DNA of 64,000 nucleotides from an uncultured bacterium. Its GTDB lineage: Bacteria > Patescibacteriota > Minisyncoccia > Phycocordibacterales > UBA9973. A model generated the notes under the pieces. That model worked only from the letters and a program-made list of their open reading frames with translations. It was not told the origin of the DNA and ran no database searches. The stretch is taken from the NCBI GenBank assembly GCA_937903035.1, contig CALCZP010000004.1, positions 181,506 through 245,505 of the forward strand, in the 5' to 3' direction. Positions 1 to 64,000 of the stretch are shown in pieces; the first letter of the stretch is position 1, and the number at the start of each line of letters is the position of its first letter. The translations under genes were made by a program, and so were the position numbers.

Positions 1-750
<750 letters not shown>

Positions 751-1091
751 GAAATCTAGAAATCATTTCCATTCTGATCGCATCACCGCTGACGCAATTC
801 AGAATACTCTGTCTCTCCCTACCTGCAGCATCTACTTGCATCCACATGCAAGAGATTTGTCTTTACTCAAGACTGCTACGAGAGGACAGGATTTACTATT
901 ATCAAACAACGCTCATCTATGATGTTCTGAACAAAAAACCGCCTTGCGGCGGGCTCCAAAGCTTAGGGCTTTAGGCCGCCGGGTTTGGGGTGTTTTTGTT
1001 GATACTTATCATAGGCTCGAGGATTATATACGACGACCTTTTCAAAGTCAACTACGATTCGTATACCCTTTTACAAGCAATACCAAATAGC

Positions 1092-1119
1092 AAAATACCC
1101 CTTCGAAAAGGGGTATTTT
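1092..1119. terminator. Bidirectional stem-loop with A/T runs; terminator for the 1144..1908 gene
   Basis: AAAATACCCCTTCGAAAAGGGGTATTTT is a perfect 9-bp stem flanked by A4/T4, 25 nt downstream of the minus-strand stop. Confidence 0.6.
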
Positions 1120-1143
1120 GTATCTATATCTATAGAGACAATC

Positions 1144-1908
1144 TTATTGATTGTGATGCTTGCTTGAGAGATCGTCTGAGAGACGGTTGATCCAACGAGC
1201 TGCAGCATCCTTGCCGCCAAGACCAAATGCCAGTCCGAAAGCGATAGCCATCATGACCACAAGTCCGGTAAAGATGATCTGCCCGAAGTATCCAAAGATA
1301 CCGAGTTTATCAAGTGCAGTCACGATAGTGAGGATCCAGATTGCGTAGTACGCAATTGAACCAAGCATGCGTGCTGAACGAACATTTGCAACAGCTGCTG
1401 AACCAGATACGAGCTTGCGAACAAAGTCAGCAAGGATTGTACCAGCAACCAAGATGAGTGCTGCGATAATCACCTGTGGGATGTATGCGAGTACTTGCTG
1501 GAGGAACATAGTCACTGCATCAAGATTTAGGATGTTGAGTGATGCAACAAGAAATACGATAACGATGAACCATTTCACGAGCTCCCCAAAGAACTTACCA
1601 ATGTGCAAGTGAATATTTGCACGAGCAAGTGCTTCCTCAGCACCAGCGTTCTTGAAGAGACGATCAAGCTTGAGTGCGTCAATAGCCATCATCACGAGCT
1701 TACCGATGGTAGTTGCAACGATCCAACCGATAATAAAGACAACGACAGCGAGTACGATCTTTGGGAACGTCTCAATGAATCCGTACCAAAGTCCTTGGAG
1801 TGAGAGCAGGAAGACCTGGCTCCATGATTGAATAAGCATAACGTAAAGCGCACATGCGCGGGTATCAAAATTGCTACTAAATATCGTACGGTACATGCTC
1901 GAGAGCAT
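1144..1908 (-). CDS. Multi-pass membrane protein, MscS-related / TM-helix-repeat family (mechanosensitive-channel-like)
   Basis: 254 aa and highly hydrophobic, with repeated TM-helix segments resembling the conserved TM helix repeats of MscS-like proteins. Clean ORF with a terminator downstream. Confidence 0.45.
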   Translation of the reverse strand: MLSSMYRTIFSSNFDTRACALYVMLIQSWSQVFLLSLQGLWYGFIETFPKIVLAVVVFIIGWIVATTIGKLVMMAIDALKLDRLFKNAGAEEALARANIHLHIGKFFGELVKWFIVIVFLVASLNILNLDAVTMFLQQVLAYIPQVIIAALILVAGTILADFVRKLVSGSAAVANVRSARMLGSIAYYAIWILTIVTALDKLGIFGYFGQIIFTGLVVMMAIAFGLAFGLGGKDAAARWINRLSDDLSSKHHNQ

Positions 1909-1938
1909 GATGTACTCCTCTAGTATACTCCTTTTGAA

Positions 1939-2568
1939 CTAGTTGGGTAAGACAAAGGTGGAAAACTCCTTGCCAGCGAGCAAGCGCTCATGGGGATACT
2001 CAAAGAAGTCGCGAAGGAGTTTGTCATACATTGAAACACGATACTTGAAGTCTGCAGTTTCAAACACTGCATACGCAAGCTCGTGGCCTAGCTCACTTTC
2101 AAGAACCTGGATTGTTTTACTGATATAACTTTTTTTGAGGTTGTCCCCCACAATCAATACATCGAGACGACTCTCACTATTTTGAATAAAGATACCTGAG
2201 ATAACGAGAAGCTGAATCCGACCTGCTGGCTTGAAACGCTTTGCAAGGTCAGCATGTTTGAAAAATTGTCCTTCAACCAACAGCAAGCGGAGTTCATTTA
2301 TGTAAGGAAATTCTGGATCAAGACAAAAGCCTTGAATACGCTTTTTGCGAAGCACGCCACGACCATCAACATCTTCACGGATATAGGATTTCTTGCGAAG
2401 GAGTGACATTGCTGCAAGCTCTCGAATAGTGCGACGCGCAATAGCAGCCTGCACTCGTGAGCGCTCAGAAACGTCGATTGCATCAAACGCCTGATCAGGG
2501 TTGAGGAGAAAGAGTCGCATGATTTTAACACGCGGCACTCCCCCGAGAAGTTTTCCGAGGATTTCCAT
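1939..2568 (-). CDS. Hypothetical protein, possible N-terminal winged-HTH
   Basis: 209 aa ORF. The N-terminus (RVKIMRLFLLNPDQAFDAIDVSERSRV) looks HTH-like. No confident family assignment. Confidence 0.4.
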   Translation of the reverse strand: MEILGKLLGGVPRVKIMRLFLLNPDQAFDAIDVSERSRVQAAIARRTIRELAAMSLLRKKSYIREDVDGRGVLRKKRIQGFCLDPEFPYINELRLLLVEGQFFKHADLAKRFKPAGRIQLLVISGIFIQNSESRLDVLIVGDNLKKSYISKTIQVLESELGHELAYAVFETADFKYRVSMYDKLLRDFFEYPHERLLAGKEFSTFVLPN

Positions 2569-2629
2569 AGATTCGTTCCACTTAGAACAGCTCTAGTATA
2601 TAGCCCAACAGACCTTGTATACAAACAAA

Positions 2630-2664
2630 AACCGTGTTCCTTTTACATAAAAAAGAAACACGGT
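2630..2664 (-). terminator. Intrinsic terminator after the 2688..3233 gene
   Basis: CCGTGTT...AACACGG stem followed, on the minus strand, by TTTTTGTTTG. Confidence 0.5.
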
Positions 2665-2687
2665 CGGGGGTTATGCGCTGTATATAC

Positions 2688-3233
2688 TTAGATATACATA
2701 CACACATTAAATTGTTGATCTGTGGGATTTGGTACATTAACCCATTCATTATTGAGGAACTCGTAGAGAAAAGATTTTTCACCACCAAGGTACGAACTTC
2801 GTATCTTGATGCCAATATACTTTTTGTTCTTACTGCCCGCAATAAAAGTAATTTTACCGTCTCCTGGCGAATCATAAGGTGCAATAAAATAAATTGATTC
2901 TACCCACCATGAAAGATTTGATGCTTTGGTATATACCACTACACCATTAACCCTAATATCCCAAGGAGCACCTGCTCTAAGGTTTGCACGATTGTGCATA
3001 ACAGCAATCCATTCTTGTTTTGCCTGAACAATACTATCACCCTCGTTAAATTGTTCTATAAACATCTTTCGAGAGCCCGTATACGGAAACGTTTTTGTTC
3101 CAGAACTTGCGGTGATAATAATATTGCCGTTTTTTGCAATTTGCTGTGCATACTGCACCCCAACAAATTGCTGCTTTTTCATTGCACTACAACTGCAGAG
3201 CAATGAAATAAATGCGATAACAGATTTTTTCAT
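2688..3233 (-). CDS. Secreted, possibly lipid-anchored, hypothetical protein
   Basis: The ORF-track start at 3305 is a TTG. An internal ATG at 3233 gives MKKSVIAFISLLCSCSAM, a signal-peptide-like N-terminus with Cys near the cleavage region. The region is AT-rich. Confidence 0.5.
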   Translation of the reverse strand: MKKSVIAFISLLCSCSAMKKQQFVGVQYAQQIAKNGNIIITASSGTKTFPYTGSRKMFIEQFNEGDSIVQAKQEWIAVMHNRANLRAGAPWDIRVNGVVVYTKASNLSWWVESIYFIAPYDSPGDGKITFIAGSKNKKYIGIKIRSSYLGGEKSFLYEFLNNEWVNVPNPTDQQFNVCMYI

Positions 3234-3252
3234 TGTACGTAATTTTTTACGT

Positions 3253-3280
3253 ATTATATATAATAATAATATTTTGTCAA
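3253..3280 (-). promoter_or_regulatory. Sigma70-like promoter (TTGACA-N16-TATAAT) for the 2688..3233 gene
   Basis: On the minus strand, TTGACA (3280-3275), a 16-nt spacer, then TATAAT (3258-3253), about 20 nt upstream of the ATG at 3233. Confidence 0.4.
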
Positions 3281-3307
3281 TATACTTATTCCCTATCCTC
3301 AACATAA

Positions 3308-3336
3308 CAAAACCACCCCATTGCGGGGTGGTTTTG
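3308..3336 (-). terminator. Intrinsic terminator after rplL
   Basis: ACCACCCC...GGGGTGGT 8-bp stem, followed on the minus strand by TTTTGTT. It lies 20 nt past the rplL stop. Confidence 0.6.
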
Positions 3337-3354
3337 TTTCGAAATGAATCGGTA

Positions 3355-3723
3355 TTACTTAAGTTCTACCTTTCCACCTGCTTCCTCAATAGCTTTCTTG
3401 AGGGCGTCAGCTTCGTCTTTCTTTGCACCGTCCTTTACGGTTGCAGGAGCGCCGTCCACGAGGTCCTTAGCTTCCTTGAGTCCAAGACCCAAAGCTTCTT
3501 TGATAACCTTCATAACTGCGATCTTCTGTTCACCAGCCTGTGCAAGCACCACGGTGAACGTGTCTTTTTCTTCAGCTGCACCCGCTGCTGCGCCAGCTGC
3601 TGGAGCTGCTGCGACTGCTGCTGCAGATACACCGAATTTCTCTTCGATCGCCTTTACGAGATCGTTGAGTTCGATCACTGATGCTCCTTCGAGCTCGGTG
3701 AGGAATGAATCAAATTTTGCCAT
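3355..3723 (-). CDS. rplL: 50S ribosomal protein L7/L12
   Basis: 122 aa: [32 protein letters not shown]...Ala/Gly hinge...[22 protein letters not shown]...KVELK. This is the canonical L7/L12 architecture. Confidence 0.95.
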
Positions 3724-3756
3724 AATAATTGTAACTATAAACGTACCTAATAAGTG

Positions 3757-4245
3757 CTAGCCCTGTTTCTTTGCAACTTCGTTGACTGCAATAGCCAAGC
3801 GCTGCATCGGACTCTTGAGGAGGAATGCAATCTGTGAGAGCAATACTTCCCTTGAAGGGATAGTTGCAATCGAGAGCATACTTTCCTTGTCTTTGTATTC
3901 TCCTTCGAATACGCCACCAACGATAGACACAATGTTCTTGTTCGCTTTTTGGAAGTCGTAGACCTCACGAGCAGGAGCAAGTGCATCTGTTGAATATGCG
4001 ATACCGATTTCACCTTCGAGCTCAGGGAGCGTACCGTTATAGCCTTTGTCGGCGAGTACGCGCTTGAGCAAGGTCTTCTTGCCGACTTTGTAGCCGACAC
4101 CACTCGCGCGAAGCTTGCGGCGGAGCTCATTCGCTGATTTAACGGTGAGCTTGTCGAACTGGACAAATACGACTGACGTCGCATCGGCGAGAATATCGGT
4201 GAAAGAAGAAACAATAGACTGCTTTTTCTCTTTTGATATTGCCAT
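3757..4245 (-). CDS. rplJ: 50S ribosomal protein L10
   Basis: Start moved to the internal ATG (MAISKEKKQSIV...). The protein has L10 family similarity and sits immediately upstream of rplL. Confidence 0.9.
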   Translation of the reverse strand: MAISKEKKQSIVSSFTDILADATSVVFVQFDKLTVKSANELRRKLRASGVGYKVGKKTLLKRVLADKGYNGTLPELEGEIGIAYSTDALAPAREVYDFQKANKNIVSIVGGVFEGEYKDKESMLSIATIPSREVLLSQIAFLLKSPMQRLAIAVNEVAKKQG

Positions 4246-4356
4246 AATAATTTTGATTGAACTGTGTAGAACGTAAACGATAGATTTCGACCTCGGCAGG
4301 AAATTGAGGCTTGCGCCACCTGCTGTCTGTGATCTACACGCAAACACTATACCAAA
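4246..4356 (-). promoter_or_regulatory. Putative rplJ 5' leader (L10-leader-like autoregulatory RNA) and promoter region
   Basis: A 110-nt untranslated leader between an upstream terminator and the rplJ ATG. It contains a GGC-GCAA-GCC tetraloop hairpin nested in a GCAGG/CCTGC helix. The position matches the known L10(L12)4-binding leader. Confidence 0.3.
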
Positions 4357-4386
4357 TGAAAAACGCCTGTCAACCAGGCGTTTTTC
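4357..4386 (-). terminator. Intrinsic terminator after the 4408..4908 gene
   Basis: AACGCCTG-loop-CAGGCGTT stem followed by TTTTTC on the minus strand. Confidence 0.6.
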
Positions 4387-4407
4387 AACAACTATTTTAG
4401 GATTTAG

Positions 4408-4908
4408 TTAGATTGCCTTGATTTCAGTAACTTTTCTTGCACCACAATACAATTCATAATTACCAACTGTTTTTACTGAAGCAGTGAAGTATCGAAGTGG
4501 ACGAAGCGTAACTTCTCGCCCATTAAAAGTAATTGTCATTGATGTATCACTGACATTCGTAAAGAGAATACGTGCGCCATGAGCAACTTCGAGTGTTTTT
4601 GGTGTGGGATCACAATTTTTATCAAATGCAATTGATCTTCCTTTATAGTCAATAATAGCCTGCTGATATCCGGGTGTTGCGGCAGAAGGAGCTTGAGGTT
4701 TTACATCTTTCGGACAAGGCTTACCAGTATTGATATCAAATAGATCCCCTGTCTTGCATGACTCAAGTACGACATCAGTAGCAGGTGCCGAAGCTCGATA
4801 CTTGCGCATGTATGATGTGCCGAGTGCAAGTGCTGCAACAATCACGATTGCGATTCCTAATATCCAGAAATTCTTGTACTTTTCGAAATTGTTCTTCAAT
4901 GTATCCAT
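4408..4908 (-). CDS. Hypothetical membrane-anchored, extracytoplasmic protein
   Basis: 166 aa with an N-terminal TM segment (FWILGIAIVIVAALALG), then a soluble domain containing Cys residues. No family recognised. Confidence 0.45.
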   Translation of the reverse strand: MDTLKNNFEKYKNFWILGIAIVIVAALALGTSYMRKYRASAPATDVVLESCKTGDLFDINTGKPCPKDVKPQAPSAATPGYQQAIIDYKGRSIAFDKNCDPTPKTLEVAHGARILFTNVSDTSMTITFNGREVTLRPLRYFTASVKTVGNYELYCGARKVTEIKAI

Positions 4909-4984
4909 AGTTTACTCATTACTCTAGCAATAGCTGTATCGTAGCCCTTTTGAGACATTTCGCAAACATGGACAAATATGAAAT

Positions 4985-6283
4985 ATGTCATATAGTTTAA
5001 CCATGTTTCGCACGCGCCAACTCATTCTCCTACTCGGCGACACCTTTGCATTTGTTAGTGCATTTCTCATCATGGCACTTGTTCGCTTTGACGAAGGACT
5101 CCTTACTGAAAATGCACATCTCCAAGCAAAACTCTTTGCAACAGTTTTTGTAGTATGGCTGGTTGTCTTTTTTGTTTTTGATCTCTACACCTACACCCGT
5201 ATCAATCCTACCCCTCGCACCATCGGTCTTATCATTGGTGCCATGATTACTAATATTAGTCTTTCAGTACTGATATTCTATCTATTCCCAACCCAAGGCA
5301 TCACCCCAAAGACTAACCTTGCTATCGTTGCAGTTATTTCCCTCACACTTGTTGTTGTATGGCGTCGAAGCTTCTACCAGCTATTTTCCCAAACATTTAC
5401 TCGACGTATTGGTATCATTGGCGCAAGCGAAAGTGCCCATTCACTCAAAGACCTTATTTCAGACCATCCTCATATCGGCACTATCAGCTTTCACAGTCAG
5501 GAACTTGGTGAACATCAAGGCGCAGATCTCATCATTGCCGAGAACATGTCAGCAGATACCTTTCTTGCGCTTTCACGATCACTTGGTACCGAGCGTATGT
5601 CAGTCATCCAGGCCTACCAGACACTCTTTGGCAAAGTCCCCCTATCACTCATGACCGATGAGCATGCACTATCTATCATTACCAAAGAGCGCTCAGGACT
5701 TTTTATATTCACCCGTATCGTTGAAATACTTGTAGGATTACTTGTACTTATTATCACCTCTCCAGTTCTTCTTATTGCAATTATTGCAAGATTTATTGAA
5801 GATGGACGACCTATCTTTATTAGACAGACACGCGTTGGAAAAGATGGCAACATATTTAAACTCTACAAACTTCGCAGTATGAAAGCTCTCAATACTGATG
5901 GCTCAGCAGAAATTGGTGGTGTGCAATGGGCAGAAAAAAATGATCCTCGTATTACCCCACTCGGCCGTATCCTTCGCAAAACGCATATCGATGAAATCCC
6001 ACAGATGTACAACATCATCCGTGGCGACCTCGCACTCATCGGACCACGCCCTGAGCGTCCAGAAATCGTTGCAGATCTTGAGTCACAGATTCCCTACTAC
6101 TATTTGCGTCATACCGTCCGTCCTGGATTTACCGGCTGGGCACAAATCAAGTTTCGTTATGCGCGTACCGTACTCGACTCACAAGAGAAATTTGAATACG
6201 ACCTGTACTATCTGATGAACAGACACCCAGTCCTTGATGTTGGCATTTTCATCAAGACGATTCAGATTATTTTCACCCATTAA
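4985..6283 (+). CDS. Polyprenyl-phosphate hexose-1-phosphate transferase (bacterial sugar transferase, WbaP/WsaP-like initiating enzyme)
   Basis: 432 aa with N-terminal TM helices. The C-terminal Bac_transf domain reads PVLLIAIIARFIEDGRPIFIRQTRVGKDGNIFKLYKLRSM...DEIPQMYNIIRGDLALIGPRPERPE. Confidence 0.85.
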   Translation: MSYSLTMFRTRQLILLLGDTFAFVSAFLIMALVRFDEGLLTENAHLQAKLFATVFVVWLVVFFVFDLYTYTRINPTPRTIGLIIGAMITNISLSVLIFYLFPTQGITPKTNLAIVAVISLTLVVVWRRSFYQLFSQTFTRRIGIIGASESAHSLKDLISDHPHIGTISFHSQELGEHQGADLIIAENMSADTFLALSRSLGTERMSVIQAYQTLFGKVPLSLMTDEHALSIITKERSGLFIFTRIVEILVGLLVLIITSPVLLIAIIARFIEDGRPIFIRQTRVGKDGNIFKLYKLRSMKALNTDGSAEIGGVQWAEKNDPRITPLGRILRKTHIDEIPQMYNIIRGDLALIGPRPERPEIVADLESQIPYYYLRHTVRPGFTGWAQIKFRYARTVLDSQEKFEYDLYYLMNRHPVLDVGIFIKTIQIIFTH

Positions 6284-6321
6284 ACCCTCGTAAAAATCGT
6301 ATAAAATGCTATTGTAGGAAG

Positions 6322-7146
6322 GTGAAAACACACAGTGTCACTATCCGACCAAAGAAGCTGTTTAGCTTTTCAGATCTCCAAGAAATTTGGGAATATCGAG
6401 AGCTTCTCTATTTCTTTGCATGGCGTGATATCAAGGTCAGATATAAACAAACGGCGATCGGCATCCTGTGGGCTGTCTTTCAACCCTTTGTCACTATGGT
6501 AGTGTTCAGTCTCTTTTTCGGATCACTCCTTCAAGTATCTTCTGATGGCGTTCCCTATCCAATCTTTGTCTATACCGGACTCCTCTTTTGGCAATTCTTT
6601 TCTACTGCACTTTCTGATACGAGTACTGTACTCATCACCAATCAACAAATCATTACCAAGGTATATTTCCCTCGACTTCTCCTTCCTCTTTCTTCAGTAC
6701 TCACAAAAGTGATTGACTTTGGGATTGCCGCAATCATCCTGGTTGGTATGATGCTCTATTATGGATTTACACCTCACCTTATATCACTTGTAGTACTTCC
6801 ACTCCTTTTGGTCATTACTTTTATGGCATCGAGTGGTCTCGGACTTATCCTTGCCGCAATCAATGTAAAGTACCGGGATGTTCGCTATGCATTGCCCTTT
6901 TTTATTCAAATACTGTTGTTTGTAACACCGGTGATATATCCGGCAAGTATTGCCGGCAAGTATTCATGGCTCCTTGCACTTAATCCAATGATGGGGGTTA
7001 TTCAGAGTGCTCGCGCATCGGTACTAGGTACAACCACCCTCAACTGGACACTTATTGGCATATCACTTGTTGCAACTTTTATCCTGCTCTTGCTAGGTAT
7101 CTACATTTTTAAAAAAACCGAGCGATATTTCGCGGATATTATGTAA
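6322..7146 (+). CDS. wzm: ABC-2 type polysaccharide/glycan export permease (Wzm/TagG-like)
   Basis: 274 aa with 6 TM segments. The N-terminal motif EYRELLYFFAWRDIKVRYKQTAIGILWAVFQP is typical of Wzm/KpsM/TagG. It uses a GTG start. Confidence 0.85.
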   Translation: MKTHSVTIRPKKLFSFSDLQEIWEYRELLYFFAWRDIKVRYKQTAIGILWAVFQPFVTMVVFSLFFGSLLQVSSDGVPYPIFVYTGLLFWQFFSTALSDTSTVLITNQQIITKVYFPRLLLPLSSVLTKVIDFGIAAIILVGMMLYYGFTPHLISLVVLPLLLVITFMASSGLGLILAAINVKYRDVRYALPFFIQILLFVTPVIYPASIAGKYSWLLALNPMMGVIQSARASVLGTTTLNWTLIGISLVATFILLLLGIYIFKKTERYFADIM

Positions 7147-7150
7147 TCTT

Positions 7151-8380
7151 ATGACACCTATCATTACTGCAAGCGGCATTGGCAAGAAATATACCTTGAA
7201 TAAGAACCAAGGAAGCTATGTTGCACTTCGTGACGTACTCACCTCTTTTGGAACAAGAGCGGCAGACATATTTCGCCGCACGAAAAAAAGTTCAACCAAA
7301 GAAATCTTTTGGGCGCTCCAAGATGTCGGATTTACTATAAACAAAGGCGAAGTGGTTGGCATCATCGGACGAAACGGTGCAGGCAAGTCAACACTTCTCA
7401 AAATACTTTCACAGATCACCCCACCAACAACCGGCGAGATTATGATTCGTGGACGAGTTGGGAGCCTTCTTGAAGTAGGTACCGGCTTCCATCCTGAACT
7501 CAGCGGACGTGAAAATATTTATCTCAATGGTGCAATCCTCGGTATGAGCCGCAAAGAGATCACTACAAAATTCAATGATATCGTCCAATTCGCAGACGTT
7601 GAAAAATTCCTTGATACACCAGTCAAATACTATTCAAGCGGCATGTACGTCAGACTTGCATTCTCAGTCGCCGCACACATGGAGCCTGATATTCTCATTA
7701 TTGATGAAGTCCTTGCGGTTGGTGATGCTGAATTCCAAAAGAAATGTATTGGTAAAATGGATGAGATTGCAAGAAAGGATGGTCGGACCGTTCTCTTTGT
7801 CAGCCACAATATGGCAGCAATCCAACAACTCTGCAAAAGCGCAATACTCCTAGAACAAGGACAGGTAAAAATGCAGGGACCTGTCAAAGAAGTCATTGAC
7901 GCATATATCGGCCTTGCGGAAAGTAGTGCCTATACAGACATATTATTTGAGCCTGATGCATCAAAAAAAATGGAGATTACCGCAATGAAAGTATCCAAAG
8001 ATGCTAATGAAGCGAGTATTGGCGTGATGAAAGATTTCATTATTGATATCGATATGACCCTTCGAGAAAAAGTAGAGGGTGCATTCATCAGTATTATTTT
8101 CTTTGACCAAGATGGGAGACGATGCGCTGACTTTATGGAAATAGATACTGACGAAAACGCTACCAAAGAACGCCTCGCCGGTGACTATACACTCTCAGTC
8201 ACCATTCCTGGCATTTTCAATGCAGGACTCTATACCGTCATGGTAGTGATCGAAAAAGGACAAGAAACACTCGACAAAAAAGATGGTCTCGTTATTCGTA
8301 TCACCGATACAACAGCGCATCCATACCCTATCCAAGGTAGAGCCCCTTTAATGCCACATGCGACGTGGAACTACCAATGA
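7151..8380 (+). CDS. wzt: ABC transporter ATP-binding protein with C-terminal glycan-binding extension (Wzt/TagH-like)
   Basis: Walker A is GRNGAGKST and the signature region is YSSGMYVRLAFS, as in Wzt/TagH. The nucleotide-binding domain is about 250 aa, followed by a 160-aa beta-rich extension consistent with a Wzt C-terminal carbohydrate-binding module. Confidence 0.85.
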   Translation: MTPIITASGIGKKYTLNKNQGSYVALRDVLTSFGTRAADIFRRTKKSSTKEIFWALQDVGFTINKGEVVGIIGRNGAGKSTLLKILSQITPPTTGEIMIRGRVGSLLEVGTGFHPELSGRENIYLNGAILGMSRKEITTKFNDIVQFADVEKFLDTPVKYYSSGMYVRLAFSVAAHMEPDILIIDEVLAVGDAEFQKKCIGKMDEIARKDGRTVLFVSHNMAAIQQLCKSAILLEQGQVKMQGPVKEVIDAYIGLAESSAYTDILFEPDASKKMEITAMKVSKDANEASIGVMKDFIIDIDMTLREKVEGAFISIIFFDQDGRRCADFMEIDTDENATKERLAGDYTLSVTIPGIFNAGLYTVMVVIEKGQETLDKKDGLVIRITDTTAHPYPIQGRAPLMPHATWNYQ

Positions 8381-11118
8381 ACATTCTCCTTTCGTACAGC
8401 AAAACACACTTTGATCCCAGCAAGCCTGCTGAACTCCATAAGCACTGGAACTCATCGGCAAGCATTCTCGCGCGCACACTCTACCACCTTCTCAAAGAGC
8501 TAGGCTCAGTAACCTATATCGACAAAAGTGAATACAAGGGTATTACCGGTCAGTCATTTGATCTCTTTGTTGGTATTACCGAACATTTTAGTGACATTCT
8601 TGATTCGTGCACCATCAAACAAAGCATTCTCTTTGCAGTAAACATGCACCCATATGAGCGCAATAAGCGTATTAAGTCATTTATGAGTCATGCACATATC
8701 CCACAAACAGCACTCGCTGGATATGAGCTTATCGAAAGCATCAATCCAACAAGTGCGATCAATCGTGCTAACTACATTCTCTGTGTTGGCAATACGGAGA
8801 CATATAACTCGTACATCACCCATGGTGTATCAAAGCAAAAAATCAAAATCATCAACTATGCCGCAGCTGACCTCATAGCACAATCCCCACTTGCGCGAAC
8901 AGCAGCAGCTCACTTTGTTCATGTCGGAAGCGAGATAGGAATACGGAAAGGATTTGATATTGTTGCCCAATTATTCAGCGACCCAAAAGTGGCCACGCAG
9001 GATATTCACCTTGATATCATTGGTACAACCACCTCCCCCTTTTACGAACAAAAACTTGCTGATCTGAAAACACTGCTCGGAGATAAGCTGACGTACCACG
9101 GATGGATTAATTCCAACGATGAACGTTACGCCAATATCATTGCACGAAGTGATTTTCTGGTATATCCCGCACTCGAGGAAGGTCAGGCAGGCTCAGTACT
9201 TGAGTCTCTCACGCTTGGAGTTATACCGATTGTGAGCAAAGCAACGGGTATTGATTTTTCACCACTTGGAACACTTGAAACAAGAATCTCGTCAGAAAAA
9301 AATATGTCAGTCTTGCAACATGCGATTTCATTACCCAAAGATGACATTGAAAAATTGAAACTAAAAACAAAAGAATACTACAACGAGCTCCATACTCCGT
9401 TCAAAGAACAACTCCGTCGCTCACTCAAAGATTCTATCAACAAAGAACTCTACCCGCGCGCAAGCATCGTACTTTCAATCTTTAACAAAGAAAAGACTAT
9501 TGTGTCTCTTCTAGAGCACCTCACCAAATCTTGTACTGCATACGGCAATACCGAAATCCAGATTATTTTTGATGGATGCAAGGATAAGAGCGAACACCTT
9601 GTGCGAGCATTTTTTGCAACCAGACCAGAGCATGATGTCACCTTTCATGTCACTGATAATATTTGGGAAGTAAAAAGTAACAATCTTGGTCTTCGATCAA
9701 GCACTGGTAGGTACGCAATCATTATCCAGGATGACAATTTTATCTACGATGAGAATTTTATTTTTGAAGTCGTTCACTTCTTTGAGAAAAATCCTACGGT
9801 CACAATTATTGGGGGGCTTGCGGGGGTAAACTTCTACCCACGAGGAACGACACTTTCACAGGGCCCAGGGCAACGGACATCAACCGCAGACGAAGCGTAC
9901 TGGCGACAAGATGCGGCAACAGACCCCGCGCTTAAAGAGCAGATTACAGAAGTTGATGCATGCATGCGTGGCCCCCTTTGTTTTCGAAAATCATTCCTTG
10001 AAACATATGGATATCTAGATGAAGTGTATGCCCCCCTTTATAATGATGATATGGATATTTGTTTTCGAGCAAAATCCCAGGGGTACAAAGTCTATACGAT
10101 ACTCCTTGATGTCGAAAACAGAAATGGTACGGTTGCAGGGTATGATGCAAAGAAAGCGGCTTTTTTCCAAAAGATGATCACTCGAAACTCGGATATTTTT
10201 TATCGAAGATGGAAACCGTCAACCACCAAAGACTATCTTCGCATCGTACGAATTCCTATTACAAAAACTTCCCGCAAACACTCTCTACATCCATACCTCT
10301 CTAGTATCAAAAAGCCATTCACAATCACCTCTCTCATTATGAAAAAAATCTACACCATGCTCAAAAAGAATATTACACAAGAAGGAATTGTAGGAGGTAT
10401 ACGCAAGACGTGCAGTGTGGCTATTCGCAAAACTGTCAGATATTGGCAGCATCTCCCCCACTACGTCATGCGTTTTGCGCGATTCGTTTATAGTAGTACT
10501 GAAGATAAAGAATACATCGAGCGAGAAAAACGTGAACGTCCATGGTACCAAATCAACGGTGATGAAACATTGCGAGTTGAGTATGACCTTGATCCTTCAT
10601 CTGTGGTTGTTGATGTGGGTGGATACAAAGGCGATTGGGCAAGTATTATCTCAAACAAATACAATCCAACCATTCATGTGTTTGAACCAGTCAGAGACTT
10701 TGCATTCAATATCAAACGTCGTTTCAAAAACCATGACAAGATCATTGTTCATGAAGCAGGACTTGGAGCAAAAGATGAAACTATTACCATTTATCTCGCT
10801 GAGGGCGGTACCTCTCTCATCAAGGAAGCGGCACAAGAAGTCGATGTCACCATCAAAGATGTCCATGCATTTATGACAGAACTAGGAACTCCTGTTGATC
10901 TGATGAAGATCAACATCGAGGGTGCAGAGTATGACTTGCTCAATCGCCTCATTGATACTGGTGATATCAAGAAGATCAACAACATTCAGGTACAATTTCA
11001 CAACTTTGTCCCCGATGCCAAAAAGCGTATGGAGGAACTTCGCACCAAGCTTTCCAAGACTCACCATGTTACTTATCAATATGAATTCATTTGGGAAAAT
11101 TGGGAGCGCACCATCTAA
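8365..11118 (+). CDS. Three-domain glycosyltransferase/methyltransferase: GT4-like (Glycos_transf_1), GT2, and a C-terminal FkbM-family SAM methyltransferase
   Basis: 917 aa. The N-terminal third has the GT1/4 signature EEGQAGSVLESLTLGVIPIVS. The middle has a GT2 fold (SIVLSIFNKEKTIV...IIIQDDNFI, a DxD). The C-terminus reads VVDVGGYKGDWA...MKINIEGAEYDLL, typical of FkbM methyltransferases. Confidence 0.75.
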   Translation: MELPMNILLSYSKTHFDPSKPAELHKHWNSSASILARTLYHLLKELGSVTYIDKSEYKGITGQSFDLFVGITEHFSDILDSCTIKQSILFAVNMHPYERNKRIKSFMSHAHIPQTALAGYELIESINPTSAINRANYILCVGNTETYNSYITHGVSKQKIKIINYAAADLIAQSPLARTAAAHFVHVGSEIGIRKGFDIVAQLFSDPKVATQDIHLDIIGTTTSPFYEQKLADLKTLLGDKLTYHGWINSNDERYANIIARSDFLVYPALEEGQAGSVLESLTLGVIPIVSKATGIDFSPLGTLETRISSEKNMSVLQHAISLPKDDIEKLKLKTKEYYNELHTPFKEQLRRSLKDSINKELYPRASIVLSIFNKEKTIVSLLEHLTKSCTAYGNTEIQIIFDGCKDKSEHLVRAFFATRPEHDVTFHVTDNIWEVKSNNLGLRSSTGRYAIIIQDDNFIYDENFIFEVVHFFEKNPTVTIIGGLAGVNFYPRGTTLSQGPGQRTSTADEAYWRQDAATDPALKEQITEVDACMRGPLCFRKSFLETYGYLDEVYAPLYNDDMDICFRAKSQGYKVYTILLDVENRNGTVAGYDAKKAAFFQKMITRNSDIFYRRWKPSTTKDYLRIVRIPITKTSRKHSLHPYLSSIKKPFTITSLIMKKIYTMLKKNITQEGIVGGIRKTCSVAIRKTVRYWQHLPHYVMRFARFVYSSTEDKEYIEREKRERPWYQINGDETLRVEYDLDPSSVVVDVGGYKGDWASIISNKYNPTIHVFEPVRDFAFNIKRRFKNHDKIIVHEAGLGAKDETITIYLAEGGTSLIKEAAQEVDVTIKDVHAFMTELGTPVDLMKINIEGAEYDLLNRLIDTGDIKKINNIQVQFHNFVPDAKKRMEELRTKLSKTHHVTYQYEFIWENWERTI

Positions 11119-11123
11119 TACTA

Positions 11124-11980
11124 TGAGACCCTCAATTGATGTCATTATCCCGCTCTATAACGGCGCAGCATTTATTGCTACAGCGATTGAGTCAGTTATT
11201 GCGCAAACCTACTCACCTACTCATATCATTATTATTAACGATGGATCGACCGATAAAGGACCCGAAATTGCAACTTCATACCAGACAAAGACATCAATCC
11301 CTCTTGTCATTATCAATCAGGAAAACAAAGGTCTCAGCGCCGCGCGCAATACAGGTATCAATACAGCAACCAGTGAGTACATCGCTTTTCTTGATGCAGA
11401 TGATGTATGGATCCCAGAGAAGCTTCAAAAACAAATAGGAGTATTCAATAAAAGCGATATCTCAAACCTCGGACTCGTGTATTGCTTGTATAACATTATC
11501 AATGCACAAGGACAGATTGACCCGCACGGCTTTGTCGTCCCACTCGACACATCAATCCGAGGTGCAGTGTTTAGCAAACTCCTCAAGGGCAACAAAATCC
11601 TCTCAAGTGGTAGTGGCGTATTGATTAAACGAACCGTATTTGAAACAGTCGGACAATTCAATGAAACACTTCGTTTTGGTGAAGACTGGGACATGTGGCT
11701 CCGTATCGCAGAACAATACGGAGTCGACTATAGCGATACAGTACTCGTTCATATCAGAAGGCACGGACAAAACATGACCACATCAAAGAAACGAGTGTTT
11801 CAGGGCGAGATTGCGTTTTATCGTGTATGGCTCCGTTATATGATCAACCACAACCGACGAGTACCGTTGAGATGGAAGCTGAAAATCATCTACAAAATAC
11901 TCACACTGTTTCCTCCTGTATCACTTATCAAACAGGCATTACCAGTGCTTTTTGTACCACGCAATACCTTTGGTAAGTAG
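11124..11980 (+). CDS. Family 2 glycosyltransferase
   Basis: Start trimmed to the ATG at 11124 (MRPSIDVIIPLYNGAAFIATAIESV...IINDGSTDKG...AFLDADDVW). GT2 fold with a DxD motif. Confidence 0.85.
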
Positions 11981-12784
11981 GAGTCGGAGTGGTGTACGCA
12001 ATACAAACCCATACATAAAGATACGAGCGTACGATCTCATAACTGCAGACCAGTATCCTGGGTATTGTGCTTTATATTTTTTAATAAGAGGAATGTTTTG
12101 AGAGAACTGAAGCTTTTTATTCCTTCCACTCAAGCTCCCGGCACGAAGAGTAAAATGAACAGAATATATCGAAAGATTTGCAAGCTCACCTACCATTCCA
12201 AGCTTGAGCCACAGATCGTAGTCCTCTATATGAAGCGAAGCCGGATCTTCATCATATCCTCCGACAGAGAGTACTGCATCTTTTCGAAAGACAACACTCG
12301 AATGAACAAAGCAATTCTTGCCAAGGAGCACTGATCGTATATGTGCATCTGTCTGAGGAACCAAATACCGAAACAACTCTTTTCCTACCTCATCAATCAT
12401 CACCACACCCGTGCCAACAAGAACAGTGTTTGGATGAAGTACCATATATGACACTTGTTTGGCGAGCTTCTCTGTATCAATCCATCGATCATCATCGTCG
12501 ATCCGGGCAATGAGATCACCCTGCGCAATACGAAGTCCTTTGTTCAACGTCTTTTGAATACCAAGATTTTTCTCGTTTTCAATAAAGTGGATTTTTGCAT
12601 CATGTTTCATAATTTCTGCCACGATCTCCTTAGTAGTGTCAGATGATCCATCACTGATAATGATCAATTCCCAGTTGTGGTACGTTTGCACCTGGACGCT
12701 TTCAATTGCACCTTTGATAAATGCAGCACCATTCCACGTAGGGAGAATAATAGAAACAAGCGGTGTACTCATATACGTATCCAT
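11939..12784 (-). CDS. Family 2 glycosyltransferase
   Basis: VSIILPTWNGAAFIKGAIESVQVQTYHNWELIIISDGSSD...RIDDDDRW. GT2 fold with a DxD motif. It overlaps the convergent GT2 gene by about 40 bp at the 3' ends. Confidence 0.85.
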   Translation of the reverse strand: MDTYMSTPLVSIILPTWNGAAFIKGAIESVQVQTYHNWELIIISDGSSDTTKEIVAEIMKHDAKIHFIENEKNLGIQKTLNKGLRIAQGDLIARIDDDDRWIDTEKLAKQVSYMVLHPNTVLVGTGVVMIDEVGKELFRYLVPQTDAHIRSVLLGKNCFVHSSVVFRKDAVLSVGGYDEDPASLHIEDYDLWLKLGMVGELANLSIYSVHFTLRAGSLSGRNKKLQFSQNIPLIKKYKAQYPGYWSAVMRSYARIFMYGFVLRTPLRLLLTKGIAWYKKHW

Positions 12785-13644
12785 TCTGGTGGAATAAGAC
12801 CACTCGTATCAATCGATGTATCGTTAAACCATTTTTGTGGTGCGACGACTATCTTATTAGTTGCTGTACCGAGCCATGCCGCCCACCATGAAAACGTACT
12901 GTTTGGAATAATAAAGTGCGTGCATGATTGCATCAGCGCAAAGTGCCCACTCTCGCGCTCACCTCGATAGATATCATCAACAAACGTTGCAGGGTGAAGA
13001 AATGCCAAGTTATTCTTGCACCACTCTATATCATCAGAAAACACATAGATATGATCAATAGTCGTCTTTGCTTCAAGAACATCAAGCGCCTGGTAGTAGT
13101 AGTCCTTGAACACGACTTCGTGATGGGTATTCCCGACATAATCCCCTCGTCTAACATGAAGACATACTGATGAATGATGCGACTGTACTTCTGTTTTAAC
13201 ACGCTGTATATGTGCCTGCAGTGGTTGTTGCAGGGTCAAGTCTTTTCGTATAGTGTCCGCAATAGACTCAAAGTATTTGTAGCTCTGCCAATAACCATCC
13301 AGATAGGTATCAGAACCGAGCGTAAGTATATCGGGATTGAAAGCGAATCCCTTTTCTTTTCCCCCAAACAGCATTCGTCGCAATTTGTTTAGATACAGCC
13401 CAAACTTACCCGATCCCCATGAGCGATACTTCCACCCTAGTTTAGATTGTGGAACTATTTCAGCAGCTATATTAAACAGATCGAGATCATACTCGCGAAA
13501 CGTAAATCCTTTGCGAGGAGTTCGATCAAGCAGATCATGTGTATCAAGTCCGAGTGTTGTATTATTTTTAACAGCAAGAGCGCGTCCAGCCGCATACTGA
13601 AACATCTGGTTACCCATTCCCCCTGAAAGTCGTGTGATGATCAT
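12769..13644 (-). CDS. Alpha-1,2-fucosyltransferase (GT11 family)
   Basis: Start at the internal ATG (MIITRLSGGMGNQMFQYAAGRALA). The GG(L/M)GNQMFQYA motif is diagnostic of GT11 FutC/WbgL-type enzymes. Confidence 0.8.
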   Translation of the reverse strand: MIITRLSGGMGNQMFQYAAGRALAVKNNTTLGLDTHDLLDRTPRKGFTFREYDLDLFNIAAEIVPQSKLGWKYRSWGSGKFGLYLNKLRRMLFGGKEKGFAFNPDILTLGSDTYLDGYWQSYKYFESIADTIRKDLTLQQPLQAHIQRVKTEVQSHHSSVCLHVRRGDYVGNTHHEVVFKDYYYQALDVLEAKTTIDHIYVFSDDIEWCKNNLAFLHPATFVDDIYRGERESGHFALMQSCTHFIIPNSTFSWWAAWLGTATNKIVVAPQKWFNDTSIDTSGLIPPEWIRI

Positions 13645-13645
13645 A

Positions 13646-15640
13646 TTATTTTTGGGACGTCCATCGTTCTTGCATCGCCAGAACATATGCACGATCTCGC
13701 GGAGACGCAGTTTGCATTATTTTTTCAGTGGTTCGATACCCTGGCTGATATTGTGGAGCAAGTGCAATACCAGCCCTGAGATACTGCCATGCATGACGAT
13801 AATCCTTTTCAAACAGATATGTCTGCGCGATATCGAAATATAGATTTGCATTCCTACTGTTTATCAAGCGTGCATCCTGAAGTCGTCCACGAGCATCCGC
13901 AAGCACTAGAGGATCTGGATTCCCTGCAAGTACGACACTGAGTGTCTTGAGTTGACCACTCACCCACCGAGCTCGAAATGTGTCTACATCAGTTGCAATA
14001 TCTTCATCAAGATTAGCAATAAGATTATTAACAATAATCAAGTGAGATTTTTTTTGATCATCATTCATTACTCCTAGCTTGCTTCGTATACTATCAAAAA
14101 CTTTTCCTGCAAAAAGAGCTGAGTCACTTGCGTATCCAAGAGATGAAATATGCTGAGGGTTTTTTTGATTAGATAGAATCAACATATCTCTTTTGGAGTA
14201 TTTATTCCATGCAACTGATTCTTGCCATGGCTGTACAAATGCAATCACCACAAAAATCAAACCTGCAAGAATTCCGCTAAAAGAAAGTATCTTATCTGGG
14301 AATGGGAATACTAAAGAATACTTATGAGAAACTATTCTCTGATACATACCGATAGTAGCGCCGACAATAACAAAAAAAATTAACAGTGTTCCAGGACTTT
14401 CAAATATAAAAAGATTTTGAATCACATATCCCACAAATGCACCAAGCATGGCAATAGCAACTATTCTATGTTCACGATCTCTTGTTGAAACTTGGTAGAG
14501 ATAAACAATTACCATACCAAGAAGACTTATATAAGCGAGCAGGCCTACAATACCCCCATTTACCAAATATTCCCAAAACATATTATGAGGATGATCAGTC
14601 CAAGGTTCATATGCATTAGTAGTTGAGAAAAATACTGGATCAAAATGTTTTTGGAAAACGTATGAATAATTATTAGCTCCCCATCCAAGGAAAGGTTTTT
14701 CAAGATACCCCTCTCTTGCTATATCCCAAAATATAAAACGGTTGGTATTTTTTTCTTGTACGTACGCCTGATGCAGTCGAGTGTTCGGATCAAAAAACTG
14801 CTTTCCGATCAGTAATCCGATTATGCCACCTACGAACAGTAATCCCATACCTCCATATTGCAACTTTTTTTTCTTTGCCGTGACTAAAAAAAATACACAC
14901 ATAGTACTCACTGCTGTCACCAGCCCCAAAAATGCTCCATCAGCAGATCCAGCGACGAGACTCGGATTTTGCATAATATCTTTAAATCCAATACTTCCAT
15001 TCAAAAGATCGTTGTTAAAAAAAATAGGTGAAAAAACAATCGGTACCACCCCGAGAGTAGTCAACACTTTATACATACTATCCTTTGATGAAAGGATAAG
15101 ATACAGACCAAAACAAACATGTACTAATAAATATGCCCCCACATATGAAGTGTTCCCAAATGTTGATCCACCATTTGAACTAATAAACATACTGTTTAGA
15201 TAAGTTCCACTAGCAACTACAATACTCGTGCAAAAAGATACAAGAATCATGCCACGCAAAAATGACACATCTTCTCTAATACAACGAGCGATAGCAAGCG
15301 CAACTATTGTAAGTGCAATGATAAGGTTGACTCCCACACCATCAACAAGACTTCCAAAAAACGAAAGTTTAGGGTCAAATCCGGCAAATGCACTCAATAC
15401 AAGTGTTACGAGATACACCAAAAGCATCAAATGAAGTGCTGTGACTTGTACTGTCTTTCGACTATTTACATACCGGTCATAGAACAACAGCATCCCGATC
15501 AGTAATCCTACCCCTGTAGAAATTAATGCTTTTGGTGTTGTATAAGGAAAAAAATGGCTGCTTCCTACATATAAAGGAACAATAACGAGCATACCGTATA
15601 TCATCCATTTTACAGTAAGCAGTGGCCAAGTAATTTTCAT
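13646..15640 (-). CDS. O-antigen ligase/polymerase family membrane protein (Wzy_C domain; WaaL/WsaB/PglL-like) with a C-terminal soluble TPR-like tail
   Basis: About 10-12 TM helices. The conserved loop reads WTDHPHNMFWEYLVNGGIVGLLAY. The C-terminal roughly 190 aa is soluble. The ORF-track start at 15667 is TTG, so I chose the ATG at 15640. Confidence 0.65.
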   Translation of the reverse strand: MKITWPLLTVKWMIYGMLVIVPLYVGSSHFFPYTTPKALISTGVGLLIGMLLFYDRYVNSRKTVQVTALHLMLLVYLVTLVLSAFAGFDPKLSFFGSLVDGVGVNLIIALTIVALAIARCIREDVSFLRGMILVSFCTSIVVASGTYLNSMFISSNGGSTFGNTSYVGAYLLVHVCFGLYLILSSKDSMYKVLTTLGVVPIVFSPIFFNNDLLNGSIGFKDIMQNPSLVAGSADGAFLGLVTAVSTMCVFFLVTAKKKKLQYGGMGLLFVGGIIGLLIGKQFFDPNTRLHQAYVQEKNTNRFIFWDIAREGYLEKPFLGWGANNYSYVFQKHFDPVFFSTTNAYEPWTDHPHNMFWEYLVNGGIVGLLAYISLLGMVIVYLYQVSTRDREHRIVAIAMLGAFVGYVIQNLFIFESPGTLLIFFVIVGATIGMYQRIVSHKYSLVFPFPDKILSFSGILAGLIFVVIAFVQPWQESVAWNKYSKRDMLILSNQKNPQHISSLGYASDSALFAGKVFDSIRSKLGVMNDDQKKSHLIIVNNLIANLDEDIATDVDTFRARWVSGQLKTLSVVLAGNPDPLVLADARGRLQDARLINSRNANLYFDIAQTYLFEKDYRHAWQYLRAGIALAPQYQPGYRTTEKIMQTASPRDRAYVLAMQERWTSQK

Positions 15641-15670
15641 GAGGCAATTGTAGCAAATACTACCCAAAAC

Positions 15671-15696
15671 AAAAAACCGCCCGAAGGCGGTTTTTT
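15671..15696. terminator. Strong bidirectional intrinsic terminator after the surface-protein gene
   Basis: AAAAAACCGCCCGAAGGCGGTTTTTT, a perfect stem with A6/T6 flanks. Confidence 0.7.
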
Positions 15697-15720
15697 GCGT
15701 ACGTATCTAAGTCAGGAGTA

Positions 15721-17613
15721 TTAGTCGAGCTTAGCGTCAGCTGTTTCGTAGTTCTGCGCCGGAGCGAGAGTGTATGAAGCAGGAGTACCTGACTGGTCAG
15801 TGTCATAACGAACTGCACCGAGTTGTACACGGTAGAATCCAGCAGTAGCTGAACCCTTTGTGAGTTCGAGAGTAACATTGAAGGTCTTAGTTTCACCATC
15901 AGCAACCTTGTAGTAGCCACCAACAGTGTCAGCACTTGAAGTAAGTGATGAAGCTGAAGCAGTTACAGAAGTATCGGTAGCACCAGCACTGGTTTCTACA
16001 GAGTAGATGAGACCAGCTGTTGAACCAGATGAAGCTACAGTCTTAGGAATGTAGTAGTCATTACCGAATGCAGTTACTTTGTAAGAAACTGTGTAAGTCT
16101 GCTTACTGAAGGTACCAGAAGTGTTTGAAGTTGCAGAAACACTTGAAGTGAATCCTGAAACCATAACGCCCTCTGAGTAGAATGTCTGAGTTTCACCAGT
16201 TACAGAACCAGTGAGATCACCAACAGAAAGGTTGTCACCATTCTCATCCTCAAAGCCAACAGCATTGCGCTCGTTTGAGCCAAATGTTACTGAAGCTGAG
16301 TCACCTTCGGTGAAGTTAACACCGTCGATTTCTTTGATCTTTGCTACAACCTTGAATGTTTCAACGTCGCCTTCACTGATAGTGAAGTCATCATCGAAGT
16401 CGAAGGTTACAGTACCAGAAGTACTTGAAGGAGCATCCTGACTGTCAATCTCTTCTGAGCCGTTCATAAGAGCGAGCTCATCAAAGATCTGAGTACCGTT
16501 AGCACCAGTAGTGTTTACCTGAACTGGGAGAGAATCAAAAGTAATATCTGATCCTTCTGCCTTGATCTTGAACTCAAGCATAGTAATACCTGAAGTTGCA
16601 CTAGTGTCAGATACTTCTACGTTCTGAGCTTCTGGGTTGTTTGAACCTTCAGTTACCTTAACCTTAACATCACCTGATGCTGAAAGGTCAGTGAAAGTGA
16701 AGTCTTCATCTGGAGCAGAAGTATCAGTCAATACAGCACCACCAGCGTCAGTGAAGCGGATTGTTGAAACTTCAACGTTCCAAGTAGCAGTAAGGTCAGT
16801 ACTATCGATGTTATCAATAGCATCAACTGCAACGTAAAGGTTTGCCTTTTCGTCAGCCTTGATTACAGCACCAGAGAGAGAAACACTCTTTGAGTAGACA
16901 TCTCCATCCTTGTTGAAATCATCAACACTTACTGAACCAACTTTCTTTGAACCGAGCCATACTGACACAGTGTCAACGTAACGGTTCAAGCGAGCTGAAG
17001 AAGAGTTGTTAGCAGTGTTTTCAAATGAAAGCTTCACGTTAGTGAGTGCTACATCTGAACCATTGTCAGCCTCAACCTTTGCACCGAGAACGATGTGGGT
17101 AGAGTCACCTTCTTTAACTTCACTGTCGCCTACACCATTTGAGGTAGAAGTAACAGTAATGTCACCTGCACCACCGGTAAGAGGGCCACTAGTTGAACCA
17201 CCAGAACAAAGAGCACCAGTAGTTGAACTGTACATAGCACCAGCTACGCAGCCAGCAGGAAGATTAGATCCACCTGTTGAACCAGAAGCCTGAAGTGCTA
17301 CAGCCTTAGCAGCTGACATTGGTCCGAAGACGCCGTCAGCAGTGAGACCGTTAGCAACCTGGAAGCGCATAACCGCTGCCTTTGTTGCAGAACCAAATGT
17401 TGATGTTTCCATTCCTGGAGCACCTGCACCTGATGTTGATACCTGAGTACCAGGCCACATGTTAAGGAACTTTTGGAGATCCATAACAGCAGCACCTTTA
17501 GAACCATATTTGAGAGTCGTTGACCAAGTGTAAGTTGCTGCACTTGCAGTTGATGCAAGAGTAACTACACCGAGAACCAACGCTGCTACAAAAAATTTAA
17601 ATTTTGAAGTCAT
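15721..17613 (-). CDS. Secreted surface protein: signal peptide, peptidoglycan-binding (PG_binding_1-like) domain, long Ser/Thr/Gly-rich beta-rich region; putative S-layer/cell-wall glycoprotein
   Basis: 630 aa. MTSKFKFFVAALVLGVVTLASTASA is a signal peptide. GSKGAAVMDLQKFLN...ATKAAVMRFQVANGLTADGVFGPMSAAKA matches the PG-binding repeat. The rest is S/T/G/V-rich. The gene is isolated by strong terminators and has a long upstream untranslated region. Confidence 0.65.
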   Translation of the reverse strand: MTSKFKFFVAALVLGVVTLASTASAATYTWSTTLKYGSKGAAVMDLQKFLNMWPGTQVSTSGAGAPGMETSTFGSATKAAVMRFQVANGLTADGVFGPMSAAKAVALQASGSTGGSNLPAGCVAGAMYSSTTGALCSGGSTSGPLTGGAGDITVTSTSNGVGDSEVKEGDSTHIVLGAKVEADNGSDVALTNVKLSFENTANNSSSARLNRYVDTVSVWLGSKKVGSVSVDDFNKDGDVYSKSVSLSGAVIKADEKANLYVAVDAIDNIDSTDLTATWNVEVSTIRFTDAGGAVLTDTSAPDEDFTFTDLSASGDVKVKVTEGSNNPEAQNVEVSDTSATSGITMLEFKIKAEGSDITFDSLPVQVNTTGANGTQIFDELALMNGSEEIDSQDAPSSTSGTVTFDFDDDFTISEGDVETFKVVAKIKEIDGVNFTEGDSASVTFGSNERNAVGFEDENGDNLSVGDLTGSVTGETQTFYSEGVMVSGFTSSVSATSNTSGTFSKQTYTVSYKVTAFGNDYYIPKTVASSGSTAGLIYSVETSAGATDTSVTASASSLTSSADTVGGYYKVADGETKTFNVTLELTKGSATAGFYRVQLGAVRYDTDQSGTPASYTLAPAQNYETADAKLD

Positions 17614-18152
17614 AATTGTTTATCGTTATTAATCGCACATACATTACATAATTGTAATTTTCAGTTCGACAAAACTGAGGCATGGCGTTGTCAGATACAT
17701 ATGAGATCTTTGTCATCTTATATATACCGACGAGTTCGCAGATGGCGTACGGTAACGAGCCGTACTGTATCTGCCGTGTCGACAGGGCCGATATCGTGTC
17801 TTCCGCCCGCTGCCGTTTGACCGGAGCGAGGCAGAACACAAATATTTTGGACGACCGCCGAAAATGAATAATCGTTATTGTGAACAATTTCGATATGCTA
17901 TTTTCAACGATCAATCCGTGCGTGGTTTACTTACATTACTGCAAGACATTTCACTCTTTCGAATGAAGTGCCCACTATTTGTCTTCTGGCTCCGCAACCA
18001 GTCTTGCGACAGATGGCGGACAGAAAGACAGTGATAATACTACCATACTAGCCCTTGTAGAGCTAGTGTTTGTGGTATCAAAACCATCAGACTTCAGAGA
18101 ACAAAAGAAGTGGTAAACCACCTAGTACTGAGACGCGTGTAGCGCACAAATC

Positions 18153-18764
18153 TTACATAGACATATAGACACTCCAACGTTTTGATCCTCGTTTGGTCAT
18201 CTTGCCCTCAGAGACAAGTGCACCGAGTTCGCGCTGTATTGTCTTCTCGGACAGCTCTGGAAAGATCGCAGCAATGTCCTTGATACCAGCACTCTTTCGG
18301 TCATTAATGAAGGACAAAATTGCTTGCTTACGATCAGTCTTTATTTCATTTGTTTTAGATATTTTTTTATCGGACAAACTGTTCTGAAGTGATGCGACCG
18401 ATGTACTAAAGGACGAGATTTTTTTAGCTGTACTATCGGACATTGTTGGGGTGGTTGCTGATACCGCAAATAGTGATCTGACGTCACTCTGACCATCGAG
18501 TACTGAAGTGACGAAATGTCTGACTTCGAGCAAAATGATGGACGCATTTTTCTCTGATACTAGACCTGCCATAACTGCCCCTCCAAGCAACATATCAACT
18601 CGATCACGAACGTGTGGGATTGCAGCAGCATCACTTCGGACAAGCGCGAGTGCCTCGGTTCTGATGGCGACCTTGAGTGGATCAGTATCAGACAAATGCC
18701 CGGTAACTAAATACAAGGCAGCTACAATTTTTTGTCCTTTTGTTTTGTCTATTAGATTTTCCAT
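18153..18764 (-). CDS. Hypothetical protein with a C-terminal winged helix-turn-helix (DeoR/MarR-like) domain
   Basis: 203 aa. The C-terminus reads KQAILSFINDRKSAGIKDIAAIFPELSEKTIQRELGALVSEGKMTKRGSKRWSVY. Confidence 0.45.
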   Translation of the reverse strand: MENLIDKTKGQKIVAALYLVTGHLSDTDPLKVAIRTEALALVRSDAAAIPHVRDRVDMLLGGAVMAGLVSEKNASIILLEVRHFVTSVLDGQSDVRSLFAVSATTPTMSDSTAKKISSFSTSVASLQNSLSDKKISKTNEIKTDRKQAILSFINDRKSAGIKDIAAIFPELSEKTIQRELGALVSEGKMTKRGSKRWSVYMSM

Positions 18765-18956
18765 ATGTTTTTAAACCTAAATTTAGATTGCGAGATTGTC
18801 TCTTATAAATACGTTCTTGTCCATGAGATTGTTCTTTCGGACATCAGTATAGAGGACAGGTGTCCCTTGTTGCAAGGTCATGTCCGTGTCCAAATTATCC
18901 TTATACTGTAATGGTTTTTCCCGATACGAGTGATATACTATGAGAGCATTTTCTGT

Positions 18957-21128
18957 ATGGCAAAGAAACCAAATCCCCCGAAAAAAAATCAGGCCTCAAG
19001 CTCAACAAACCATGTTGTTATCGGCCTTCTCCTCCTATTACTAGCACTGATTGCAGCAGGTGGACTCGTTGGTGCAGCAGGTATTGGAGGGCTTGTTATC
19101 GCCCGCGGTGCACGCATACTCTTTGGGTATGGAGAGGTGCTTCTCCCGCTGTCACTTGCGACTGCAGGCGTCCTGGTCATCCGCAAACGATCTCTTGGTG
19201 CAACTCCTCGTGAATATAGTAGTGCAGCAGTTGGACTCCTCTCACTCCTCGCGCTCCTCTCAATGGTAAGCGCTGTTGGTGGCGGACTATTTGGCAAGAT
19301 TCTCGCACTCCCACTCATGAGTGCATTTGATGCCACATTTGCAGGTATCGTACTCGCCTTTTTGACCGCAGGATCGTTCATCGTATTCTTTGACCAGACA
19401 CCAAATCTCTTCCCGTTTTTTGCGAAGGTTTGGGAACGTCTGAGTGGCAATACCTCACGCACAAGCGATGATGAAGATGAGCTCCTTGATGATGAAGAAG
19501 CACTCCCTGTTGCACGACCTGTTGCAGCGGCAATGGCAGAGGCTACCCCTAGAAAAGAAGTCCCTCGTGACTTCAAAGTAACCGACGGAAATACTGAAAA
19601 AGAAGAGTTCCAAATCGACACTAAAAAGAAGCGTGGCAATGGTACCTACACCCCTCCTCCGGTATCACTCCTCGAAGGTGATCGCGGTAAGGCAAATGTG
19701 GGTGATGTAAAAGCAAATGCCAACATCATCAGACGGACCCTCTCGAACTTCGGTATCGAAGTTGAAATGGACGAAGTCACCATCGGTCCGACCGTCACTC
19801 GATATGCACTCAAGCCGGCCCAAGGTGTCAAACTTTCTCGTATTGTCGGTCTCCAAAATGACCTCGCGCTTTCACTCGCAGCACACCCACTGCGTATCGA
19901 AGCCCCAATCCCAGGCAAGTCTCTCGTGGGTATTGAGATTCCAAACAAGAGCAAGGCAACCGTTGGTCTCGCAAGCCTCATTTCTGATCCAGCATTCCAT
20001 GTTGATGCGCCACTACTCGCAGCTATTGGTCGCAACATTGCCGGCAAGCCGGTGTACTACTCGATTGCAAAGATGCCACACCTCCTCATCGCAGGTACGA
20101 CTGGATCTGGTAAATCAGTGACTATTCATGCCATCATCTCATCCCTCATCTACCGCCATGGACCGGATGACCTACGCTTTATTTTCGTTGACCCAAAGCG
20201 CGTTGAGCTCACCCTCTACAATGGTATTCCACACCTCCTCACTCCAGTGATCACTGAACCAAAGAAAGCAATCCTCTCACTCAAGTGGGCAGCAACCGAG
20301 ATGAATCGCCGCTATGACATTCTTGAATCTGAGAGTGTGCGCGATATCGTCAGCTATCACAAAAAGCATGCTGCCGAGTTTGCAAAGCCTGCGACTGACG
20401 ACGCAGATGCGCACGACCGCATGCCATACATCGTCATCATCATCGATGAGCTCGCAGATATTATGCAGGCATATCCTCGTGAACTCGAAGCAGCTATTGT
20501 TCGCCTTGCGCAGATGTCCCGAGCTGTGGGTATCCACCTCATCCTCTCAACCCAGCGCCCTGAAGTGAACGTCATTACGGGTCTGATTAAGGCAAACGTA
20601 CCATCTCGTATTGCCCTTCGTGTGCCGACCGGTATCGACTCTCGTACCATTTTGGATACAACTGGTGCTGAAAAACTCCTCGGTCAAGGTGATATGCTCG
20701 CACTCGTTGGTACAAGCCAAGCAGAACGTATTCAATCAGCATTCATCACTGAAGATGAGGTCAAGAACGTCGTGAAGCACCTCAAGAACGCCTTTAAGGA
20801 CGAGCTCCCTGACATGATCGAACTCTCAGGCAACATTGCTGGTGAAAAGAGTATGTTCAGTGACGACATGGGCGAAGGCGGCTCTGATGACGATGCACTC
20901 TATGAGGAAGCTCGTATGATAGTGATTGAAGCAGGCAAAGCCTCTACCTCATACATTCAACGCAAGCTCAAAGTCGGCTATGCACGTGCAGCACGCCTCA
21001 TGGATATGCTTGAAGAACGTGGGATTATCGGTGCGTCAGATGGTGCAAAGCCTCGTGAGGTGCTCGATAGTAGTAATGGTCGTGGGTCATCAACTGTCGA
21101 CCAAGTAGCCGAAGACATGGGTCTCTAA
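18957..21128 (+). CDS. ftsK: DNA translocase FtsK/SpoIIIE
   Basis: N-terminal TM helices and a linker. The motor domain has Walker A LIAGTTGSGKSV, DEL Walker B and a C-terminal gamma-like wHTH (SYIQRKLKVGYARAARLMDMLEERGII). An alternative GTG start at 18930 is possible. Confidence 0.9.
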   Translation: MAKKPNPPKKNQASSSTNHVVIGLLLLLLALIAAGGLVGAAGIGGLVIARGARILFGYGEVLLPLSLATAGVLVIRKRSLGATPREYSSAAVGLLSLLALLSMVSAVGGGLFGKILALPLMSAFDATFAGIVLAFLTAGSFIVFFDQTPNLFPFFAKVWERLSGNTSRTSDDEDELLDDEEALPVARPVAAAMAEATPRKEVPRDFKVTDGNTEKEEFQIDTKKKRGNGTYTPPPVSLLEGDRGKANVGDVKANANIIRRTLSNFGIEVEMDEVTIGPTVTRYALKPAQGVKLSRIVGLQNDLALSLAAHPLRIEAPIPGKSLVGIEIPNKSKATVGLASLISDPAFHVDAPLLAAIGRNIAGKPVYYSIAKMPHLLIAGTTGSGKSVTIHAIISSLIYRHGPDDLRFIFVDPKRVELTLYNGIPHLLTPVITEPKKAILSLKWAATEMNRRYDILESESVRDIVSYHKKHAAEFAKPATDDADAHDRMPYIVIIIDELADIMQAYPRELEAAIVRLAQMSRAVGIHLILSTQRPEVNVITGLIKANVPSRIALRVPTGIDSRTILDTTGAEKLLGQGDMLALVGTSQAERIQSAFITEDEVKNVVKHLKNAFKDELPDMIELSGNIAGEKSMFSDDMGEGGSDDDALYEEARMIVIEAGKASTSYIQRKLKVGYARAARLMDMLEERGIIGASDGAKPREVLDSSNGRGSSTVDQVAEDMGL

Positions 21129-21133
21129 CTTCT

Positions 21134-21535
21134 ATGATGAACCGAATCAACCACCAACAACTCACCCTTCCAAAAATCCTGCTCTACACCGCAGGTATTG
21201 CGCTTGCTAGTCTCGTCTTCTACAACAGCAAGGATATGATCTTTGGTGCACCGCTACGCGTTGAGACGGTGGCAGATGGTACAACACTCGAAGATCCGTT
21301 TCTTCCGATAAGTGGTGTTGCAGGCCATGCACGAGAGCTTGCCATCAACGGCCGATCTGTGGCATTGGACCGTAAGGGTAATTTTCATGACGGCGTTCTC
21401 CTTTCCCCAGGGTATAATGTGGTAGAGGTAGCCCTCAAGGACCAATTTGGTAACCGAAAGGTCAAAACATACCACCTCGTCGTACAAGAGAGCGCATCGG
21501 TTGCAGTAGCGTCGAGCGAGCAGTATCAACAATAA
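21134..21535 (+). CDS. Hypothetical membrane-anchored protein
   Basis: 133 aa with a single N-terminal TM ([16 protein letters not shown]). It is tightly linked between ftsK and recA. Confidence 0.45.
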
Positions 21536-21545
21536 TTTCAATTTT

Positions 21546-22592
21546 ATGGCAGTCAAAAAAGCAAAAGCAGCAAAGGAAACAAACTCCTCTATCGAGGATA
21601 CTATTAAGAGTATTCAGACCAAGTTTGGTGAAGGTGCGATCATGAAGCTCGGTGAATCCCCAAAAGTCGACATCAGTACCGTCCCTACTGGGTCAATCGG
21701 TCTAGATATCGCACTTGGGATTGGTGGTATGCCTCGCGGCCGTATCATTGAGATCTTTGGCCCTGAATCCTCTGGTAAGACAACACTTGCGCTCCATGTT
21801 GTCGCAGAAGCACAAAAGATAGGTGGTATCTGTGCATATATCGATGCTGAACACGCAATGGACCCAGACTACGCTGGCAAGATCGGGGTGAATATCAACG
21901 AACTACTTATCTCGCAGCCTGATACTGGTGAGCAAGGGCTTGAGATCTGTGAGTCACTTGTACGCTCTGGCAAGATCGACGTCATTGTTGTTGACTCTGT
22001 CGCCGCTCTCACACCAAAGGATGAGATCGAAGGTGATATGGGTCAGCAGCACATGGGTAAACAGGCTCGTCTCATGTCCCAAGCGCTCCGCAAGCTCACT
22101 GCTATCGTCCACAAGTCCAAAACCATCGTGATCTTTATCAACCAGATCCGTATGCAGATCGGTGTCATGTTCGGTAACCCTGAGACGACTCCAGGTGGTA
22201 AAGCACTCAAGTTCTACACCTCGATCCGTCTTGATATCCGTCGTATTGCCCAGATCAAAAAAGGCGAAGAAGTTGTCGGCTCTCGCACACGCGTCAAAGT
22301 GGTCAAAAACAAGGTTGCTGCGCCATTTAAGCAGACTGAGTTTGATATTATCTATGGCGAAGGTATCTCTCTCGAAGGTGAACTCCTCGCACTCGGTGAG
22401 AAGCTTGGTGTGGTGACTAAGAGCGGTACCTCGTACTCCTACACCCCCGAAGGTAAAGAAGAGGTAAAACTCGGCCGTGGCTATGACGCTTCCCGTGTAT
22501 TCATGCGTGAGAATCCAAAGGTACGTGATGCCATCACCAAAGACGTCCGTAAGCGCATGAAGGACGTGGTAATGGAAAGCTCTGGCGAGTAA
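21546..22592 (+). CDS. recA: Recombinase RecA
   Basis: 348 aa: [19 protein letters not shown] (Walker A) and the [10 protein letters not shown] region; full-length RecA similarity. Confidence 0.95.
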
Positions 22593-22621
22593 TACCCAAC
22601 CCCCCTTTAAAATATTTGACA

Positions 22622-22646
22622 AAAAGCGCATAATATTGCGTTTTTT
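22622..22646 (+). terminator. Probable weak intrinsic terminator after recA
   Basis: AAAAGCGCATAATATTGCGTTTTTT is a short stem with a G-T wobble followed by T6. Confidence 0.35.
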
Positions 22647-22687
22647 GTATTTATATGGTTTACTTAGAGAAATAAAACGATAGTACT

Positions 22688-23221
22688 ATGACAATTGAAA
22701 AACCTCCGACAAGACTTGAACTTATGACAGCAGCAGCACATTTAGATTATATGGGATTTCCTGCTCGGTATATCCGATATGTGGAACCCTACGAATCAGT
22801 CGATGAGAAGCTCCAAGATGCACTCGTTGCTCATGGAGTAGTTATGGAATATGCAACAATGATCACTCGGATTATTGAATCATATCTTTCAAGAAGTTTC
22901 TTTATACCTCCCTTCTTTGAATTAAAAGATGAGAGAAGTGCATTTTATAAGAAACTTCCGGACAATGTGCTTGGTATAATCAACAATTCAAACACAAGAA
23001 AAAGTCAACAAGAACATGTTGTTTCTGCATTAAATTTTCTGCTAGAAAGCACTCCATCATGCCAGCAGCTTGCAAAAGAAATCAAACAAAGCTTTTACGA
23101 TTTTGAATGGGAAAAAGACACTAAAAACGCAAAAGTTTTAATTGCTCATACCGAATCATTTCGGGAGCATCTGTTAAAGCTATGCTTTATGTTTACTACA
23201 CATACTTCATTATTGGAGTAA
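22688..23221 (+). CDS. Hypothetical protein (at the position often held by recX, but no RecX repeats recognised)
   Basis: 177 aa in an AT-rich coding region. No motif recognised. Confidence 0.4.
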   Translation: MTIEKPPTRLELMTAAAHLDYMGFPARYIRYVEPYESVDEKLQDALVAHGVVMEYATMITRIIESYLSRSFFIPPFFELKDERSAFYKKLPDNVLGIINNSNTRKSQQEHVVSALNFLLESTPSCQQLAKEIKQSFYDFEWEKDTKNAKVLIAHTESFREHLLKLCFMFTTHTSLLE

Positions 23222-23302
23222 CACGACCAATCCCCTCTATAAATATATAGAGGGGATTTTTTTATTGGACTTTTAACGTTAATTTGGCTACAATCTCGTT
23301 CT

Positions 23303-23884
23303 ATGGCAATGCTTGAATACAGCGAAGTTCGCGAACACAAAATTATCCTTTGGGAAGGTCAACCGTACGAGGTCATTACTTCGCACGTCTTTCGCAAGCA
23401 GCAGCGCAAGCCGGTGAATGCGACCAAGCTCAAGAACCTTATTACCGGCCGTGTGGCTGAGATTTCATTCGCTTCATCTGACAAGGTTGAGGAGGCTGAT
23501 ATCATCACCCGCCCGATGATCTACCTCTACAAGACCAAGACTGAGGTCTGGATCTGCGATGTAAAGGATCGCAGTGCACGTTCATCGATCAAGATGGATG
23601 TGGTCGGCGACAAGCTGAAGTTCATCAAAGAAAACTCTGAGATCGAGCTCATCATCTTTACCAACGACGATGACGAAGAGCAGATCATTGGTATCAAAGT
23701 ACCGATCAAGGTAGAGCTCGAAGTCACCGAAGCTCCTCCTGCAATCAAGGGTGCAAGTGTCACTGGTGGCAACAAAGTCGCGACTGTTGAGACTGGTGCA
23801 AATGTCCAAGTCCCCCTCTTTGTGGAAGTCGGCGATCGCATCAAGATCAACACTGAAACTGGAGAATATACGGAGCGAGCATAA
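23303..23884 (+). CDS. efp: Translation elongation factor P
   Basis: 193 aa. The N-terminus reads KIILWEGQPYEVITSHVFRKQQRKPVNATKLKNLITGRV, with three OB-like domains of EF-P. Confidence 0.9.
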   Translation: MAMLEYSEVREHKIILWEGQPYEVITSHVFRKQQRKPVNATKLKNLITGRVAEISFASSDKVEEADIITRPMIYLYKTKTEVWICDVKDRSARSSIKMDVVGDKLKFIKENSEIELIIFTNDDDEEQIIGIKVPIKVELEVTEAPPAIKGASVTGGNKVATVETGANVQVPLFVEVGDRIKINTETGEYTERA

Positions 23885-23900
23885 CTCATATACATAAACA

Positions 23901-23925
23901 AAAACCGCCCGGATGGGCGGTTTTT
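23901..23925. terminator. Bidirectional intrinsic terminator shared by efp (+) and rpsR (-)
   Basis: AAAACCGCCCGGATGGGCGGTTTTT. Confidence 0.65.
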
Positions 23926-23934
23926 GTGTTTTGT

Positions 23935-24135
23935 TTAGTACGTTACAAATGGGAGGAGTCCCATGAAGCGAGAGCGTTTGACGGCTTCACTTACCATACG
24001 CTGATTCTTCGCTGACAAACCGGTGCGCTTGCGAGGCAAGATGCGGCCGTTTGGGTTGAGGAATCGCTTGAGGTTGTCTACATCCTTGTAGTCAACAAAG
24101 CGGATGTTGTTTGCGTTAAAGTAGTCGTTTTTCAT
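23935..24135 (-). CDS. rpsR: 30S ribosomal protein S18
   Basis: 66 aa: [59 protein letters not shown]. Confidence 0.9.
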
Positions 24136-24137
24136 AA

Positions 24138-24605
24138 TTAGAATGGGATATCTTCAAGGTTGATCTCTTCATCGGGGTACTCAATGGTATCGAGGTCTGC
24201 CGGAGCTTGCTTTTGTGGAGCTTCTGCGTCTGACACAGCACTCATTGGAGCCGCACTCGGTCCACCACCCATACCAGAAGACTTGGCGCCAAACTGGAAA
24301 GTATCGAGGATGATTTCGGTACGGTAGTTTTTCTTGCCGTCCTGACCATCCCAACTGCGCGTCTGGAGACGTCCTTCGATCATGAGTGAGCTTCCCTTGC
24401 GAGCGTACTGCGCAAGCGTTTCCGCCTGACGTCCGAATGCCACTACATTGTGATATTCGGTCGCTTCTTTGCGAGCGCCTTGGGCGTCTTTCCATACACG
24501 GTTGGTAGCGAGCGAGATGCTTGCGACTTTAGTGCCGGTTGCGATCGCCTTGAGTTCAGGATCACGAGTAAGGTTGCCGATGAGGAGTACTTTGTTGAGA
24601 TACAT
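24138..24605 (-). CDS. ssb: Single-stranded DNA-binding protein
   Basis: 155 aa with an OB-fold N-terminus ([16 protein letters not shown]...), a Gly-rich linker and an acidic C-terminal tip ending DIPF. Confidence 0.9.
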
Positions 24606-24614
24606 ATCTGATAT

Positions 24615-25127
24615 TTATGCTTCGGTTGAAGCGTTATCCGCTGCTACTTCTGCTTCAAGATCAGGAAGCTTTTCGTGGTCTGATTTCATGTCATCAGCAT
24701 CATCTGCTGCGACCTCTTCTTCGACCGCGAGTTCTTCTTCCACATCCATTGCAAAACCTCGCTTTGGTTCTACTTTTGGCTTTTTAAAGACAATCGTGTT
24801 TTCAGCACTTGTCTTCACTAGTATATACCGAACGAGTGGGATGATACCATCGAGGGTCTTTTTCAATGATTCAAGTGCACTTGGCTCAGCCTCAAATTTG
24901 AGTGAACCAAAGTATCCTTGGTTGTACTTGAATTTCTTGCTCGCAACATCCTTTTCCATGGTGTATGCAAGGTCGATGAATTCTGCTGTACCTTCGCTAA
25001 CTATGGTACCTTCGAGCGCGGTGATTGCACTTACGAGTGCTACTACCTGCTCTGACACTTCTGTCTCAACGACAGTCGGAGCAAAGATGTACCCAAGCTC
25101 GTACGTACGTGTGTTTTTTTCTGACAT
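24615..25127 (-). CDS. rpsF: 30S ribosomal protein S6 with an acidic C-terminal extension
   Basis: MSEKNTRTYELGYIF...KKFKYNQGYFGSLKFEAEP...VRYILVK, then an E/D/A-rich tail. Classic rpsF-ssb-rpsR order. Confidence 0.85.
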   Translation of the reverse strand: MSEKNTRTYELGYIFAPTVVETEVSEQVVALVSAITALEGTIVSEGTAEFIDLAYTMEKDVASKKFKYNQGYFGSLKFEAEPSALESLKKTLDGIIPLVRYILVKTSAENTIVFKKPKVEPKRGFAMDVEEELAVEEEVAADDADDMKSDHEKLPDLEAEVAADNASTEA

Positions 25128-25331
25128 CAGAATAAGAACTATTTCAGAACAAATTGAATATATGGTCGCGAGGACTGTCTGAGCCGAATGGCGACTTCCG
25201 CAGCGGACATATATTCAGATTTGAGAAGAAATAGGTTTGATTTACTTGTTAAAATGAGCCCGCTTCGGACCATGCATCCCAGGGACTGTGCCAAAGGACG
25301 AACGGGGGCTACCGGGCAATACTACCCCAGA

Positions 25332-26123
25332 TTAGGCGTTTTGTAAATTAAACAGGTTTTGGACGTTTTGGAGAAGTTGGACCTCGGTTTCCTCAAGTGA
25401 AATACCCTTGATTTCAGACACTTTTTTCACCACTTCGACGACATATGCAGGCTCGTTGCGGCGACCTCGATATGGGATTGGAGCTGCAAACGGCGCATCG
25501 GTTTCCGAGAGAATACGATCGATTGGGACATACCTTACTATCTCTTCATATTCAGGGAATATCGTAATCACACCAGAAAATGAAATGTGGAATCCCAGAT
25601 CAAGAAACCGCTTCGCAATCTCCGTACTACCCACAAAGAAATGCGCGGTGCCACGCATGGTCGGCCATACCTCCTTGTGTGACTCGAGCATATCAAGTGC
25701 ATCTTCGTAGGCAGTCATCGTGCCCTGCTCCGGTCTAATATGAAGCATAAGCGGTAGATCGAGCTCTACAGCAAGCGCGATCTGCGCAGCAAAGAGTCTT
25801 CGCTGCTCATCAATATGTGCACGCTCATCAGGTCGGAAATAGTCAAGCCCACACTCCCCAACTCCAACTACACGAGATTTAGTCGCAAGCTCTTTCATTG
25901 CCTCAGCATTCCATGGAGTTGCCCACTCAGTCGGATGCTGCCCGACGATTGCCCAGATAGTGTCATGAGTATGTGCGAGATCTACTGCAAACGCACTTGT
26001 TGCTTCATCAATACCGATACAAATTGTACCCACTCCAGCTTCTACCATTCGCGCGATTGCATCCTCGCGATCAGCATCAAATTGGGAGAGATTGAAATGT
26101 GAATGAGTGTCAATTACTTTCAT
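25332..26123 (-). CDS. tatD: TatD-family metal-dependent hydrolase/DNase
   Basis: 263 aa: MKVIDTHSHFNLSQFDADREDAIARMVEAGV...; the conserved His/Glu/Asp pattern of TatD. Confidence 0.85.
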   Translation of the reverse strand: MKVIDTHSHFNLSQFDADREDAIARMVEAGVGTICIGIDEATSAFAVDLAHTHDTIWAIVGQHPTEWATPWNAEAMKELATKSRVVGVGECGLDYFRPDERAHIDEQRRLFAAQIALAVELDLPLMLHIRPEQGTMTAYEDALDMLESHKEVWPTMRGTAHFFVGSTEIAKRFLDLGFHISFSGVITIFPEYEEIVRYVPIDRILSETDAPFAAPIPYRGRRNEPAYVVEVVKKVSEIKGISLEETEVQLLQNVQNLFNLQNA

Positions 26124-26202
26124 CTAATGATTGTACTATACATCATAAATATTGACATAATATATTAAATATGTATAATAATATCAAACAAAACTTACAA
26201 TC

Positions 26203-26763
26203 ATGTCACTTGAAAAGAAATTCGAGAAAAACGGATGGTTCCCTATTCTCAAGAAAATAGATTTTGAAACAAGGGATCGCTTCGAAAAATACATCATCAA
26301 ACAGGAAGATGACTTAAAAATATTCTTCAATACAAGTGGTGGCGATGTAAACGTTGCATTGTCTATTGTTGATCTTATGAATTTATGGAAAAAAGTAGAA
26401 GGGAAAAAAGTCAAATCCTTTTGCTTGGGAGAGTGCAGCTCGGCAGGCCTTACCATCCTATCGTCATGTGATAATGAATTTAGAGAATGTGCACCAAACA
26501 CTCGTTTTTTATTTCATAGCCATTTTTATCGAGTAAACCTTCGACACAACTTAGGTCTTGAGGCAAACCAACAAGCACTCCTAAAACAATGGCAATGGTT
26601 TGAAAAAGCCATTAAACAAGAATCTGACGGCTTTAAACTTTCAGATGAAAAAATTATGGAATTAAGACAATTTGGAGAAAATCATTCTTATTCTCTCAAT
26701 CCAAATGAAGCAAAGGAGTTGGGTATCATTGCAAAGATAACGGATATGCCAAGCATTCTGTAA
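26203..26763 (+). CDS. Divergent ClpP-family (S14) serine peptidase-like protein, orphan with no clpX nearby
   Basis: 186 aa. IFFNTSGGDVNVALSIVDLMNLWKK...GECSSAGLTILSSCD...RFLFHSHFY aligns to ClpP YINSPGG...GQAASMG...RVMIHQP. The catalytic Ser and His positions are retained. The coding region is AT-rich. Confidence 0.55.
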   Translation: MSLEKKFEKNGWFPILKKIDFETRDRFEKYIIKQEDDLKIFFNTSGGDVNVALSIVDLMNLWKKVEGKKVKSFCLGECSSAGLTILSSCDNEFRECAPNTRFLFHSHFYRVNLRHNLGLEANQQALLKQWQWFEKAIKQESDGFKLSDEKIMELRQFGENHSYSLNPNEAKELGIIAKITDMPSIL

Positions 26764-26766
26764 AGC

Positions 26767-26799
26767 AAAACCTTCAGAGTAATACTCTGAAGGTTTTTT
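26767..26799. terminator. Bidirectional intrinsic terminator between the clpP-like gene (+) and metG (-)
   Basis: AAAACCTTCAGAGTAATACTCTGAAGGTTTTTT. Confidence 0.65.
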
Positions 26800-26801
26800 A
26801 T

Positions 26802-28262
26802 TTATCCTAATCTCGCAAAGAGTGGTGTCTCTGGTTTTTTGTTTGAGCGAATAAGTTCGATAAGTTTGGTAGATGTCTCAGGCATGTATGGCGCGAGTAC
26901 GACTGCGATTGTGTAGAGCTCTTGGACGAGAGAAGTGATCATTCGCTTCCCTTCCTCTACATCAGTCTTGATAACTGAGAAGGGCTTTTCAAGTGCGATC
27001 TTTGTATCGAGCTCTCCAACTGATTCCCAGATTGTATTCATCGCCTTTTGGATATCAAATGCTTCCATTGATGCAGCAACTTTCTCCCCAAGCTCAGTCT
27101 TTGGTAGCCCCTCAAATACATCACAATGTGTTGCTGAAAGTGTCAGAATGCGAGATGCAAGGTTCCCAAGTCCGTTGGCAAGATGTGACTGATACGCATC
27201 CTTGATACTTTCCATGGTCATGTCCGCATCTTCAAATGAGTTCATGTGACGGAGTAAATAATATCGGAGCACATCATGAGACAAATCTCCTGCCACATCA
27301 TTGAACGCATCCACAACATCATACGGACTGATGACATTACCGAGCGATTTTGACATCTTTTGCCCACCTGAGTTGATGAAACCGTTTACGATGATGTGTC
27401 GTGACGTTGGGAGATCAGCAGCAAGGAGCATTGCCTGCCACATCGACGACTGCTGACGAGTATTGTCCTTACCACAATACTGCACCGGTGTGCCATCCTT
27501 CCAGTATTTCTCAAATGTTTCTGTATCCTCAGGCCAGCCAAGTGTTGAGATATAGTTGACGAGTGCATCAAACCACACATACATGACATGTGCTTCGTCT
27601 CCTGGAACTTCGATACCCCACGGCATTTTCGCCTTGAGGCGAGAGATGGAGAAGTCTTGGAGGCCTCGGGTGAGAAACGCTTTCATCTCATTGTAGCGGT
27701 AGTCAGGGATTACAAAGTCAGGTGTTGCATCATAAAAAGCCTGGAGCTTATCAGCGACTTTTGAATACGCGAAGAAATAGTTTTCTTCATTAATGATTTC
27801 AATATCTCGATCAGGATGAATCGGGCATCGTCCAGCATCGTTGAGTTCACTATCAGTCTTTTCGAGTTCACAGCCAACACAATACTTCGCTTCATAGTTT
27901 TTCTTGTAGATATAGCCACGATCAGCGCATCGCTTCCAGAACTCCTGCGCCGCAGTGATATGATGCGGGTCAGTTGTACGAATAAAATGTGCATCAGGAG
28001 AGATACCAAGGAGTGCTACGAGTCCCCGAAATGTTGTTGCATACCGATCAACATACTCCTGTACCGCAATTCCCTCCTTTGCGGCAGCTTGATAGAGCTT
28101 GAGTCCATGTTCATCAGTACCCGTATTAAAAAAGACTTCACAGCCCTGCTCTTTTTTGAAGCGAGCAATAGCATCTGCGCGAATAATCTCCATAGCAAAA
28201 CCAACGTGCGGATCATTGTTCACGTATGGGAGCGTGGTCGTTATATAAAATGGATTGTTCAT
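26802..28262 (-). CDS. metG: Methionyl-tRNA synthetase (short form)
   Basis: Start at the internal ATG (MNNPFYITTTLPYVNNDPHVGF...). KMSKSLGN is present and the anticodon-binding domain is recognisable. The HIGH-region reads HVGF. Confidence 0.85.
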   Translation of the reverse strand: MNNPFYITTTLPYVNNDPHVGFAMEIIRADAIARFKKEQGCEVFFNTGTDEHGLKLYQAAAKEGIAVQEYVDRYATTFRGLVALLGISPDAHFIRTTDPHHITAAQEFWKRCADRGYIYKKNYEAKYCVGCELEKTDSELNDAGRCPIHPDRDIEIINEENYFFAYSKVADKLQAFYDATPDFVIPDYRYNEMKAFLTRGLQDFSISRLKAKMPWGIEVPGDEAHVMYVWFDALVNYISTLGWPEDTETFEKYWKDGTPVQYCGKDNTRQQSSMWQAMLLAADLPTSRHIIVNGFINSGGQKMSKSLGNVISPYDVVDAFNDVAGDLSHDVLRYYLLRHMNSFEDADMTMESIKDAYQSHLANGLGNLASRILTLSATHCDVFEGLPKTELGEKVAASMEAFDIQKAMNTIWESVGELDTKIALEKPFSVIKTDVEEGKRMITSLVQELYTIAVVLAPYMPETSTKLIELIRSNKKPETPLFARLG

Positions 28263-28272
28263 AATAGAAAAA

Positions 28273-29349
28273 TTATTCAGGAAGGTTCTGGGTAACAGGG
28301 ATGAGTTTGCGCTTTTCGATATCACTCATATATTCAAGGACAAAGACTGCAACCGGCATTGCAATGATCGCCCCCCAGAATCCGGCAAGTGTAATACCAA
28401 TCAAGAATGCGAGCAAGACAACGAGTGGTGGAATACCGACCACACGACGAGCAACAACTGGTGAGAGTACGTAGCTCTCAAGCTGTTGAACAATGATATA
28501 AAATACCATCACTTTCACTCCTAGGAGGACTCCACCATCAATCACCGCAAAGAGTATTGCGGGTACTGATGCAAAGATGATACCAAACGGCACAAGCTCA
28601 GCAATCGCTGTAATAAGACCAATAAGAAATGCATACTGTACACCAAGGAGTGCAAACACCACAAAGGTGATCGCTCCCATGATGAGTGCAAGCAGGAGCT
28701 GTCCTTTGAACCAAAGACCGATCTTGTACTGCGTGCGAAGCCAGAGTCCTACCACATACTTCTCATGTTTTTTTGGCGTAAGAATACGCAGGAATGTTGC
28801 GAGACCGTCCTCTTGGATCGAGAGATAAAATGCCATCACAATCACAAGGATGGCATTCACTGCGCCGCCAAATGTTGAGCCGATCACACTGGTCGCGCCT
28901 TGTGAGAGGAGTGCTGTCGCATTTTTCACACTACCGAGCAAGTCAGTAAGTGATGACCCCTTGGTAATCGTTGAGACAAACTGTGTCGCCCCTTCGATTG
29001 ACTGTGTTGAAATTGATGATGTCTCTGGTAGGTAGCCGAGAAGGAGCGTAATCATTCCCGAGAGCTCACGAATCACAATCGGTACAAACGCATAGAAGAT
29101 AGCAGTGAGAAATCCTACTACGAGCGCAAAAATGATCGGGACGGAAAGTGACCGGTTCATCTTGTACTTCTTGAGCGCCTGGACACCTGGCTCAACAAAT
29201 GACGCAATGACAACCGCTACAATAATTAAAAGCAAAATATCACGTATTTTAAACAGGAGATATGCTCCAAACATGATACAGAGGGTACGGATGATTGTAT
29301 CATTGGTGATACGGATGGAGCGACCTTCAGACATAGTGATATGGTACAC
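28273..29349 (-). CDS. AI-2E family transporter (PerM/UPF0118-like permease)
   Basis: 358 aa with about 8 TM. The topology and overall pattern are consistent with AI-2E family permeases. Confidence 0.55.
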   Translation of the reverse strand: MYHITMSEGRSIRITNDTIIRTLCIMFGAYLLFKIRDILLLIIVAVVIASFVEPGVQALKKYKMNRSLSVPIIFALVVGFLTAIFYAFVPIVIRELSGMITLLLGYLPETSSISTQSIEGATQFVSTITKGSSLTDLLGSVKNATALLSQGATSVIGSTFGGAVNAILVIVMAFYLSIQEDGLATFLRILTPKKHEKYVVGLWLRTQYKIGLWFKGQLLLALIMGAITFVVFALLGVQYAFLIGLITAIAELVPFGIIFASVPAILFAVIDGGVLLGVKVMVFYIIVQQLESYVLSPVVARRVVGIPPLVVLLAFLIGITLAGFWGAIIAMPVAVFVLEYMSDIEKRKLIPVTQNLPE

Positions 29350-29363
29350 CGCAAACGTATCCC

Positions 29364-30641
29364 TTACAAGGAACTAAGTGGTGAAGTGTCCAAATCTGTT
29401 GATTCAAACGGGCCAACAAGTACAACAGTGGCATGCGTTGCTACAAAAAGCCTGCGAGCAACATGCTGGATCATTTCTGGGGTCACTGCCATATAGTGCT
29501 CAGTGATCATTTCAGGCGTTCGAAGTGGCTGCCCCAAGATGAGCTGTCCCCCATAGAAGCCAGCGACTTCATCGGTCGTCTCAAGCCCAATACGCATCAT
29601 AGAGAGCATGTACTCACGGGCTTTATTGAGCTCTTCTGTAGAGACTGACACTTCTTTGAGTAAACTGAATTCTTTTGCAAGAACCTTGAGTGTTTCATTT
29701 ACCCGAGTCTTGTCGATACCACAGGCAACCCCAAAGACACCATGATCAGTAAACCCTTCCTGCCCCGCCTCTACTGAATACGCAACACCGAGATCCTCAC
29801 GAAGAGTTTGAAACAGACGCGCACTCATACCACTTCCAAGGATTCCCCCGAGGAGTTGTGCTGTTGCATAATCTGGATGACCAAGTGGTACTGAGTGAAA
29901 TGTGATCGCAAGATGTGCCTGATCAATCGGACGTCTGACAACTTTCACTCGCAACGTATCCTGATCGATAGTGACAGGCTTTTTTGTGAGCAAGGGCTGC
30001 TGATTGATAGTTGAAAATACATGTTCAACATGTGCCTGTATTGCTGCCTCATCGATCAATCCTGAAACAACCACAATCGTATTTGCTGCATGATAGTGAG
30101 TATCTTTGTATCTGATAAAGTCAGCGCGAGAAAATGATGCAACCGTTTCTTTAGTGCCAAGTGTCGGCCACCCTGCTGGCTGGTCACCGTACATAAGTGA
30201 GATGACTGTCTCCGCTGCTTTGTAGCGATGATTGTCTTCATACATGTTGATCTCTTCAATAATGACACCACGTTCCTTTTCGAGCTCAGTTTCAGGAAAA
30301 GTCGCATTGAGGTAGATATCACCGAGAATATCAATAAAGGTTTTCACATGTTTTGGATTACCTTTTGCATAGTAGCCCGTGTACTCTTGTGAGGTAAATG
30401 CATTTGATACTGCACCGAGCGCATCAAGCTCAGAGCTTATAATCCGTGAGGTCGGACGAAGGACTGTCCCTTTGAAATACATATGTTCAAGGAAATGTGA
30501 AAGCCCTTTTTCTGATGCAGTCTCATACTCACTCCCCGTCCCAACCAATACAAGCACTGTTGCAGTGGTGGCTTCGGCACGTGGTGCAAGCACCATACGA
30601 AGACCAGTAGGAAGTGTGACAACGGTAGGCTGCTTCATCAA
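29364..30641 (-). CDS. M16-family zinc peptidase (insulinase-like)
   Basis: 425 aa with the inverted zinc motif HFLEHMYFKGT (HxxEH). Confidence 0.8.
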   Translation of the reverse strand: MMKQPTVVTLPTGLRMVLAPRAEATTATVLVLVGTGSEYETASEKGLSHFLEHMYFKGTVLRPTSRIISSELDALGAVSNAFTSQEYTGYYAKGNPKHVKTFIDILGDIYLNATFPETELEKERGVIIEEINMYEDNHRYKAAETVISLMYGDQPAGWPTLGTKETVASFSRADFIRYKDTHYHAANTIVVVSGLIDEAAIQAHVEHVFSTINQQPLLTKKPVTIDQDTLRVKVVRRPIDQAHLAITFHSVPLGHPDYATAQLLGGILGSGMSARLFQTLREDLGVAYSVEAGQEGFTDHGVFGVACGIDKTRVNETLKVLAKEFSLLKEVSVSTEELNKAREYMLSMMRIGLETTDEVAGFYGGQLILGQPLRTPEMITEHYMAVTPEMIQHVARRLFVATHATVVLVGPFESTDLDTSPLSSL

Positions 30642-31964
30642 TTAGCTCATTCGTTCGTTGAGATATGCAGGAAGAGCACTGATTGCAACACGCTCTTGGG
30701 TGCCAGTATCACGATCACGCACGGTGACCGTATCGAGGAGATCAGGATTCTCTCCGAGCGTATCAAAGTCAACCACAATACAACATGGTGTACCAATCTC
30801 ATCTTGGCGACGGTAGCGCTTGCCGATATTGCCGTTGTCATCCCATGCCACAGACCCCATTGATTTCTTGAGTGCACTATAGAGAATCCGTGCTTTCTCA
30901 ACGAGCTCTGGTTTGTTTTTCAACAGTGGTGAGACACATGCTTTGTATGGTGCAAGTACTACCGGAAGCTTGAGTACAATACGGGTATCAGCACCATCGC
31001 CTTCTTCGCGATATGCACTTGCAAGCACTGCAAGGACCGTGCGATCCACACCAAATGATGGCTCAATACAGTGCGGTGTCACCTTCTCACCTGTTTCATC
31101 TTCAACAACATAGAGCGGTACGGTACTTGCATCAGCATGGGTGTTCAAGTCAAAGTTGGTACGGTATGCAAGACCATAGAGCTCCTTGCGACCGAATGGA
31201 AAGTCGAACTCAAAATCAATCGTGCGCTTTGAGTAGTGTGCGAGATCTCCTTCGGAAACTTCGAGTTCATGCACTTTGTCAGCAGGAATACCGAGAGACG
31301 CGATCCATGCATGCACTGATACACGCCAGTCTTCAAACCGATCTTTCCAGTGTGCTTCATGCACGAAGTATTCAATCTCCATCTGTTCGAATTCACGAGA
31401 ACGGAAAATAAAGTCTCGTGGTGCGATCTCATTTCGAAATGCCTTACCGATCTGCGCGAGACCAAACGGAAGCTTGGGATGAATACTATCAACAACGTTT
31501 TTAAAGTTCACGAACATGCCTTGTGCAGTTTCTGGTCGAAGATATGCGATAGAGTCCGCGTCTTCGAGTGCACCCACTGTCGTCTTGAACATCATATTAA
31601 ACTGACGAGCTTCCCCAAGTGTCCCAGTTTTGTTGCAGGTTGGGCACGCATCACCTTCAAGATGATCTGCGCGAAACCGTGACTTACAATTTGAGCATTC
31701 AACCAACGGATCAGAAAATCCACCAACGTGACCTGATGCTTTCCAGACATTCTGGTTCATCAAAATAGCAGCATCCACACCATACATATCCTCTCGATCA
31801 GTCACAAAGGTCTTCCACCAGAGGTTCTGGATGTTGCGCTTGAGCTCGATACCGAGTGGGCCATAGTCCCACGTACCCGCAAGTCCCCCATAGATCTCAG
31901 ACCCTTGAAAAATAAAGCCACGGCGCTTGCACAAACTGATGAGTTGTTCCATTGATGCATTCAT
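30642..31964 (-). CDS. glyQS: Glycyl-tRNA synthetase (alpha2 dimeric class II type)
   Basis: 440 aa. The N-terminus is RRGFIFQGSEIYGGLAGTWDYGPLG, with class II motifs and a C-terminal anticodon-binding domain. Confidence 0.85.
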   Translation of the reverse strand: MNASMEQLISLCKRRGFIFQGSEIYGGLAGTWDYGPLGIELKRNIQNLWWKTFVTDREDMYGVDAAILMNQNVWKASGHVGGFSDPLVECSNCKSRFRADHLEGDACPTCNKTGTLGEARQFNMMFKTTVGALEDADSIAYLRPETAQGMFVNFKNVVDSIHPKLPFGLAQIGKAFRNEIAPRDFIFRSREFEQMEIEYFVHEAHWKDRFEDWRVSVHAWIASLGIPADKVHELEVSEGDLAHYSKRTIDFEFDFPFGRKELYGLAYRTNFDLNTHADASTVPLYVVEDETGEKVTPHCIEPSFGVDRTVLAVLASAYREEGDGADTRIVLKLPVVLAPYKACVSPLLKNKPELVEKARILYSALKKSMGSVAWDDNGNIGKRYRRQDEIGTPCCIVVDFDTLGENPDLLDTVTVRDRDTGTQERVAISALPAYLNERMS

Positions 31965-31969
31965 AGCCC

Positions 31970-33862
31970 CTATGGTAGCACACGCTCGCCCCCTGGGGTA
32001 TAGACGGGATCGCTATCAAGTCTTGTTGTGAGTGGAGGTCGAGTCGTGGTAAGTGGCGCATTTGCAGCAGTATCAGTGGCAGTGACCATCGTCTCCCCGA
32101 GAAGCATAATGTCACTATCAATAGATGCCCGTGTCGGTCGAGCTTTGACCTGGAACGAAACAGTCTTCTTTTGGAGTGCTGAACCGTTTGCCTTTGGTAA
32201 TGTCCCAATATTCCAAGTCACAACTTTGCTCTCAGTGTTGTATGTAATCAACTCAGACTGCGGTACGACAACACCTGACCAGATAACTCCATTTGGAAGT
32301 GCTGCCGTTGCTTGAACATTGGTAAGTGCGTTCTCAGAAGGTCGGACAGTCCAGGTCAATGTATAGGTTGTTTCAATATCAGCCTTTGGTGGATATGGAC
32401 CAGTATTTTTAATAGGACCAATTGAGTACAGTGACTGGGCGGCAAACTGCAACGTCGAAGCAAATCGAACGGTCTTTTGGTCGATCATATCGATTGTTTG
32501 TTGGAAATAATCACGATCAGGAAATACGCCTGACACTGATAGTGAGAAAACCATATCAGGAGCACCTGGTCGAACTTGCTTGGTTGGGAATGTAAACATC
32601 AAATCTCCTTCCTGCCCTGGAGCAATAACAGTAAGTGCATTGTCAGACTCTGGTGTCCAAGTAATGGTGTGATCAAGGGCATTGTAGTAGCCATTGTCGA
32701 CCTTAAGCGCATTTACATCGATACCCTCTCCACCAAGCAAAAGCGTAAAGAGTGGCTTCACGACCGAAAGTGGTGAGTTGTTTTTCCAATGAATAGTACC
32801 CGTTACGGTAGCACCTGTTGAAATAGGAACAACATCATTTTTATCTCCATTAATCGCAATCTCTGCACTGATAAATGGCTGAGCGAGTATTATTGGATGA
32901 AGTACTGAGTTAAAGGTAACTGCAAGTCGCCGATCCGTAGCACTCTCGGGTGTTCCCGTATAAATACGAAACGACTTTTCATCATTTTCTTCACCCATGA
33001 GACGTCCTTGGATTTTAATGATGCGCTCAGTTCCTTTTTCGAGATCACCCAGTGACCACACGTTGTTACCAGATACCGGAGCTGGGTCTGCAGACTTAAA
33101 GACAAATCCGTTTGGATATTCAACACGAGTGATTACATCATTGAGTGCCTTGTCACCAGTGAAGTTGTTGCGAATAGTAAGTGTGAAAGGCTGACTCGAA
33201 ACAATAGCTGAGGGACCATCCGCAGTAAGTGTCACCGGAGATGAACTAATGATAACTGCAAAGTCTTGTTCACGCTGAAATGTTGAGCTTGAACCTGCAA
33301 GCTGATAACTAACACGCGCTTTAATACTCCTACTAAGGCCCTGCTCACCATACAGCACAACAGTAACTTCTTCACTTTTTGTTTTACCAGATCCGATCGT
33401 TCCAAGCTGTTTTTCGATATGCATCACATCGCTACCACTCTGATCAGTGGCACCTCTTGGGTAGTCAATTGATAGGATTGTATTGGTGAGGTCAACGGCA
33501 TTCTTGTTAGTAATCTCAATCTGTATAGGAAGCTCCTCTCCCCCACCTACGAATGAATTGCCGAGGATCTTTACTTCAACATTCTTGCTCGAAAGCGTAA
33601 TCGAGCCATGGTAAATAGAGTACAGAGCAATGCCAAGTCCAATGATGAAAAAGATGAATGAAAAAATGAAAAAACGTTTGTATCCAGCAGAGAGTTTTGG
33701 GTGACGAGCACGCTCATGTGGCACCTCAGCTTCACCCCATGTTGAGGAAATATTTTGCTTAATCGGCCGCAAGATACCAAACTTCCGCTTGGGAATGTTT
33801 TCGGGGTCGCGCGCATAGAGGCGCTGCTGCAAGTCACCAATATGATCTATTTCATCAGCCAT
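31970..33862 (-). CDS. Hypothetical membrane-anchored protein with a large extracytoplasmic beta-rich domain
   Basis: 630 aa. The N-terminus is cytoplasmic, followed by one TM (FFIFSFIFFIIGLGIALYSIY) and a large extracellular region. No family recognised. Confidence 0.45.
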   Translation of the reverse strand: MADEIDHIGDLQQRLYARDPENIPKRKFGILRPIKQNISSTWGEAEVPHERARHPKLSAGYKRFFIFSFIFFIIGLGIALYSIYHGSITLSSKNVEVKILGNSFVGGGEELPIQIEITNKNAVDLTNTILSIDYPRGATDQSGSDVMHIEKQLGTIGSGKTKSEEVTVVLYGEQGLSRSIKARVSYQLAGSSSTFQREQDFAVIISSSPVTLTADGPSAIVSSQPFTLTIRNNFTGDKALNDVITRVEYPNGFVFKSADPAPVSGNNVWSLGDLEKGTERIIKIQGRLMGEENDEKSFRIYTGTPESATDRRLAVTFNSVLHPIILAQPFISAEIAINGDKNDVVPISTGATVTGTIHWKNNSPLSVVKPLFTLLLGGEGIDVNALKVDNGYYNALDHTITWTPESDNALTVIAPGQEGDLMFTFPTKQVRPGAPDMVFSLSVSGVFPDRDYFQQTIDMIDQKTVRFASTLQFAAQSLYSIGPIKNTGPYPPKADIETTYTLTWTVRPSENALTNVQATAALPNGVIWSGVVVPQSELITYNTESKVVTWNIGTLPKANGSALQKKTVSFQVKARPTRASIDSDIMLLGETMVTATDTAANAPLTTTRPPLTTRLDSDPVYTPGGERVLP

Positions 33863-33900
33863 AGTAGTTCAATTATACCAGAGAAGACCTCAATCGCGTG

Positions 33901-34476
33901 CTACAACTGACTTTCTTTGATCGACGCGTTCACCACTGTGATGAATGATCTGATATGTGCGTCATCCATCATGCCGATCGCTTCATCAAATGGAGCATGT
34001 AGAAGCTCTTCGTCCCCTTCTTCGACTGCAATATAGCCAAGAATCGCGATCGCTCGCCAGAGCGAAAGTGTATCAAAAAGTCGCTCATCGATATCCGTAC
34101 GCGAGATAAGCGTCGATATCTCCGTCACATGCGCATAGAGCTCGACATGATCACCCTCTCCCAAGAGAAATCGTTCAAGCAATGTCAGAGTGCGGACGTA
34201 GCTCCGTGCAAGTGGAAGCTTGGGATTTCCTTCAAGGGGGTTGTGCAGGAGCTCACAACTAATGAGCCGCCACACTTCCTTGCCTCGCACCAGATCTGCA
34301 TTGATGAATGCGTAATCTACAAGATGTCCCTGAAGTTTTGCACCTACCTTACGCACCCCCTGCACCGCAGCAACAATCAACCCAAATTCTTTGGTCAGGA
34401 GCCAGACGCGCTTGTTCGCCTCGCCAAAATGTACGCTTTTGAGGATAACTGCGGGAGTGTGATGAATCGTGTGCAT
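33901..34476 (-). CDS. recO: DNA repair protein RecO (short form)
   Basis: Start at the internal ATG (MHTIHHTPAVILKSVHFGEANKRVWLLTKEFGLIVAAVQGVRK...). This is a RecO N-terminal OB-fold pattern. Confidence 0.6.
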   Translation of the reverse strand: MHTIHHTPAVILKSVHFGEANKRVWLLTKEFGLIVAAVQGVRKVGAKLQGHLVDYAFINADLVRGKEVWRLISCELLHNPLEGNPKLPLARSYVRTLTLLERFLLGEGDHVELYAHVTEISTLISRTDIDERLFDTLSLWRAIAILGYIAVEEGDEELLHAPFDEAIGMMDDAHIRSFITVVNASIKESQL

Positions 34477-34543
34477 ACCTGTGAGTATAGCAGTATTGAC
34501 GAATAGGATTTGATAAGTATAGTAATCACAAAAACAACTACAT

Positions 34544-34855
34544 ATGAGCAAGGTAAAGTTAAAAATCTTTTATGATGAACGTAATCACTACTCAACACTT
34601 ACACTCTCTAGTGAACAAGGTGCATTTTTGAAACAAGTGAAAAGTATCCTCAACAAACACTTTGGTAAAACTACCTGTGACACATTCTTTATTGGATGTA
34701 GACCCAAAAAAGCAAACAATGTCTTGATTGAAATATCAGTACAGAAACAAGTTGGGATGATCCACATGGAAGCCGCAACCAAAGAACTTCATGCATTGAG
34801 TACTAAAACACAACTGATTGGAGTAGAGATGAGACCAATAGATATCATCATCTAA
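34544..34855 (+). CDS. Small hypothetical protein
   Basis: 103 aa ORF, AT-rich, with a strong terminator immediately downstream. Confidence 0.35.
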   Translation: MSKVKLKIFYDERNHYSTLTLSSEQGAFLKQVKSILNKHFGKTTCDTFFIGCRPKKANNVLIEISVQKQVGMIHMEAATKELHALSTKTQLIGVEMRPIDIII

Positions 34856-34857
34856 CT

Positions 34858-34885
34858 AAACAGCCGACATACGTCGGCTGTTTTT
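34858..34885. terminator. Intrinsic terminator
   Basis: AAACAGCCGACATACGTCGGCTGTTTTT. Confidence 0.65.
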
Positions 34886-35447
34886 ATTTCTCTATTTCTG
34901 CAAGAAGTTCTGGAAATTTATCCATACCATCCCCGGAAGTAAAATGTCCTTTGTCGGAAAATTCTCTAAACGATATAGCAGGAAGTACTGACCTGATCTT
35001 CTCTATACTTTTTAGAATACCATCTTCGTCATCGGTCGAATAAAAGACCGTGATACCAGTGGTTCGACTTTCAAGAGTGGGATCAATATTATATTCAGAA
35101 AAGCCGGTCACCACTCCAGGATTCGCAAGTATTGATGGTGCAACGAGTACTACTTTTCCAACAGTAATCTTTGTCTCACTCAACCACCGCAACAGAAATC
35201 CTCCTCCCCTGCTATGCCCAACGAGTATAGTATTTTCATCAACTGCAAACTGTTCAAATATGTTTTTCCATTCATCATAGTCAGGTGCAAATGCACGAGG
35301 CAGTTCTGGAGTCTGCGTCAAAGTGTCTCGACAGAGCAATTCCTTTTGCAGCCATGGCAACCAATGACTGTTTGATGGTGATGGAAAGCTCGTATCATAA
35401 TACTCATCTTTTTCGGGACGTCCGTGAATAATGATCGCTGTTTTCAT
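34884..35447 (-). CDS. Alpha/beta-fold serine hydrolase (YdeN/RBBP9-like)
   Basis: Start at the internal ATG (MKTAIIIHGRPEKDEYYDTSFPSPSNSHWLPWLQKEL...LVGHSRGG...). GHSRG is the nucleophile elbow. Confidence 0.6.
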   Translation of the reverse strand: MKTAIIIHGRPEKDEYYDTSFPSPSNSHWLPWLQKELLCRDTLTQTPELPRAFAPDYDEWKNIFEQFAVDENTILVGHSRGGGFLLRWLSETKITVGKVVLVAPSILANPGVVTGFSEYNIDPTLESRTTGITVFYSTDDEDGILKSIEKIRSVLPAISFREFSDKGHFTSGDGMDKFPELLAEIEK

Positions 35448-35448
35448 A

Positions 35449-38400
35449 TTAGCTGAGTGTAATAGCTTCTCCACCAATCGCAACACTAGTGGCACCCACG
35501 GTCTTTTTCAGTTCCTCACCAAAACTATCAACGACTGATTGATACTGAAATGGAAGTGTAAGAGTGATGATATCAGATGGTGCAAGACCTTTGTCTTTGC
35601 GCATGTCTTGGACCGTACGTACAAGCTCACGGTACTCACCTTCGAGTTTAAGTTGAAGTGTGATCGTTGTATCAAGCTTTGTTTCTTCACCTGCGATCAC
35701 TGACTTCACATTGAGTTCCTGCATCACAATCGCTGCGTATTGGTCGCTGAGATTCCAGTTTTTGACATACAGTGCCTGGAGTGGCTGACGGACTGCGATA
35801 CCCTCTTTTTTACGAAGTGCATTTCCTTGTGTACAAACCTCGCGCACGGTAGCCATATCTTTCAATAGCTCATCACTCACTGGCATTACTGCTGGCCAAG
35901 TACTCAAGTGCACACTCTCCTCGTTTGATAAGGACTTCAATTTCTGCCAGATATCTTCTGCTGCAAATGGTGCAAATGGTGCCATGAGCTGTGCGACTGT
36001 TTTGAGTACGCGGTAGAGTGTCGCTTTTGCGGCAACATCACCATCCTTGATGCGATCGCGACTCCGACGCACATACCAGGTCGAAAGGTCATCAATAAAG
36101 TCACGAAGTGCTCGTACCGGCTCAAGTAGCTTGTAGGTATCGAGACTTTCAGTCATCAGACTCGTGAGTTGATCGAGCCGAGTTGTAATCCATGCGTCGA
36201 GCACATTATCACCACTTGGATCTACCTCTTCTACGTTTGGATCTCGATAGAGGTCGTAGAATGAGAGCACATTGTAGAGCAATCCGAATACCTGACGTTG
36301 AAGCTCGACGACTGTTTTCTCATCATAGTTCTTGCTATCACCTGGCTGGTTGACTGAGTACATCCAGAGACGGAGTGTATCGACACCGTACTTCTCCATT
36401 TGCTCCCATGGGTTCACGATGTTGCCAATAGACTTACTCATTTTCTTACCTTGTGCATCAAGAAGATGTCCAAGACAAATGACGTTTTTGTATGCCTTGC
36501 CACGCCCAGTGAGCAAGCCAATCGCATGGAGTGTGTAGAACCATCCACGAGTCTGATCGATAGCTTCGGAGATAAAGTCAGCTGGATATGCAATCTCTCC
36601 ATCAAACGGATAATGATCCTGTGCAAACGGCATCGCTCCTGAGTCAAACCACACATCCATCACCTCTTTGGTGCGGCGATATTCCTTGCCATCTTTGACA
36701 AGCACTACATCATCGATGAACGGACGGTGGAGATCAAGCTCAAACTGCGCATTATGTGGAAGTGGTACAAAGTGAAGCGGACGGACTTCGGCATTACTGA
36801 AGTTCACATAGTCGCGCGTTTCTTCAAAGAGACGATCAAAGCTAATCCCTCGCGCTACAAGCTCAAGTGCGCGCGTTGATGCACCATGGGCAACGATCAA
36901 AATATTCTTGCCCTGGTAGCGAGATTCAATATCGTAGAGCGCCTCACCTGCACGCTTGATCACATCGGCATATGATTCACCATCAACAGTCTTGAACCCA
37001 TAGCGATCAGCTGCCTTGTTGCGCATTTCAAAGTATGACTCGATCGGCTTTCCTTCAAATGCACTACCCACATTCCACTCCCCGAGACGAGCATCGGTCA
37101 CGATAGCTTCGGCAGCTAATCCAAGCTTCTCAGCGACAATACGCGCTGTCTCTTGGGTACGAGCAAATGGTGACGCGATGATGAGATCGATCTGTTTGTC
37201 AGCGAGCGCAGTCGCACTTTGAATTGCCTGCTCTTTGCCACGAGTGGTGAGTGGATTTGTGGTTGCAGTATTCACATTCCAGTTCCCTGCAACGTTAAAC
37301 TCTGTCTCGCCATGCCGCATGACAAAGTACTTGTTGTTATTATGCTTGGCATATTTCTTGAGCATATCGATCGAGTCGACAACCATGCGGTCAGTATCTT
37401 CTGAAATCCAAATCGGAAGCGGTGTGCCCCAGTAGCGCTCGCGTGAGATCGCCCAGTCCTTGATACCGTCGAGCCATTCGCCAAAGCGCCCTTCTTTGAT
37501 ATGTGACGGCTCCCAGTTGATGCTTTCATTCTCAGCAACAAGTGTGTCACGAAGTTTCGACATAGCGATATACCATGAGTCACGCGCGTAGTAGATGAGC
37601 GCAGTTTTACAGCGCCAGCAGTGCGGGTATGAGTGTTCGTACTTTTCTTTCTTGAAGAGGAGTCCGCGATGTGCGAGGTCTTTGATGATGTCGACTGCGA
37701 CTTCTTCGTCTTTGACAAATCTTCCTTCAAGAAAATCAGTGCCTGCAATAAACTTTCCTTCGACATTCACCGTGTGGAATTTCGGAAGACCAACCTTGGT
37801 ACCAAGCTCAAAGTCCTCTGCACCATACATTGGTGCAATATGGACGATACCACTACCATCAGTCGTTGTGACAAAGTCAGCAGTATAGACCTTATACGCA
37901 TTGGTAAGTTTTTCTTTTTCTGTACCAGTGATCTGTGCGGCAAGGTATGGATAGAGTGGCTCATACTGCATATCCGCCAAATCTTCTCCAAAATCTCTTC
38001 GCACTTCTTCATAACCATCACCAACCAAATCTTTTTTATCTTCAGCAACAATTAAAATTTCATTCTCTTTTTTGAGCCAAAGATATGTAATATTAGCACC
38101 TACCGCCAGTGCAACATTCCCTGGCAATGTCCATGGTGTTGTTGTCCAAGCAACAATATAAACATTCTCAAAATCCTTAACTTTTGCCTTAAACTTTGCG
38201 TATACTGTCAGATCTTTATCATCCTGATATCCTTGCGCAAGCTCATGGGTCGCAAGTGTTGTTCCGCATCGCGCACACCATGGTGAGACTCGATAGTCCT
38301 TGTAGAGGAGACCCTGATCGTTGACCTTACCGACAATATTCCAGAGACTCTCCATATAGCGAGGATTGAACGTGTAGTACGCCTTGTCCTTGTCGACCCA

Positions 38401-38823
38401 GTAGCCAATACGATCGGTGAAATCTTCCCAGTCTTTAATATAGGTAAAGACGCTGTCCTTACATTCTTTGTTAAATTTTTCGATACCGTAGGCTTCGATG
38501 TCTTTTTTTGAAGCAAGTTCCAATTTCTTTTCGATCTGAAGCTCGACCGGAAGTCCGTGAGTATCCCATCCGGCACGGCGCGGTACATGGAAGCCCTGCA
38601 TGGTCTTGTAGCGAGGGATCACGTCCTTGAATGCACGTGCGAGCAAGTGATGAAGCGCTGGCTTTGCATTTGCTGTTGGCGGTCCTTCAAAAAAGACAAA
38701 CTCACCCTTGGTCGCAGGCTTCTCAAGTGTTTTTTTGAATATGTCATTATCGCGCCAAAAATCGAGCATTCGCTCTTCACGAAGTGCCGACTCGCTTTTC
38801 TGTTGGTTTGTTGATTCATTCAT
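35449..38823 (-). CDS. ileS: Isoleucyl-tRNA synthetase carrying an in-frame histidine-phosphatase (PGAM-like) domain insertion
   Basis: 1124 aa. IleS catalytic core, CP1 editing domain (AWTTTPWTLPGN), KMSKS (KMSKSIGN) and anticodon-binding region are all present. Between ISRERYWGTPLP and DVWFDSG there is an extra ~200 aa with RHGETEFN...LIVAHGASTRAL, the two catalytic-His motifs of the histidine phosphatase superfamily. The HIGH-position reads ALHH. Confidence 0.85.
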   Translation of the reverse strand: MNESTNQQKSESALREERMLDFWRDNDIFKKTLEKPATKGEFVFFEGPPTANAKPALHHLLARAFKDVIPRYKTMQGFHVPRRAGWDTHGLPVELQIEKKLELASKKDIEAYGIEKFNKECKDSVFTYIKDWEDFTDRIGYWVDKDKAYYTFNPRYMESLWNIVGKVNDQGLLYKDYRVSPWCARCGTTLATHELAQGYQDDKDLTVYAKFKAKVKDFENVYIVAWTTTPWTLPGNVALAVGANITYLWLKKENEILIVAEDKKDLVGDGYEEVRRDFGEDLADMQYEPLYPYLAAQITGTEKEKLTNAYKVYTADFVTTTDGSGIVHIAPMYGAEDFELGTKVGLPKFHTVNVEGKFIAGTDFLEGRFVKDEEVAVDIIKDLAHRGLLFKKEKYEHSYPHCWRCKTALIYYARDSWYIAMSKLRDTLVAENESINWEPSHIKEGRFGEWLDGIKDWAISRERYWGTPLPIWISEDTDRMVVDSIDMLKKYAKHNNNKYFVMRHGETEFNVAGNWNVNTATTNPLTTRGKEQAIQSATALADKQIDLIIASPFARTQETARIVAEKLGLAAEAIVTDARLGEWNVGSAFEGKPIESYFEMRNKAADRYGFKTVDGESYADVIKRAGEALYDIESRYQGKNILIVAHGASTRALELVARGISFDRLFEETRDYVNFSNAEVRPLHFVPLPHNAQFELDLHRPFIDDVVLVKDGKEYRRTKEVMDVWFDSGAMPFAQDHYPFDGEIAYPADFISEAIDQTRGWFYTLHAIGLLTGRGKAYKNVICLGHLLDAQGKKMSKSIGNIVNPWEQMEKYGVDTLRLWMYSVNQPGDSKNYDEKTVVELQRQVFGLLYNVLSFYDLYRDPNVEEVDPSGDNVLDAWITTRLDQLTSLMTESLDTYKLLEPVRALRDFIDDLSTWYVRRSRDRIKDGDVAAKATLYRVLKTVAQLMAPFAPFAAEDIWQKLKSLSNEESVHLSTWPAVMPVSDELLKDMATVREVCTQGNALRKKEGIAVRQPLQALYVKNWNLSDQYAAIVMQELNVKSVIAGEETKLDTTITLQLKLEGEYRELVRTVQDMRKDKGLAPSDIITLTLPFQYQSVVDSFGEELKKTVGATSVAIGGEAITLS

Positions 38824-38829
38824 AGGTAT

Positions 38830-39052
38830 AAAAAATAAAAAGACACTCGCTCATGCACGACAACATTGTCATGCAAGGACGAGTGTCTTTTTCACTGCGT
38901 GGTACCACCTTGCTTTTCGCCGCACCGAAGTCCAAATGGACGAAGGTGGGCACTCATTACCGCTATAACGGGCATACCCGTTGGGATTTACTCTCTGTTC
39001 AGATTTCTCCCCAAAGCTCAGGAGTGATAGCTCCATCAACGCTTATAAAAAC
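38830..39052 (-). promoter_or_regulatory. T-box riboswitch leader (Ile specifier AUC) with intrinsic terminator, upstream of ileS
   Basis: On the minus strand there is a stem I with an AGAGAG GA-motif and a loop GAAAUCUGAAC containing AUC. The conserved T-box sequence AGGUGGUACCACG is present. A terminator follows: AGACACUCG...CGAGUGUCU then UUUUUAUUUUUU, ending 10 nt before the ileS ATG. Confidence 0.7.
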
Positions 39053-39055
39053 ACT

Positions 39056-41596
39056 TTAGCATAAAGCCTGTGCTGGTTCCAGTACATTGTTCTTTTTGGA
39101 ACGATAAAAAAAGTGCTTCACAATTTCAACTACGAGGAAGTAGCACAGCGTAATACCCACAAGTGAAAGTACGATTGTGAGCGGGATTGGTATGAAGCCA
39201 AATGTTGTACCGAGGAATGAGAGTGCGACACCCCACGCAACAGTAGTCGCAATAAGTGCTGAGAGTATCACCGCGAGATGTGGCTTGCGTGCCTTCCAGA
39301 TACTACGAGCAGATCGGATCAAAAAGATTACAAAAACTTGCGAGAGGAATGACTGGATAAACCATCCTGTTTGAAATCCAGAAGCCGAAAGATGAAATAC
39401 AGCAAACAGTACATAGAACGTTACGAAATCAAACACTGAACTAATGAGACCAAAAACAATCATGAAGCGTTTGATATGACCGATATTCCATGGCGTTGGA
39501 CGATCAAGAACTTCAGGATCGACATTGTCTGCCATAAGTCCCAGCTGTGATGTTTCGTAGAGTAAGTTATTCAACAGTATCTGTGCAGGCAACATCGGGA
39601 GAAATGGAAGCACGAGAGATGCAACCGTCATTGATATCATGTTGCCAAAGTTTGAGCTGATCGCCATTGAGATGTACTTCATCGTATTTGCAAATGTGCG
39701 ACGACCCTCTGCCACACCACTCACGAGCTGATCGAGGTCTTTTGTGAGAAGTACAATATCAGCACTTTCTTTTGCAACATCAGTCGCATTCTCTACTGAA
39801 ATACCGACATCGGCAGTCTTGAGTGCGGGTGCATCATTAATACCATCCCCCATATATCCGACGACATGTCCTCTGGACTGCAATGCTTTGATAATGCGAT
39901 TTTTCTGCACTGGCGTAACACGCGCAAATATCGTCGTCTCTTCTGCACGAACTGCGAGTTCAGTATCAGTGAGTGCGTCGACTTCAGCTGCATCCAATGT
40001 ACCGAGTGAGACAATACCGACATCACGGACGATTTTCTCAGCCACAAGCTTATGATCCCCTGTCACAATCTTGATTGCGATCGATTTGTGACACAGCTCA
40101 TCGAGCACTGCCTTGACCGATGGCTTTGGTGGATCAATAAATGCAATGAATCCTGAGAACATGAGACCTACCTCATCGTGCGTACTGTAGCTCTGCTGTG
40201 GTGTCTGAAAGATACGACGTGCTACCCCAATCACTCGATAACCTTCGGACGAGAGTGACTCAAAGAGTGCGAGTGCTTTGGCACGCTGCTCAGGTGCGAG
40301 TGTGCTTGCATCCATTACTCCCTCAGGTGCACCTTTGGTGATAAGCATATCAGTGCCATTGGGCAAACTTACAATCAGACTGTCACGACGTCGCTCAAAG
40401 TCAAATGGTATTTCATCACGCTTTTTATAGTGTGTAATCGGAAATGCTTGAAACTGCACGATCGCCTCATCAAGTGGCGTGCGCACTCCACCGCGCATAC
40501 TTGACGTTAGGTAGGCAGACTCAATCACTTCTTCGGATCGATGTGCATCAATGTTCACATACTTCACAACACTGATCTTGTCTTCGGTGAGCGTCCCTGT
40601 TTTGTCAGTACACAAAATATCCATTGAACCAAAGTTCTCGATTGCAGAGAGCTTTTTCACAATCACTCCTTTCTTCGACATACGAATCGATGCCCATGAA
40701 AGATTGACCGCAATAATCATTGGCAACAGCTCTGGGGTAATACCCACTGCAAGCGCAAGCGAAAACGTGAGCGACGACACGATGTCATGTTTAAAGACGA
40801 CATTTACAATAAAGATACAGATGGTGAGTACGAGTACAATGCGAGTGATGAGCAAACTGAATGATTTGATACCGGCCTCAAACTCACTTGCTGTTTCTTT
40901 GACCGAAAGGAGTGACACAATATCAGCAAATTTTGTATGACGACCGGTTGCAGTCACTTGGAGCAGTCCGTCTCCACTCACGACCCCACTTCCCATGTAC
41001 ACTGTCATTTCAGTTGGCTTTTCAACAGGGAGTGACTCACCGGTAAGAGATGACTCGTTTACAAAGAGCTGACATGATCTCACCATTATCCCATCTGCCG
41101 GGACAACATTCCCTGCTGCAAGCATAACAATATCCCCAAGTACCACATCCTGACTTTCAATCAGTACCTCTCTACCATCACGAATAACACGGACTTTTGG
41201 TGATACTCGTTTTGCTAATGTCTCTGCTGCTTTTTGTGATTTGTACGAAACAGCAAAATCAAGCACCGCACTGATGATGACGATTGTAATAATCAACACA
41301 CCACTGATAGTTGCCCCCGTCACAAGCGCAATACCTGCTGCGACCAGGAGTATGATCATGAGCGGACTTTTGAACTCTTGGAGAAATGTCGCAAATGCAG
41401 ACTGCTGCTCACGTGCAACCAGGGTGTTTTTGCCGTAGCGAACCTGAAGCCCCTCTACTTGAGATTGACTGATACCGGTGAACCCTGCGCCAGTCACCTC
41501 CATATTAGATATGAGGATTAGCCTCCTTGAGCGCTTGCTTATTTGCCTCAACCATCGCAATAAGCTTTTGTACGAGACGTTTTGGATCTTCATCAA
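39056..41596 (-). CDS. mgtA: Mg2+-importing P-type ATPase (MgtA-like)
   Basis: 846 aa with DKTGTLT, TGDH and GDGINDAPAL motifs and strong overall similarity to MgtA. An alternative ATG at 41503 would remove the overlap with the upstream gene. Confidence 0.85.
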   Translation of the reverse strand: MMKIQNVSYKSLLRWLRQISKRSRRLILISNMEVTGAGFTGISQSQVEGLQVRYGKNTLVAREQQSAFATFLQEFKSPLMIILLVAAGIALVTGATISGVLIITIVIISAVLDFAVSYKSQKAAETLAKRVSPKVRVIRDGREVLIESQDVVLGDIVMLAAGNVVPADGIMVRSCQLFVNESSLTGESLPVEKPTEMTVYMGSGVVSGDGLLQVTATGRHTKFADIVSLLSVKETASEFEAGIKSFSLLITRIVLVLTICIFIVNVVFKHDIVSSLTFSLALAVGITPELLPMIIAVNLSWASIRMSKKGVIVKKLSAIENFGSMDILCTDKTGTLTEDKISVVKYVNIDAHRSEEVIESAYLTSSMRGGVRTPLDEAIVQFQAFPITHYKKRDEIPFDFERRRDSLIVSLPNGTDMLITKGAPEGVMDASTLAPEQRAKALALFESLSSEGYRVIGVARRIFQTPQQSYSTHDEVGLMFSGFIAFIDPPKPSVKAVLDELCHKSIAIKIVTGDHKLVAEKIVRDVGIVSLGTLDAAEVDALTDTELAVRAEETTIFARVTPVQKNRIIKALQSRGHVVGYMGDGINDAPALKTADVGISVENATDVAKESADIVLLTKDLDQLVSGVAEGRRTFANTMKYISMAISSNFGNMISMTVASLVLPFLPMLPAQILLNNLLYETSQLGLMADNVDPEVLDRPTPWNIGHIKRFMIVFGLISSVFDFVTFYVLFAVFHLSASGFQTGWFIQSFLSQVFVIFLIRSARSIWKARKPHLAVILSALIATTVAWGVALSFLGTTFGFIPIPLTIVLSLVGITLCYFLVVEIVKHFFYRSKKNNVLEPAQALC

Positions 41597-42152
41597 AAAT
41601 CACATGTGGTGCAGGACGATTACCATTTTTGATCAGTGTACGAAAGTCATTTGCGGTCGCCCATGGCCCATCCAGAATACCAATTGGCTTGGTATCTTCA
41701 AATGCAATTGTAAACTCATGGATTGTCCCAATACGTCCACATCCAATCAAGAGTGCGTCACATGAACGAGTAAACAAAAGGTCGCGCCCCGGAAAACCAA
41801 AGCCGGTATAGATGATGAGATCCATGTAGTCGATCGGTAATCTCCAGTTCTCAACGTGATCCTTTTCATCAGTTGCTGGCGAAAGTCCGATAGAGACACC
41901 ACGCTCTTCTTTTGCACCCATCGCTGACCAGAGTGGAAAGCCTGTTGTCGCACCGGTGATGATGATACCTCCTTGACGTACGATCTCACGACCGAGCTCC
42001 TGCGCTTTCTCAAGTGCATGAAGTCCGCAGTGACTGGTCTCTGCTGCACCACTCACACCAATTTTGATTTTCAGATGCGCATGCTTCTCATTATTATCGA
42101 GCGGCCCGTTGTAACAGACATATTTATCAGTTGGTTGTACTGGTTCGTTCAT
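41505..42152 (-). CDS. LOG/TIGR00725-family Rossmann-fold nucleotide-binding protein
   Basis: 215 aa: GVSGAAETSHCG...GGIIITGATTGFP...GFGFPGRDLL, a LOG-family glycine-rich pattern. Confidence 0.55.
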   Translation of the reverse strand: MNEPVQPTDKYVCYNGPLDNNEKHAHLKIKIGVSGAAETSHCGLHALEKAQELGREIVRQGGIIITGATTGFPLWSAMGAKEERGVSIGLSPATDEKDHVENWRLPIDYMDLIIYTGFGFPGRDLLFTRSCDALLIGCGRIGTIHEFTIAFEDTKPIGILDGPWATANDFRTLIKNGNRPAPHVIFDEDPKRLVQKLIAMVEANKQALKEANPHI

Positions 42153-42183
42153 AAATAAGAACTATAAAAAATTATCGAGACTA

Positions 42184-43551
42184 TTAACACTCCAATTCTA
42201 CCACATCGCCTTTCTCAGGAGCGACAGCACTGACACCTAGATAGTCACGCAGACGTTGCGTGAGATAGAGCGATGACTTTGGCTCGCCCATCACGACAAA
42301 TGCTTTCTTGAGATTGTCCGCAATATCACCCACAAATTCAATCAAATGATCGGAGTCTTTGTGACCTGAATATCCATCAATAAACACGATGCGTGCTCGC
42401 ACTGGCACCGTCTGGCCATTAATACGGACTTCTTTCATACCATCTTGGATCAAGCGGCCAAGTGTGCCTTGCGACTGATAGCCGGTGAGGAGCAGAATAT
42501 TGTTAGGGTCAGGGAGATAGTGCGCTTCATGATGCAAAATACGCCCACCGTTGCTCATACCACTTCCTGCAATCACAATCTTTGGATTTGGTGCACGAAC
42601 GATCTGTTTAGACTCTTCAGTGAGAAGGGTTGACTTGAGCCCTGGAAAACTAAAAATATCATCCCCTTCTTTGATTTGTGACTGTGCAAAGTCATTAAAG
42701 TATTTTGAGTACTTGTGATAAACGGACGTGAGTTTGATCGCAAGGGGTGAGTCAAGAAAGATCGGCATCTGAGGTACACGATCATGTTCTACCAACTGAT
42801 CAATCTCAAACAATAGCTCCTGTGCACGCTCGAGTGAAAATGTTGGAATAATGAGCGCCCCCTTTCGTTTGAAGTTATCCTCAATCGTTGCTTCGAGTCG
42901 TGCACGACGTTCTTCACGCGCAATGTGATTGCGATCACCATAGACACTTTCCATAATGAGGTAGTCGACGTTCGCGAGCTTCTCCGTATCACGTAACAAT
43001 GGCGATGGACTGTTGCCAAGATCTCCGGTAAACACAATTTTTTTGTTGTTGTAGATCACCTCAAGCATACCAGATCCAAGGATATGCCCTGAGTCTCGAT
43101 AGCGGAATACAAAATCCCCGATTCTGAAGTCCTGATGATAGTCAACGACTTTCCAATTTGAAAACACTTTTTTGAGGACACTGGGTGCATAGATCTTGGA
43201 CAGGAGCTCATTCTCCGACTTTGACATGATATTCGCAGTGTCATCAAGCATGAGCTCGGTGATATCCTTGGTTGGTATGGTTGAATAAATCTCGCCTTCA
43301 AATCCTTCGTACACGAGCTTTGGAATGAGCCCGATATGATCGATGTGTGCATGGGTGATAAAGAGTGCATCGATCGACTTCACATCATACGGAAACGGCT
43401 GCCAGTTGTTCTCATCAGCCATTTTAGTCCCCTGCTCCATACCGCAGTCCACCAAAAAATGTTTATCATCTCCTTCAAATAAAAAGTTGGCACCGGTTAC
43501 ACTTCCAGTACCGCCAACGAACGTGAGTTTGAGTTTTTTTGATTGCATCAC
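42184..43551 (-). CDS. MBL-fold metallo-hydrolase of the beta-CASP RNA-processing nuclease family
   Basis: 455 aa with FITHAHIDHIG (HxHxDH) and downstream beta-CASP Asp/His motifs. Confidence 0.75.
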   Translation of the reverse strand: MMQSKKLKLTFVGGTGSVTGANFLFEGDDKHFLVDCGMEQGTKMADENNWQPFPYDVKSIDALFITHAHIDHIGLIPKLVYEGFEGEIYSTIPTKDITELMLDDTANIMSKSENELLSKIYAPSVLKKVFSNWKVVDYHQDFRIGDFVFRYRDSGHILGSGMLEVIYNNKKIVFTGDLGNSPSPLLRDTEKLANVDYLIMESVYGDRNHIAREERRARLEATIEDNFKRKGALIIPTFSLERAQELLFEIDQLVEHDRVPQMPIFLDSPLAIKLTSVYHKYSKYFNDFAQSQIKEGDDIFSFPGLKSTLLTEESKQIVRAPNPKIVIAGSGMSNGGRILHHEAHYLPDPNNILLLTGYQSQGTLGRLIQDGMKEVRINGQTVPVRARIVFIDGYSGHKDSDHLIEFVGDIADNLKKAFVVMGEPKSSLYLTQRLRDYLGVSAVAPEKGDVVELEC

Positions 43552-43946
43552 TTTACAGTGTAGCGCTTCTTGGCACGAAGTACAAAAATACTGCCGAGTA
43601 TACCACCCACCATATCGCAGATGAGATCAGATATCGAGTCATCAATGTCTGCAAATGGCACCGGCTTGGTCAGCCACTGCACGATATACTCATACCATTC
43701 CCACAATAGTCCAATAACAAACACTGCGAGCAGTACAATAACGATCGTATTCCACCAGCCGAGGCTTTTGATCTCTCGGTGTGCCAACCCTCCTATGAAA
43801 AGCGCCAGAAATATTCCACCAGCCGCATGCATGATCATATCGAAATACCATATCGATGAGTACCAATAAAACTGGTATGCCAAAAGATTCACAACAAAGA
43901 TTACTGCTACCAGCATGAGCGCTTTTTTGAGAAGTGATCGACGCAT
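43548..43946 (-). CDS. VanZ-like small membrane protein
   Basis: 132 aa with 4 TM. EWYEYIVQWLTKPVPFADIDDSISDLICDMVGGILG resembles the VanZ family E..Q...R...D..D..N..G..G motif. It overlaps the previous gene by 4 bp. Confidence 0.45.
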   Translation of the reverse strand: MRRSLLKKALMLVAVIFVVNLLAYQFYWYSSIWYFDMIMHAAGGIFLALFIGGLAHREIKSLGWWNTIVIVLLAVFVIGLLWEWYEYIVQWLTKPVPFADIDDSISDLICDMVGGILGSIFVLRAKKRYTVK

Positions 43947-43978
43947 ATATCTGCATTATCGCAGATAATTCCAAATAG

Positions 43979-44152
43979 AACATACCCCTCTCGTGGAGGG
44001 GTATGTTCTTACGGCTATTTAGATCATAGTGCCTTAGCGTTAAAGCTAAGTGGGGCACGCGGTACTAGGAGATATCTCATAAAAAATTCGATATCGCATA
44101 GTACACAACGGTTCCCCGTACAAATCTTGTTCTAGGCACTATGAACAAATAG
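43979..44152. repeat. Compound structured element: perfect 13-bp hairpin plus a ~21-bp imperfect inverted repeat enclosing a 95-nt core
   Basis: GAACATACCCCTC-TCGTG-GAGGGGTATGTTC (43979-44009), then TTACGGCTATTTAGATCATAGTGCC ... GGCACTATGAACAAATAGCCGTA (44011-44152). The core contains a CTTAGC-GTTAAA-GCTAAG hairpin. Confidence 0.5.
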
Positions 44153-44234
44153 CCGTACTTGCAGTATAGTCCCCTGTTGTATCTTTTCAAGATAGACAGC
44201 GAGAAAAAATACTGTCGAACGAGTGTGCTCTCTG

Positions 44235-44720
44235 TTATACCATCAAATCATCAGAGAAAATGAAGTGGGTGTCAACCTTATCATAGTCCACAATTTCATC
44301 TTCTTTGAAAAATCGCTTGATCTCAGCCACACCATTTTCTACTGAGTCTGATGCATGCACGATATTTGACTGCATTGAGAGTGCATAATCACCACGAATA
44401 GTACCCGCAGCGGCTTCAAAGCTCTTGGTCGGACCAACAATGATACGAATACTATCGATCGCTTTGAGACCTGCGACCGCCATCACCACCACCGGTGCTG
44501 ACATCATAAACTTTTGGATGCGAGGAAAGAATGGTTTGTCAGCAATATGTGCATAATGCTCCTTGAGCACAGCTTCTTCAAGCTGCATCATCTTCATTCC
44601 AACAACCTTGAGACCCTTGCGTTCAAAACGAGTAATGATTTCCCCTACCAATGAACGTTGGATTGCGTCAGGCTTAATAATGATCAGTGACCGCTCTTCA
44701 GTTTCGTGAATTTTTTTCAT
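44235..44720 (-). CDS. ndk: Nucleoside diphosphate kinase
   Basis: 161 aa: RSLIIIKPDAIQRSLVGEIITRFERKG...NIVHASDS (active-site His). Confidence 0.9.
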   Translation of the reverse strand: MKKIHETEERSLIIIKPDAIQRSLVGEIITRFERKGLKVVGMKMMQLEEAVLKEHYAHIADKPFFPRIQKFMMSAPVVVMAVAGLKAIDSIRIIVGPTKSFEAAAGTIRGDYALSMQSNIVHASDSVENGVAEIKRFFKEDEIVDYDKVDTHFIFSDDLMV

Positions 44721-44759
44721 ATGGAGATGACTATACCGCGCCAGGAAATGAAGCGCAAA

Positions 44760-46430
44760 TTACATCTTTTCAGGTACTGTACTACCAAGCAGTGCGAGAC
44801 CTTTTGTCATCGTCCTATAAAGTGCATGCGTAATACCAAGTCGATACGCAGATGCTTCAGTATTGTCATCAATAATCTTCTGCTGCCCATAGTAGCTATT
44901 GAATGCCTGTGCGAGCTCCATAAGATAGGTCACCAGGTAATGCGGTGTCCATTCAGTCTGACAGCGAATCACGATATCCGGGAAACGTGCAATCATACGC
45001 TCAAGGATTTCAGTACCCACGATCGGTTTTTGCATACTTGGAGCAATACCTGCTTCTTCACCTTTCTTCACAAGCGACATCGCGCGCACTGCGGTGTATT
45101 GGAGATAGGGACCACTATCCCCTTCAAATGACAATGATGTTTCAGGATCAAAGTTGATATCCTTGCCTGGCATTGCGCGCAAGATTACCAGCCTGATCGC
45201 AGCAATACCAATCATCTCTGCTGACTCCGGAGTGATATCAGCATTCTTTTCTTTTACTTCCTCAACAACGGTTGCAAGCACATCCTCTGCAAGCGGTACC
45301 CCACCAAGTCGTGATGACATTTTTTGACCCTTGAAGCTCATGCGACCGTGATACCGATGGAGACTATGTTGCTTCCAGAGAGGATTGATATGCATCGCTG
45401 CATCCAGAACGACGTTGAAGTGCGACACCTGTTGCGCATCGGTAATAAAAATAGAGAGATCAGGATTGTGTTTTGCAAATTTGAGTTCAAGTAGTCCGAG
45501 GTCTTTTGCTTCATACGTCGGATTGCCTTTGCTGTTGATAAAGACTGCAGTATGAAGCTTTTGGGACTCGTCCGGTGTGTACACAATCGCCCCTTCACTC
45601 TCGGTAAAGACTTTTGGTGTATGTGCAAGCACGAGCTTCTTGCCATCAACTCCTGCTTCACTTTCATAGATATAAGAGTCAAAGTGTGAGCCGAGTCGTG
45701 CGACGATTGTTTCAAAGTACGCGATATTGAATTCTTTGCAGCGCTCATAGAGTGACCATTCTGGTGATGATGTTTGTGCATAGAGGTTGTCAGCAATTTC
45801 CTTTACTCGCGTCTGCACTGATTCATCATCCTCGTATCGCTTTGTCCCCTCAACATATGCATCACCGAGTATTGAAACCTGCTCTGGTGCAAAGTCTGCA
45901 CCGTATTTCTCAAGGAGTATAAACACCGCCTTTGCCACACCAAGTGACACATCAGATGGAAATGACATCGTAGACACATCAGCGCCAGAAGCTTTGGCAA
46001 GACGAGTGATCGACTCCCCTACAGTGTTGTTCATGAGGTGTCCAATATGAAATGGCTTAAAAAGATTTGGAGATGAATGCTCCACGAGAATTTTCTTGCC
46101 TTCATACACGGTTGTCTGCCCCCATGAGTCTTTATTCACATCCGCAAGAATATCGAGGATCACCGAGCGATCAAGTTCAAAGTTGATGAAGCCGGGCGCC
46201 GCAACACTCACTGATGCGATGCGACTATCTGCGGACTGGAGTACCTGCATGAGCTCAGTCGCGATCTCGGTCGGATTTTTGCCGAGCTGCTTTGAGGCGA
46301 TCAGCGCAACATTAGTCGCATAGTCACCATGCGAGAGATCCTTGGGACGCTCGAGACTAAACGCCACATCAGCTATGCCAAACTTCGCCTGAAGCACGTC
46401 TGCAATGAGTGTTCGGATGGTGGATTCCAT
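44760..46430 (-). CDS. argS: Arginyl-tRNA synthetase
   Basis: 556 aa with an N-terminal Arg add-on domain, HIGH (PFHIGHLMNNTVG) and a C-terminal DALR anticodon-binding region. Confidence 0.9.
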   Translation of the reverse strand: MESTIRTLIADVLQAKFGIADVAFSLERPKDLSHGDYATNVALIASKQLGKNPTEIATELMQVLQSADSRIASVSVAAPGFINFELDRSVILDILADVNKDSWGQTTVYEGKKILVEHSSPNLFKPFHIGHLMNNTVGESITRLAKASGADVSTMSFPSDVSLGVAKAVFILLEKYGADFAPEQVSILGDAYVEGTKRYEDDESVQTRVKEIADNLYAQTSSPEWSLYERCKEFNIAYFETIVARLGSHFDSYIYESEAGVDGKKLVLAHTPKVFTESEGAIVYTPDESQKLHTAVFINSKGNPTYEAKDLGLLELKFAKHNPDLSIFITDAQQVSHFNVVLDAAMHINPLWKQHSLHRYHGRMSFKGQKMSSRLGGVPLAEDVLATVVEEVKEKNADITPESAEMIGIAAIRLVILRAMPGKDINFDPETSLSFEGDSGPYLQYTAVRAMSLVKKGEEAGIAPSMQKPIVGTEILERMIARFPDIVIRCQTEWTPHYLVTYLMELAQAFNSYYGQQKIIDDNTEASAYRLGITHALYRTMTKGLALLGSTVPEKM

Positions 46431-46512
46431 ATGGTGATTCTAGCAGAAAACGCCTAAATCGCGAGCGTTGACTTTCCCCCACTTTGGAGTACTCTACTGA
46501 AAAACTACAACT

Positions 46513-47094
46513 ATGAACCAAGAAAAATCAAATAAGCAGTACGATACAATCATCGCTGACTGCAAAAAAGAATTCATTAAAAAAAACAAAAAATACGGAA
46601 ACAGTCTCGATAGCTATGACGCAATGGGTGTCCTTTCAAAAGTTTTTATCAAGCTGTATCGCATTGCCTCAATCCAGGAAGCTGGAGAATATAAAGTTGA
46701 AGGCGAACCTATTGAGAAAGAACTTCCCGGCATTATCAACTATTGTTTGTTTGGCATCACTGTCGCAAACCAAATAGCAAGCGGAATAAGAGTATGTTAT
46801 AGCAGCGATGCACTCTTTCAAGAGTATGACCAAGCAGCAGCATCTACGAGAAATTTATTTCAAAAGAAAAATCATGATTATGGTGAAGCATGGCGACAGC
46901 TCTCAATAAGCTATATGACACAGGAATGCCTGGTAAAGTATAATCGCATGCTTACGATGTACGCCGGATTAAAATTCAAGCCTGAGAATCGACAAGAACT
47001 TCAAAAAGAATTCATCGAAGTGTTCTCTGACATTTGCAACTACTGTATTTTTTGTTGTATTCGTATTTCAGAAGGCGCAAACGCTATGGTGTAG
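46513..47094 (+). CDS. DUF1599-like protein with two tandem repeats, each carrying a K-x-x-(D/K)YG..W motif
   Basis: 193 aa. KQYDTIIADCKKEFIKKNKKYGNSLDSYDAMG...IINY and again NLFQKKNHDYGEAWRQLSISYMT. This resembles the DUF1599 family, which is often found next to thymidylate synthase and folA genes. The region is AT-rich. Confidence 0.5.
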   Translation: MNQEKSNKQYDTIIADCKKEFIKKNKKYGNSLDSYDAMGVLSKVFIKLYRIASIQEAGEYKVEGEPIEKELPGIINYCLFGITVANQIASGIRVCYSSDALFQEYDQAAASTRNLFQKKNHDYGEAWRQLSISYMTQECLVKYNRMLTMYAGLKFKPENRQELQKEFIEVFSDICNYCIFCCIRISEGANAMV

Positions 47095-47097
47095 CAC

Positions 47098-47131
47098 AAA
47101 TTCCCGACCAGAGATTGGTCGGGAATTTTTA
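47098..47131 (+). terminator. Intrinsic terminator (or attenuator) between the DUF1599-like gene and thyX
   Basis: TTCCCGACCAGAGATTGGTCGGGAATTTTT. Confidence 0.6.
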
Positions 47132-47199
47132 TTTGACTTCCTTACTATTTAAGGTAATGTAAGCTCAAACAACATTTCGTCATTTAAAAACAACTCAAT

Positions 47200-48648
47200 A
47201 TGACTCAACAAAACGAAACATCTTCTAATGTCATCATTATCGATGGACTATCACCAGAAGAAGGGGCAATGTCCCAAGCCTTGTACTCCAGACGACCACA
47301 GAGCATTCTCAGCCATTTGGAACAAATATGGAAAAAAGGTGCTCAAGGTTTTATGGAAACATGGTACACAGGGTACGGACATAACAGTATTGGCGATTGT
47401 GGTTCAACAACGCTTTATTTTGAACATGTAAGCATGCTGGCCGCAAAAGCAATCCAAAACAATCCGCTCTACAACGGACAAGAAGCGAGTACTCGTTACT
47501 TGGATTTCGCCGGTAGAATGATGGTTAATCCCCTCGCGGGCTTACCAAATGCAAAGTATTTGTACATACCAAAAGAAAATTTGAATGCTGCATCTCTAAT
47601 TGATGCTCCATCATTTTTTTCAGAAAAGTACAAAAAGTTTGCAAACGAGTCCGCAAGCGAACAAGGAAAAATTATCCAAGAAACATGGATGGCATTTTAC
47701 GAAAAAAGCATGCCGATTGTTAAAAAATATGTTGCCGAACTCAATCCAAAAAGTGATGACCAAACAGATTCTCAGTATGACAAAGCTGTAAATGCCCGTG
47801 CATTTGATATCATGCGAGGATTTATCCCCGCAGGTATGACAACTCTTGTGAGCTGGCATAGCAATATCAGGCAGCTGCGTGATAACCTTGCAATCTTGAA
47901 GTACCACCCAAGTACTGAAGTTGCGCGAATTGCAATGACTGCACTTGCCGGACTCAAAGCAGTCTATCCAGCAAGCTTTGACAAAAAAGTGTATGACAAA
48001 ACTGAAGAGTATTATCAAATGCTTGCAGAAGAGTTTTCTTATACAGAATGGGCCCTTGAACCAGAATATATAAGCAAAGGCTTTGAAATCATCGGTAATT
48101 TTGATACTGAGATAATCAAAAAAGATTTTAGGAAAGTTCTTGAAAACAGACCAGAAAAAACAATCCCACCACATCAACTAGGTAGGGCTGGTGAGATAAA
48201 TGTTTCTTTCATGATTGACTTTGGTTCATTTCGTGATGCCCAACGCCACCGCAAGGGTGTATGCATGATGCCGCTTTTGACAACAAAGTATGGATTCCAT
48301 TCATGGTATCTCGAACGACTGCCACAAGAAGTTCGTATCGAAGCTGAAAAGCTTATCGCTGAAATGGATATACTTATCAATGCTCTTCCCTGCGCAGACG
48401 TTGAACGACAGTACTATATTCCAATGGGATATAAAGTTCCTGCAGATTTTACCTGGTCATTTGATCAATGTATCTATGTTGCAGAACTCCGCAGTGCGAC
48501 AACAGTTCATCCAACATTCCGTATTCACGCTCAAGCTTTGGGTAGATGGATTGAAGAAACAGTTCCTTACGCAAAACTCTATGTTGATTATTCAGAAGAC
48601 ACCTGGAGCTACAAACGAGGCTCACAAGACATCACTGAAAAACAGTAA
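47200..48648 (+). CDS. thyX: Tandem-duplicated FAD-dependent thymidylate synthase ThyX (pseudo-dimer); the first repeat lacks the RHR signature, the second keeps it
   Basis: 482 aa, roughly twice the ThyX length. Both halves contain the ThyX C-terminal block: WHSNIRQLRDNLAILKYHPSTEVARIAM and FTWSFDQCIYVAELRSATTVHPTFRIHAQALGRWI, matching the [24 protein letters not shown] block seen in Thermotoga ThyX. Half 2 has FRDAQRHRKG (RHR). At the equivalent position half 1 has AIQNNPLYNGQEASTRY (RHR replaced by NNP). Confidence 0.7.
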   Translation: MTQQNETSSNVIIIDGLSPEEGAMSQALYSRRPQSILSHLEQIWKKGAQGFMETWYTGYGHNSIGDCGSTTLYFEHVSMLAAKAIQNNPLYNGQEASTRYLDFAGRMMVNPLAGLPNAKYLYIPKENLNAASLIDAPSFFSEKYKKFANESASEQGKIIQETWMAFYEKSMPIVKKYVAELNPKSDDQTDSQYDKAVNARAFDIMRGFIPAGMTTLVSWHSNIRQLRDNLAILKYHPSTEVARIAMTALAGLKAVYPASFDKKVYDKTEEYYQMLAEEFSYTEWALEPEYISKGFEIIGNFDTEIIKKDFRKVLENRPEKTIPPHQLGRAGEINVSFMIDFGSFRDAQRHRKGVCMMPLLTTKYGFHSWYLERLPQEVRIEAEKLIAEMDILINALPCADVERQYYIPMGYKVPADFTWSFDQCIYVAELRSATTVHPTFRIHAQALGRWIEETVPYAKLYVDYSEDTWSYKRGSQDITEKQ

Positions 48649-48649
48649 A

Positions 48650-48677
48650 ACAACCCCGCACTAGTGCGGGGTTTTTA
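48650..48677. terminator. Bidirectional intrinsic terminator between thyX (+) and the NDT-like gene (-)
   Basis: AAAACAACCCCGCACTAGTGCGGGGTTTTT. Confidence 0.65.
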
Positions 48678-49163
48678 TTACTCATGAATGAATTCAGACT
48701 CTTCAATATTTTTCTGAACAATCTTAAGTTCTTCAAGAAAAAACGGGATAAGTTCCTCAATAGATTCTTTGTATCGAATAAAAGAAGTACTTCTTTTATT
48801 TACATCATACAAGGATGCACCTATGGGCAAGTGCGAAACCAGTGCATCCTTGTGGGCACACATCAGCACCCTGATACCATGCTTCTCTATTGACGTAGCA
48901 AGCTCCCACCCTAACCCGGTTGAAGGATACGATAACTCTCCAATCATGGCATGAGCATTACCAACGCATTCATGAATATCTGTGCAATATATTTCGTGCG
49001 AATCAGGCTGCTTTCCGTTTGATGCAGAATTTGCATTCCAAAAATCAAGCACCTCTATCCACTCAATGGAGCGAAGTTTGTTTTTAAATGATGCAATTTG
49101 ATCTTTGTATTCTTGTGGGGCATACGTTAATCCGCAGCCAACATACAGTTTTACAATTGTCAT
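48678..49163 (-). CDS. Nucleoside 2-deoxyribosyltransferase-like protein (NDT/DNPH1 fold)
   Basis: 161 aa. The N-terminus is VKLYVGCGLTY. STGLGWELATS matches the NDT catalytic motif DVGLGMELGYA with its Glu nucleophile. Confidence 0.6.
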   Translation of the reverse strand: MTIVKLYVGCGLTYAPQEYKDQIASFKNKLRSIEWIEVLDFWNANSASNGKQPDSHEIYCTDIHECVGNAHAMIGELSYPSTGLGWELATSIEKHGIRVLMCAHKDALVSHLPIGASLYDVNKRSTSFIRYKESIEELIPFFLEELKIVQKNIEESEFIHE

Positions 49164-49247
49164 AATGTATAGTTTTAGTTTAGAGGCATACTATCCTTAA
49201 TCCAAAAAAAGTCAAAGAAAAACCCCACAATAACGCGGGGTTTTAGT

Positions 49248-49622
49248 TTACTTTTTTTCTTCATACAAAAAGAACTCTTTGTTATGGAAAACCCATACTG
49301 GAATTTGAGTTTTCTGGCTATCATACTTGCTATACCGTGAAAGCTCTGTTCGTACAATGGTTAGGCATTGTTTAATAAAAGGCTCAAGCTCGACACGGAA
49401 CACGTTTTTAGATGAACTGATTTTTATCTCCATAGATAACGTATCAGGATGCGGCATGTCACCTTGTTGAAAAACGAGGTAGATCGGACTTTTGTGTTCA
49501 ACAGCAAAGAGTGCTACCGCCATCTCGAACAACTGTTTTACAAGTGCAGCTCGCAATATCTCACGTGCCTTACTACTCATCAATACAGCGTACTTTCCGT
49601 ACGTAATTGTTATGTAGATCAT
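49248..49622 (-). CDS. Hypothetical protein
   Basis: About 124 aa from the internal ATG (MIYITITYGKYAV...). No family recognised. It is divergent from the DHFR-like gene. Confidence 0.35.
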   Translation of the reverse strand: MIYITITYGKYAVLMSSKAREILRAALVKQLFEMAVALFAVEHKSPIYLVFQQGDMPHPDTLSMEIKISSSKNVFRVELEPFIKQCLTIVRTELSRYSKYDSQKTQIPVWVFHNKEFFLYEEKK

Positions 49623-49724
49623 AGTCCTAGGTTTTGTTTGTCCAGATACTACGCTTTGTGGGGTAAAAGTCAAAGCTCTTTACTTTCCTATAGTTTACTG
49701 TAGTGTACATAAAAACACTTAACT

Positions 49725-50234
49725 ATGATAACAATACATGTTGTTCTTGGGAGAGAAAATCGTATTTATGGACTACCCTGGATTCCAAACCTTGCAGTAT
49801 CAGAAAAGCACTACATACGACAAACAAAAGGCAATGTAGTCATTCTTTCCTACAAAATGTGGGAGTTATTTAGTAAACAAGAAAAAATCTTTAATGAAGC
49901 AAAACCTGTATTTGTCTTTGGTAAAGGCAAAGTTCCTCTACCAGAACTTCCTAAAGATGCTTCGCATTTTGAAAACATTATCCATGCTATATCTCCCTAC
50001 TACGGACTCAAAAATACAGAAATTTTTGTTCTTGGTGGAACTGAATTTTTTGAATCATTGATCCGTGATAGTGCAGTAAAGCGAATCTTCATAACTCGAA
50101 TAGATGAAGATCTTGAATCTCCTATGACGTTTGATAAGGGTCTCCTTTCAAGCTTTAGGCAGTATTATGAAGATACATGGCGTGAAAGAACTAATGAAGT
50201 ATCTGCCGTAGAATTTCAGGTCTGGGCAAAGTAA
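49725..50234 (+). CDS. Dihydrofolate reductase-family protein (divergent)
   Basis: 169 aa aligning to DHFR blocks: RIYGLPW (IGxxNxxPW), VVILSYKMWELF (VIMGRKTWES), FVLGGTEFFESLI (VIGGGxxYExxL) and IFITRIDED (LYLTHID.E). The usual catalytic Asp position seems to be Asn, but the alignment is uncertain. Confidence 0.5.
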   Translation: MITIHVVLGRENRIYGLPWIPNLAVSEKHYIRQTKGNVVILSYKMWELFSKQEKIFNEAKPVFVFGKGKVPLPELPKDASHFENIIHAISPYYGLKNTEIFVLGGTEFFESLIRDSAVKRIFITRIDEDLESPMTFDKGLLSSFRQYYEDTWRERTNEVSAVEFQVWAK

Positions 50235-50245
50235 GTACCTCTCCA

Positions 50246-50275
50246 CAAAAAACCGCATCATCATGATGCGGTTTT
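50246..50275. terminator. Bidirectional intrinsic terminator (DHFR-like gene + / rplK -)
   Basis: AAAAAACCGCATCATCATGATGCGGTTTTT. Confidence 0.65.
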
Positions 50276-50286
50276 TCTTTTTGGCA

Positions 50287-50712
50287 TTAGCCGATGATTT
50301 CGATTCCAGCTGAGCGAGCTGAGCCTTCGACGATCTTCATCGCTGCCTCAATATCGTTTGCATTGAGGTCGGGCATCTTGCGCTCTGCAATGGTGCGAAC
50401 CTGATCGCGGGTAAGCTTGCCTACCTTTGAAGTACGAGCTTTACCTGAACCTTTCTCAACACCTGCTGCTTTGAAGATGAGTGAGGTCATCGTTGGTTCG
50501 GTCACCCGAAAGTCGTATGAACGGTCATCGTAGACATCGATCTTGACACCGAGGGTTTCGCCACGCTTGTCAGCAGTCGCTGCGTTGAACTTCTGGACGA
50601 AGTCACTGATGTTTACACCAGCCTGACCGAGTGCGGGACCAAGTGGAGGCGCAGGAGTAGCCATGCCACCCATTGCGCGAAGTTTGATACGTTTGGTAAT
50701 GTTTTTTGCCAT
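50287..50712 (-). CDS. rplK: 50S ribosomal protein L11
   Basis: 141 aa: KLRAMGGMATPAPPLGPALGQAGVNISDFVQKFN... Confidence 0.95.
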   Translation of the reverse strand: MAKNITKRIKLRAMGGMATPAPPLGPALGQAGVNISDFVQKFNAATADKRGETLGVKIDVYDDRSYDFRVTEPTMTSLIFKAAGVEKGSGKARTSKVGKLTRDQVRTIAERKMPDLNANDIEAAMKIVEGSARSAGIEIIG

Positions 50713-50909
50713 ATAAATTGGGGGTTAGTGCTAATGTAGAAGCATAGCGTAACAGGGACACTATAGCATAAAAGACGTAGGTGTAAATACGACATTCCTT
50801 GCCGCAGTAATACTCCTGCCTGCGGAACTCGCCTATCAGCTCAGACAGTCCTCGTCAGCAGTATTACTGCGCTTCGTCGTTTATACGAGATACCTGAGCA
50901 CAAACGAAA
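50713..50909 (-). promoter_or_regulatory. rplK promoter and structured 5' leader
   Basis: A 200-nt leader containing an 11-bp inverted repeat GCAGTAATACT...AGTATTACTGC (about 50806-50872) between the nusG terminator and the rplK start. Confidence 0.3.
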
Positions 50910-50990
50910 CAAAAAGCCCGTTCCATATTGTTTGAGAAAGGGGTTGGGTGGGACTGGCCTTTCGAAGACAATATGGAACGGGCTTTTGTG
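50910..50990 (-). terminator. Large stem-loop terminator after nusG
   Basis: A perfect 17-bp inverted repeat AGCCCGTTCCATATTGT ... ACAATATGGAACGGGCT with a structured 36-nt loop, followed on the minus strand by TTTTTGTTTCG. Confidence 0.6.
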
Positions 50991-50996
50991 AGTGAT

Positions 50997-51545
50997 TTAG
51001 AGTTTCTTGACCTGGAGGAAGTCGAGCTCAACAGGGGTCTCGCGACCAAAGAGTGATACCATGACTTTGACCTTGCCGCGCTCGCGATCAACTTCTGATA
51101 CGCGACCTTCTGAGTCCTTGAACGGACCATCATTGATAATAATGATTTCCCCTACTTCAAGGTCGATTGTGTGCTTTGCATCACCAGTATCTTCCATCTT
51201 GCCAAGGAGGTAGTCGATCTCTTTCTGCGTCAGTGGCACTGGAGTTACACCTGCACCCACAAATCCGGTCACCCGAGGCGTGTTACGAACGATGTACCAT
51301 GTATCCTCGTCCACGATCATATCCACGAGAATGTATCCAGGATATACCTTTTCTTCAACTTCAACGCGCTTGCCGCCTTTGATCTTGATTTTCTTTTCTA
51401 CGGGAACGACAACATTAAAGATTTTTTCTTGGACGCCAAGACTTTCGATACGCTGCTTGAGATTGCGAAGCACCGCATTTTCATAGCCTGAGTACGTGTG
51501 AATCGCGTACCAGTGTCGTTCACCTGTGTGTTCTTGTTTAGACAT
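50997..51545 (-). CDS. nusG: Transcription termination/antitermination factor NusG
   Basis: 182 aa. The NGN domain (WYAIHTYSGYENAV) and the C-terminal KOW (GEIIIINDGPFKDSEGRVSEVD) are both present. Confidence 0.9.
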   Translation of the reverse strand: MSKQEHTGERHWYAIHTYSGYENAVLRNLKQRIESLGVQEKIFNVVVPVEKKIKIKGGKRVEVEEKVYPGYILVDMIVDEDTWYIVRNTPRVTGFVGAGVTPVPLTQKEIDYLLGKMEDTGDAKHTIDLEVGEIIIINDGPFKDSEGRVSEVDRERGKVKVMVSLFGRETPVELDFLQVKKL

Positions 51546-51550
51546 AGTTG

Positions 51551-51730
51551 TTATTGAATAAGACTTCGGAGCAATGCTTGGAACATGAGATCAAATCCCC
51601 CGAGCATATAGCCGAGTGCTACTGAAAATAAAATGACGACCAATGCGTACAGCAAGGCTTTGTTGCGGCTTGGCCACGTGACCTGCTTCATTTCCGCTTT
51701 TGTTTCTTTGAGAAATTGTAGTGCTTTCAT
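51551..51730 (-). CDS. secE: Preprotein translocase subunit SecE
   Basis: Start at the internal ATG: MKALQFLKETKAEMKQVTWPSRNKALLYALVVILFSVALGYMLGGFD. This is the canonical short SecE, upstream of nusG. Confidence 0.85.
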   Translation of the reverse strand: MKALQFLKETKAEMKQVTWPSRNKALLYALVVILFSVALGYMLGGFDLMFQALLRSLIQ

Positions 51731-51812
51731 GGTGATTAAATCGCTCTTACTAAAAACCGCCCCGGAGGGCTGAATACACACATCATACCCTGTGTATTCT
51801 TTTTAGTCAAAT

Positions 51813-51845
51813 AAAAATCACCCTTCTACGGAAGGGTGATTTTTG
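51813..51845. terminator. Bidirectional intrinsic terminator after the SIMPL gene
   Basis: AAAAATCACCCTTCTACGGAAGGGTGATTTTTG. Confidence 0.65.
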
Positions 51846-51862
51846 AGTAGAAAACTTAGAAC

Positions 51863-52660
51863 TTAACGAATTTCGTAGACTACACTTACGGTAGTTTGTA
51901 CGTTCTGCACACCAACAGGAATACTTGGTGCAGCACTTCCCGCTACAGCGTCACGAGACATTTCAAGTTTTGCTGCATACGGCATTGGATAGCCACTACC
52001 TTGTTCACTAAATGACACGATACGTACAAGGTGCACACCGAGCGCTTTTGCGAGCTTCTGTGCTTCATCTTTTGCATCATCGATGGCTGCGTTACGAGCT
52101 TCACGAGCAACAGCCTTATCATCTTCAAATCCAAATGATGGACCACTCATGTCGGTTACACCGTTTGTTCCGAGGATACCAAGGACAGTCTCAACCTTGT
52201 CGAGATCTTTGATTGCAAGTGAAATGTTTTGTGACACTTCATAGCCACGAAGACTTGGATTTGACTGTGGGCATGGTGCACGGAAGCACTGTATCTGAGG
52301 ATAGTCGTACTGTGGGTATGATGTATAAGATTCAGTCTTGATGTATTTTTCTTCAAGCCCTGCATCCATCAATGCTTTTTTGATAGCATCGACTTTAGTA
52401 CTCACCGTACTCTGTGCAGTCTTGAGATCCTTTTGTTCGTTGCGAATAGAGAATGAGATCTTTGCTGTGTCAGGAGCTTTTTCTACCTTACCCTGTCCAG
52501 TCACCGTGATGGTATTCGTCGCGGAAAGACCACTTCCAATAAAGCGATGTTCCTTAAACGCATTGAGTGTAAGACCAAGGAACAAGAGTCCAAGCAAAAT
52601 GCCAAGACCAACGATAACTCTAATAATGATTGTTTGATATTTTTCGATAAATGGGTGCAT
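51863..52660 (-). CDS. SIMPL/DUF541-domain secreted protein (YggE-like)
   Basis: 265 aa with an N-terminal TM/signal segment. It has a SIMPL-like repeat pattern, e.g. KISFSIRNEQKDLKTAQSTVSTKVDAIKKAL. Confidence 0.6.
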   Translation of the reverse strand: MHPFIEKYQTIIIRVIVGLGILLGLLFLGLTLNAFKEHRFIGSGLSATNTITVTGQGKVEKAPDTAKISFSIRNEQKDLKTAQSTVSTKVDAIKKALMDAGLEEKYIKTESYTSYPQYDYPQIQCFRAPCPQSNPSLRGYEVSQNISLAIKDLDKVETVLGILGTNGVTDMSGPSFGFEDDKAVAREARNAAIDDAKDEAQKLAKALGVHLVRIVSFSEQGSGYPMPYAAKLEMSRDAVAGSAAPSIPVGVQNVQTTVSVVYEIR

Positions 52661-52681
52661 CTGCCTAGTATACCAGACTAC

Positions 52682-53365
52682 CTAGGCTTTTTTGTTGAGT
52701 TCGTCACCTATAAGTCTCCCATCAGCTAATGTAATAATCCGGTGACACATTGCTGCGTAGTCAGGCTCGTGGGTTACCATCACAATCGTCTGTCCATGCT
52801 TGTTGAGCTCAAGAAAGGCTTCAAGTACCGTGTGTGATGTCTCAGAGTCAAGGTTGGCGGTCGGCTCGTCAGCAAAGACAATCTTGGGGTCATGACCGAT
52901 CGCACGCGCAATGGAAACACGTTGTTGTTGTCCCCCAGAGAGCTGACTCGGAAGGTTGTGCATGCGATCAGAAAGTCCGACACGTGAGAGTGCATAGGCA
53001 GCTTTTTCGGAAGCTTTTTTCTCATCAAGACCCTGCATAAGGAGTGGCACCATAACATTTTCAAGTGCAGTAAGTGTCGGCAGGATTGCATAGTCCTGGA
53101 AAATATACCCAAGCGAGTTGAGACGAAGTCTCGTACGATCATGCTCAGAGAGGTTCACACTTTCAATACCGTCGATATAGACCTTCCCCCCAGTCGGCAT
53201 ATCAAGGAGTCCAAGCTGGTACAGGAGCGTACTTTTACCTGAACCACTACGACCAGTGATCGCCACAAACTGTCCTTCGGGAATATCAAATGAGACATCC
53301 TCCACTGCATGGATTTCAGCGTCTCCTGTTTTAAATGTTTTAAATAGATGTTCAACTTTAATCAT
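52682..53365 (-). CDS. ABC transporter ATP-binding protein (MacB/LolD/FtsE type)
   Basis: 227 aa with GRSGSGKSTLL, LSGGQQQRVSIARA and Walker B FADEPTANLD. Confidence 0.9.
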   Translation of the reverse strand: MIKVEHLFKTFKTGDAEIHAVEDVSFDIPEGQFVAITGRSGSGKSTLLYQLGLLDMPTGGKVYIDGIESVNLSEHDRTRLRLNSLGYIFQDYAILPTLTALENVMVPLLMQGLDEKKASEKAAYALSRVGLSDRMHNLPSQLSGGQQQRVSIARAIGHDPKIVFADEPTANLDSETSHTVLEAFLELNKHGQTIVMVTHEPDYAAMCHRIITLADGRLIGDELNKKA

Positions 53366-53390
53366 AAAAGTATTACTTCAAAAAAATATA

Positions 53391-54668
53391 TTATCTACCT
53401 AAAATAGCACTAAGCGTATTTTGTCTAATAACGATACGCGCCGGAATATATCCTGCGACAATCGTCGCGACGAGCAAGATCGCAGTGCGGATCAACGTAC
53501 CCGATACTGTCGCAACAAGGATACCATCAGAGAATGGAAAGTCGATCGGATGTGCAACAAAGAGCGGTTTCAAAAAGAGAAAGACAACCGCAATACCGAC
53601 CCCTGATCCTGCAAGTGCATAAAAAATAGACTGGAGTATGTATGAGACCGTGATTGCACGAGGTGTAATACCAATACCTTTCAAAATACCGATGAAGCGA
53701 CGGCGTGTGATGGCGTTCACAAAAATCACAATAAAGATTGTGATGGCAGCAACCACAAGACCGATTGATGAAATACCATTTCCAAGGATTGCAAACGTTG
53801 CTTGAATATCTTTGAGAAATTTTGGCATCGCTTCGTCATGCGTTTGCACACGTGCATGTTCACCCACCCCACTTGCAATAAGTGATGCCTTGGCAACAAT
53901 AGGATCAACCCCTGGGAGTAATCTGACAGCAATCTGGTTGGCATCGTAGTCACTACGTCCGATGAGTTTGCGGGCTTCACTATCGAGCATGATGACCGAC
54001 TGATCAAAGGTATCCACCTTGCTCGAAATGATGCCTTTCAAATAATATTCTTTGGTAATATCTCCCACTGTGAGCCTGATGCGTGAGCCTACGGTCACAT
54101 CTTTGAGTGTTTGAAATCCTGGCGCTTCGATCGGGGTGTATTTGTAGATTAAGTTCTTGCCAAGTACGATCTGGTCGCTATCTCCTGGTTCGATAAATGA
54201 ACCTTCCACCATGAACTTTGCAATATCAGAAAACGCTGCTTCGGTATCAGGATTGATACCGAGGATTGAGCCGCCTGCACCATCACGAATCTCACCTGGC
54301 TTGATCGTCGTACGGTAGTTGCTCTCAATACGAGCACTCCCTGTATACCGCACAGCGAGTCGTGAAAAGCCTGGCAATGTTTTAATGGTTGCTACCACGT
54401 CTGGTGTCTGCTCGATGTAAGGCTTATTGAGAAATGGTGAAATCAGGATATCACCGGATGAGTATTGCTTGTCCGCACTGACCGATCCTTCGATGAGACC
54501 CACCAAAATACCGGAGACCACTACGAGGTTCAAGAACGTGAGGAGCATCACAAAGATAATGAGTGATGTCGTCCAGAGACTTGCACGCTTGAGCTCACGC
54601 TTCGCAAGAAATGCCCCGACCCGGAAGTCGATCATGAGTGTCTGCCAGAATGTTCGGTGTGCTCCCAT
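53391..54668 (-). CDS. ABC transporter permease, MacB/FtsX type (1 TM, large extracytoplasmic domain, 3 TM)
   Basis: 425 aa with FtsX-like topology. The C-terminal segment reads LKGIGITPRAITVSYILQSIFYALAGSGVG. Confidence 0.8.
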   Translation of the reverse strand: MGAHRTFWQTLMIDFRVGAFLAKRELKRASLWTTSLIIFVMLLTFLNLVVVSGILVGLIEGSVSADKQYSSGDILISPFLNKPYIEQTPDVVATIKTLPGFSRLAVRYTGSARIESNYRTTIKPGEIRDGAGGSILGINPDTEAAFSDIAKFMVEGSFIEPGDSDQIVLGKNLIYKYTPIEAPGFQTLKDVTVGSRIRLTVGDITKEYYLKGIISSKVDTFDQSVIMLDSEARKLIGRSDYDANQIAVRLLPGVDPIVAKASLIASGVGEHARVQTHDEAMPKFLKDIQATFAILGNGISSIGLVVAAITIFIVIFVNAITRRRFIGILKGIGITPRAITVSYILQSIFYALAGSGVGIAVVFLFLKPLFVAHPIDFPFSDGILVATVSGTLIRTAILLVATIVAGYIPARIVIRQNTLSAILGR

Positions 54669-54680
54669 TACGTGGATTAA

Positions 54681-56120
54681 TTATTTTGTACTCCAGACTA
54701 CCTGGTCACCATCAGTGAGACCGCTTTTGATTTCAACCACATCACCGTCTCCACGAAGACCAACTTCCACCGTACGAGTCTCCGTTTTCTTGTGACGAGC
54801 ATCAACGAGCACATCCACGGTATAGGCACCCTCTGGTGTATGCGTGAGTGCGCGACCAGGAATGGTCAGTACTTGGGTGAGGTGCGCCGCACTGATCGTC
54901 ATATTCGCTGTCATGCCAGGACGGATGTTTTCACTGTCACGAAGGAGTGCTTTGATCTTGTAGTTGACAATACTGTCCACAATAGTAGCTGAGGGATCGA
55001 TCGATGAGATCGCCGCCTGGTACGGCTTGTTGCTGCCAAATGCATCAAACGTCACTGCCACTGGCTGCTCAAGTGAAAGCAATGCAACCGATGTTTCATT
55101 AATGTTTGCTTCGAGATAGAGGTTGGATACATCCTGAAGAACAATGACTGGCTTGAGTGCATCAGGCACTTCACCTACTTTCACATCCACCCGAGTGATC
55201 GTACCGTCTGCAGGTGCACGAAGAATAGTCTTCTCAAGCGACGCATTTGCCGCATCAACTTGTGCCTGTGCGCTCACGATATCTGCAAGCGCTGCATCAA
55301 TCTCTGGCTGACGTGCCGTTGCACGAGTGAGTGCGAGCGCTGCTTCCTTTTCTTCGACGAGTGCTTTATTGGCAGTGTAGTTTGGACCACTTTTGTTTGG
55401 GATCAAAACCTTCCAGCTTGCATCAGCATCATTTGTTTTTGATGGAAATGCAATGCGGAGTCCTTTGGCACCAAGCGGTTGTGGCAAGACATCCACATCA
55501 GCGGTTCCCTTTTCAAGACCAGTAAAGCGGACATCAGTTTTCGTAAACGTATCAAATGAAATACGATATTCCCCTTCAACATCACCCGTATACGTACCAG
55601 TGATCACCGGAGCCTGCGCTGTATCACTCGCATCCTGCGGATCAGCGATGAGATCATCGCTGTAGAGTTTGCGAAGCGCATTTTGGAGCTGCACCTTTGC
55701 AAGTGCGACTTCTTCGTTTGAATTACCCTGGAGTACCTTATCATAGCGTGCTTGTGCCGCAAGAAGTCCGCCGCGCGCACTCTGATACGTTGCACGCTCA
55801 CTCGCATTCTTTTGCGTTGCGATGATGTCACCTTTTTTAACCTTGGTGCCAACCACAACACGAAGACTATCCACCATTTTGGTTGATTCAAATGAGAGTG
55901 AGAGGTCGGTCGAACTTACGACCACTCCACTTGCTGCAACCGTGCGATCAAGATCCTGACGCTTTGCTGTCTCAGTCACAAAGTCAGCATCAGCCTTGCC
56001 ACCACCGAGGAGCACGATGAGTGCAATACCAATGAGCGCAATGATGAGTACTTTGACGCGAAGGCGACGAGCGCTCCACCATACCTTGAATCTGTTCCAG
56101 AATTCTTTGACCTTTTGCAT
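54681..56120 (-). CDS. Membrane-fusion/periplasmic adaptor protein (HlyD/MacA-like)
   Basis: N-terminal TM, then biotinyl/lipoyl-like and coiled-coil regions and a beta-barrel domain. The start is set to the ATG at 56120, since the ORF-track start is TTG. Confidence 0.7.
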   Translation of the reverse strand: MQKVKEFWNRFKVWWSARRLRVKVLIIALIGIALIVLLGGGKADADFVTETAKRQDLDRTVAASGVVVSSTDLSLSFESTKMVDSLRVVVGTKVKKGDIIATQKNASERATYQSARGGLLAAQARYDKVLQGNSNEEVALAKVQLQNALRKLYSDDLIADPQDASDTAQAPVITGTYTGDVEGEYRISFDTFTKTDVRFTGLEKGTADVDVLPQPLGAKGLRIAFPSKTNDADASWKVLIPNKSGPNYTANKALVEEKEAALALTRATARQPEIDAALADIVSAQAQVDAANASLEKTILRAPADGTITRVDVKVGEVPDALKPVIVLQDVSNLYLEANINETSVALLSLEQPVAVTFDAFGSNKPYQAAISSIDPSATIVDSIVNYKIKALLRDSENIRPGMTANMTISAAHLTQVLTIPGRALTHTPEGAYTVDVLVDARHKKTETRTVEVGLRGDGDVVEIKSGLTDGDQVVWSTK

Positions 56121-56121
56121 A

Positions 56122-56664
56122 TTATTTAATACCCACAAGCTCTACTTCAAAGACAAGTGTTGCATTCGGAGGAATCACCCCGCCCGCACCAGCTGCTCCA
56201 TAGCCGAGCTCTGGTGGAATAGTGAGCATGCGAACTTCGCCAACTTTCATACCGAGCACACCTTCGTCCCATCCTTTGATCACCTGACCTGCGCCAAGTT
56301 TGAATGAGAAGGTACTGCCGCGAGGCTTGCTCGCATCAAATGTTGTGCCATCGGTAAGCTTGCCGACATAGTGGACTTCTGCGGTCTGTCCGTTGGTAAT
56401 GGCTGGGCCAGTGCCCTCTTTGGTGGTTTGAATAGTCATTTTTTTAGGATTAGATTGATTGGTAGTAGTTGGTGATTGTGGCTGCTGTTGTTGCTGCGTG
56501 CCTTCGATCGATGTTGGTTTTGACTCAGTAGATTCAGTAATCGATGGCGGCGGTGTCGTGGTATCTGATACCTGCACATCCTTTGGTGCTCCACCTAGCC
56601 ACCATATCAGAAGACCGATGCCTCCTGCAAGAATGATTCCTATAATGTATTTTTTCATATCCAT
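56122..56664 (-). CDS. Membrane-anchored FKBP-type peptidyl-prolyl cis-trans isomerase
   Basis: 180 aa with an N-terminal TM and a Thr/Pro/Gln-rich linker. The C-terminal FKBP domain reads VHYVGKLTDGTTFDAS...GWDEGVLGMKVGEVRMLTIPPELGYG. Confidence 0.9.
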   Translation of the reverse strand: MDMKKYIIGIILAGGIGLLIWWLGGAPKDVQVSDTTTPPPSITESTESKPTSIEGTQQQQQPQSPTTTNQSNPKKMTIQTTKEGTGPAITNGQTAEVHYVGKLTDGTTFDASKPRGSTFSFKLGAGQVIKGWDEGVLGMKVGEVRMLTIPPELGYGAAGAGGVIPPNATLVFEVELVGIK

Positions 56665-56736
56665 CTATCATACCACACCGCTATATATGAACGGTTTAGG
56701 ATTTCATACTATATATATGTATATAAATCAGAGATA

Positions 56737-58518
56737 TTAATTTGCAATGAACCGATACCCTGTACGAGGTGACCATGGAAGAGGTGTCGGTGATTGTATC
56801 CAGACAATACCATCAGTTGATGTCCAAATCTTATTGCCGAATGATCCGACATTTCGACTATCACCCACTACCATGGTTCCCTGTACTACCACCGCGTCCA
56901 TTTCTTGAAAGAGACCAATAGACGACGGGAATGTTGTACTCAGTAATGTCCATGAACTTCCGTTTGTTGAAGTATAAATTGAACGAGAAGATCCTCCTGA
57001 TACACCGCTCCATGCAACACCGCCCATGAAATACATTTTGTTGTTGTAGTTGAGGATTTTTGCATCGCTTGTGGTTCCAAGGATAGATGTGTCCGCAACT
57101 TTTGACCATGATATGCCGTTGATACTTTTCCATATATCTGACTGCGCATAGCTACATGGCAGACCTGATGTCGTACTATACCCCATTGGCACCGTGCACC
57201 CTGAAGGTAATACGCCCTGCACGCCACCAATCACATAGAGCGATCCATTAAATACTCCAAGTGTCGGATTTTCTCGCGCGAAAAACGGGAGTTGCACAGT
57301 CGTCCAATTGATACCATCAGTTGTTGACCATGCCTTTGCATATTCGATACCTCCCATATAATTTGAACGACCTCCAATAACGTAGATTTTGTTATTAAAC
57401 ACGATCGATTTATATCGATAATAATCAGCAAATGGTACTGTTGATGCAACCTGACTCCACGTCGTACCGTTAGATGAGTTCCATATATCAGTAAGACGCG
57501 GCACAAACGGCGTACCACCACCGAATACCCAGTATTTATTATTAAAAGAAAGTGCTTCGAAACTTCGACGGCCCGACCACATTGATGAAGCAGCAGTATT
57601 TGTAGACATTAATGACCACTGCTGAAGATTAGACGAAGAAAAAATGTCATTAAATGATGCATAAGGTGTTACGTCATTCCCACCCCCAAGAAATACTAGT
57701 GTACTAGAAGTAACAGATGGTGGGATAATTGCTGGACCAATAGTAAAGGTATTCCCTACAGGAGCAACACTTCCTATACCAGCCCACGTATACTGACCGG
57801 GAAAATCATAGTAGGTGTCTATTTGTACATTAATTTGAGCACCAACAAATGCAGTAGTTCGTATATCACCGTAGATTGCAAATTTCTTTGTCTCACCTGC
57901 AGTAAACGACAACATGAGTGGGATAAATTTATTTTCAAACGAAGATCCGATGAGTGGATCTACGATCGTTGTTCCGATCTGTACATTATCAGCACGAAGA
58001 AGCAGATTGGTAACCGTTGAAGAAACGACCGGACTTTGCGGTATGGTGATAGATATTCCATAGAGCGTGAGCGGATTATTAGCAGTGAAATCAAATTCCG
58101 CCAATTTCACGTTTGTAGTTCCCGCAGGAACTGTCTGAGCAGGAGGATTATCGATAGAAATAGTGGTTGTCAGGGTCGGAAGCGGATCATCCAAACATTT
58201 TTTGATCTTACTTATCCCCTTTTGTCGACACAATGGTGTTGCAACAATCTCGGGAGCTACTTCAAGTTGTGGCAACACTTGTCGTGGTGGTTTGATACCA
58301 CCTGTTTGAAAGGTAGGAATTTCAACGGTATCAATATCTTTTATATCGCGAGAAGGACGAATAGTCTCCCCTTTCGTAGGTACAACAGTCTCGATTTCAG
58401 CTATTTCTGATAGAGCAGAAAGGCTCTCAAGTGAGCGTCCAAACAGACGACTATTGTCGTTTTGTACTGGTACAAATACTCCAATACAAATCATTACTAC
58501 GGCGATATATCTATTCAT
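56737..58518 (-). CDS. Secreted Kelch-repeat beta-propeller protein
   Basis: 593 aa with a signal/TM N-terminus. The C-terminal half has repeated Kelch-type blades: NNKYWVFGGG, NNKIYVIGG, NGSLYVIGG and NNKMYFMGG. Confidence 0.65.
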   Translation of the reverse strand: MNRYIAVVMICIGVFVPVQNDNSRLFGRSLESLSALSEIAEIETVVPTKGETIRPSRDIKDIDTVEIPTFQTGGIKPPRQVLPQLEVAPEIVATPLCRQKGISKIKKCLDDPLPTLTTTISIDNPPAQTVPAGTTNVKLAEFDFTANNPLTLYGISITIPQSPVVSSTVTNLLLRADNVQIGTTIVDPLIGSSFENKFIPLMLSFTAGETKKFAIYGDIRTTAFVGAQINVQIDTYYDFPGQYTWAGIGSVAPVGNTFTIGPAIIPPSVTSSTLVFLGGGNDVTPYASFNDIFSSSNLQQWSLMSTNTAASSMWSGRRSFEALSFNNKYWVFGGGTPFVPRLTDIWNSSNGTTWSQVASTVPFADYYRYKSIVFNNKIYVIGGRSNYMGGIEYAKAWSTTDGINWTTVQLPFFARENPTLGVFNGSLYVIGGVQGVLPSGCTVPMGYSTTSGLPCSYAQSDIWKSINGISWSKVADTSILGTTSDAKILNYNNKMYFMGGVAWSGVSGGSSRSIYTSTNGSSWTLLSTTFPSSIGLFQEMDAVVVQGTMVVGDSRNVGSFGNKIWTSTDGIVWIQSPTPLPWSPRTGYRFIAN

Positions 58519-58559
58519 ATATGATGAATATTGTACATATTATATGAATAATGTCAATA

Positions 58560-61500
58560 TTACTCCCCTTCACTTGGTGCAGGAGCAGATGCTTCGCCGC
58601 TTCCTTCATCAGCCGGAGCACTTTCACCACCTTCATCCACAGGAGGTGTTTCTTCACTTGGAGATGTCACCTCACCCCCTCCGTCATCTGCAGGTGGTGG
58701 TGTCTGTTCATCACCTGATCCATCATTACTACTTCCTCCACTTGCTCCCCCTGCATTTGCTGCACCATTTTGAAGGAGCTGCTGGAGCTGATCTTTGCTG
58801 ACACAGACCTGATCTTCATCAGTACCGACACAGAGCTCTTCAGTCGTGACTTTCTTGGTCTTTACACTGTCCACGAGTGCTTCGCCACGCTCTGCAATAC
58901 CCTGGAGGAAGGTCGCGACTTTCTCGGCAAAGGTCTGATCTTCAAATACTGGCAATGCCTGTACCTTTATATCCATCTCTTGAATAGCTTTAATCGTATA
59001 AGGGATAAATCCGCCATAACCAACTGACTTGAATCCAGTAAGTGGATCAGTCTTTACAAGCTCAGGAAAGAGCTGTTCCACTTCCTGTGCAATGAAGCCT
59101 CCATGCGCTGGATCACTATCATCCTCTTTATTCCAGTTGTAGGTTACAGCACGAAGCTGAAGAATACGACCAAGAATACCATCTTCAACGCTTACAATAT
59201 TTTTCTTAAGCCGCTCATCAGAACTACAACTAAGAACTGCATTATCTACATCAATATCACAATGACCGTTTTGGTTTTCAAATCGAGCAACAACACCATC
59301 AGTAAGACTTCCATCACCAACATCCAATGTAAAATTGGCACCCGTATTCATAATACCCAATTTAAAGCCTGACTGATAGTTAGGATCACCGATAAATGAC
59401 GAGTTACCTGCAGGGTTAGAATCGAATCTCATAAACGGATCCCCTCCTGAAGCACCTGCTATATTAAGCTCACTATTCGTTGCATTAATACCATAGGTGA
59501 ACGCATCACTTCCAAGATGGTCATAGAAATAAAATCCGTTATCTGACGTACCACCTCCAATATTAAGGATTCGCTGGTTGGTTGAAGGATTTCTAAAATC
59601 TATCTCTGCGGTTGAAGGGTTTGCCTCTACATAGAAAAATGCAGTGTTGCTTCCTGATTCCTTAAGTCTAAGGAAACTACTTGATGAAGAAGTGTTAGCA
59701 ACAAAGAAGTCAGTATTTATAGGACTTCTTATATTAAATGCAGAACCAGTCGAATACGCCTCCATTAACATCGATTGATATCCTGTTATTGGATTAGTGA
59801 GACTCATTATGGCCTGCCCGGAATCCCCTTCCAGATGGAAGAATTCATTACCAGTTATTTCAGTTGCAGTAATGATAGTATCACTACCAGTTCCATACAT
59901 TTTGAAAAGTTCATTACCCTGTCTTTGGAAAGAAATTGATGCAGTCGTTGAATTTCCATATCCGGTGAAATATGTATCACCATTTTGATCAGACACATTA
60001 AAAGATGATCCTGTTGTTGAGGCAGATATACCAAATGCCTGATTTCCATTCGATGGTTCGGAAATAGTAAATGAACTAAAATTTGTACCACCAACAGCAT
60101 TCAAGAAGTTGTTACCATCACGATTGGAAGCCGAGATATAGTTGGTAGTCGTATTTCCTGATGCACTAAACATGTCATTTCCTTGGTATCCACTAAGACT
60201 CATGCCCCAGTATGTTGAAGCACCATAGAGATTGAACAAACCGTCACCTGTTGCACTATTGGAAACACTTATCCCGCCATTTACAGAAAGTTGGTTACTA
60301 CCATTATTCCAGACAAAGTTTGAACTCGCGCCGAATGCACCAGAGTTGTTGAACTGAATCTGGGTATTTGATCCTGCAGGAGTTCCGCCACCACTGCCAA
60401 TGTTTGTCCATGAGCCAGCACTGTTCTTGTACTGCATGGTGCCACTATTGTCGCGGATACCGTATCCAGATGAACCAAGTGTGCCAGTGAAGTTCAAATA
60501 GCTATTAGAAGGGTTGAGTGCAAGACCATTTCCAGTGAATTGAGCATATTCAGTAGCAGCATCACCAAACGAGACCTTCCCAGCATTTGGATATTGTTTG
60601 ATCCATGAACGAAGCGTTGAAGGTGTGAGGAATGACGCATCAACCGAAACACCACGAACATAACTTGTACTTTGCCAGTCAGTACCAGTGCTTTCGCGAA
60701 CAAGAAAGTCATTGATCATGAAGCTATTGGTCTGACCATTACCAGTAACACGGTTGAGTGTTTTGTAATTTCCAGTAGTTCCTCCTAGGTTGCCATAGAC
60801 AGTATTTTGAACAGTTCCACTCACATATACTGGCTCATTTACGTTCAAGCCAGCACCGTTGCTTGTAAACTGACCTCCGGCAAACACATACTGTCCATCA
60901 CCATAATCATACGATGCGATAGAAGTACCATTATAGTCTTCATACAGACCAGTCTCATCACAGGTACCAACGCATCCATTACCGATAAATGCACGACCAC
61001 TACCACCACTACCCATGATAATACTGTCTGAGTAAATGGCCGAACTTGCATGAACGTTTCCATTCACATCAAGGTTATAGCCAGGCGCTGGTGTGCCAAT
61101 ACCAACCCTTCCATTAGTATCAATTCCCATTCGAAAAGTATTACCGGTACCAAACTGAAGACCTTTACTTCCAGTTGTAGTAATATATGCAGTTTCCCCA
61201 TTCATACCTCCTGAAATAAGTGCAGATGCGTATGCGGAACCACCGTATCCAATTTCCAAAGCACGACTCGAACTATTTTGATCATTATAGATCCGGAGGC
61301 TTCCATAACTTGATGATGTAGGAGCTCGCAAAATAATACTATTAGCATCACCAACAATTTCAAGTTTTGCACCTGGTGCTTTTGTACCAATACCGATACT
61401 ACCTGAACTTATGGTTGTTCCCGTACCGTCAAGACCCGTACCATAAATCAAGTTTCCAATACTAAGCTGATTTGATCCCGTTGCTGAAGCAACATATGCA

Positions 61501-64000
61501 GCCTGACCAATAGCGATATTCCCCGAACCTGAAGTGAGATTGTTTAATGTTGCAGGACCAATCGCAACATTGTTTGAACCTGTTGAAAGCGAAGTGAGTG
61601 TATTGTATCCAATACCAAGGTTGTAATTACCAGAAGTAAGCGATGGGACTGCGGCATCACCCACACCAACGTTACCAGTACCAGTACCTAATGATTGCAA
61701 TGCAGCAGCACCAACTGCAACGTTCCACTGTGCTGTAGTACTTGTTGAAAGCGCCGCATTACCCACCGCAACGTTGTCTGATCCGGTTAAATTTGATTGA
61801 AGCGCAAACACACCAATGGCAGTATTTGTCGCACCATCAGTATTTGAGATGAGTGCATTGTAGCCGAGTGCTGTATTTCCTTCAGATCCACCACTTACAT
61901 TAGTTTGTTGAGAGCCGATAATGAAGATGTCGTTAGAACCTGAATATGCAATTGCGTAGTCTTGGATATTAGTGAGTCCTCCACCATTACCATAATATGT
62001 ACCAACTGCATGTATATCTCCATTAACATCAAGAGTATATGACGGCATAGTACCAATACCGACCTTACCTGCAGTTGGCTGAAGGATGAGATTTTCCCAT
62101 GCAACACTTTGGTTTACTGCTTCAATGAAGCCAAAGTTGCTGGTCGTATTATATCCAATGTTGAGTTTATGGCTTGTACTACCTGTACCACGTATCGACA
62201 TTTGAGAAGCACTTCCGCTCGTATTATTAACCAGATTTCCTGCTATCTCAAATGTTCGTGTTGGACCAGTGGTACCAATACCAATACCTGAACCGTTGTC
62301 ATATATAAGACTATTACCAATCGCTGAACCACTTGTGAACTTTGGAATATAATTTGTTGTACCTAAAACACTTGCTGAAGTAAGGACAGGATTACCACCT
62401 ACATACAGATCACCGAAGTATCCAATGTTTGCATTAACTTCATTCCAGCGATACGTTGTAGTACCAAGACTGCCTCCAAAATCATTTGTCGGAACGATGT
62501 TACCGTTTGCTTGCAAGACACCTTCAAAGTTATCACTCGTACTGCTAAGGAGCACGTTTCCTGTATTACCTTTGATATGGAGACGATCCACAAAGCCACC
62601 GATATCAGGCTGCATCACATTGATTGCAAAGTCACCAAAGCGGCCATATTGATCGTAGTTTGGATCTTGAATCGTACCGTCAAGGCGCACGACCTCAATA
62701 TCATTGTTATCAATATCAGCACTCTTAAAGAGAATCGATGCACCAGAGTTGTCACTGTTTGAACTGTTGTCATCACTGCGACGTGTAAGGGTGAGCATTG
62801 TGGTTGGATCACTATAGTTACTATTCACCTGATCAGCCATTAATGACTTGGTTCTGAGGTTACCATTCATATCAAGCTCAAGGAGATTTGCCGGTGCAGA
62901 CCATCCACCAATACGAAATACGTTGTCATAATCAAGCCCCATATTGATTGCAAATGCGCCCCCTCGATGGAATGACATAAACGCTGGTCCTGTGTCATTT
63001 GAATATGCTTGCAACGATGGTGTATCACTTGCATTGAGACTGACAACACCTTTATTACTGTAAAAATGAGTAGCACCATTCACATCTCCACCACTAAGCG
63101 GCAAGTATGAACCGAGTGATGAAGCGGTTGCGAAGTATGACGTGTCATGACCATCAAGCAGATCAGCATCAAGCAAACTTCCTGACCCATCATTACCCTG
63201 TGTCCAAATATTGCTACCGTTTGCAGTAACTGATGTTCCGTACAAATCAAGGTTTGTAATCGTAAATCCTGAACGAGTGACGTTCATAAAGCTATTTGCA
63301 TTACTATATGCATCATTAATAGCACGGAATTGTAATGTCTTGCCGGTTGCATTTTGCTCGATATCCCATCGCTTCTCATTGGTTCCACCACTTGATGCAT
63401 TGGTACTCAAAAGTCTGATTACATTTGCACCATTTTCGACAATACCACCGTAGTCGCTAACATTAACATTCACACTTGATCCAAAGGTAGTTATACCTGA
63501 GGTATCAATCGTTACCCGCGCAACACCACCAGTAACAAGAGAAAGTGGGCTTGCATTTTGTGTTCCTATAATACCTAAATATCCAACGGTTGGGTTGAGA
63601 TAGAGTCGTGCAGTATTCGATGCACCAAGAGCATTAATCGTCACAACAGGCTCGACATCAGTAAATGTTGCATAGGTTGCACTGAGTGATCCACTAAACA
63701 CACCATCTCCTGATCCACCATAGAGTGCTATCTTTTGTGTTCCAGATGCATTATTAACCTGGACGACCCCCTCATTACTCGCATTTGCATACACATTGTA
63801 AATAATATTGCCTGCTGATTGGTTGAGAATATACTGACCAGTTCCATTTGTTGCAGCAACTGTTCTAATTGAACCACTTGAAACTATTGCTCCATTGTTA
63901 TCAACATACAATTTATCAGTACCACTTTTTGCAAGTTGTAATAGATTACCTGAACCAGTTGTGGTCGCGTATATAACTGGTGTGTTGTTTGAAGTAGATA
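58560..64000 (-). CDS. Giant (>1800 aa, 5' end outside the window) surface-fibre / phage-tail-fibre-like protein with a C-terminal Peptidase_S74 intramolecular-chaperone autoprotease domain and an acidic Pro-rich tail
   Basis: The ORF stays open to the window edge. It has repeated (V/I)GIGT..P....L(D/E)V.G motifs typical of tail-fibre/beta-helix repeats. The C-terminus reads LSCSSDERLKKNIVSVEDGILGRILQLRAVTYNWN...GGFIAQEV, matching the SDxRLKxNI...YNW signature of the endosialidase/tail-spike chaperone domain. Confidence 0.7.
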   Translation of the reverse strand, partial: STSNNTPVIYATTTGSGNLLQLAKSGTDKLYVDNNGAIVSSGSIRTVAATNGTGQYILNQSAGNIIYNVYANASNEGVVQVNNASGTQKIALYGGSGDGVFSGSLSATYATFTDVEPVVTINALGASNTARLYLNPTVGYLGIIGTQNASPLSLVTGGVARVTIDTSGITTFGSSVNVNVSDYGGIVENGANVIRLLSTNASSGGTNEKRWDIEQNATGKTLQFRAINDAYSNANSFMNVTRSGFTITNLDLYGTSVTANGSNIWTQGNDGSGSLLDADLLDGHDTSYFATASSLGSYLPLSGGDVNGATHFYSNKGVVSLNASDTPSLQAYSNDTGPAFMSFHRGGAFAINMGLDYDNVFRIGGWSAPANLLELDMNGNLRTKSLMADQVNSNYSDPTTMLTLTRRSDDNSSNSDNSGASILFKSADIDNNDIEVVRLDGTIQDPNYDQYGRFGDFAINVMQPDIGGFVDRLHIKGNTGNVLLSSTSDNFEGVLQANGNIVPTNDFGGSLGTTTYRWNEVNANIGYFGDLYVGGNPVLTSASVLGTTNYIPKFTSGSAIGNSLIYDNGSGIGIGTTGPTRTFEIAGNLVNNTSGSASQMSIRGTGSTSHKLNIGYNTTSNFGFIEAVNQSVAWENLILQPTAGKVGIGTMPSYTLDVNGDIHAVGTYYGNGGGLTNIQDYAIAYSGSNDIFIIGSQQTNVSGGSEGNTALGYNALISNTDGATNTAIGVFALQSNLTGSDNVAVGNAALSTSTTAQWNVAVGAAALQSLGTGTGNVGVGDAAVPSLTSGNYNLGIGYNTLTSLSTGSNNVAIGPATLNNLTSGSGNIAIGQAAYVASATGSNQLSIGNLIYGTGLDGTGTTISSGSIGIGTKAPGAKLEIVGDANSIILRAPTSSSYGSLRIYNDQNSSSRALEIGYGGSAYASALISGGMNGETAYITTTGSKGLQFGTGNTFRMGIDTNGRVGIGTPAPGYNLDVNGNVHASSAIYSDSIIMGSGGSGRAFIGNGCVGTCDETGLYEDYNGTSIASYDYGDGQYVFAGGQFTSNGAGLNVNEPVYVSGTVQNTVYGNLGGTTGNYKTLNRVTGNGQTNSFMINDFLVRESTGTDWQSTSYVRGVSVDASFLTPSTLRSWIKQYPNAGKVSFGDAATEYAQFTGNGLALNPSNSYLNFTGTLGSSGYGIRDNSGTMQYKNSAGSWTNIGSGGGTPAGSNTQIQFNNSGAFGASSNFVWNNGSNQLSVNGGISVSNSATGDGLFNLYGASTYWGMSLSGYQGNDMFSASGNTTTNYISASNRDGNNFLNAVGGTNFSSFTISEPSNGNQAFGISASTTGSSFNVSDQNGDTYFTGYGNSTTASISFQRQGNELFKMYGTGSDTIITATEITGNEFFHLEGDSGQAIMSLTNPITGYQSMLMEAYSTGSAFNIRSPINTDFFVANTSSSSSFLRLKESGSNTAFFYVEANPSTAEIDFRNPSTNQRILNIGGGTSDNGFYFYDHLGSDAFTYGINATNSELNIAGASGGDPFMRFDSNPAGNSSFIGDPNYQSGFKLGIMNTGANFTLDVGDGSLTDGVVARFENQNGHCDIDVDNAVLSCSSDERLKKNIVSVEDGILGRILQLRAVTYNWNKEDDSDPAHGGFIAQEVEQLFPELVKTDPLTGFKSVGYGGFIPYTIKAIQEMDIKVQALPVFEDQTFAEKVATFLQGIAERGEALVDSVKTKKVTTEELCVGTDEDQVCVSKDQLQQLLQNGAANAGGASGGSSNDGSGDEQTPPPADDGGGEVTSPSEETPPVDEGGESAPADEGSGEASAPAPSEGE

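Follow-up and report, generated by a model that had tools for sequence, protein, structure and literature searches.

An ABC-transporter-dependent surface-glycan island, most likely serving protein glycosylation, beside a conserved surface-protein gene in a Patescibacteria genome

The stretch of DNA analysed here (the window, 64,000 nucleotides), from an ultra-small, uncultured bacterium, holds a full set of genes for making a sugar polymer, exporting it and attaching it, and this set lies beside the conserved gene of a wall-bound surface protein. The block is a surface-glycan island of the ABC-transporter-dependent type in the genome of a member of the Patescibacteria (CPR). Its product is most likely transferred onto protein, and the locus would then be of a familiar surface-glycosylation kind in a lineage for which no such system has been described. 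In the lineage check, 26 of 26 genome matches were to Patescibacteria, in line with the CPR-like lineage considered in the original prediction; the host belongs to the Patescibacteria (CPR), probably to the Paceibacteria.

Genes for glycan assembly and export

The features of the locus, with coordinates in the window, are as follows.
4408..4908, minus strand: h166, a small protein anchored in the membrane, with a Cys loop of 15 residues (CKTGDLFDINTGKPC)
4985..6283, plus strand: initiating polyprenyl-phosphate glycosyl-1-phosphate transferase (PGT), large WbaP/WsaP-type (Pfam Bac_transf, 191 bits)
6322..7146, plus strand: Wzm, ABC-2 permease of the glycan exporter (Pfam ABC2_membrane, 60 bits)
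7151..8380, plus strand: Wzt, ATPase with a C-terminal carbohydrate-binding domain (Pfam ABC_tran, 80 bits)
8365..11118, plus strand: three-domain enzyme of 917 aa, GT4, GT2 and FkbM-type methyltransferase (Pfam)
11123..11980, plus strand: GT2 glycosyltransferase (a) (Pfam Glycos_transf_2, 119 bits)
11939..12784, minus strand: GT2 glycosyltransferase (b), at the end of the minus-strand operon (Pfam Glycos_transf_2, 108 bits)
12769..13644, minus strand: GT11 alpha-1,2-fucosyltransferase-family enzyme (Pfam Glyco_transf_11, 119 bits)
13646..15640, minus strand: WaaL-fold ligase, candidate O-oligosaccharyltransferase (Pfam Wzy_C, 49.6 bits against a cut-off of 31.7)
15666..15696, minus strand: intrinsic terminator separating the ligase gene from that of the surface protein (AAAAAACCGCC-TTCG-GGCGGTTTTTTGTTTT)
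15721..17613, minus strand: SurfPG, secreted surface protein that binds peptidoglycan, candidate acceptor of the glycan (Pfam PG_binding_1, 37.5 bits)
17614..18050, minus strand: conserved non-coding leader of the SurfPG gene, with a structured RNA domain and a near-palindrome
18153..18764, minus strand: h203, conserved hypothetical protein and candidate regulator with a weak C-terminal DeoR-type HTH

Every domain named in the original prediction was recovered at the coordinates given there when the nine ORFs were searched with Pfam, with Wzt_C alone falling below its cut-off. The PGT matched TIGR03025 (273 bits) as well as WbaP and WcaJ models in NCBIfam; since all of these matches are below the equivalog cut-offs, we name the type of PGT without a sugar specificity. 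The wzm and wzt genes are 4 nt apart, so that the ABC-2 permease and its cognate ATPase are encoded together, and Wzm matches a galactan Wzm/RfbD model in NCBIfam (E 2e-23). The C-terminal extension of Wzt scored only 18.6 bits against Wzt_C (Pfam cut-off 30.4), but the full-length Wzt of Aquifex aeolicus (404 aa; 8dku/7k2t) aligned through its residues 32-355 with residues 50-372 of the protein in the window (E 7e-67). Because this alignment runs through the binding domain, the extension is a carbohydrate-binding-domain homologue, and the sub-threshold assignment is rescued.

The gene of the three-domain enzyme overlaps the 3′ end of wzt. In its product, Glycos_transf_1 (191-296), Glycos_transf_2 (367-500) and Methyltransf_21 (750-900) were all above the Pfam cut-offs, and the FkbM domain is supported by both Methyltransf_21 (45.7 bits, cut-off 22.7) and TIGR01444 in NCBIfam (59.9 bits, cut-off 37.7). 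We propose that this protein is both chain polymerase and chain terminator, in which case the FkbM domain would cap the chain. The start codon of GT2a, which was checked, is 4 nt past the stop of the preceding gene, and the 3′ end of the convergent GT2b gene overlaps GT2a by 42 nt. On the minus strand, the ATG of the GT11 gene is 1 nt past the ligase stop codon and the enzyme carries an HVRRGDY motif; no GDP-fucose synthesis genes were found within the 64-kb window. In the nine ORFs, Pfam detected neither a Polysacc_synt/MurJ-type Wzx flippase nor a Wzy polymerase. With an exporter pair, a Wzt binding domain, a putative chain-terminating enzyme domain and no Wzx, the pathway is of the ABC-transporter-dependent (Wzm/Wzt) type.

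The distal border of the island is conserved and is formed by h166, which has no match in Pfam. Homologues of h166 lie beyond the PGT gene in three related loci (L005, L008 and L022), and in another (L143) the homologue is directly 3′ of the surface-protein gene, giving an "empty site". At the opposite end, h203 was found in nearly all related loci and always upstream of the leader; its C-terminal HTH_DeoR match is below the Pfam cut-off (E 0.002), and a PDB search returned no relative.

The ligase, the surface protein and their conserved neighbourhood

The membrane protein had been predicted to belong to the WaaL/Wzy_C family and to carry a soluble TPR-like tail, and both predictions held. 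Its structure model has a WaaL-like polytopic fold, with WaaL as the closest fold, and the tail is TPR-like by profile and by structure model. The predicted topology is about 13 TM helices followed by an extracytoplasmic C-terminal domain of 195 residues, the extra 13th helix placing this domain outside the cell. Catalysis by WaaL in E. coli depends on R215, R288 and H338. In the ligase, the position equivalent to R215, the third catalytic Arg of WaaL/PglL, showed no conserved Arg, while a large external loop contains R300 and H351, both unchanged across 19 sequences and separated by 51 residues, the same spacing as R298/H349 of PglL (PMC3643930). Neither PglL_A nor Wzy_C_2 was detected in the ligase at E<=0.01 (Pfam), and the NCBIfam search gave no match.

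SurfPG (630 aa) is a member of a protein family that numbers at least 292. Besides a signal peptide and PG_binding_1 it has a linker with a Cys loop and three beta-sandwich domains of Ig-like type (AF2 model, pLDDT 87). Foldseek matches of the model were generic Ig-like adhesins, with SbsB at rank 14. The predicted secreted, Ser/Thr-rich, peptidoglycan-binding protein is thus found, but the richness is compositional (S+T 24.9%, spread evenly along the chain) and there is no mucin-like tract; D+E amount to 12.1% against 5.9% for K+R, and there are 2 Cys. The Cys loop, the only conserved candidate sequon, did not correlate with the presence of the ligase. As a possible hint at abundance, some of the most highly expressed function-unknown genes in three Paceibacteria encode proteins that have a PG-binding domain (PMC10936435).

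The surface-protein gene had been described as directly downstream of the cluster; on the minus strand it is transcriptionally upstream of the ligase gene. Between the two lies the terminator, a strong one (dG -23.5, z -3.4), and an equivalent hairpin and T-run were present 3′ of the SurfPG orthologue in all 21 of 21 loci, so SurfPG and the ligase do not form an obligate operon. In the leader of the SurfPG gene, positions 17850-17915 form a structured domain, P1/P2, and positions 17768-17793 a near-palindrome of 26 nt that is invariant; the leader has no Rfam match at E<=1.

The synteny check that had been suggested was positive. Of 23 loci selected by way of the ligase, about 19 have its gene next after that of SurfPG. 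Among 33 informative metagenome loci sampled independently of the ligase, its gene is the first island gene after SurfPG (adjacent or nearby, on the same strand) in 24. In the other 9 of the 33, SurfPG is kept and the island beside it is absent or replaced. By comparison, pglL genes adjoin their targets in 21 of 31 cases (PMC3643930). However, the flanking genes RecA and FtsK, as well as h203, are as syntenic as the SurfPG-ligase pair, so adjacency alone is weak evidence, and it may reflect a conserved backbone with a hotspot for variable genes.

The acceptor of the glycan

Drawing on family knowledge of the enzymes, we infer an order of reactions, a methyl cap, the sugars and an acceptor. The PGT would load a hexose-1-phosphate onto polyprenyl phosphate at the inner membrane face, and an adaptor or branches would come from both GT2 enzymes together with the GT11 fucosyltransferase, with GDP-fucose produced elsewhere in the genome. 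The GT4-GT2 part of the 917-aa enzyme would then lengthen the repeat polymer and its FkbM domain would O-methylate the non-reducing end, after which the capped chain would be recognised by the carbohydrate-binding domain of Wzt and exported via Wzm/Wzt. Outside the membrane, the ligase would move the chain en bloc off the lipid carrier by means of its conserved Arg/His loop, with the external TPR domain holding the acceptor. The acceptor would be Ser/Thr (or Tyr) residues of the peptidoglycan-bound, Ig-domain protein SurfPG, a likely candidate recipient; further secreted proteins, for example pilins, may serve as well. We put the probability of this reading, in which the surface protein is O-glycosylated en bloc with a polymer that contains fucose and bears a methyl cap, at about 0.5. 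Protein glycosylation as originally predicted agrees with the slg-like gene set, the CPR lineage, the absence of LPS core genes and the synteny, but is weakened by the separate transcription units, the loci from which the island is missing and the absence of a PglL motif.

These last three points would fit a different outcome, possible though rather unlikely, in which the ligase places the exported polymer on a membrane glycolipid (a lipoglycan- or lipoteichoic-acid-like product) and SurfPG is a mere neighbour on a conserved backbone. There is precedent in the WaaL-like TacL of Streptococcus pneumoniae, which makes such a lipid-linked product; the ligase is closest in fold to WaaL, a lipid-acceptor ligase, and the equally conserved housekeeping synteny points the same way. 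In contrast, the ligase always occupies the island edge nearest the SurfPG gene, on the same strand, and has an external TPR, which to our knowledge is absent from WaaL and TacL. This is a protein-binding module that the S-layer transferase WsfB also has (PMC2943079).

We consider it improbable that the polymer is a peptidoglycan-linked wall polysaccharide or a loose capsule, with the Wzy_C/TPR protein serving as wall ligase or export scaffold. The ABC-dependent route and the Wzt binding domain do resemble teichoic-acid and rhamnan export, and NCBIfam and PDB both gave relatives of the Wzt/TagH type for Wzt, with TagH/TarH ranking next. No LytR_cpsA_psr (LCP) domain was found in the window cluster or in the Pfam-annotated related loci, so another enzyme would be needed for attachment. 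The conserved Arg/His loop is typical of transfer of Und-PP-linked glycans to a hydroxyl acceptor, and we know of no Wzy_C-family enzyme that ligates onto peptidoglycan.

A role for the Wzy_C protein as a repeat-unit polymerase of the Wzy type is very improbable. Pfam Wzy_C spans both polymerases and ligases, and no other polymerase was recognised in the Wzx-type islands with a single Wzy_C gene. However, orthologues occur in islands that export through Wzm/Wzt (8 loci, the window and 7 others), for which no Wzy polymerase is required, and in islands with Wzx (9 loci), and none of these islands has both exporters; the ligase is thus independent of the export route, and its retention with either exporter argues for a ligase. 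In 14 loci there are two Wzy_C paralogues, which would allow one polymerase and one ligase where both are needed. An LPS O-antigen locus, already disfavoured in the original prediction, is ruled against by the Patescibacteria lineage and by the absence of lipid A/core genes from the 64-kb window and from the flanks of all related loci examined.

Comparison with known systems

The export machinery is like that of E. coli O9a/O8 and the Aquifex aeolicus WzmWzt in having a C-terminal carbohydrate-binding domain on Wzt and a methyltransferase in the polymerising machinery. The putative terminator is an FkbM domain fused to glycosyltransferases and not a WbdD-type kinase/methyltransferase as in O9a/O8, and O9a/O8-type systems start with WecA whereas a PGT is present here. 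Compared with WaaL of Cupriavidus metallidurans (7tpg/7tpj), the ligase has 12-14% identity, an extra TM helix and the 195-residue external TPR domain, and a lipid A-core acceptor is not expected in its CPR lineage.

Enzymes of the PglL/PilO/TfpO/PglS type (Neisseria, Pseudomonas, Acinetobacter) take glycans whatever the export route. They share with the ligase Wzy_C, the Arg and His 51 residues apart and a gene that is often beside that of the target (PMC3643930). Unlike them, the ligase has no detected PglL_A motif; they act in diderm bacteria on pilins or periplasmic proteins and usually transfer short glycans. In architecture, the ligase resembles WsfB, the S-layer O-oligosaccharyltransferase of the monoderm Paenibacillus alvei, which has a Wzy_C membrane domain and a C-terminal TPR (PMC2943079). 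WsfB differs in that it glycosylates tyrosine and in having its target gene far away on the chromosome.

The gene content and logic agree, as originally predicted, with the slg cluster of Geobacillus stearothermophilus NRS 2004/3a (WsaP, Wzm/Wzt, WsaE and WsaB plus WsaA; target SgsE). There are differences: the methyltransferase is C-terminal and FkbM-type here and N-terminal in WsaE, the glycosyltransferases belong to GT4 and GT2, a GT11 fucosyltransferase stands in place of rhamnose chemistry and rml genes are absent, the ligase carries the TPR within its own chain, the candidate target has PG_binding_1 and Ig-like domains and is not an SLH-type S-layer protein, the genes are convergent and the lineage is CPR. 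In common are initiation by a WbaP-type PGT, Wzm/Wzt export, an O-methyl chain cap (putative here) and a single polypeptide with a methyltransferase and two glycosyltransferase domains, as in WsaE (PMC2943079), together with a Wzy_C transferase that has its own or an adjacent TPR. Moreover, slg clusters sit near monocistronic S-layer genes and, as with sgsE/slg, the candidate target gene here lies beside the cluster as its own transcription unit, with a terminator between them (PMC2943079).

Glycan genes of the island and the predicted ligase

The block at 4985-17613 is filled by nine ORFs, as found by ORF calling. All of the domains named in the original prediction were backed by Pfam, with Wzt_C as the sole weak one.

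Genes of the block (window coordinates, strand, assignment)
4985-6283, (+), initiating phosphoglycosyltransferase (PGT), Bac_transf 191 bits
6322-7146, (+), Wzm, ABC2_membrane 60 bits
7151-8380, (+), Wzt, ABC_tran 80 bits
8365-11118, (+), 917-aa enzyme with Glycos_transf_1 (191-296), Glycos_transf_2 (367-500) and Methyltransf_21/FkbM (750-900)
11123-11980, (+), first GT2 (GT2a), Glycos_transf_2 119 bits
11939-12784, (-), second GT2 (GT2b), Glycos_transf_2 108 bits
12769-13644, (-), GT11, Glyco_transf_11 119 bits, HVRRGDY motif
13646-15640, (-), membrane protein proposed as ligase, Wzy_C 49.6 bits against a cut-off of 31.7
15721-17613, (-), secreted surface protein SurfPG, PG_binding_1

The island, that is, the glycan genes between SurfPG and the small membrane-anchored protein h166 (4408-4908(-)), consists of two convergent, closely packed units: PGT-Wzm-Wzt-GT4/GT2/FkbM-GT2a on the plus strand, and ligase-GT11-GT2b, on the minus strand, where 1 nt separates the first two genes and the last two overlap. 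The convergent GT2a and GT2b share 42 nt at their 3' ends (11939-11980), and no terminator was found in the window between the two operons. The ligase gene has a G+C content of 38%, compared to about 45% for the window. The PGT falls into the EPS/WbaP/WcaJ group of NCBIfam, yet scores under every equivalog cut-off. For Wzt, which had been predicted to carry a C-terminal extension, the Wzt_C match stayed below its cut-off (18.6 versus 30.4 bits), while the full-length alignment favors the extension: residues 50-372 align with residues 32-355 of the full-length Aquifex aeolicus Wzt (E 7e-67), which bears a carbohydrate-binding domain. Genes for GDP-fucose synthesis were sought within the 64-kb window and none were found.

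The structure of the ligase was predicted with AlphaFold from 19 sequences, which gave a confident model (pLDDT 85, pTM 0.86). Hydropathy and the positive-inside rule predict about 13 transmembrane (TM) helices with the N-terminus inside, and an 84-residue external loop follows TM9, as it does in WaaL. In this loop, R300 and H351 are invariant in the 19 sequences, down to 18% identity, and their spacing of 51 residues is the same as that of R298 and H349 in PglL (PMC3643930). No counterpart of the third Arg of WaaL/PglL was found in the ligase, and Pfam gave no PglL_A match. The segment 503-662 is made up of helical repeats; its matches are TPR proteins, O-GlcNAc transferase with its TPR domain among them. 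Since the ligase has an extra last TM helix, the predicted topology puts this TPR domain on the outer side of the membrane. Metagenomes contain many proteins with the full-length architecture: 1,825 representatives were counted at 50% identity (E<=1e-30).

SurfPG and its pairing with the ligase

SurfPG is composed of a signal peptide, a three-helix PG_binding_1 domain, a linker and three beta-sandwich domains (model pLDDT 87); the linker is of low confidence in the model and holds one disulfide-type loop. Its fold matches are Ig-like surface adhesins (PrgB, antigen I/II, MSCRAMMs), with the Geobacillus S-layer protein SbsB at rank 14. The protein is acidic, contains two Cys, and has an evenly spread Ser plus Thr content of 24.9%, a composition that is compatible with a surface-layer or adhesin protein, short of proof. 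The family comprises at least 292 proteins of 600-700 aa. In three Paceibacteria, proteins with a peptidoglycan-binding domain and alike in predicted structure are among the top-expressed genes of unknown function (PMC10936435), and that of Ca. Yanofskyibacterium is highly expressed, has 692 aa and a signal peptide, and lies among neighbours that differ from those of SurfPG (PMC10936435); these proteins are possible homologues of SurfPG.

A 15-residue Cys-bounded loop, C-x4-G-[FY]-S-x-T-T-G-x2-C, occupies SurfPG residues 122-136 (listed as window 16236-16250). It occurs in 0-2 copies per SurfPG orthologue, and a variant is found in the unrelated h166, which borders the island on the far side. 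We rejected this loop as a glycosylation sequon, since 8 of the 10 ligase-free loci have it and roughly half of the loci with a ligase lack it; in addition, some SurfPG orthologues have no Cys at all, and the h166 variant lacks Ser/Thr.

Of 23 loci whose flanks were long enough, about 19 have the order RecA, FtsK, then the conserved hypothetical protein h203 (18153-18764(-) in the window), SurfPG and ligase, even where ligase identity is as low as 25%. Because these 23 loci had been picked via the ligase and the sample is therefore biased towards it, an independent sample of 115 metagenome contigs was drawn with a 26-nt element of the SurfPG leader, the ligase playing no part in the choice. 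SurfPG lay downstream of the element in all 88 informative contigs. Among the 33 contigs that reach at least 1.5 kb beyond SurfPG, the ligase was immediately next to SurfPG in 20, 0.8-1.6 kb away in 4 and absent in 9, so that the expected synteny held in relatives for both samples (about 19/23 and 24/33). In the nine ligase-free contigs the genes after SurfPG encode giant secreted proteins, or h166 and rplJ come straight after it, the latter arrangement being the empty site. The ligase is part of a variable island between SurfPG and h166/rplJ, and loci that have the island carry the ligase at its edge, nearest SurfPG and on the same strand. The exporter varies, with Wzm/Wzt in seven loci and the window and Wzx in nine, both never occurring together; GT11 is frequent in related islands and GDP-sugar genes are found in some. 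Fourteen related loci (L017, L026-L029, L032, L036-L038 and others) carry two tandem Wzy_C/TPR paralogues after SurfPG, which could differ in acceptor or glycan specificity, or could be a ligase together with a polymerase.

After the block come FtsK, a small Glucodextran_B-like protein, RecA, EF-P, SSB, S6 and tRNA synthetases. The sequence is also contained in an ENA metagenome contig of 405 kb. An isoleucyl-tRNA synthetase-like protein of 1,124 aa (35449-38823(-)) has a histidine-phosphatase domain (His_Phos_1) inserted at residues 500-674. Putative surface proteins are encoded at 58560-63911(-) (1,783 aa, with a Peptidase_S74 endosialidase chaperone domain), 56737-58518(-) (593 aa, faint Kelch matches) and 31970-33862(-) (630 aa, DUF11). 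The window opens within the 5' part of a 23S rRNA gene (1-749(-)), and no 16S rRNA or tRNA gene was found anywhere in its 64 kb, thus the rRNA genes are apparently unlinked.

Transcription of SurfPG and its leader RNA

In the gap from the SurfPG stop to the ligase start sits a textbook intrinsic terminator, strong and bidirectional-looking (15666-15696(-)), and an equivalent follows SurfPG in 21/21 relatives. The two genes are thereby separated, and we rejected one obligate operon for them; likewise, SurfPG has to be split off from the single continuous unit of the original prediction. SurfPG would therefore be transcribed on its own, like the S-layer genes sgsE and sgtA, which are transcribed alone beside slg clusters (PMC2943079).

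The leader gap upstream of SurfPG is about 540 nt long (17614-18152(-)) and is conserved at the DNA level even though the proteins are only 30-40% identical. It holds an almost invariant 26-nt near-palindrome, TATCGGCCYTGTCGACAMGGCAGATA (17768-17793). Each locus has a single copy of it, in every case on the coding strand, 131-430 nt ahead of the ATG, and exact metagenome matches number 115. The element is unlikely to be a dif site, given the full palindrome at its centre and the monotonic GC skew of the window. At 17850-17915, GAUCAUUGAAAA pairs with UUUUCnnUGGUC and encloses a hairpin. Pairing was kept in 88.8% of cells compared to 34-51% in slid controls, and changes on both sides were seen in 59 cells compared to 18.6 ± 3.8 in shuffles (0 of 500 shuffles reached 59), while the window's own copy has a fold z of -5.2. 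These comparisons point to a predicted, covariation-supported RNA domain (P1/P2). An Rfam search with the leader gave no match at E<=1.

The leaders of more distant relatives have 1-7 extra hairpins with the loop UGAUAGAG, no more than 450 nt from the 26-nt element (L018, L019, L024, L034, L039 and some 80 further loci); they are missing from the leader in the window. In 1.31 Mb, 256 of 346 occurrences of UGAUAGAG fall in leaders, and 62.5% have a flanking stem of 5 bp or more (15.6% in controls). The array resembles a series of binding sites for an RNA-binding protein. The leader may act as a new cis-regulatory RNA, or may serve h203, encoded next to it, as an operator; as a regulator, h203 itself was set aside, its HTH match being sub-threshold only and no PDB relative being found.

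Proposed pathway, alternatives and known systems

Modelling the steps on the E. coli O9a and Geobacillus slg pathways (PMC2943079), we infer that PGT would prime the lipid carrier, the GT2 enzymes and GT11 would add adaptor or branch sugars, the GT4-GT2 module would polymerise the chain and the FkbM domain would cap it. The capped chain would be recognised by the Wzt binding domain, exported by Wzm/Wzt, and moved by the WaaL-fold ligase to an acceptor outside the membrane, which the TPR domain may present. SurfPG is the most likely acceptor, at what we consider even odds. Transfer to a glycolipid, as for TacL, is an unlikely alternative, and peptidoglycan or capsule as the fate of the polymer is less probable still. 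That the Wzy_C protein is a polymerase is very improbable, since a Wzy polymerase has no function in the ABC route, yet the orthologue is kept there; retention of one orthologous Wzy_C protein with either exporter is the behaviour expected of a ligase.

The CPR-like lineage considered at the outset agrees with the ligase profile, for which 26/26 genome matches are Patescibacteria MAGs (labelled Paceibacteria, Nomurabacteria, Parcubacteria, Minisyncoccia or Saccharibacteria). One ligase homologue carries an NCBI name that assigns it to a Patescibacteria MAG, and named SurfPG homologues are mostly from Pacebacteria, Nomurabacteria and Paceibacterota MAGs, with one labelled Dojkabacteria. No lipid A, Kdo or heptosyltransferase gene was found in the window or any related flank, in line with the view that this is not a classical LPS O-antigen locus. 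In line with the suggested novelty for CPR, our full-text literature search for protein glycosylation or WaaL-type ligases in CPR/Patescibacteria found no report.

CPR/Patescibacteria are mostly uncultured epibionts, in which the surface determines host attachment and the infecting phages. A bolder reading, to which we give a probability of roughly one in three (0.35), is that across Paceibacteria the Wzy_C/TPR enzyme is a dedicated O-oligosaccharyltransferase that glycosylates the conserved, highly expressed and peptidoglycan-anchored SurfPG with strain-variable glycans, that the island is the CPR counterpart of an O-antigen locus setting host-attachment and phage specificity, and that an undescribed structured leader RNA governs acceptor expression. 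The island beside SurfPG would then be hypervariable, exchanging Wzm/Wzt for Wzx, swapping sugars and sometimes being absent. The locus offers a testable pair, a conserved wall-bound SurfPG and a TPR-bearing ligase, and the variable island could act as a strain marker; if the enzymes are protein transferases that take long polymers, glyco-engineering use is possible.

Among known systems, the slg clusters found in Geobacillus and Paenibacillus come closest, and the Wzy_C plus TPR architecture is common to WsfB and the ligase. In contrast, the slg glycosyltransferase/methyltransferase enzyme differs from the 917-aa enzyme in domain order and type, slg chemistry is based on rhamnose whereas that of the island would be based on fucose, and the slg hosts differ in lineage from the CPR host here. 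The targets differ as well, the candidate here being a PG_binding_1/Ig-domain protein.

Follow-up and report, generated by a model that had tools for sequence, protein, structure and literature searches.

On balance, homology and gene order favour the view that an uncultured, small, Patescibacteria-like bacterium without LPS carries a locus for ABC-transporter-dependent surface-glycan assembly, in which a polymerase, a terminator and a cap-reading transporter would act together. The locus lies within a 64,000-nucleotide stretch of DNA, termed the window, and its genes and domains are as follows.

4985..6283, + strand: initiating polyprenyl-phosphate hexose-1-phosphate transferase, WbaP/WsaP-like, 432 aa (Pfam Bac_transf, 191 bits)
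6322..7146, + strand: Wzm, ABC-2 permease, 274 aa (Pfam ABC2_membrane, 60 bits)
7151-8380, + strand: Wzt, 409 aa, ABC ATPase with a C-terminal beta-sandwich
7151..7915, + strand: Wzt nucleotide-binding domain (NBD), aa 1-255 (Pfam ABC_tran, 79.8 bits)
7916..8380, + strand: Wzt C-terminal carbohydrate-binding domain (CBD), beta-sandwich, aa 256-409 (phmmer alignment, AlphaFold2, Foldseek)
8377..11118, + strand: GT4-GT2-linker-FkbM enzyme, 913 aa, directly after wzt
8377..9441, + strand: GT4-type (GT-B fold) domain, aa 1-355 (Glycos_transf_1, 37.5 bits; Glyco_trans_1_4)
9442..10251, + strand: GT2-type (GT-A fold) domain, aa 356-625 (Glycos_transf_2, 41.2 bits; Glyco_tranf_2_3)
10252..10581, + strand: basic helical linker, aa 626-735, ~110 aa (AlphaFold2, four short helices)
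~10582..11118, + strand: FkbM-family SAM-dependent methyltransferase domain, aa 736-913, proposed terminator (Methyltransf_21, 45.7 bits)
11066..11980, + strand: single-domain GT2, 304 aa (Glycos_transf_2, 118.8 bits, and gene call)
11939..12772, - strand: single-domain GT2, 277 aa (profile match and gene call)
12769..13644, - strand: GT11-family (alpha-1,2-fucosyltransferase family) glycosyltransferase, 291 aa (Glyco_transf_11, 119 bits)
13646..15592, - strand: Wzy_C-domain membrane protein, 648 aa (Wzy_C, 49.6 bits, and gene call)

The initiator gene opens the plus-strand operon in the gene calls; its TIGR03025 score of 272.8 bits is under the 295.55-bit cut-off. The wzm, wzt and fused enzyme genes are closely packed, the wzt stop and the start of the fused enzyme share an ATGA, and the GT2 gene at 11066..11980 overlaps the 3' end of the fused enzyme gene. 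Both wzt and the large enzyme are present as open reading frames much as the sequence-only reading had described them. Its length of 917 aa for the enzyme is corrected to 913 aa, because the real start is ATG 8377 and not GTG 8365; the product is identical to database protein P0001. In most of the related loci wzm comes before wzt, and the order wzm-wzt-core, the core being the GT4-GT2 pair, is kept in ~10. The Wzy_C protein is a putative glycan ligase or O-oligosaccharyltransferase of the WsaB/PglL/WaaL superfamily, and Wzy_C (+TPR) genes stand beside wzm-wzt in other Patescibacteria loci.

The NBD of Wzt carries the Walker A motif GRNGAGKST at aa 73-81 and shares ~45% identity with 6m96 and 6an5, NBD structures of A. 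aeolicus Wzt, in Foldseek alignments. The beta-rich extension noticed earlier behind it proves to be a Wzt_C-like beta-sandwich by phmmer, AlphaFold2 (AF2) and Foldseek. The Pfam check that had been proposed for this extension does return Wzt_C (PF14524) on aa 271-375, but the score of 18.6 bits is under the 30.4 cut-off; PF14524 is present in Wzt homologues at 50-58% identity. By phmmer, aa 50-372 align with A. aeolicus Wzt over its full length, carbohydrate-binding domain included (8dku/7k2t, E 7e-67). AF2 predicts eight beta strands in aa 274-408, with a block-mean pLDDT of ~75-95 over aa 261-390. In the monomer model the last strand (aa 405-408) comes after a loop of low confidence, an arrangement compatible with strand exchange. 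The best Foldseek matches are the same full-length structures (~400 aligned columns, E 1e-36), as against E 1e-27 for NBD-only structures. A. aeolicus Wzt, at 33% identity, is the best solved match over both domains, and the window C-terminal domain is, judged by sequence and modelled fold, homologous to its CBD.

The A. aeolicus CBD binds a 3-O-methyl-mannose/rhamnose cap (PMC9445017). Its methyl-pocket residues are matched only in part in a sequence alignment with the window Wzt: I299/L300 become I/I, T346 becomes M, A348 becomes V, and no Trp is aligned with W362. Since T346, A348 and W362 are not conserved, the cap chemistry is not transferable to the window protein. The binding domain evolves ~3x faster than the NBD, yet under purifying selection (dN/dS 0.144 against a 76%-identical orthologue). 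Among Wzt homologues, NBD identity is 64-70%, while the binding domains comprise a small subtype, 35-70% identical, and a remainder at ~22%. A uniform NBD joined to a binding domain that is split into subtypes is the pattern expected of a cap-specific reader.

All parts of the fused enzyme, in the order GT4, GT2, basic helical linker and FkbM methyltransferase, are under purifying selection, and its Glycos_transf_1, Glycos_transf_2 and Methyltransf_21 scores all exceed their Pfam cut-offs. The catalytic motifs of both GT modules are intact, namely the EX7E motif E268-E276 of the GT4 domain and the invariant residues D399/D403, D452-D453 and D557-D560 of the GT2 domain. The GT4 model has a pLDDT above 90 (AF2), and among its Foldseek matches are BshA, PglA and TarM, all GT-B-type enzymes; for the GT2 domain, K4CP and 6p61, a Leptospira GT2, are among the matches. 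The linker helices (633-669, 671-689, 694-704 and 708-727; block-mean pLDDT ~48-80 in AF2) are broken by prolines and glycines. Along the 913-aa protein the hydrophobic moment peaks at residues 683-705 (0.73, >3 SD above the mean), where the net charge is positive, and this basic amphipathic linker probably lies on the membrane. A coiled-coil ruler was not found in the linker, where the longest nominal helix, of 37 aa, is broken by Pro639 and Pro647 and has a low pLDDT.

The domain that follows was called an FkbM-type methyltransferase from the start, and profile scores bear this assignment out: Methyltransf_21 (PF05050) clears its cut-off of 22.7 bits, and TIGR01444 (fkbM_fam) gives 59.9 bits against 37.7. 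Its place at the C-terminal end stands, and its boundary moves from ~10560 to ~10582 (end 11115). Motif I, VVDVGGYKGDWA at aa 744-755, contains DVGGYKG, and an acidic residue is present after beta2; HVFEP and INIEGAEYDLL occupy aa 767-771 and 845-855, and all family-invariant residues are intact along with motif I. AF2 gives the domain an alternating beta/alpha topology at a pLDDT of ~85-95. A PDB profile search returned weak matches only, to the motif-I region of phosphoethanolamine N-methyltransferase (E 0.16), and hhalign of the domain against Methyltransf_11-type neighbours found nothing. Its dN/dS of 0.076 against the same 76%-identical orthologue is lower than that of either GT domain.

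Taken as a whole, the gene set parallels the S-layer glycan cluster of Geobacillus: a WbaP-type initiator, wzm, wzt, a fused enzyme, further GTs and a Wzy_C ligase. The slg cluster of G. stearothermophilus NRS 2004/3a (WsaP, Wzm, Wzt, WsaE, WsaB) has overlapping wzm, wzt and wsaE genes, which resembles the overlapping transporter and fused-enzyme genes of the window; both use WbaP-type initiation although they export through an ABC transporter, both have a Wzy_C-domain transferase, both hosts are without LPS, and no ruler is known for either (PMC2943079). Like WsaE, in which two GT domains and an O-methyltransferase form a single polypeptide and a chain cap is proposed, the window enzyme combines these functions in one chain directly after wzm-wzt (PMC2943079). 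WsaE, compared here by its description, has its methyltransferase at the N-terminus, whereas the window enzyme has an FkbM-family methyltransferase at its C-terminus (PMC2943079). The GT domains also differ from those of WsaE in being GT4 plus GT2, and no rml genes are present in the window cluster.

E. coli O8/O9a (Klebsiella O5/O3), like the window, has a multi-domain GT polymerase, WbdA; a methyl or phospho-methyl cap is placed at the non-reducing end, and the C-terminal module of Wzt admits capped chains only. There, in contrast to the fused, ruler-less arrangement of the window, the terminator WbdD stands apart from the polymerase as its own protein, with a long coiled-coil ruler and an amphipathic helix at the C-terminus; its methyltransferase is outside the FkbM family, and WbdA has GT4 domains only. 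The coiled-coil ruler marks the WbdD and WbbB prototypes (PMC11231755). WbbB of Klebsiella O12 and Raoultella terrigena and ORF6 of Klebsiella O7 join terminator and polymerase in one polypeptide beside a CBM-bearing Wzt, as in the window, but their terminator is N-terminal and a coiled coil lies between it and the GT modules; the cap is Kdo for WbbB and, for O7, methyl-phosphate made by a methyltransferase-kinase pair (PMC11231755). The P. syringae TET operon, wzm-wzt-wbdD(methyltransferase)-wbdA, likewise unites transport, termination and elongation in one operon, but its polymerase has two GT4 domains and it serves a proteobacterial LPS (PMC7820976). The A. aeolicus WzmWzt (7k2t, 8dku) also belongs to a Gram-negative LPS O-antigen system, unlike the window (PMC9445017).

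The GT4-GT2-methyltransferase architecture had been called unusual, which overstates the case. Among the 120 nearest clusters (90% identity) of the GT4-GT2 family, at least 23 have a methyltransferase fused to the core, and three unrelated methyltransferase types are represented. The core occurs alone, with the FkbM subtype of the window, with a second FkbM subtype, or with a Methyltransf_11-type domain, and the window subtype also occurs joined to many other glycosyltransferases. Fused terminator/polymerase precedents are also published (WsaE, WbbB, Klebsiella O7 ORF6 and a fused P. syringae WbdA-WbdD). Separate-gene homologues, which the earlier reading had suggested looking for, were found: stand-alone copies of the methyltransferase adjoin an unfused GT4-GT2 core in L009, L010, L013, L014 and L026. 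Such fused and separate forms of one pair count as Rosetta-stone evidence in favour of the capping reading. A long Wzt (at least 409 aa) is present in 11 of 14 loci; in one such locus, L011, a methyltransferase was not found among the genes examined. Among loci with readable context, L030, L032 and L037 pair a window-like binding domain with the window FkbM subtype, which in L037 sits on a different GT scaffold. As L033 and L040 have a window-like binding domain with other FkbM subtypes, the link between the two subtypes is only suggestive.

The earlier proposal of a chain-termination logic holds in that domains, gene order and translational coupling fit capped-glycan systems; that a terminal methyl ends growth is something we infer by analogy. 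It is weakened by the missing ruler and by three features of the relatives, all of which would suit a decorating enzyme that methylates internal or side-chain sugars in all or some repeats while growth continues, chain length and export being governed otherwise and the Wzt domain binding a different feature of the polymer. In many of the relatives the locus encodes two or three methyltransferases from different families, a larger set than one cap would require. The window FkbM subtype in the Solirubrobacterales-type loci L010, L014 and L026 accompanies a Wzt of 255-261 aa without a binding domain. This subtype occurs in 33 metagenome loci that are 8 kb or longer; Wzm/Wzt lie in the flank of only eight of them, so the family is not a dedicated terminator; in the other 25 it adjoins GT11 or GT10 genes in clusters that resemble ordinary GT operons, one of which includes a Wzy_C gene. 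Nevertheless, the locus in the window has exactly one methyltransferase domain, fused to the polymerase and directly downstream of a CBD-bearing Wzt. Wherever a system with such a Wzt has been characterised, its binding domain recognises a terminal cap (PMC11231755; PMC9445017), which is a methyl cap in the case of the closest solved Wzt (PMC9445017). We consider decoration unlikely.

A still less probable explanation is that glycosyl transfer itself terminates the chain: the GT11 enzyme would add an end sugar that cannot be extended, fucose or another deoxyhexose, and the FkbM domain would only methylate it and so complete the epitope read by Wzt. A GT11 gene occurs in the window, as it does in 16 of 26 core loci; in 15 of the 33 metagenome loci it lies <=3 kb from an FkbM-type methyltransferase, mostly abutting it, and GT10 is frequent in these loci too. 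A GT10-FkbM-GT2 fusion exists (P0283), and L018, L032 and L040 have gmd/fcl-like genes ahead of wzm. The O antigen of Rhizobium etli CE3 terminates in multiply O-methylated fucose. The GT11 enzyme could equally make a side branch or part of the adaptor, however; GDP-fucose synthesis genes were not found among the window genes scanned, and the methyltransferase is fused to the polymerase rather than to GT11. It is very improbable that the methyltransferase domain, the Wzt C-terminal domain or both are functionless evolutionary remnants in the present genome, for although degenerate FkbM copies (~50 aa deleted, motif I lost) do occur in L025 and L029 close to intact stand-alone methyltransferases, the window motifs are intact, both domains have low dN/dS values, and both are modelled with high confidence.

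Under the favoured reading of capping followed by export, the WbaP-type enzyme would prime undecaprenyl phosphate, and the single-domain GT2 and GT11 enzymes would make the adaptor, the chain end, or both. In the 913-aa enzyme, GT4 and GT2 would take turns in extending the chain at its non-reducing end, until the FkbM domain, tethered to the polymerase by the linker, O-methylates the terminal sugar and extension stops. That sugar might be a deoxyhexose from the GT11 enzyme; since the FkbM subtype is often found beside genes of the GT11/GT10 fucosyltransferase families, the cap may be a methylated deoxyhexose. The Wzt beta-sandwich would bind the methylated end, such that only finished chains enter the Wzm/Wzt channel, and outside the membrane the Wzy_C protein would move the glycan onto an acceptor, perhaps a protein or a component of the wall. 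With terminator and polymerase fused 1:1 and no coiled-coil ruler, chain length would follow kinetic competition rather than a ruler. Although uncharacterised, the locus can be recognised as a variant of the known system in which a chain is first capped and then exported.

The domain reading of Wzt and of the large enzyme encoded directly after it is sound. Both belong to an operon that faces a convergent group of genes, and the cluster, on a 405-kb metagenome contig, lies between genes for ribosomal proteins L10/L12 and the genes ftsK and recA. The genes are as follows.

4985-6283 (+), WbaP-type phosphoglycosyl transferase (Bac_transf, 191 bits)
6322-7146 (+), Wzm, same operon
7151-8380 (+), Wzt, 409 aa, same operon
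8377-11118 (+), three-domain large enzyme, 913 aa, same operon
11066-11980 (+), single-domain GT2, last gene of the operon
11939-12772 (-), second GT2, convergent to the operon
12769-13644 (-), GT11-family enzyme, convergent to the operon
13646-15592 (-), Wzy_C-domain membrane protein, convergent to the operon
15721-17613, protein with a peptidoglycan-binding domain, following the Wzy_C gene

The sequence-only reading had assigned 917 aa to the large enzyme. The enzyme is real, and its start is moved from GTG 8365 to the preferred ATG 8377, which overlaps the wzt stop codon as ATGA and gives a 913-aa product that is 100% identical to a database copy (P0001). A PDB sequence search with the Wzy_C protein as query found no relative.

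Sequence profiles and the AlphaFold2 (AF2) model, whose mean pLDDT is 88.5, describe the large enzyme as follows.

Residues 184-296 (917-aa numbering), Glycos_transf_1, Pfam match over cut-off
Residues 366-579 (917-aa numbering), Glycos_transf_2, Pfam match over cut-off
Residues 750-900 (917-aa numbering), Methyltransf_21, Pfam match over cut-off; TIGR01444 59.9 bits versus 37.7
Residues 1-355, GT-B domain, AF2 model
Residues 360-625, GT-A domain, AF2 model
Residues 633-727, helical linker of four helices, AF2 model, block-mean pLDDT ~48-80
Residues 743-908, alpha/beta domain, AF2 model, pLDDT ~85-95
E268-E276, EX7E, GT4 signature
D399/D403, D452-D453 and D557-D560, acidic residues, GT2 signatures
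Residues 744-755, methyltransferase motif I, VVDVGGYKGDWA
Residues 845-855, INIEGAEYDLL, in the methyltransferase part

Both GT folds are confirmed by Foldseek, and every catalytic signature is intact, with conservation over a set of 41 homologues. The C-terminal FkbM methyltransferase proposed earlier is borne out by the Methyltransf_21 and TIGR01444 scores together with the intact motif I. PDB searches with this domain gave chance-level matches only from the single sequence, and from a profile weak matches to the motif-I region of a phosphoethanolamine N-methyltransferase (E 0.16); hhalign of the FkbM alignment against Methyltransf_11-type neighbours, alignments that are too shallow for the purpose, showed no relation. 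Comparison with the orthologous locus L030, whose large enzyme is 76% identical, gives dN/dS values of 0.161 for GT4, 0.087 for GT2 and 0.076 for FkbM, and for Wzt 0.045 in the ATPase domain (NBD) and 0.144 in the binding domain (aa 256-409), all of them rough because dS is near saturation. The idea of a decayed pseudo-domain is dismissed, since selection is purifying and the motifs are intact. The strongly basic linker contains the protein-wide maximum of hydrophobic moment (aa 683-705), a peak that suggests an interfacial membrane anchor. A coiled-coil ruler in this region is dismissed, because the helices are short and interrupted by Pro and Gly.

Residues 1-255 of Wzt form a Wzt-type ABC ATPase. 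The Wzt_C match on residues 271-375 scores 18.6 bits, under the Pfam cut-off of 30.4, and PF14524 is present in most Wzt homologues of 50-58% identity. The predicted C-terminal domain is nevertheless judged real on three independent results. A phmmer search of the PDB aligns residues 50-372 with full-length Aquifex aeolicus Wzt through its carbohydrate-binding domain (CBD; 8dku/7k2t, E 7e-67); the AlphaFold2 model, built with 79 homologues, has eight strands in residues 274-408 and block-mean pLDDT of ~75-95 over residues 261-390; and Foldseek places full-length Wzt structures on top (~400 aligned columns, 33% identity, E 1e-36), ahead of NBD-only Wzt structures (250 columns, E 1e-27). The beta-rich extension noticed at first sight is thereby upheld. 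The C-terminal domain alone as query returned zero homologues, a limit of the word-index search. Among Wzt homologues the NBD is steady at 64-70% identity, and the binding domain is fast-evolving and falls into discrete subtypes. The A. aeolicus CBD binds a 3-O-methyl-mannose or 3-O-methyl-rhamnose cap (PMC9445017); its pocket residues are only partly matched in the window Wzt, so the cap chemistry is not readable from sequence.

The closest named homologues come from Saccharibacteria, Gottesmanbacteria, Paceibacterota and "Patescibacteria group" genomes, which makes it likely that the window stems from Patescibacteria (CPR). The GT4-GT2 core belongs to a large family whose members share 42-55% identity and occur in CPR lineages, Solirubrobacterales, Motilibacter, Paenibacillus, Akkermansia and Desulfovibrionaceae. 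The order of domains in the large enzyme had been called unusual; within its own family such fusion is common, with an FkbM domain in at least 10 and a Methyltransf_11-type domain in at least 13 of the 120 best clusters. The remaining clusters are mostly unfused (~610-725 aa). Unfused family members of ~670-690 aa stop soon past the GT2 domain. The FkbM fusions split into two unrelated subtypes. Separate-gene counterparts, which the sequence-only reading had asked after, do exist: a stand-alone methyltransferase of the window subtype (40-47% identity) adjoins an unfused core in L009, L010, L013, L014 and L026, and by this comparison the fusion unites genes that normally adjoin each other. Two GT4-GT2-FkbM fusions (L025:12044-12514 and L029:1437-1937) carry a decayed methyltransferase with ~50 aa deleted and motif I gone, each adjoined by an intact stand-alone methyltransferase.

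Among 1.84 billion representative proteins the window FkbM subtype has 664 relatives at E ≤1e-30. Roughly 70% of the best 150 of these are stand-alone proteins of 190-330 aa, and the remainder occur in fusions with GT2, GT1-like or GT10 domains or with another methyltransferase. The wzm-wzt-core order occurs about 10 times among 26 genome loci of the core. Wzt was seen in 14 of these loci; 11 of the 14 encode one of 409 aa or more, which in most cases matches Wzt_C weakly or significantly. On Patescibacteria contigs (L033-L037) a block of SecA, MurB and Wzy_C+TPR genes on one strand recurs opposite Wzm and CBD-bearing Wzt, followed by variable GT and methyltransferase genes (GT11, DUF268/Methyltransf_11, TylF/Methyltransf_24, FkbM); the related locus L040 has of this block a SecA fragment and a Wzy_C-like ORF only. 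The block has the appearance of a capped-glycan locus that is both widespread and variable in Patescibacteria.

We lean slightly towards a capping-and-gating mechanism at the window locus. In its favour are the gene arrangements shared with the Geobacillus slg cluster and the P. syringae TET operon, and the rapid, subtype-wise evolution of the binding domain beside a steady NBD. A further point for it is that three loci with a window-like binding domain (L030, L032, L037) have the window's FkbM subtype, which in one of the three sits on a GT2-only scaffold; two (L033, L040) have other FkbM subtypes, and two more are cut by contig ends. With few independent loci of readable context, a coupling of binding-domain subtype to methyltransferase subtype is suggestive only. 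The presence of a methyltransferase set against that of a binding domain is uninformative in the core loci, because nearly every locus has a methyltransferase. Several observations weigh on the other side or limit the reading, the missing ruler among them. Relatives commonly have two or three methyltransferases in a locus, which counts against termination, and L030, the closest orthologue, has an additional Methyltransf_11 gene. Three actinobacterial loci of Solirubrobacterales type (L010, L014, L026) are an apparent exception to the pairing of a cap enzyme with a CBD-bearing transporter: each combines wzm, a short wzt (255-261 aa, the ABC domain only), the GT4-GT2 core and a stand-alone FkbM gene of the same subtype. 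In L014 and L026 this FkbM gene comes immediately 3' of wzt; in L010 it is found ~2.7 kb beyond the core. Conversely, L011 has a long Wzt and no methyltransferase among the genes examined.

An unbiased sample for the FkbM subtype, 33 metagenome loci of at least 8 kb each, has Wzm/Wzt within the flank in only 8. In these eight, Wzt is 412-442 aa in six, and the methyltransferase gene directly follows wzt in four. Family membership alone is therefore not enough to mark the FkbM domain as a terminator; the argument depends on where it sits and which partners it has in the window locus.

The subtype is strongly associated with genes of fucosyltransferase families. In 15 of the 33 metagenome loci a GT11 gene is found no more than 3 kb away, in most cases immediately adjacent; GT10 genes are also frequent nearby, and a GT10-FkbM-GT2 fusion protein was found. 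GT11 is present in the window, in 16 of the 26 core loci and in the majority of the Patescibacteria wzm-wzt loci inspected, and gmd/fcl-like genes occur upstream of wzm in L018, L032 and L040. These associations suggest a deoxyhexose, transferred by the GT11 enzyme, as the residue that is methylated, in which case assembly of the cap may take two steps. In the related locus L051, the gene that follows the GT11 gene, second downstream from the methyltransferase, encodes an 843-aa B12-binding/radical-SAM-GT2 fusion.

Elsewhere, the window edge truncates a bacterial 23S rRNA gene, leaving its 5' part (1-749, -), and no tRNA genes are present throughout the 64 kb. A 1124-aa class I aminoacyl-tRNA synthetase (35449-38823, -; tRNA-synt_1 and Anticodon_1) has a His_Phos_1 domain inserted at residues 500-674 (117.9 bits), which is unusual for an Ile/Val-type synthetase. 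A DUF1599 "nucleotide modification associated" protein (46513-47094, +) adjoins a 482-aa protein with a weak Thy1 (ThyX) match only, at residues 39-257 (47200-48648, +), and a short DHFR-like ORF is near; together they may form a nucleotide-modification module. At 58560-63911 (-) there is a very large ORF, 1783 aa long.

The window cluster copies the gene organisation of the Geobacillus slg cluster and probably shares the mode of working of its pathway, in which WsaE, a methyltransferase-GT-GT protein, makes and is proposed to cap the chain (PMC2943079). It also matches the arrangement of the P. syringae TET operon, in which some isolates have the GT and methyltransferase genes joined as one (PMC7820976), and resembles the polymerase-terminator and CBM-Wzt systems of E. 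coli O8/O9a and Klebsiella O12/O7, whose hallmark coiled-coil ruler is missing here (PMC11231755). It also differs from these prototypes in domain order, methyltransferase family and host envelope. The capping logic is already precedented, and the CPR context is new ground; a search of the available papers found none tying Patescibacteria or Saccharibacteria to Wzm/Wzt.

Patescibacteria are not known to have LPS. A broader reading, which taken jointly we consider rather unlikely, is that they widely use a capped-glycan ABC-transporter pathway feeding a Wzy_C(+TPR) transferase. A conserved GT4-GT2 polymerase would work with interchangeable methyltransferase modules (two FkbM subtypes or the Methyltransf_11 type), fused to it or encoded next door; diversification of the Wzt binding domain would keep pace with that of the modules; chain length would be set by the 1:1 fusion of terminator and polymerase in place of a coiled-coil ruler; and the cap would be a methylated deoxyhexose installed together with the GT11 enzyme. 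If true, modular cap-swapping would generate surface-glycan diversity in ultra-small episymbionts.

As the logic is well precedented, the gain is one of breadth and detail and not of principle. If the capping reading is right, the "cap, check, export" logic of O-antigens would reach the candidate phyla radiation, a group in which envelope glycans have hardly been studied. The locus would then offer a compact, ruler-less test case for the setting of chain length by a polymerase-fused terminator, and the range of fused and split enzymes, the three types of methyltransferase and the quickly evolving binding domains would provide a natural series for the co-evolution of cap and reader. The surface glycan itself may matter for host attachment and for phage recognition of these episymbionts.

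What the first reader, a model, noticed from the sequence alone, without database searches (positions are those of the whole stretch)
36740..37335. Isoleucyl-tRNA synthetase with an embedded histidine-phosphatase (PGAM-like) domain
- The single continuous ileS ORF keeps all IleS hallmarks on both sides (CP1 editing T-rich peptide, ISRERYWGTP, DVWFDSG, KMSKS, anticodon-binding domain).
- It carries an extra ~200 residues between the ISRxRxWG and WFDSG blocks, a region that normally holds only about 50-60 aa.
- The insertion has both catalytic signatures of histidine phosphatase superfamily branch 1: RHGET.FN (phospho-acceptor His) and the downstream (L/V)(I/V)(V/A)AHG...RAL His.
- I am not aware of a described IleS with a phosphatase domain inserted in the catalytic core.
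- Possible functions (all speculative):
  - Editing or hydrolysis of a phosphorylated nucleotide or tRNA end, such as a 2',3'-cyclic phosphate or 3'-phosphate.
  - Ap4A/alarmone metabolism.
  - A moonlighting regulatory activity.
Basis: seen in the sequence. Interest (0 to 1): 0.8.

Follow-up and report, generated by a model that had tools for sequence, protein, structure and literature searches.

The report
Isoleucyl-tRNA synthetase carrying a phosphatase domain
The enzyme that loads isoleucine onto tRNA in this uncultured ultra-small bacterium has a complete, apparently active phosphatase domain spliced into a surface loop; this is an old, widespread and seemingly undescribed habit of these bacteria, and what the phosphatase acts on is unknown.

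Summary
One uninterrupted 1124-aa ORF (window 35449-38823, minus strand) is a full type-2 IleRS. A 196-aa histidine phosphatase domain (residues 496-691) is inserted cleanly between two residues that are adjacent in the solved Priestia megaterium IleRS2.

- **Probably active:** the catalytic set (R503, H504, N510, R555, E582, H646) is invariant in 120/120 close homologues.
- **Not a misjoin:** the identical protein lies on 5 contigs from three sources, and 39 species-representative MAGs carry it in conserved synteny.
- **Wider pattern:** across Patescibacteria (CPR), histidine phosphatase domains occupy at least four slots in IleRS and the homologous slot in ValRS, in one to three copies. Other enzyme domains (GNAT, P-loop kinase, HAD phosphatase) often share these slots.
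- **Literature:** I found no paper describing this.

The identity and age of the insertion are secure. The function is inferred: most likely an active phosphomonoesterase kept on the synthetase by selection. Its substrate is unknown, and the fold and charge favour a small molecule over RNA. I rate it a new variant of a known kind, of moderately high interest.

The parts
35449..38823 (-). ileS CDS: one 1124-aa ORF encoding a type-2 isoleucyl-tRNA synthetase with an embedded phosphatase
   Evidence: NCBIfam ileS 843.7 bits (cutoff 621.4). Best PDB match is P. megaterium IleRS2 8c8w, E 2.5e-228.
38647..38658 (-). Class I signature motif, in the non-canonical form A-L-H-H (residues 56-59) instead of HXGH
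   Evidence: 119/120 homologues have ALHH. PMC10485003 links the A/GXHH form in IleRS2 to mupirocin hyper-resistance.
38122..38148 (-). CP1 editing-domain threonine-rich peptide WTTTPWTLP (residues 226-234)
   Evidence: translation; invariant columns.
37426..37449 (-). ISRERYWG block (residues 459-466), upstream boundary motif
   Evidence: 120/120 conserved.
37339..37425 (-). N-terminal arm of the CP2 hairpin (residues 467-495). It aligns to PmIleRS2 up to residue 481, and the CxxC of the zinc knuckle is lost.
   Evidence: alignment (WECEGC in Pm versus WISEDT here). No Cys between residues 405 and 783.
36751..37338 (-). Inserted histidine phosphatase domain (residues 496-691; Pfam His_Phos_1 covers 500-674)
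37309..37317 (-). RHG motif: R503, H504 (predicted phospho-acceptor nucleophile), G505
   Evidence: R503 and H504 are 120/120 and are kept in nearly all embedded copies in other slots.
37159..37161 (-). R555, second phosphate-binding arginine (SPFARTQETA)
   Evidence: aligned to the PhoE arginine.
37078..37080 (-). E582, predicted general acid/base
   Evidence: aligns to the Glu of PhoE 'lrEihlGd'.
36883..36888 (-). H646-G647, second catalytic histidine (IVAHG)
36658..36750 (-). C-terminal arm of the CP2 hairpin (residues 692-722; ...FELDLHRPFIDDVVLVKDGKEYRRTKEVM). It aligns to PmIleRS2 from residue 482, and the second CxxC (CPVC) is lost.
36637..36657 (-). DVWFDSG block (residues 723-729), where the chain returns to the catalytic core
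   Evidence: The core resumes at PmIleRS2 residue 513 according to PMC10485003.
36430..36444 (-). KMSKS loop (residues 794-798)
   Evidence: 120/120.
35773..36198 (-). Anticodon-binding domain (Pfam Anticodon_1, residues 876-1017)
35479..35679 (-). Type-2 C-terminal domain (DUF5915, residues 1049-1115). It lacks the optional ~80-aa INS present in some relatives.
   Evidence: Relatives carry an extra 80-83 aa at about 1042/1049. INS is described in bioRxiv 10.64898/2026.02.03.703510.

Best explanation
**What it is (shown).** This is the organism's housekeeping type-2 isoleucyl-tRNA synthetase. A complete PhoE/PspA-like histidine phosphatase domain (residues 496-691) sits at the tip of the CP2 surface hairpin. 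In other IleRS2 enzymes that hairpin is pinned by a four-cysteine zinc knuckle; here the cysteines are gone.

**Its history (shown).** The insertion is ancient and vertically inherited in Paceibacteria/Nomurabacteria-type Patescibacteria. It is one of at least five separate, slot-specific lineages of such insertions in CPR IleRS and ValRS.

**How it works (inferred).** The synthetase half charges tRNA-Ile in the normal way. The inserted half is an active phosphomonoesterase: H504 takes the phosphate, R503, R555 and H646 hold it, and E582 acts as the acid. Phosphatase modules have been fixed repeatedly in these two sister synthetases, so I infer that selection favours physical attachment and that the phosphatase acts on a phosphate-bearing ligand handled at or near the synthetase.

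**Substrate (undetermined).** The full cap, the acidic surface and the capped-HAD counterpart favour a small molecule, for example pyrophosphate, a nucleotide monophosphate, or a phosphorylated amino-acid or adenylate-like compound. A tRNA 3'-phosphate is the less favoured candidate.
For: **Identity**
- Pfam and NCBIfam assignments.
- Clean insertion between PmIleRS2 residues 481 and 482.

**Likely activity**
- R503, H504, N510, R555, E582, E616, R624 and H646 are invariant in 120/120 homologues.
- They are retained in almost all 168 embedded or stand-alone relatives examined.
- The insert is under purifying selection: 55% mean pairwise identity, like the anticodon-binding (61%) and C-terminal (53%) domains, against 74-76% for the core.

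**Real and vertically inherited**
- The identical protein is on 5 contigs in NCBI, ENA and Logan, and all 120 top homologues carry PF00300.
- 39 GTDB species representatives carry it.
- Its flanking genes recur beside it in most of these loci: RecO in 30, the β-CASP RNase gene and the SLOG gene in 28 each.

**Coupling to the synthetase**
- His_Phos occupies IleRS slots at about 495/692, 707/715, 742/746 and 860/868.
- It occupies the homologous CP2 slot of ValRS in 71 of 120 ValRS relatives.
- Copies cluster by slot and the slot groups are roughly equidistant, so they are old, separate lineages.
- One to three copies occur per protein.
- An unrelated HAD phosphatase pair fills the 742/746 slot in P0340.
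- Every non-stand-alone protein among the 150 best relatives of the insert matched the IleRS query pieces. One of these (P0129) is better assigned to ValRS.
- MetRS, ArgRS and a class II synthetase in the same window have no insert.

**Small-molecule lean**
- The P0340 insert is the capped HAD_2 type.
- The embedded domains are net acidic, median -7 in this slot group.
Against: - No activity or substrate has been measured.
- The same slots also hold in-frame DUF559 endonuclease and IS200-type transposase domains. IleRS may therefore simply tolerate insertions, which would weaken the inference of coupling.
- One 1.02-Mb genome has neither the IleRS nor the ValRS insert (P0342 and P0486 on the same contig), so the module is dispensable for charging.
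- Gene neighbourhoods give no functional partner.
- The full-length AlphaFold model (pTM 0.57) says nothing about where the phosphatase active site points.
- No NCBIfam phosphatase subfamily reaches its cutoff, so specificity cannot be transferred.
- All counts come from top-hit lists, not exhaustive surveys.
Confidence: 0.45

Rival explanations
1. Independent housekeeping phosphatase. The domain is an ordinary small-molecule phosphatase (for example for phosphoserine, sugar phosphate or a cofactor precursor). It merely rides in a permissive loop of a large, essential, constitutively expressed protein in a streamlined genome, with no mechanistic link to aminoacylation.
For: - The closest structures are metabolic phosphatases: PspA, PhoE, GpgP, a riboflavin-pathway phosphatase and CobC.
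- The same slots accept unrelated and even selfish domains such as DUF559 and Y1_Tnp.
- Some genomes lack the insert in both IleRS and ValRS.
- Stand-alone single- and double-domain relatives exist in similarly small genomes.
- No partner gene is conserved next to ileS.
Against: - It does not explain why the host is repeatedly IleRS or ValRS: at least five slot lineages, one to three copies, and a HAD phosphatase as an alternative.
- It does not explain why insertions lie inside the catalytic half rather than at the termini.
- Every non-stand-alone protein among the 150 closest relatives matched IleRS (one is better assigned to ValRS); no other host was seen.
Confidence: 0.3
2. tRNA end-healing module. 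The phosphatase removes a 3'- or 2'-phosphate from a damaged tRNA acceptor end held by the synthetase so that the tRNA can be repaired and charged. In relatives it would work together with a P-loop kinase, as in polynucleotide kinase-phosphatase (PNKP).
For: - Relatives carry P-loop kinase inserts. Their best, weak matches are seryl-tRNA(Sec) kinase (TIGR03574, E 4.5e-10, far below cutoff) and the RNA-repair kinase Pnkp1 (4xrp, E 7e-4).
- A phosphatase plus a kinase on a tRNA-binding scaffold resembles PNKP.
- All slots lie in the half of the enzyme that holds the acceptor arm (with inference).
Against: - This window's protein has no kinase domain.
- To my knowledge, histidine phosphatases are not known to act as RNA 3'-phosphatases.
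- The domain has the full cap of small-molecule enzymes and is net acidic.
- The HAD counterpart is the capped small-molecule type, not the capless PNKP type.
- No ligase gene is nearby.
Confidence: 0.12
3. Target-tethered immunity or regulation. The phosphatase, together with the GNAT, kinase and hydrolase modules seen in relatives, modifies an inhibitor that mimics the aminoacyl-adenylate, or removes an inactivating phosphate from the synthetase itself.
For: - The co-inserted domains are the classes used to inactivate small-molecule inhibitors: a RimI-like GNAT (E 2.8e-10), a P-loop kinase and an α/β serine hydrolase.
- The signature motif is the A/GXHH form linked to mupirocin hyper-resistance. 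This indicates a history of inhibitor pressure on this enzyme.
- Some members of the fold are protein phosphatases: SixA, PGAM5 and Sts appear.
Against: - The argument is entirely by analogy.
- No phosphorylated IleRS or ValRS inhibitor is known to me.
- The window protein has only the phosphatase.
Confidence: 0.1
4. Artefact or dead domain: an assembly misjoin, an intein-like or selfish insertion without function, or a pseudo-enzyme that serves only as a structural expansion.
For: - In-frame selfish-type domains (DUF559, Y1_Tnp) occur in relatives.
- The insert evolves faster than the core.
Against: - The identical protein lies on 5 contigs from 3 sources, hundreds of independent assemblies carry the fusion, and synteny is conserved.
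- GC content matches the rest of the gene: 0.49 against 0.46.
- The catalytic residues are invariant.
- The domain model is confident.
- Copies in different slots share only 26-37% identity yet keep the catalytic set, which indicates long-term purifying selection.
Confidence: 0.03

Closest known systems
Type-2 isoleucyl-tRNA synthetase (IleRS2), e.g. Priestia megaterium IleRS2 (PDB 8c8u/8c8w) and Thermus thermophilus IleRS (1ile)
   Same: - Full domain order: catalytic core, CP1 with editing domain, CP2, anticodon-binding domain and type-2 C-terminal domain (DUF5915).
- KMSKS is present.
- E 2.5e-228 to 8c8w.
- The signature motif is the non-canonical A/GXHH form that PMC10485003 describes for part of IleRS2.
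   Different: - A 196-aa enzyme domain is inserted between the equivalents of Pm residues 481 and 482.
- The CP2 four-cysteine knuckle is lost.
- The optional INS subdomain is absent.
Small branch-1 histidine phosphatases: PhoE (1h2e/1ebb), PspA phosphoserine phosphatase (4ij5), GpgP (6s2q), CobC (6e4b/6nru)
   Same: - Same catalytic residues.
   Different: - Only 24-28% identity.
- No NCBIfam subfamily reaches its cutoff: CobC 80 bits against 162.9, PspA 58 against 350, GpmB 60 against 261.
- It is not free-standing; it is embedded in a synthetase.
- It carries a clade-specific conserved cap motif (RNxxxDRYxFK) and a PLPHN exit linker.
NCBIfam NF040702 'isoleucine--tRNA ligase, N-acetyltransferase domain-containing' (ileS_w_GNAT)
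   Same: A curated precedent for an IleRS with an inserted enzyme domain. GNAT-bearing IleRS relatives of this protein, many of which also carry His_Phos, appear.
   Different: The window protein has no GNAT domain and scores 331 bits against a cutoff of 1999.
Polynucleotide kinase-phosphatase (T4 PNKP, bacterial Pnkp/Pnkp1) RNA end-healing enzymes
   Same: Some CPR IleRS relatives combine a phosphatase with a P-loop kinase on one polypeptide that binds tRNA.
   Different: - The phosphatase fold differs: His_Phos against HAD or calcineurin-like.
- The window protein has no kinase.
- No ligase partner is present.
- The resemblance is weak: E 7e-4 to 4xrp.
6-phosphofructo-2-kinase/fructose-2,6-bisphosphatase
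   Different: - The kinase and phosphatase are fused end to end, not nested in a synthetase.
- No evidence here for a sugar-bisphosphate substrate.

Membership tests
Isoleucyl-tRNA synthetase, type 2 (IleRS2) | Whole-protein match to the curated ileS equivalog above its cutoff | tested here: met
   TIGR00392 scores 843.7 bits against a cutoff of 621.4, in two stretches split by the insert.
Isoleucyl-tRNA synthetase, type 2 (IleRS2) | Class I signature motifs: HXGH (or the A/GXHH variant allowed in IleRS2) and KMSKS | tested here: met
   ALHH at residues 56-59 and KMSKS at 794-798. The variant is described in PMC10485003.
Isoleucyl-tRNA synthetase, type 2 (IleRS2) | CP1 editing domain | tested here: met
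   WTTTPWTLP at residues 226-234. PDB 1wk8 (the isolated IleRS editing domain) matches residues 198-401 with E 9.5e-34.
Isoleucyl-tRNA synthetase, type 2 (IleRS2) | Type-2 C-terminal domain without the IleRS1 zinc-binding domain | tested here: met
   PF19302 DUF5915 at residues 1049-1115. The best PDB hits are IleRS2 and T. thermophilus IleRS; the IleRS1 structures (1ffy, 8c9e) are much weaker.
Isoleucyl-tRNA synthetase, type 2 (IleRS2) | Aminoacylation of tRNA-Ile; being the only ileS of the genome | not testable with these tools
   Only 64 kb of the genome is available. Conserved synteny across 39 species is consistent with the housekeeping copy.
Histidine phosphatase superfamily, branch 1 (Pfam PF00300) | Profile match above the gathering score | tested here: met
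   117.9 bits against 21.7, E 5.6e-34, residues 500-674.
Histidine phosphatase superfamily, branch 1 (Pfam PF00300) | Catalytic set: RHG nucleophile His, two Arg, second His, acidic proton donor | tested here: met
   R503, H504, R555, E582 and H646 are all present, aligned to the PhoE residues, and invariant in 120/120 homologues.
Histidine phosphatase superfamily, branch 1 (Pfam PF00300) | α/β fold of the superfamily | tested here: met
   [not shown]
Histidine phosphatase superfamily, branch 1 (Pfam PF00300) | Phosphatase or mutase activity through a phospho-histidine intermediate | not testable with these tools
   Needs an enzyme assay.
Named phosphatase subfamilies (CobC α-ribazole phosphatase, PspA phosphoserine phosphatase, GpmA/GpmB mutases) | Score above the curated NCBIfam cutoff | tested here: not met
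   CobC 80 bits against 162.9, PspA 58.3 against 350, GpmB 60.5 against 261, archaeal dPGM 58.4 against 225. No subfamily is assigned.
NCBIfam NF040702 ileS_w_GNAT | GNAT domain within IleRS; score above cutoff | tested here: not met
   331.5 bits against 1999. Pfam finds no GNAT hit.
Acquired mupirocin-resistance IleRS (MupA/MupB) | Score above the NCBIfam exception cutoff | tested here: not met
   702-720 bits against a cutoff of 1900. It is related as an IleRS2 but is not MupA or MupB.
PNKP-type RNA end-healing enzymes | Kinase plus 3'-phosphatase on one protein, with an associated ligase | tested here: not met
   The window protein has no kinase domain. No ligase is found in the neighbourhood. 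Kinase inserts exist only in some relatives.

The most novel reading that the evidence does not exclude
Patescibacteria have repeatedly built accessory enzymes into the catalytic half of IleRS and ValRS: histidine or HAD phosphatases, GNAT acetyltransferases and PSTK/PNK-like kinases. On this reading they form a built-in repair or immunity unit. It would act on the synthetase's own ligands, for example by healing a phosphorylated tRNA end, clearing a product, or inactivating an adenylate-mimicking inhibitor. That would be a previously unrecognised way of protecting or tuning an aminoacyl-tRNA synthetase in cis.
Probability: 0.22. Interest if true: 0.85.

Novelty: new variant of a known kind. 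Interest (0 to 1): 0.66.

Why it matters
- **For the field.** Catalytic domains nested inside bacterial aminoacyl-tRNA synthetases are rare. Appended domains are mostly a eukaryotic theme and usually lack enzyme activity. Here an apparently active phosphatase has been kept for a very long time in the two sister synthetases for isoleucine and valine, across a bacterial radiation that makes up a large share of microbial diversity.
- **If the phosphatase works with the synthetase.** It would reveal a new layer of control, repair or self-protection in translation. It would also offer a natural design for inserting enzymes into the CP2 loop.
- **If it does not.** It is still a clear case of how streamlined genomes pack unrelated enzymes into essential proteins, and a warning that annotation pipelines label these genes inconsistently and seldom mention the embedded phosphatase.
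- **Testability.** The protein can be made recombinantly, and the question is open to direct experiment.

Tried and rejected
- **Assembly chimera:** rejected.
- **Locus search with a divergent alignment:** A closer 11-sequence alignment worked but reaches only the window's own clade, so the 39 loci are a lower bound.
- **Gene neighbourhood:** the conserved neighbours are housekeeping genes (β-CASP RNase, SLOG/LOG-like protein, RecO, a DUF11 surface protein, a class II synthetase). No phosphatase partner or RNA ligase appears. Contexts of insert-less IleRS genes and of a stand-alone double-domain relative were equally uninformative, apart from revealing the ValRS fusion.
- **Full-length AlphaFold model:** pTM 0.57, with low confidence in the synthetase core from a shallow alignment. 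It gives no information on domain orientation, and coordinates are not returned.
- **P0129:** I first counted it as an IleRS with four phosphatase copies. It is better assigned to ValRS (830 bits to the ValRS query). It is a fragment with three copies passing the length filter plus a truncated fourth match.
- **Mutase reading:** not supported. The nearest relatives are the short phosphatase type, and the mutase models are far below cutoff.
- **Literature:** eight full-text searches and targeted reading of three IleRS papers found no description. Subscription-only papers are not covered.
Full report
**1. The observation**

The region lies inside a single 1124-aa ORF on the minus strand, window 35449-38823. 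Pfam finds tRNA-synt_1 (residues 19-497, with a second stretch after the insert), His_Phos_1 (500-674, E 5.6e-34, 117.9 bits against a gathering score of 21.7), Anticodon_1 (876-1017) and DUF5915 (1049-1115). NCBIfam's ileS equivalog scores 843.7 bits against a cutoff of 621.4.

Direct translation confirms WTTTPWTLP, ISRERYWG, DVWFDSG and KMSKS, plus the phosphatase motifs VMRHGETEFN and IVAHGASTRAL. The finding's coordinates correspond to residues 497-695.

**2. Where the extra piece sits**

In the alignment to the solved Priestia megaterium IleRS2 (8c8w, E 2.5e-228), query residue 495 pairs with residue 481 and query 692 with residue 482. The extra 196 residues are therefore a clean insertion between adjacent residues.

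PMC10485003 places the second half of the catalytic core of PmIleRS2 at residues 513-632 and calls the preceding elements CP1 and CP2. Another paper splits the same region into CP core, CP1, CP2 and CP3. The insertion thus lies in the last connective-peptide hairpin, 31 residues before the chain re-enters the core at VIDVWFDSG.

In PmIleRS2 this hairpin carries two CxxC pairs (WECEGC... and ...CPVC...). In the window protein and its clade these positions hold no cysteine. The first zinc site (C183, C186, C402, C405) is kept.

**3. Is the inserted piece a real, working-looking phosphatase?**

- By sequence, the nearest solved proteins are PhoE (1ebb/1h2e, E about 1e-12), PspA phosphoserine phosphatase (4ij5) and CobC.
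- An AlphaFold model of the insert is confident: pLDDT 92.1, pTM 0.89.
- No named subfamily model reaches its cutoff.
- R503, H504, N510, R555, E582, E616, R624 and H646 are invariant in 120 of 120 homologues. They are retained in nearly all of 168 related domains, embedded or free.
- Mean pairwise identity in the insert is 55%. That is lower than in the core (74-76%) and similar to the anticodon-binding (61%) and C-terminal (53%) domains.

This is the pattern expected of a functional domain under purifying selection. Activity itself is inferred, not shown.

**4. Not an artefact**

- The identical protein occurs on five contigs from NCBI, ENA and Logan, the longest 405 kb. All 120 best homologues (62-93% identity, 1072-1201 aa) carry PF00300.
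- A scan of one genome per species found the insert in 39 MAGs titled Nomurabacteria, Paceibacterota, Minisyncoccia or Patescibacteria. Some are titled Saccharibacteria by their depositors.
- Flanking genes recur in most of these loci: the β-CASP RNase gene and the SLOG gene in 28 each, RecO in 30, the DUF11 protein in 27 and the class II synthetase in 22. The serine hydrolase gene is present in 6. The local order is β-CASP RNase, SLOG/LOG-like, ileS, optional serine hydrolase, RecO, DUF11 protein, class II synthetase.
- GC content of the insert (0.49) matches the rest of the gene (0.46).

**5. The wider pattern**

This wider pattern adds more to the finding than any other result here. I searched 1.84 billion representative proteins with the insert alone. 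The 150 best hits were either free-standing proteins (single domains of about 190-205 aa, or double domains of about 410-430 aa) or proteins matching the IleRS query pieces. One of the latter, P0129, is better assigned to ValRS.

Mapping insertions onto the window's numbering shows histidine phosphatase domains in at least four IleRS slots:

| Slot | Approximate position (window numbering) | Location |
|---|---|---|
| A1 | 495/692 | CP2 hairpin tip (the window's case) |
| A2 | 707/715 | position of the second lost CxxC |
| B | 742/746 | just after WFDSG...HYPF |
| C | 860/868 | between the stem-contact region and the anticodon-binding domain |

- Proteins with two or three copies exist, for example P0184 on contigs up to 1.06 Mb, P0281 and P0284.
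- Copies in one protein are only 26-37% identical, yet they keep the catalytic set.
- Domains cluster by slot, and the slot groups are roughly equidistant: median best score 63-110 bits between groups against 218-295 within. Each slot is therefore an old, separate lineage.
- In a genome whose IleRS lacks the insert, the nearby ValRS carries one at the homologous CP2 position, after ISRQIWWGHQIPVWY and before TWFSS.
- Among the 120 proteins listed for that ValRS query (119 after excluding the query itself), 71 carry one to three copies, nearly all in that slot.
- Several large contigs carry both an IleRS and a ValRS with inserts. One carries neither (contig lengths).
- Source names place these proteins in Gracilibacteria, Peregrinibacteria, Peribacteria and Paceibacteria-type MAGs.

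**6. Other passengers**

In the Gracilibacteria- and Peregrinibacteria-type IleRS the same slots also hold other domains:

- a RimI-like GNAT acetyltransferase;
- a P-loop kinase, whose best though weak matches are seryl-tRNA(Sec) kinase and the RNA-repair kinase Pnkp1;
- a tandem pair of capped HAD phosphatases in place of the histidine phosphatase (P0340);
- an α/β serine hydrolase (P0330);
- a DUF559 endonuclease and an IS200-type transposase domain.

NCBI already curates a model for GNAT-bearing IleRS (NF040702). The window protein is not a member of it.

**7. What it most likely does**

*Shown:* a complete IleRS2 and a complete histidine phosphatase with an intact catalytic set share one polypeptide. 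The arrangement is ancient and conserved.

*Inferred:* phosphatase modules of two unrelated folds have been fixed repeatedly, in several slots and copy numbers, in the two sister synthetases. I therefore think selection favours physical attachment and that the phosphatase acts on something the synthetase handles.

Three observations lean towards a small phosphorylated molecule rather than an RNA chain:

- the full cap;
- the capped type of the HAD counterpart;
- the net acidic charge of the embedded domains, median -7 in this slot group.

The kinase inserts give only a weak hint of a tRNA-linked substrate.

The main rival is that IleRS and ValRS are simply permissive landing pads in streamlined genomes and the phosphatase is an unrelated housekeeping enzyme. 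The in-frame endonuclease and transposase inserts support this rival, as does the genome that lacks the module altogether.

My estimates are:

| Explanation | Probability |
|---|---|
| Coupled-phosphatase reading | about 0.45 |
| Independent-enzyme reading | about 0.30 |
| tRNA end-healing | about 0.12 |
| Inhibitor or self-regulation role | about 0.10 |
| Artefact or dead domain | about 0.03 |

The first row is the coupled reading with its small-molecule lean. The tRNA end-healing and inhibitor or self-regulation rows are also ways of being coupled to the synthetase and are counted separately from it. Identity and evolutionary status, as distinct from function, I hold at above 0.95.

**8. Comparison with what is known, and novelty**

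The protein meets every testable criterion for IleRS2 and for branch-1 histidine phosphatases. It fails the cutoffs of all named phosphatase subfamilies, of MupA/MupB and of ileS_w_GNAT. It lacks the kinase and ligase that define PNKP-type repair.

Automated annotation has seen the architecture: precomputed Pfam lists, and JGI names such as 'isoleucyl-tRNA synthetase/phosphohistidine phosphatase SixA/...'. Eight full-text searches and three recent IleRS papers give no description of it. One of those papers surveyed 96,219 IleRS sequences. The library does not cover most subscription journals, so prior description cannot be excluded.

I classify it as a new variant of a known kind.

**9. Limits**

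- All counts come from capped top-hit lists and are lower bounds or samples.
- Slot positions come from local alignments and are good to about ±10 residues.
- The full-length model was uninformative.
- No tool could test activity, substrate, or whether the genome holds a second ileS.

Noticed in passing
window 38647-38658 (-): The class I HIGH-type signature reads A-L-H-H, invariant in 119/120 homologues. This is the non-canonical A/GXHH form that PMC10485003 links to mupirocin hyper-resistance in IleRS2.
   Followed up: partly
window 36658-36750 and 37339-37425 (-): The four-cysteine zinc knuckle of the CP2 hairpin, present in P. megaterium IleRS2, is completely lost in this clade. The first zinc site (C183, C186, C402, C405) is kept. 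The loss coincides with the phosphatase insertion at the hairpin tip.
   Followed up: partly
window 34884-35495 (-): A 203-aa serine hydrolase gene (PF06821) lies immediately downstream of ileS and overlaps its 3' end by 47 nt. It is present in 6 of 39 related loci. An insert-less relative has a similar downstream gene on the opposite strand, with weak PF06821 and PF07819 hits (L040). In one relative (P0330) a Ser_hydrolase domain is inserted in-frame inside IleRS.
   Followed up: partly
L041 15319-19203 (+) and proteins P0396-P0514: Valyl-tRNA synthetases of Gracilibacteria- and Peregrinibacteria-type MAGs carry one to three histidine phosphatase domains at the homologous CP2 slot (71 of 120 relatives). 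In L041 the IleRS of the same contig has none.
   Followed up: yes
proteins P0280-P0364 (relatives, not in the window): IleRS proteins of 1200-1860 aa carry in-frame GNAT, PSTK/PNK-like P-loop kinase, tandem HAD phosphatase, DUF559 (Vsr-like endonuclease) and IS200-type Y1 transposase domains in a few recurrent slots. In-frame endonuclease and transposase domains inside an essential synthetase are odd in their own right.
   Followed up: partly
window 26802-28325 (-), 30642-31964 (-), 44760-46430 (-): Three other aminoacyl-tRNA synthetase genes lie in the same 64 kb: a MetRS-like gene of 507 aa, a class II gene of 440 aa and ArgRS of 556 aa. All are of ordinary size, and none has a phosphatase insert.
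   Followed up: yes
window 1-749 (-): The 5' part of a bacterial 23S rRNA gene (model positions 1-721), cut by the window edge.
   Followed up: no
window 58560-63911 (-): A 1783-aa ORF whose only Pfam hit is the C-terminal intramolecular chaperone of endosialidase/tail-spike type (Peptidase_S74, residues 1564-1620). It is probably a giant surface fibre protein.
   Followed up: no
window 47200-48648 (+): A 482-aa ORF with a Thy1 (ThyX) domain only in residues 39-257. From memory this is about twice the usual ThyX length, and the rest has no hit.
   Followed up: no
window 41505-42152 (-) and 42184-43551 (-): A SLOG cluster-4 (LOG-like) protein and a β-CASP/RMMBL RNase are the conserved upstream neighbours of ileS in 28 of 39 related loci. 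A P-type cation ATPase (39056-41596) is wedged between them and ileS only in this window and a few relatives.
   Followed up: partly
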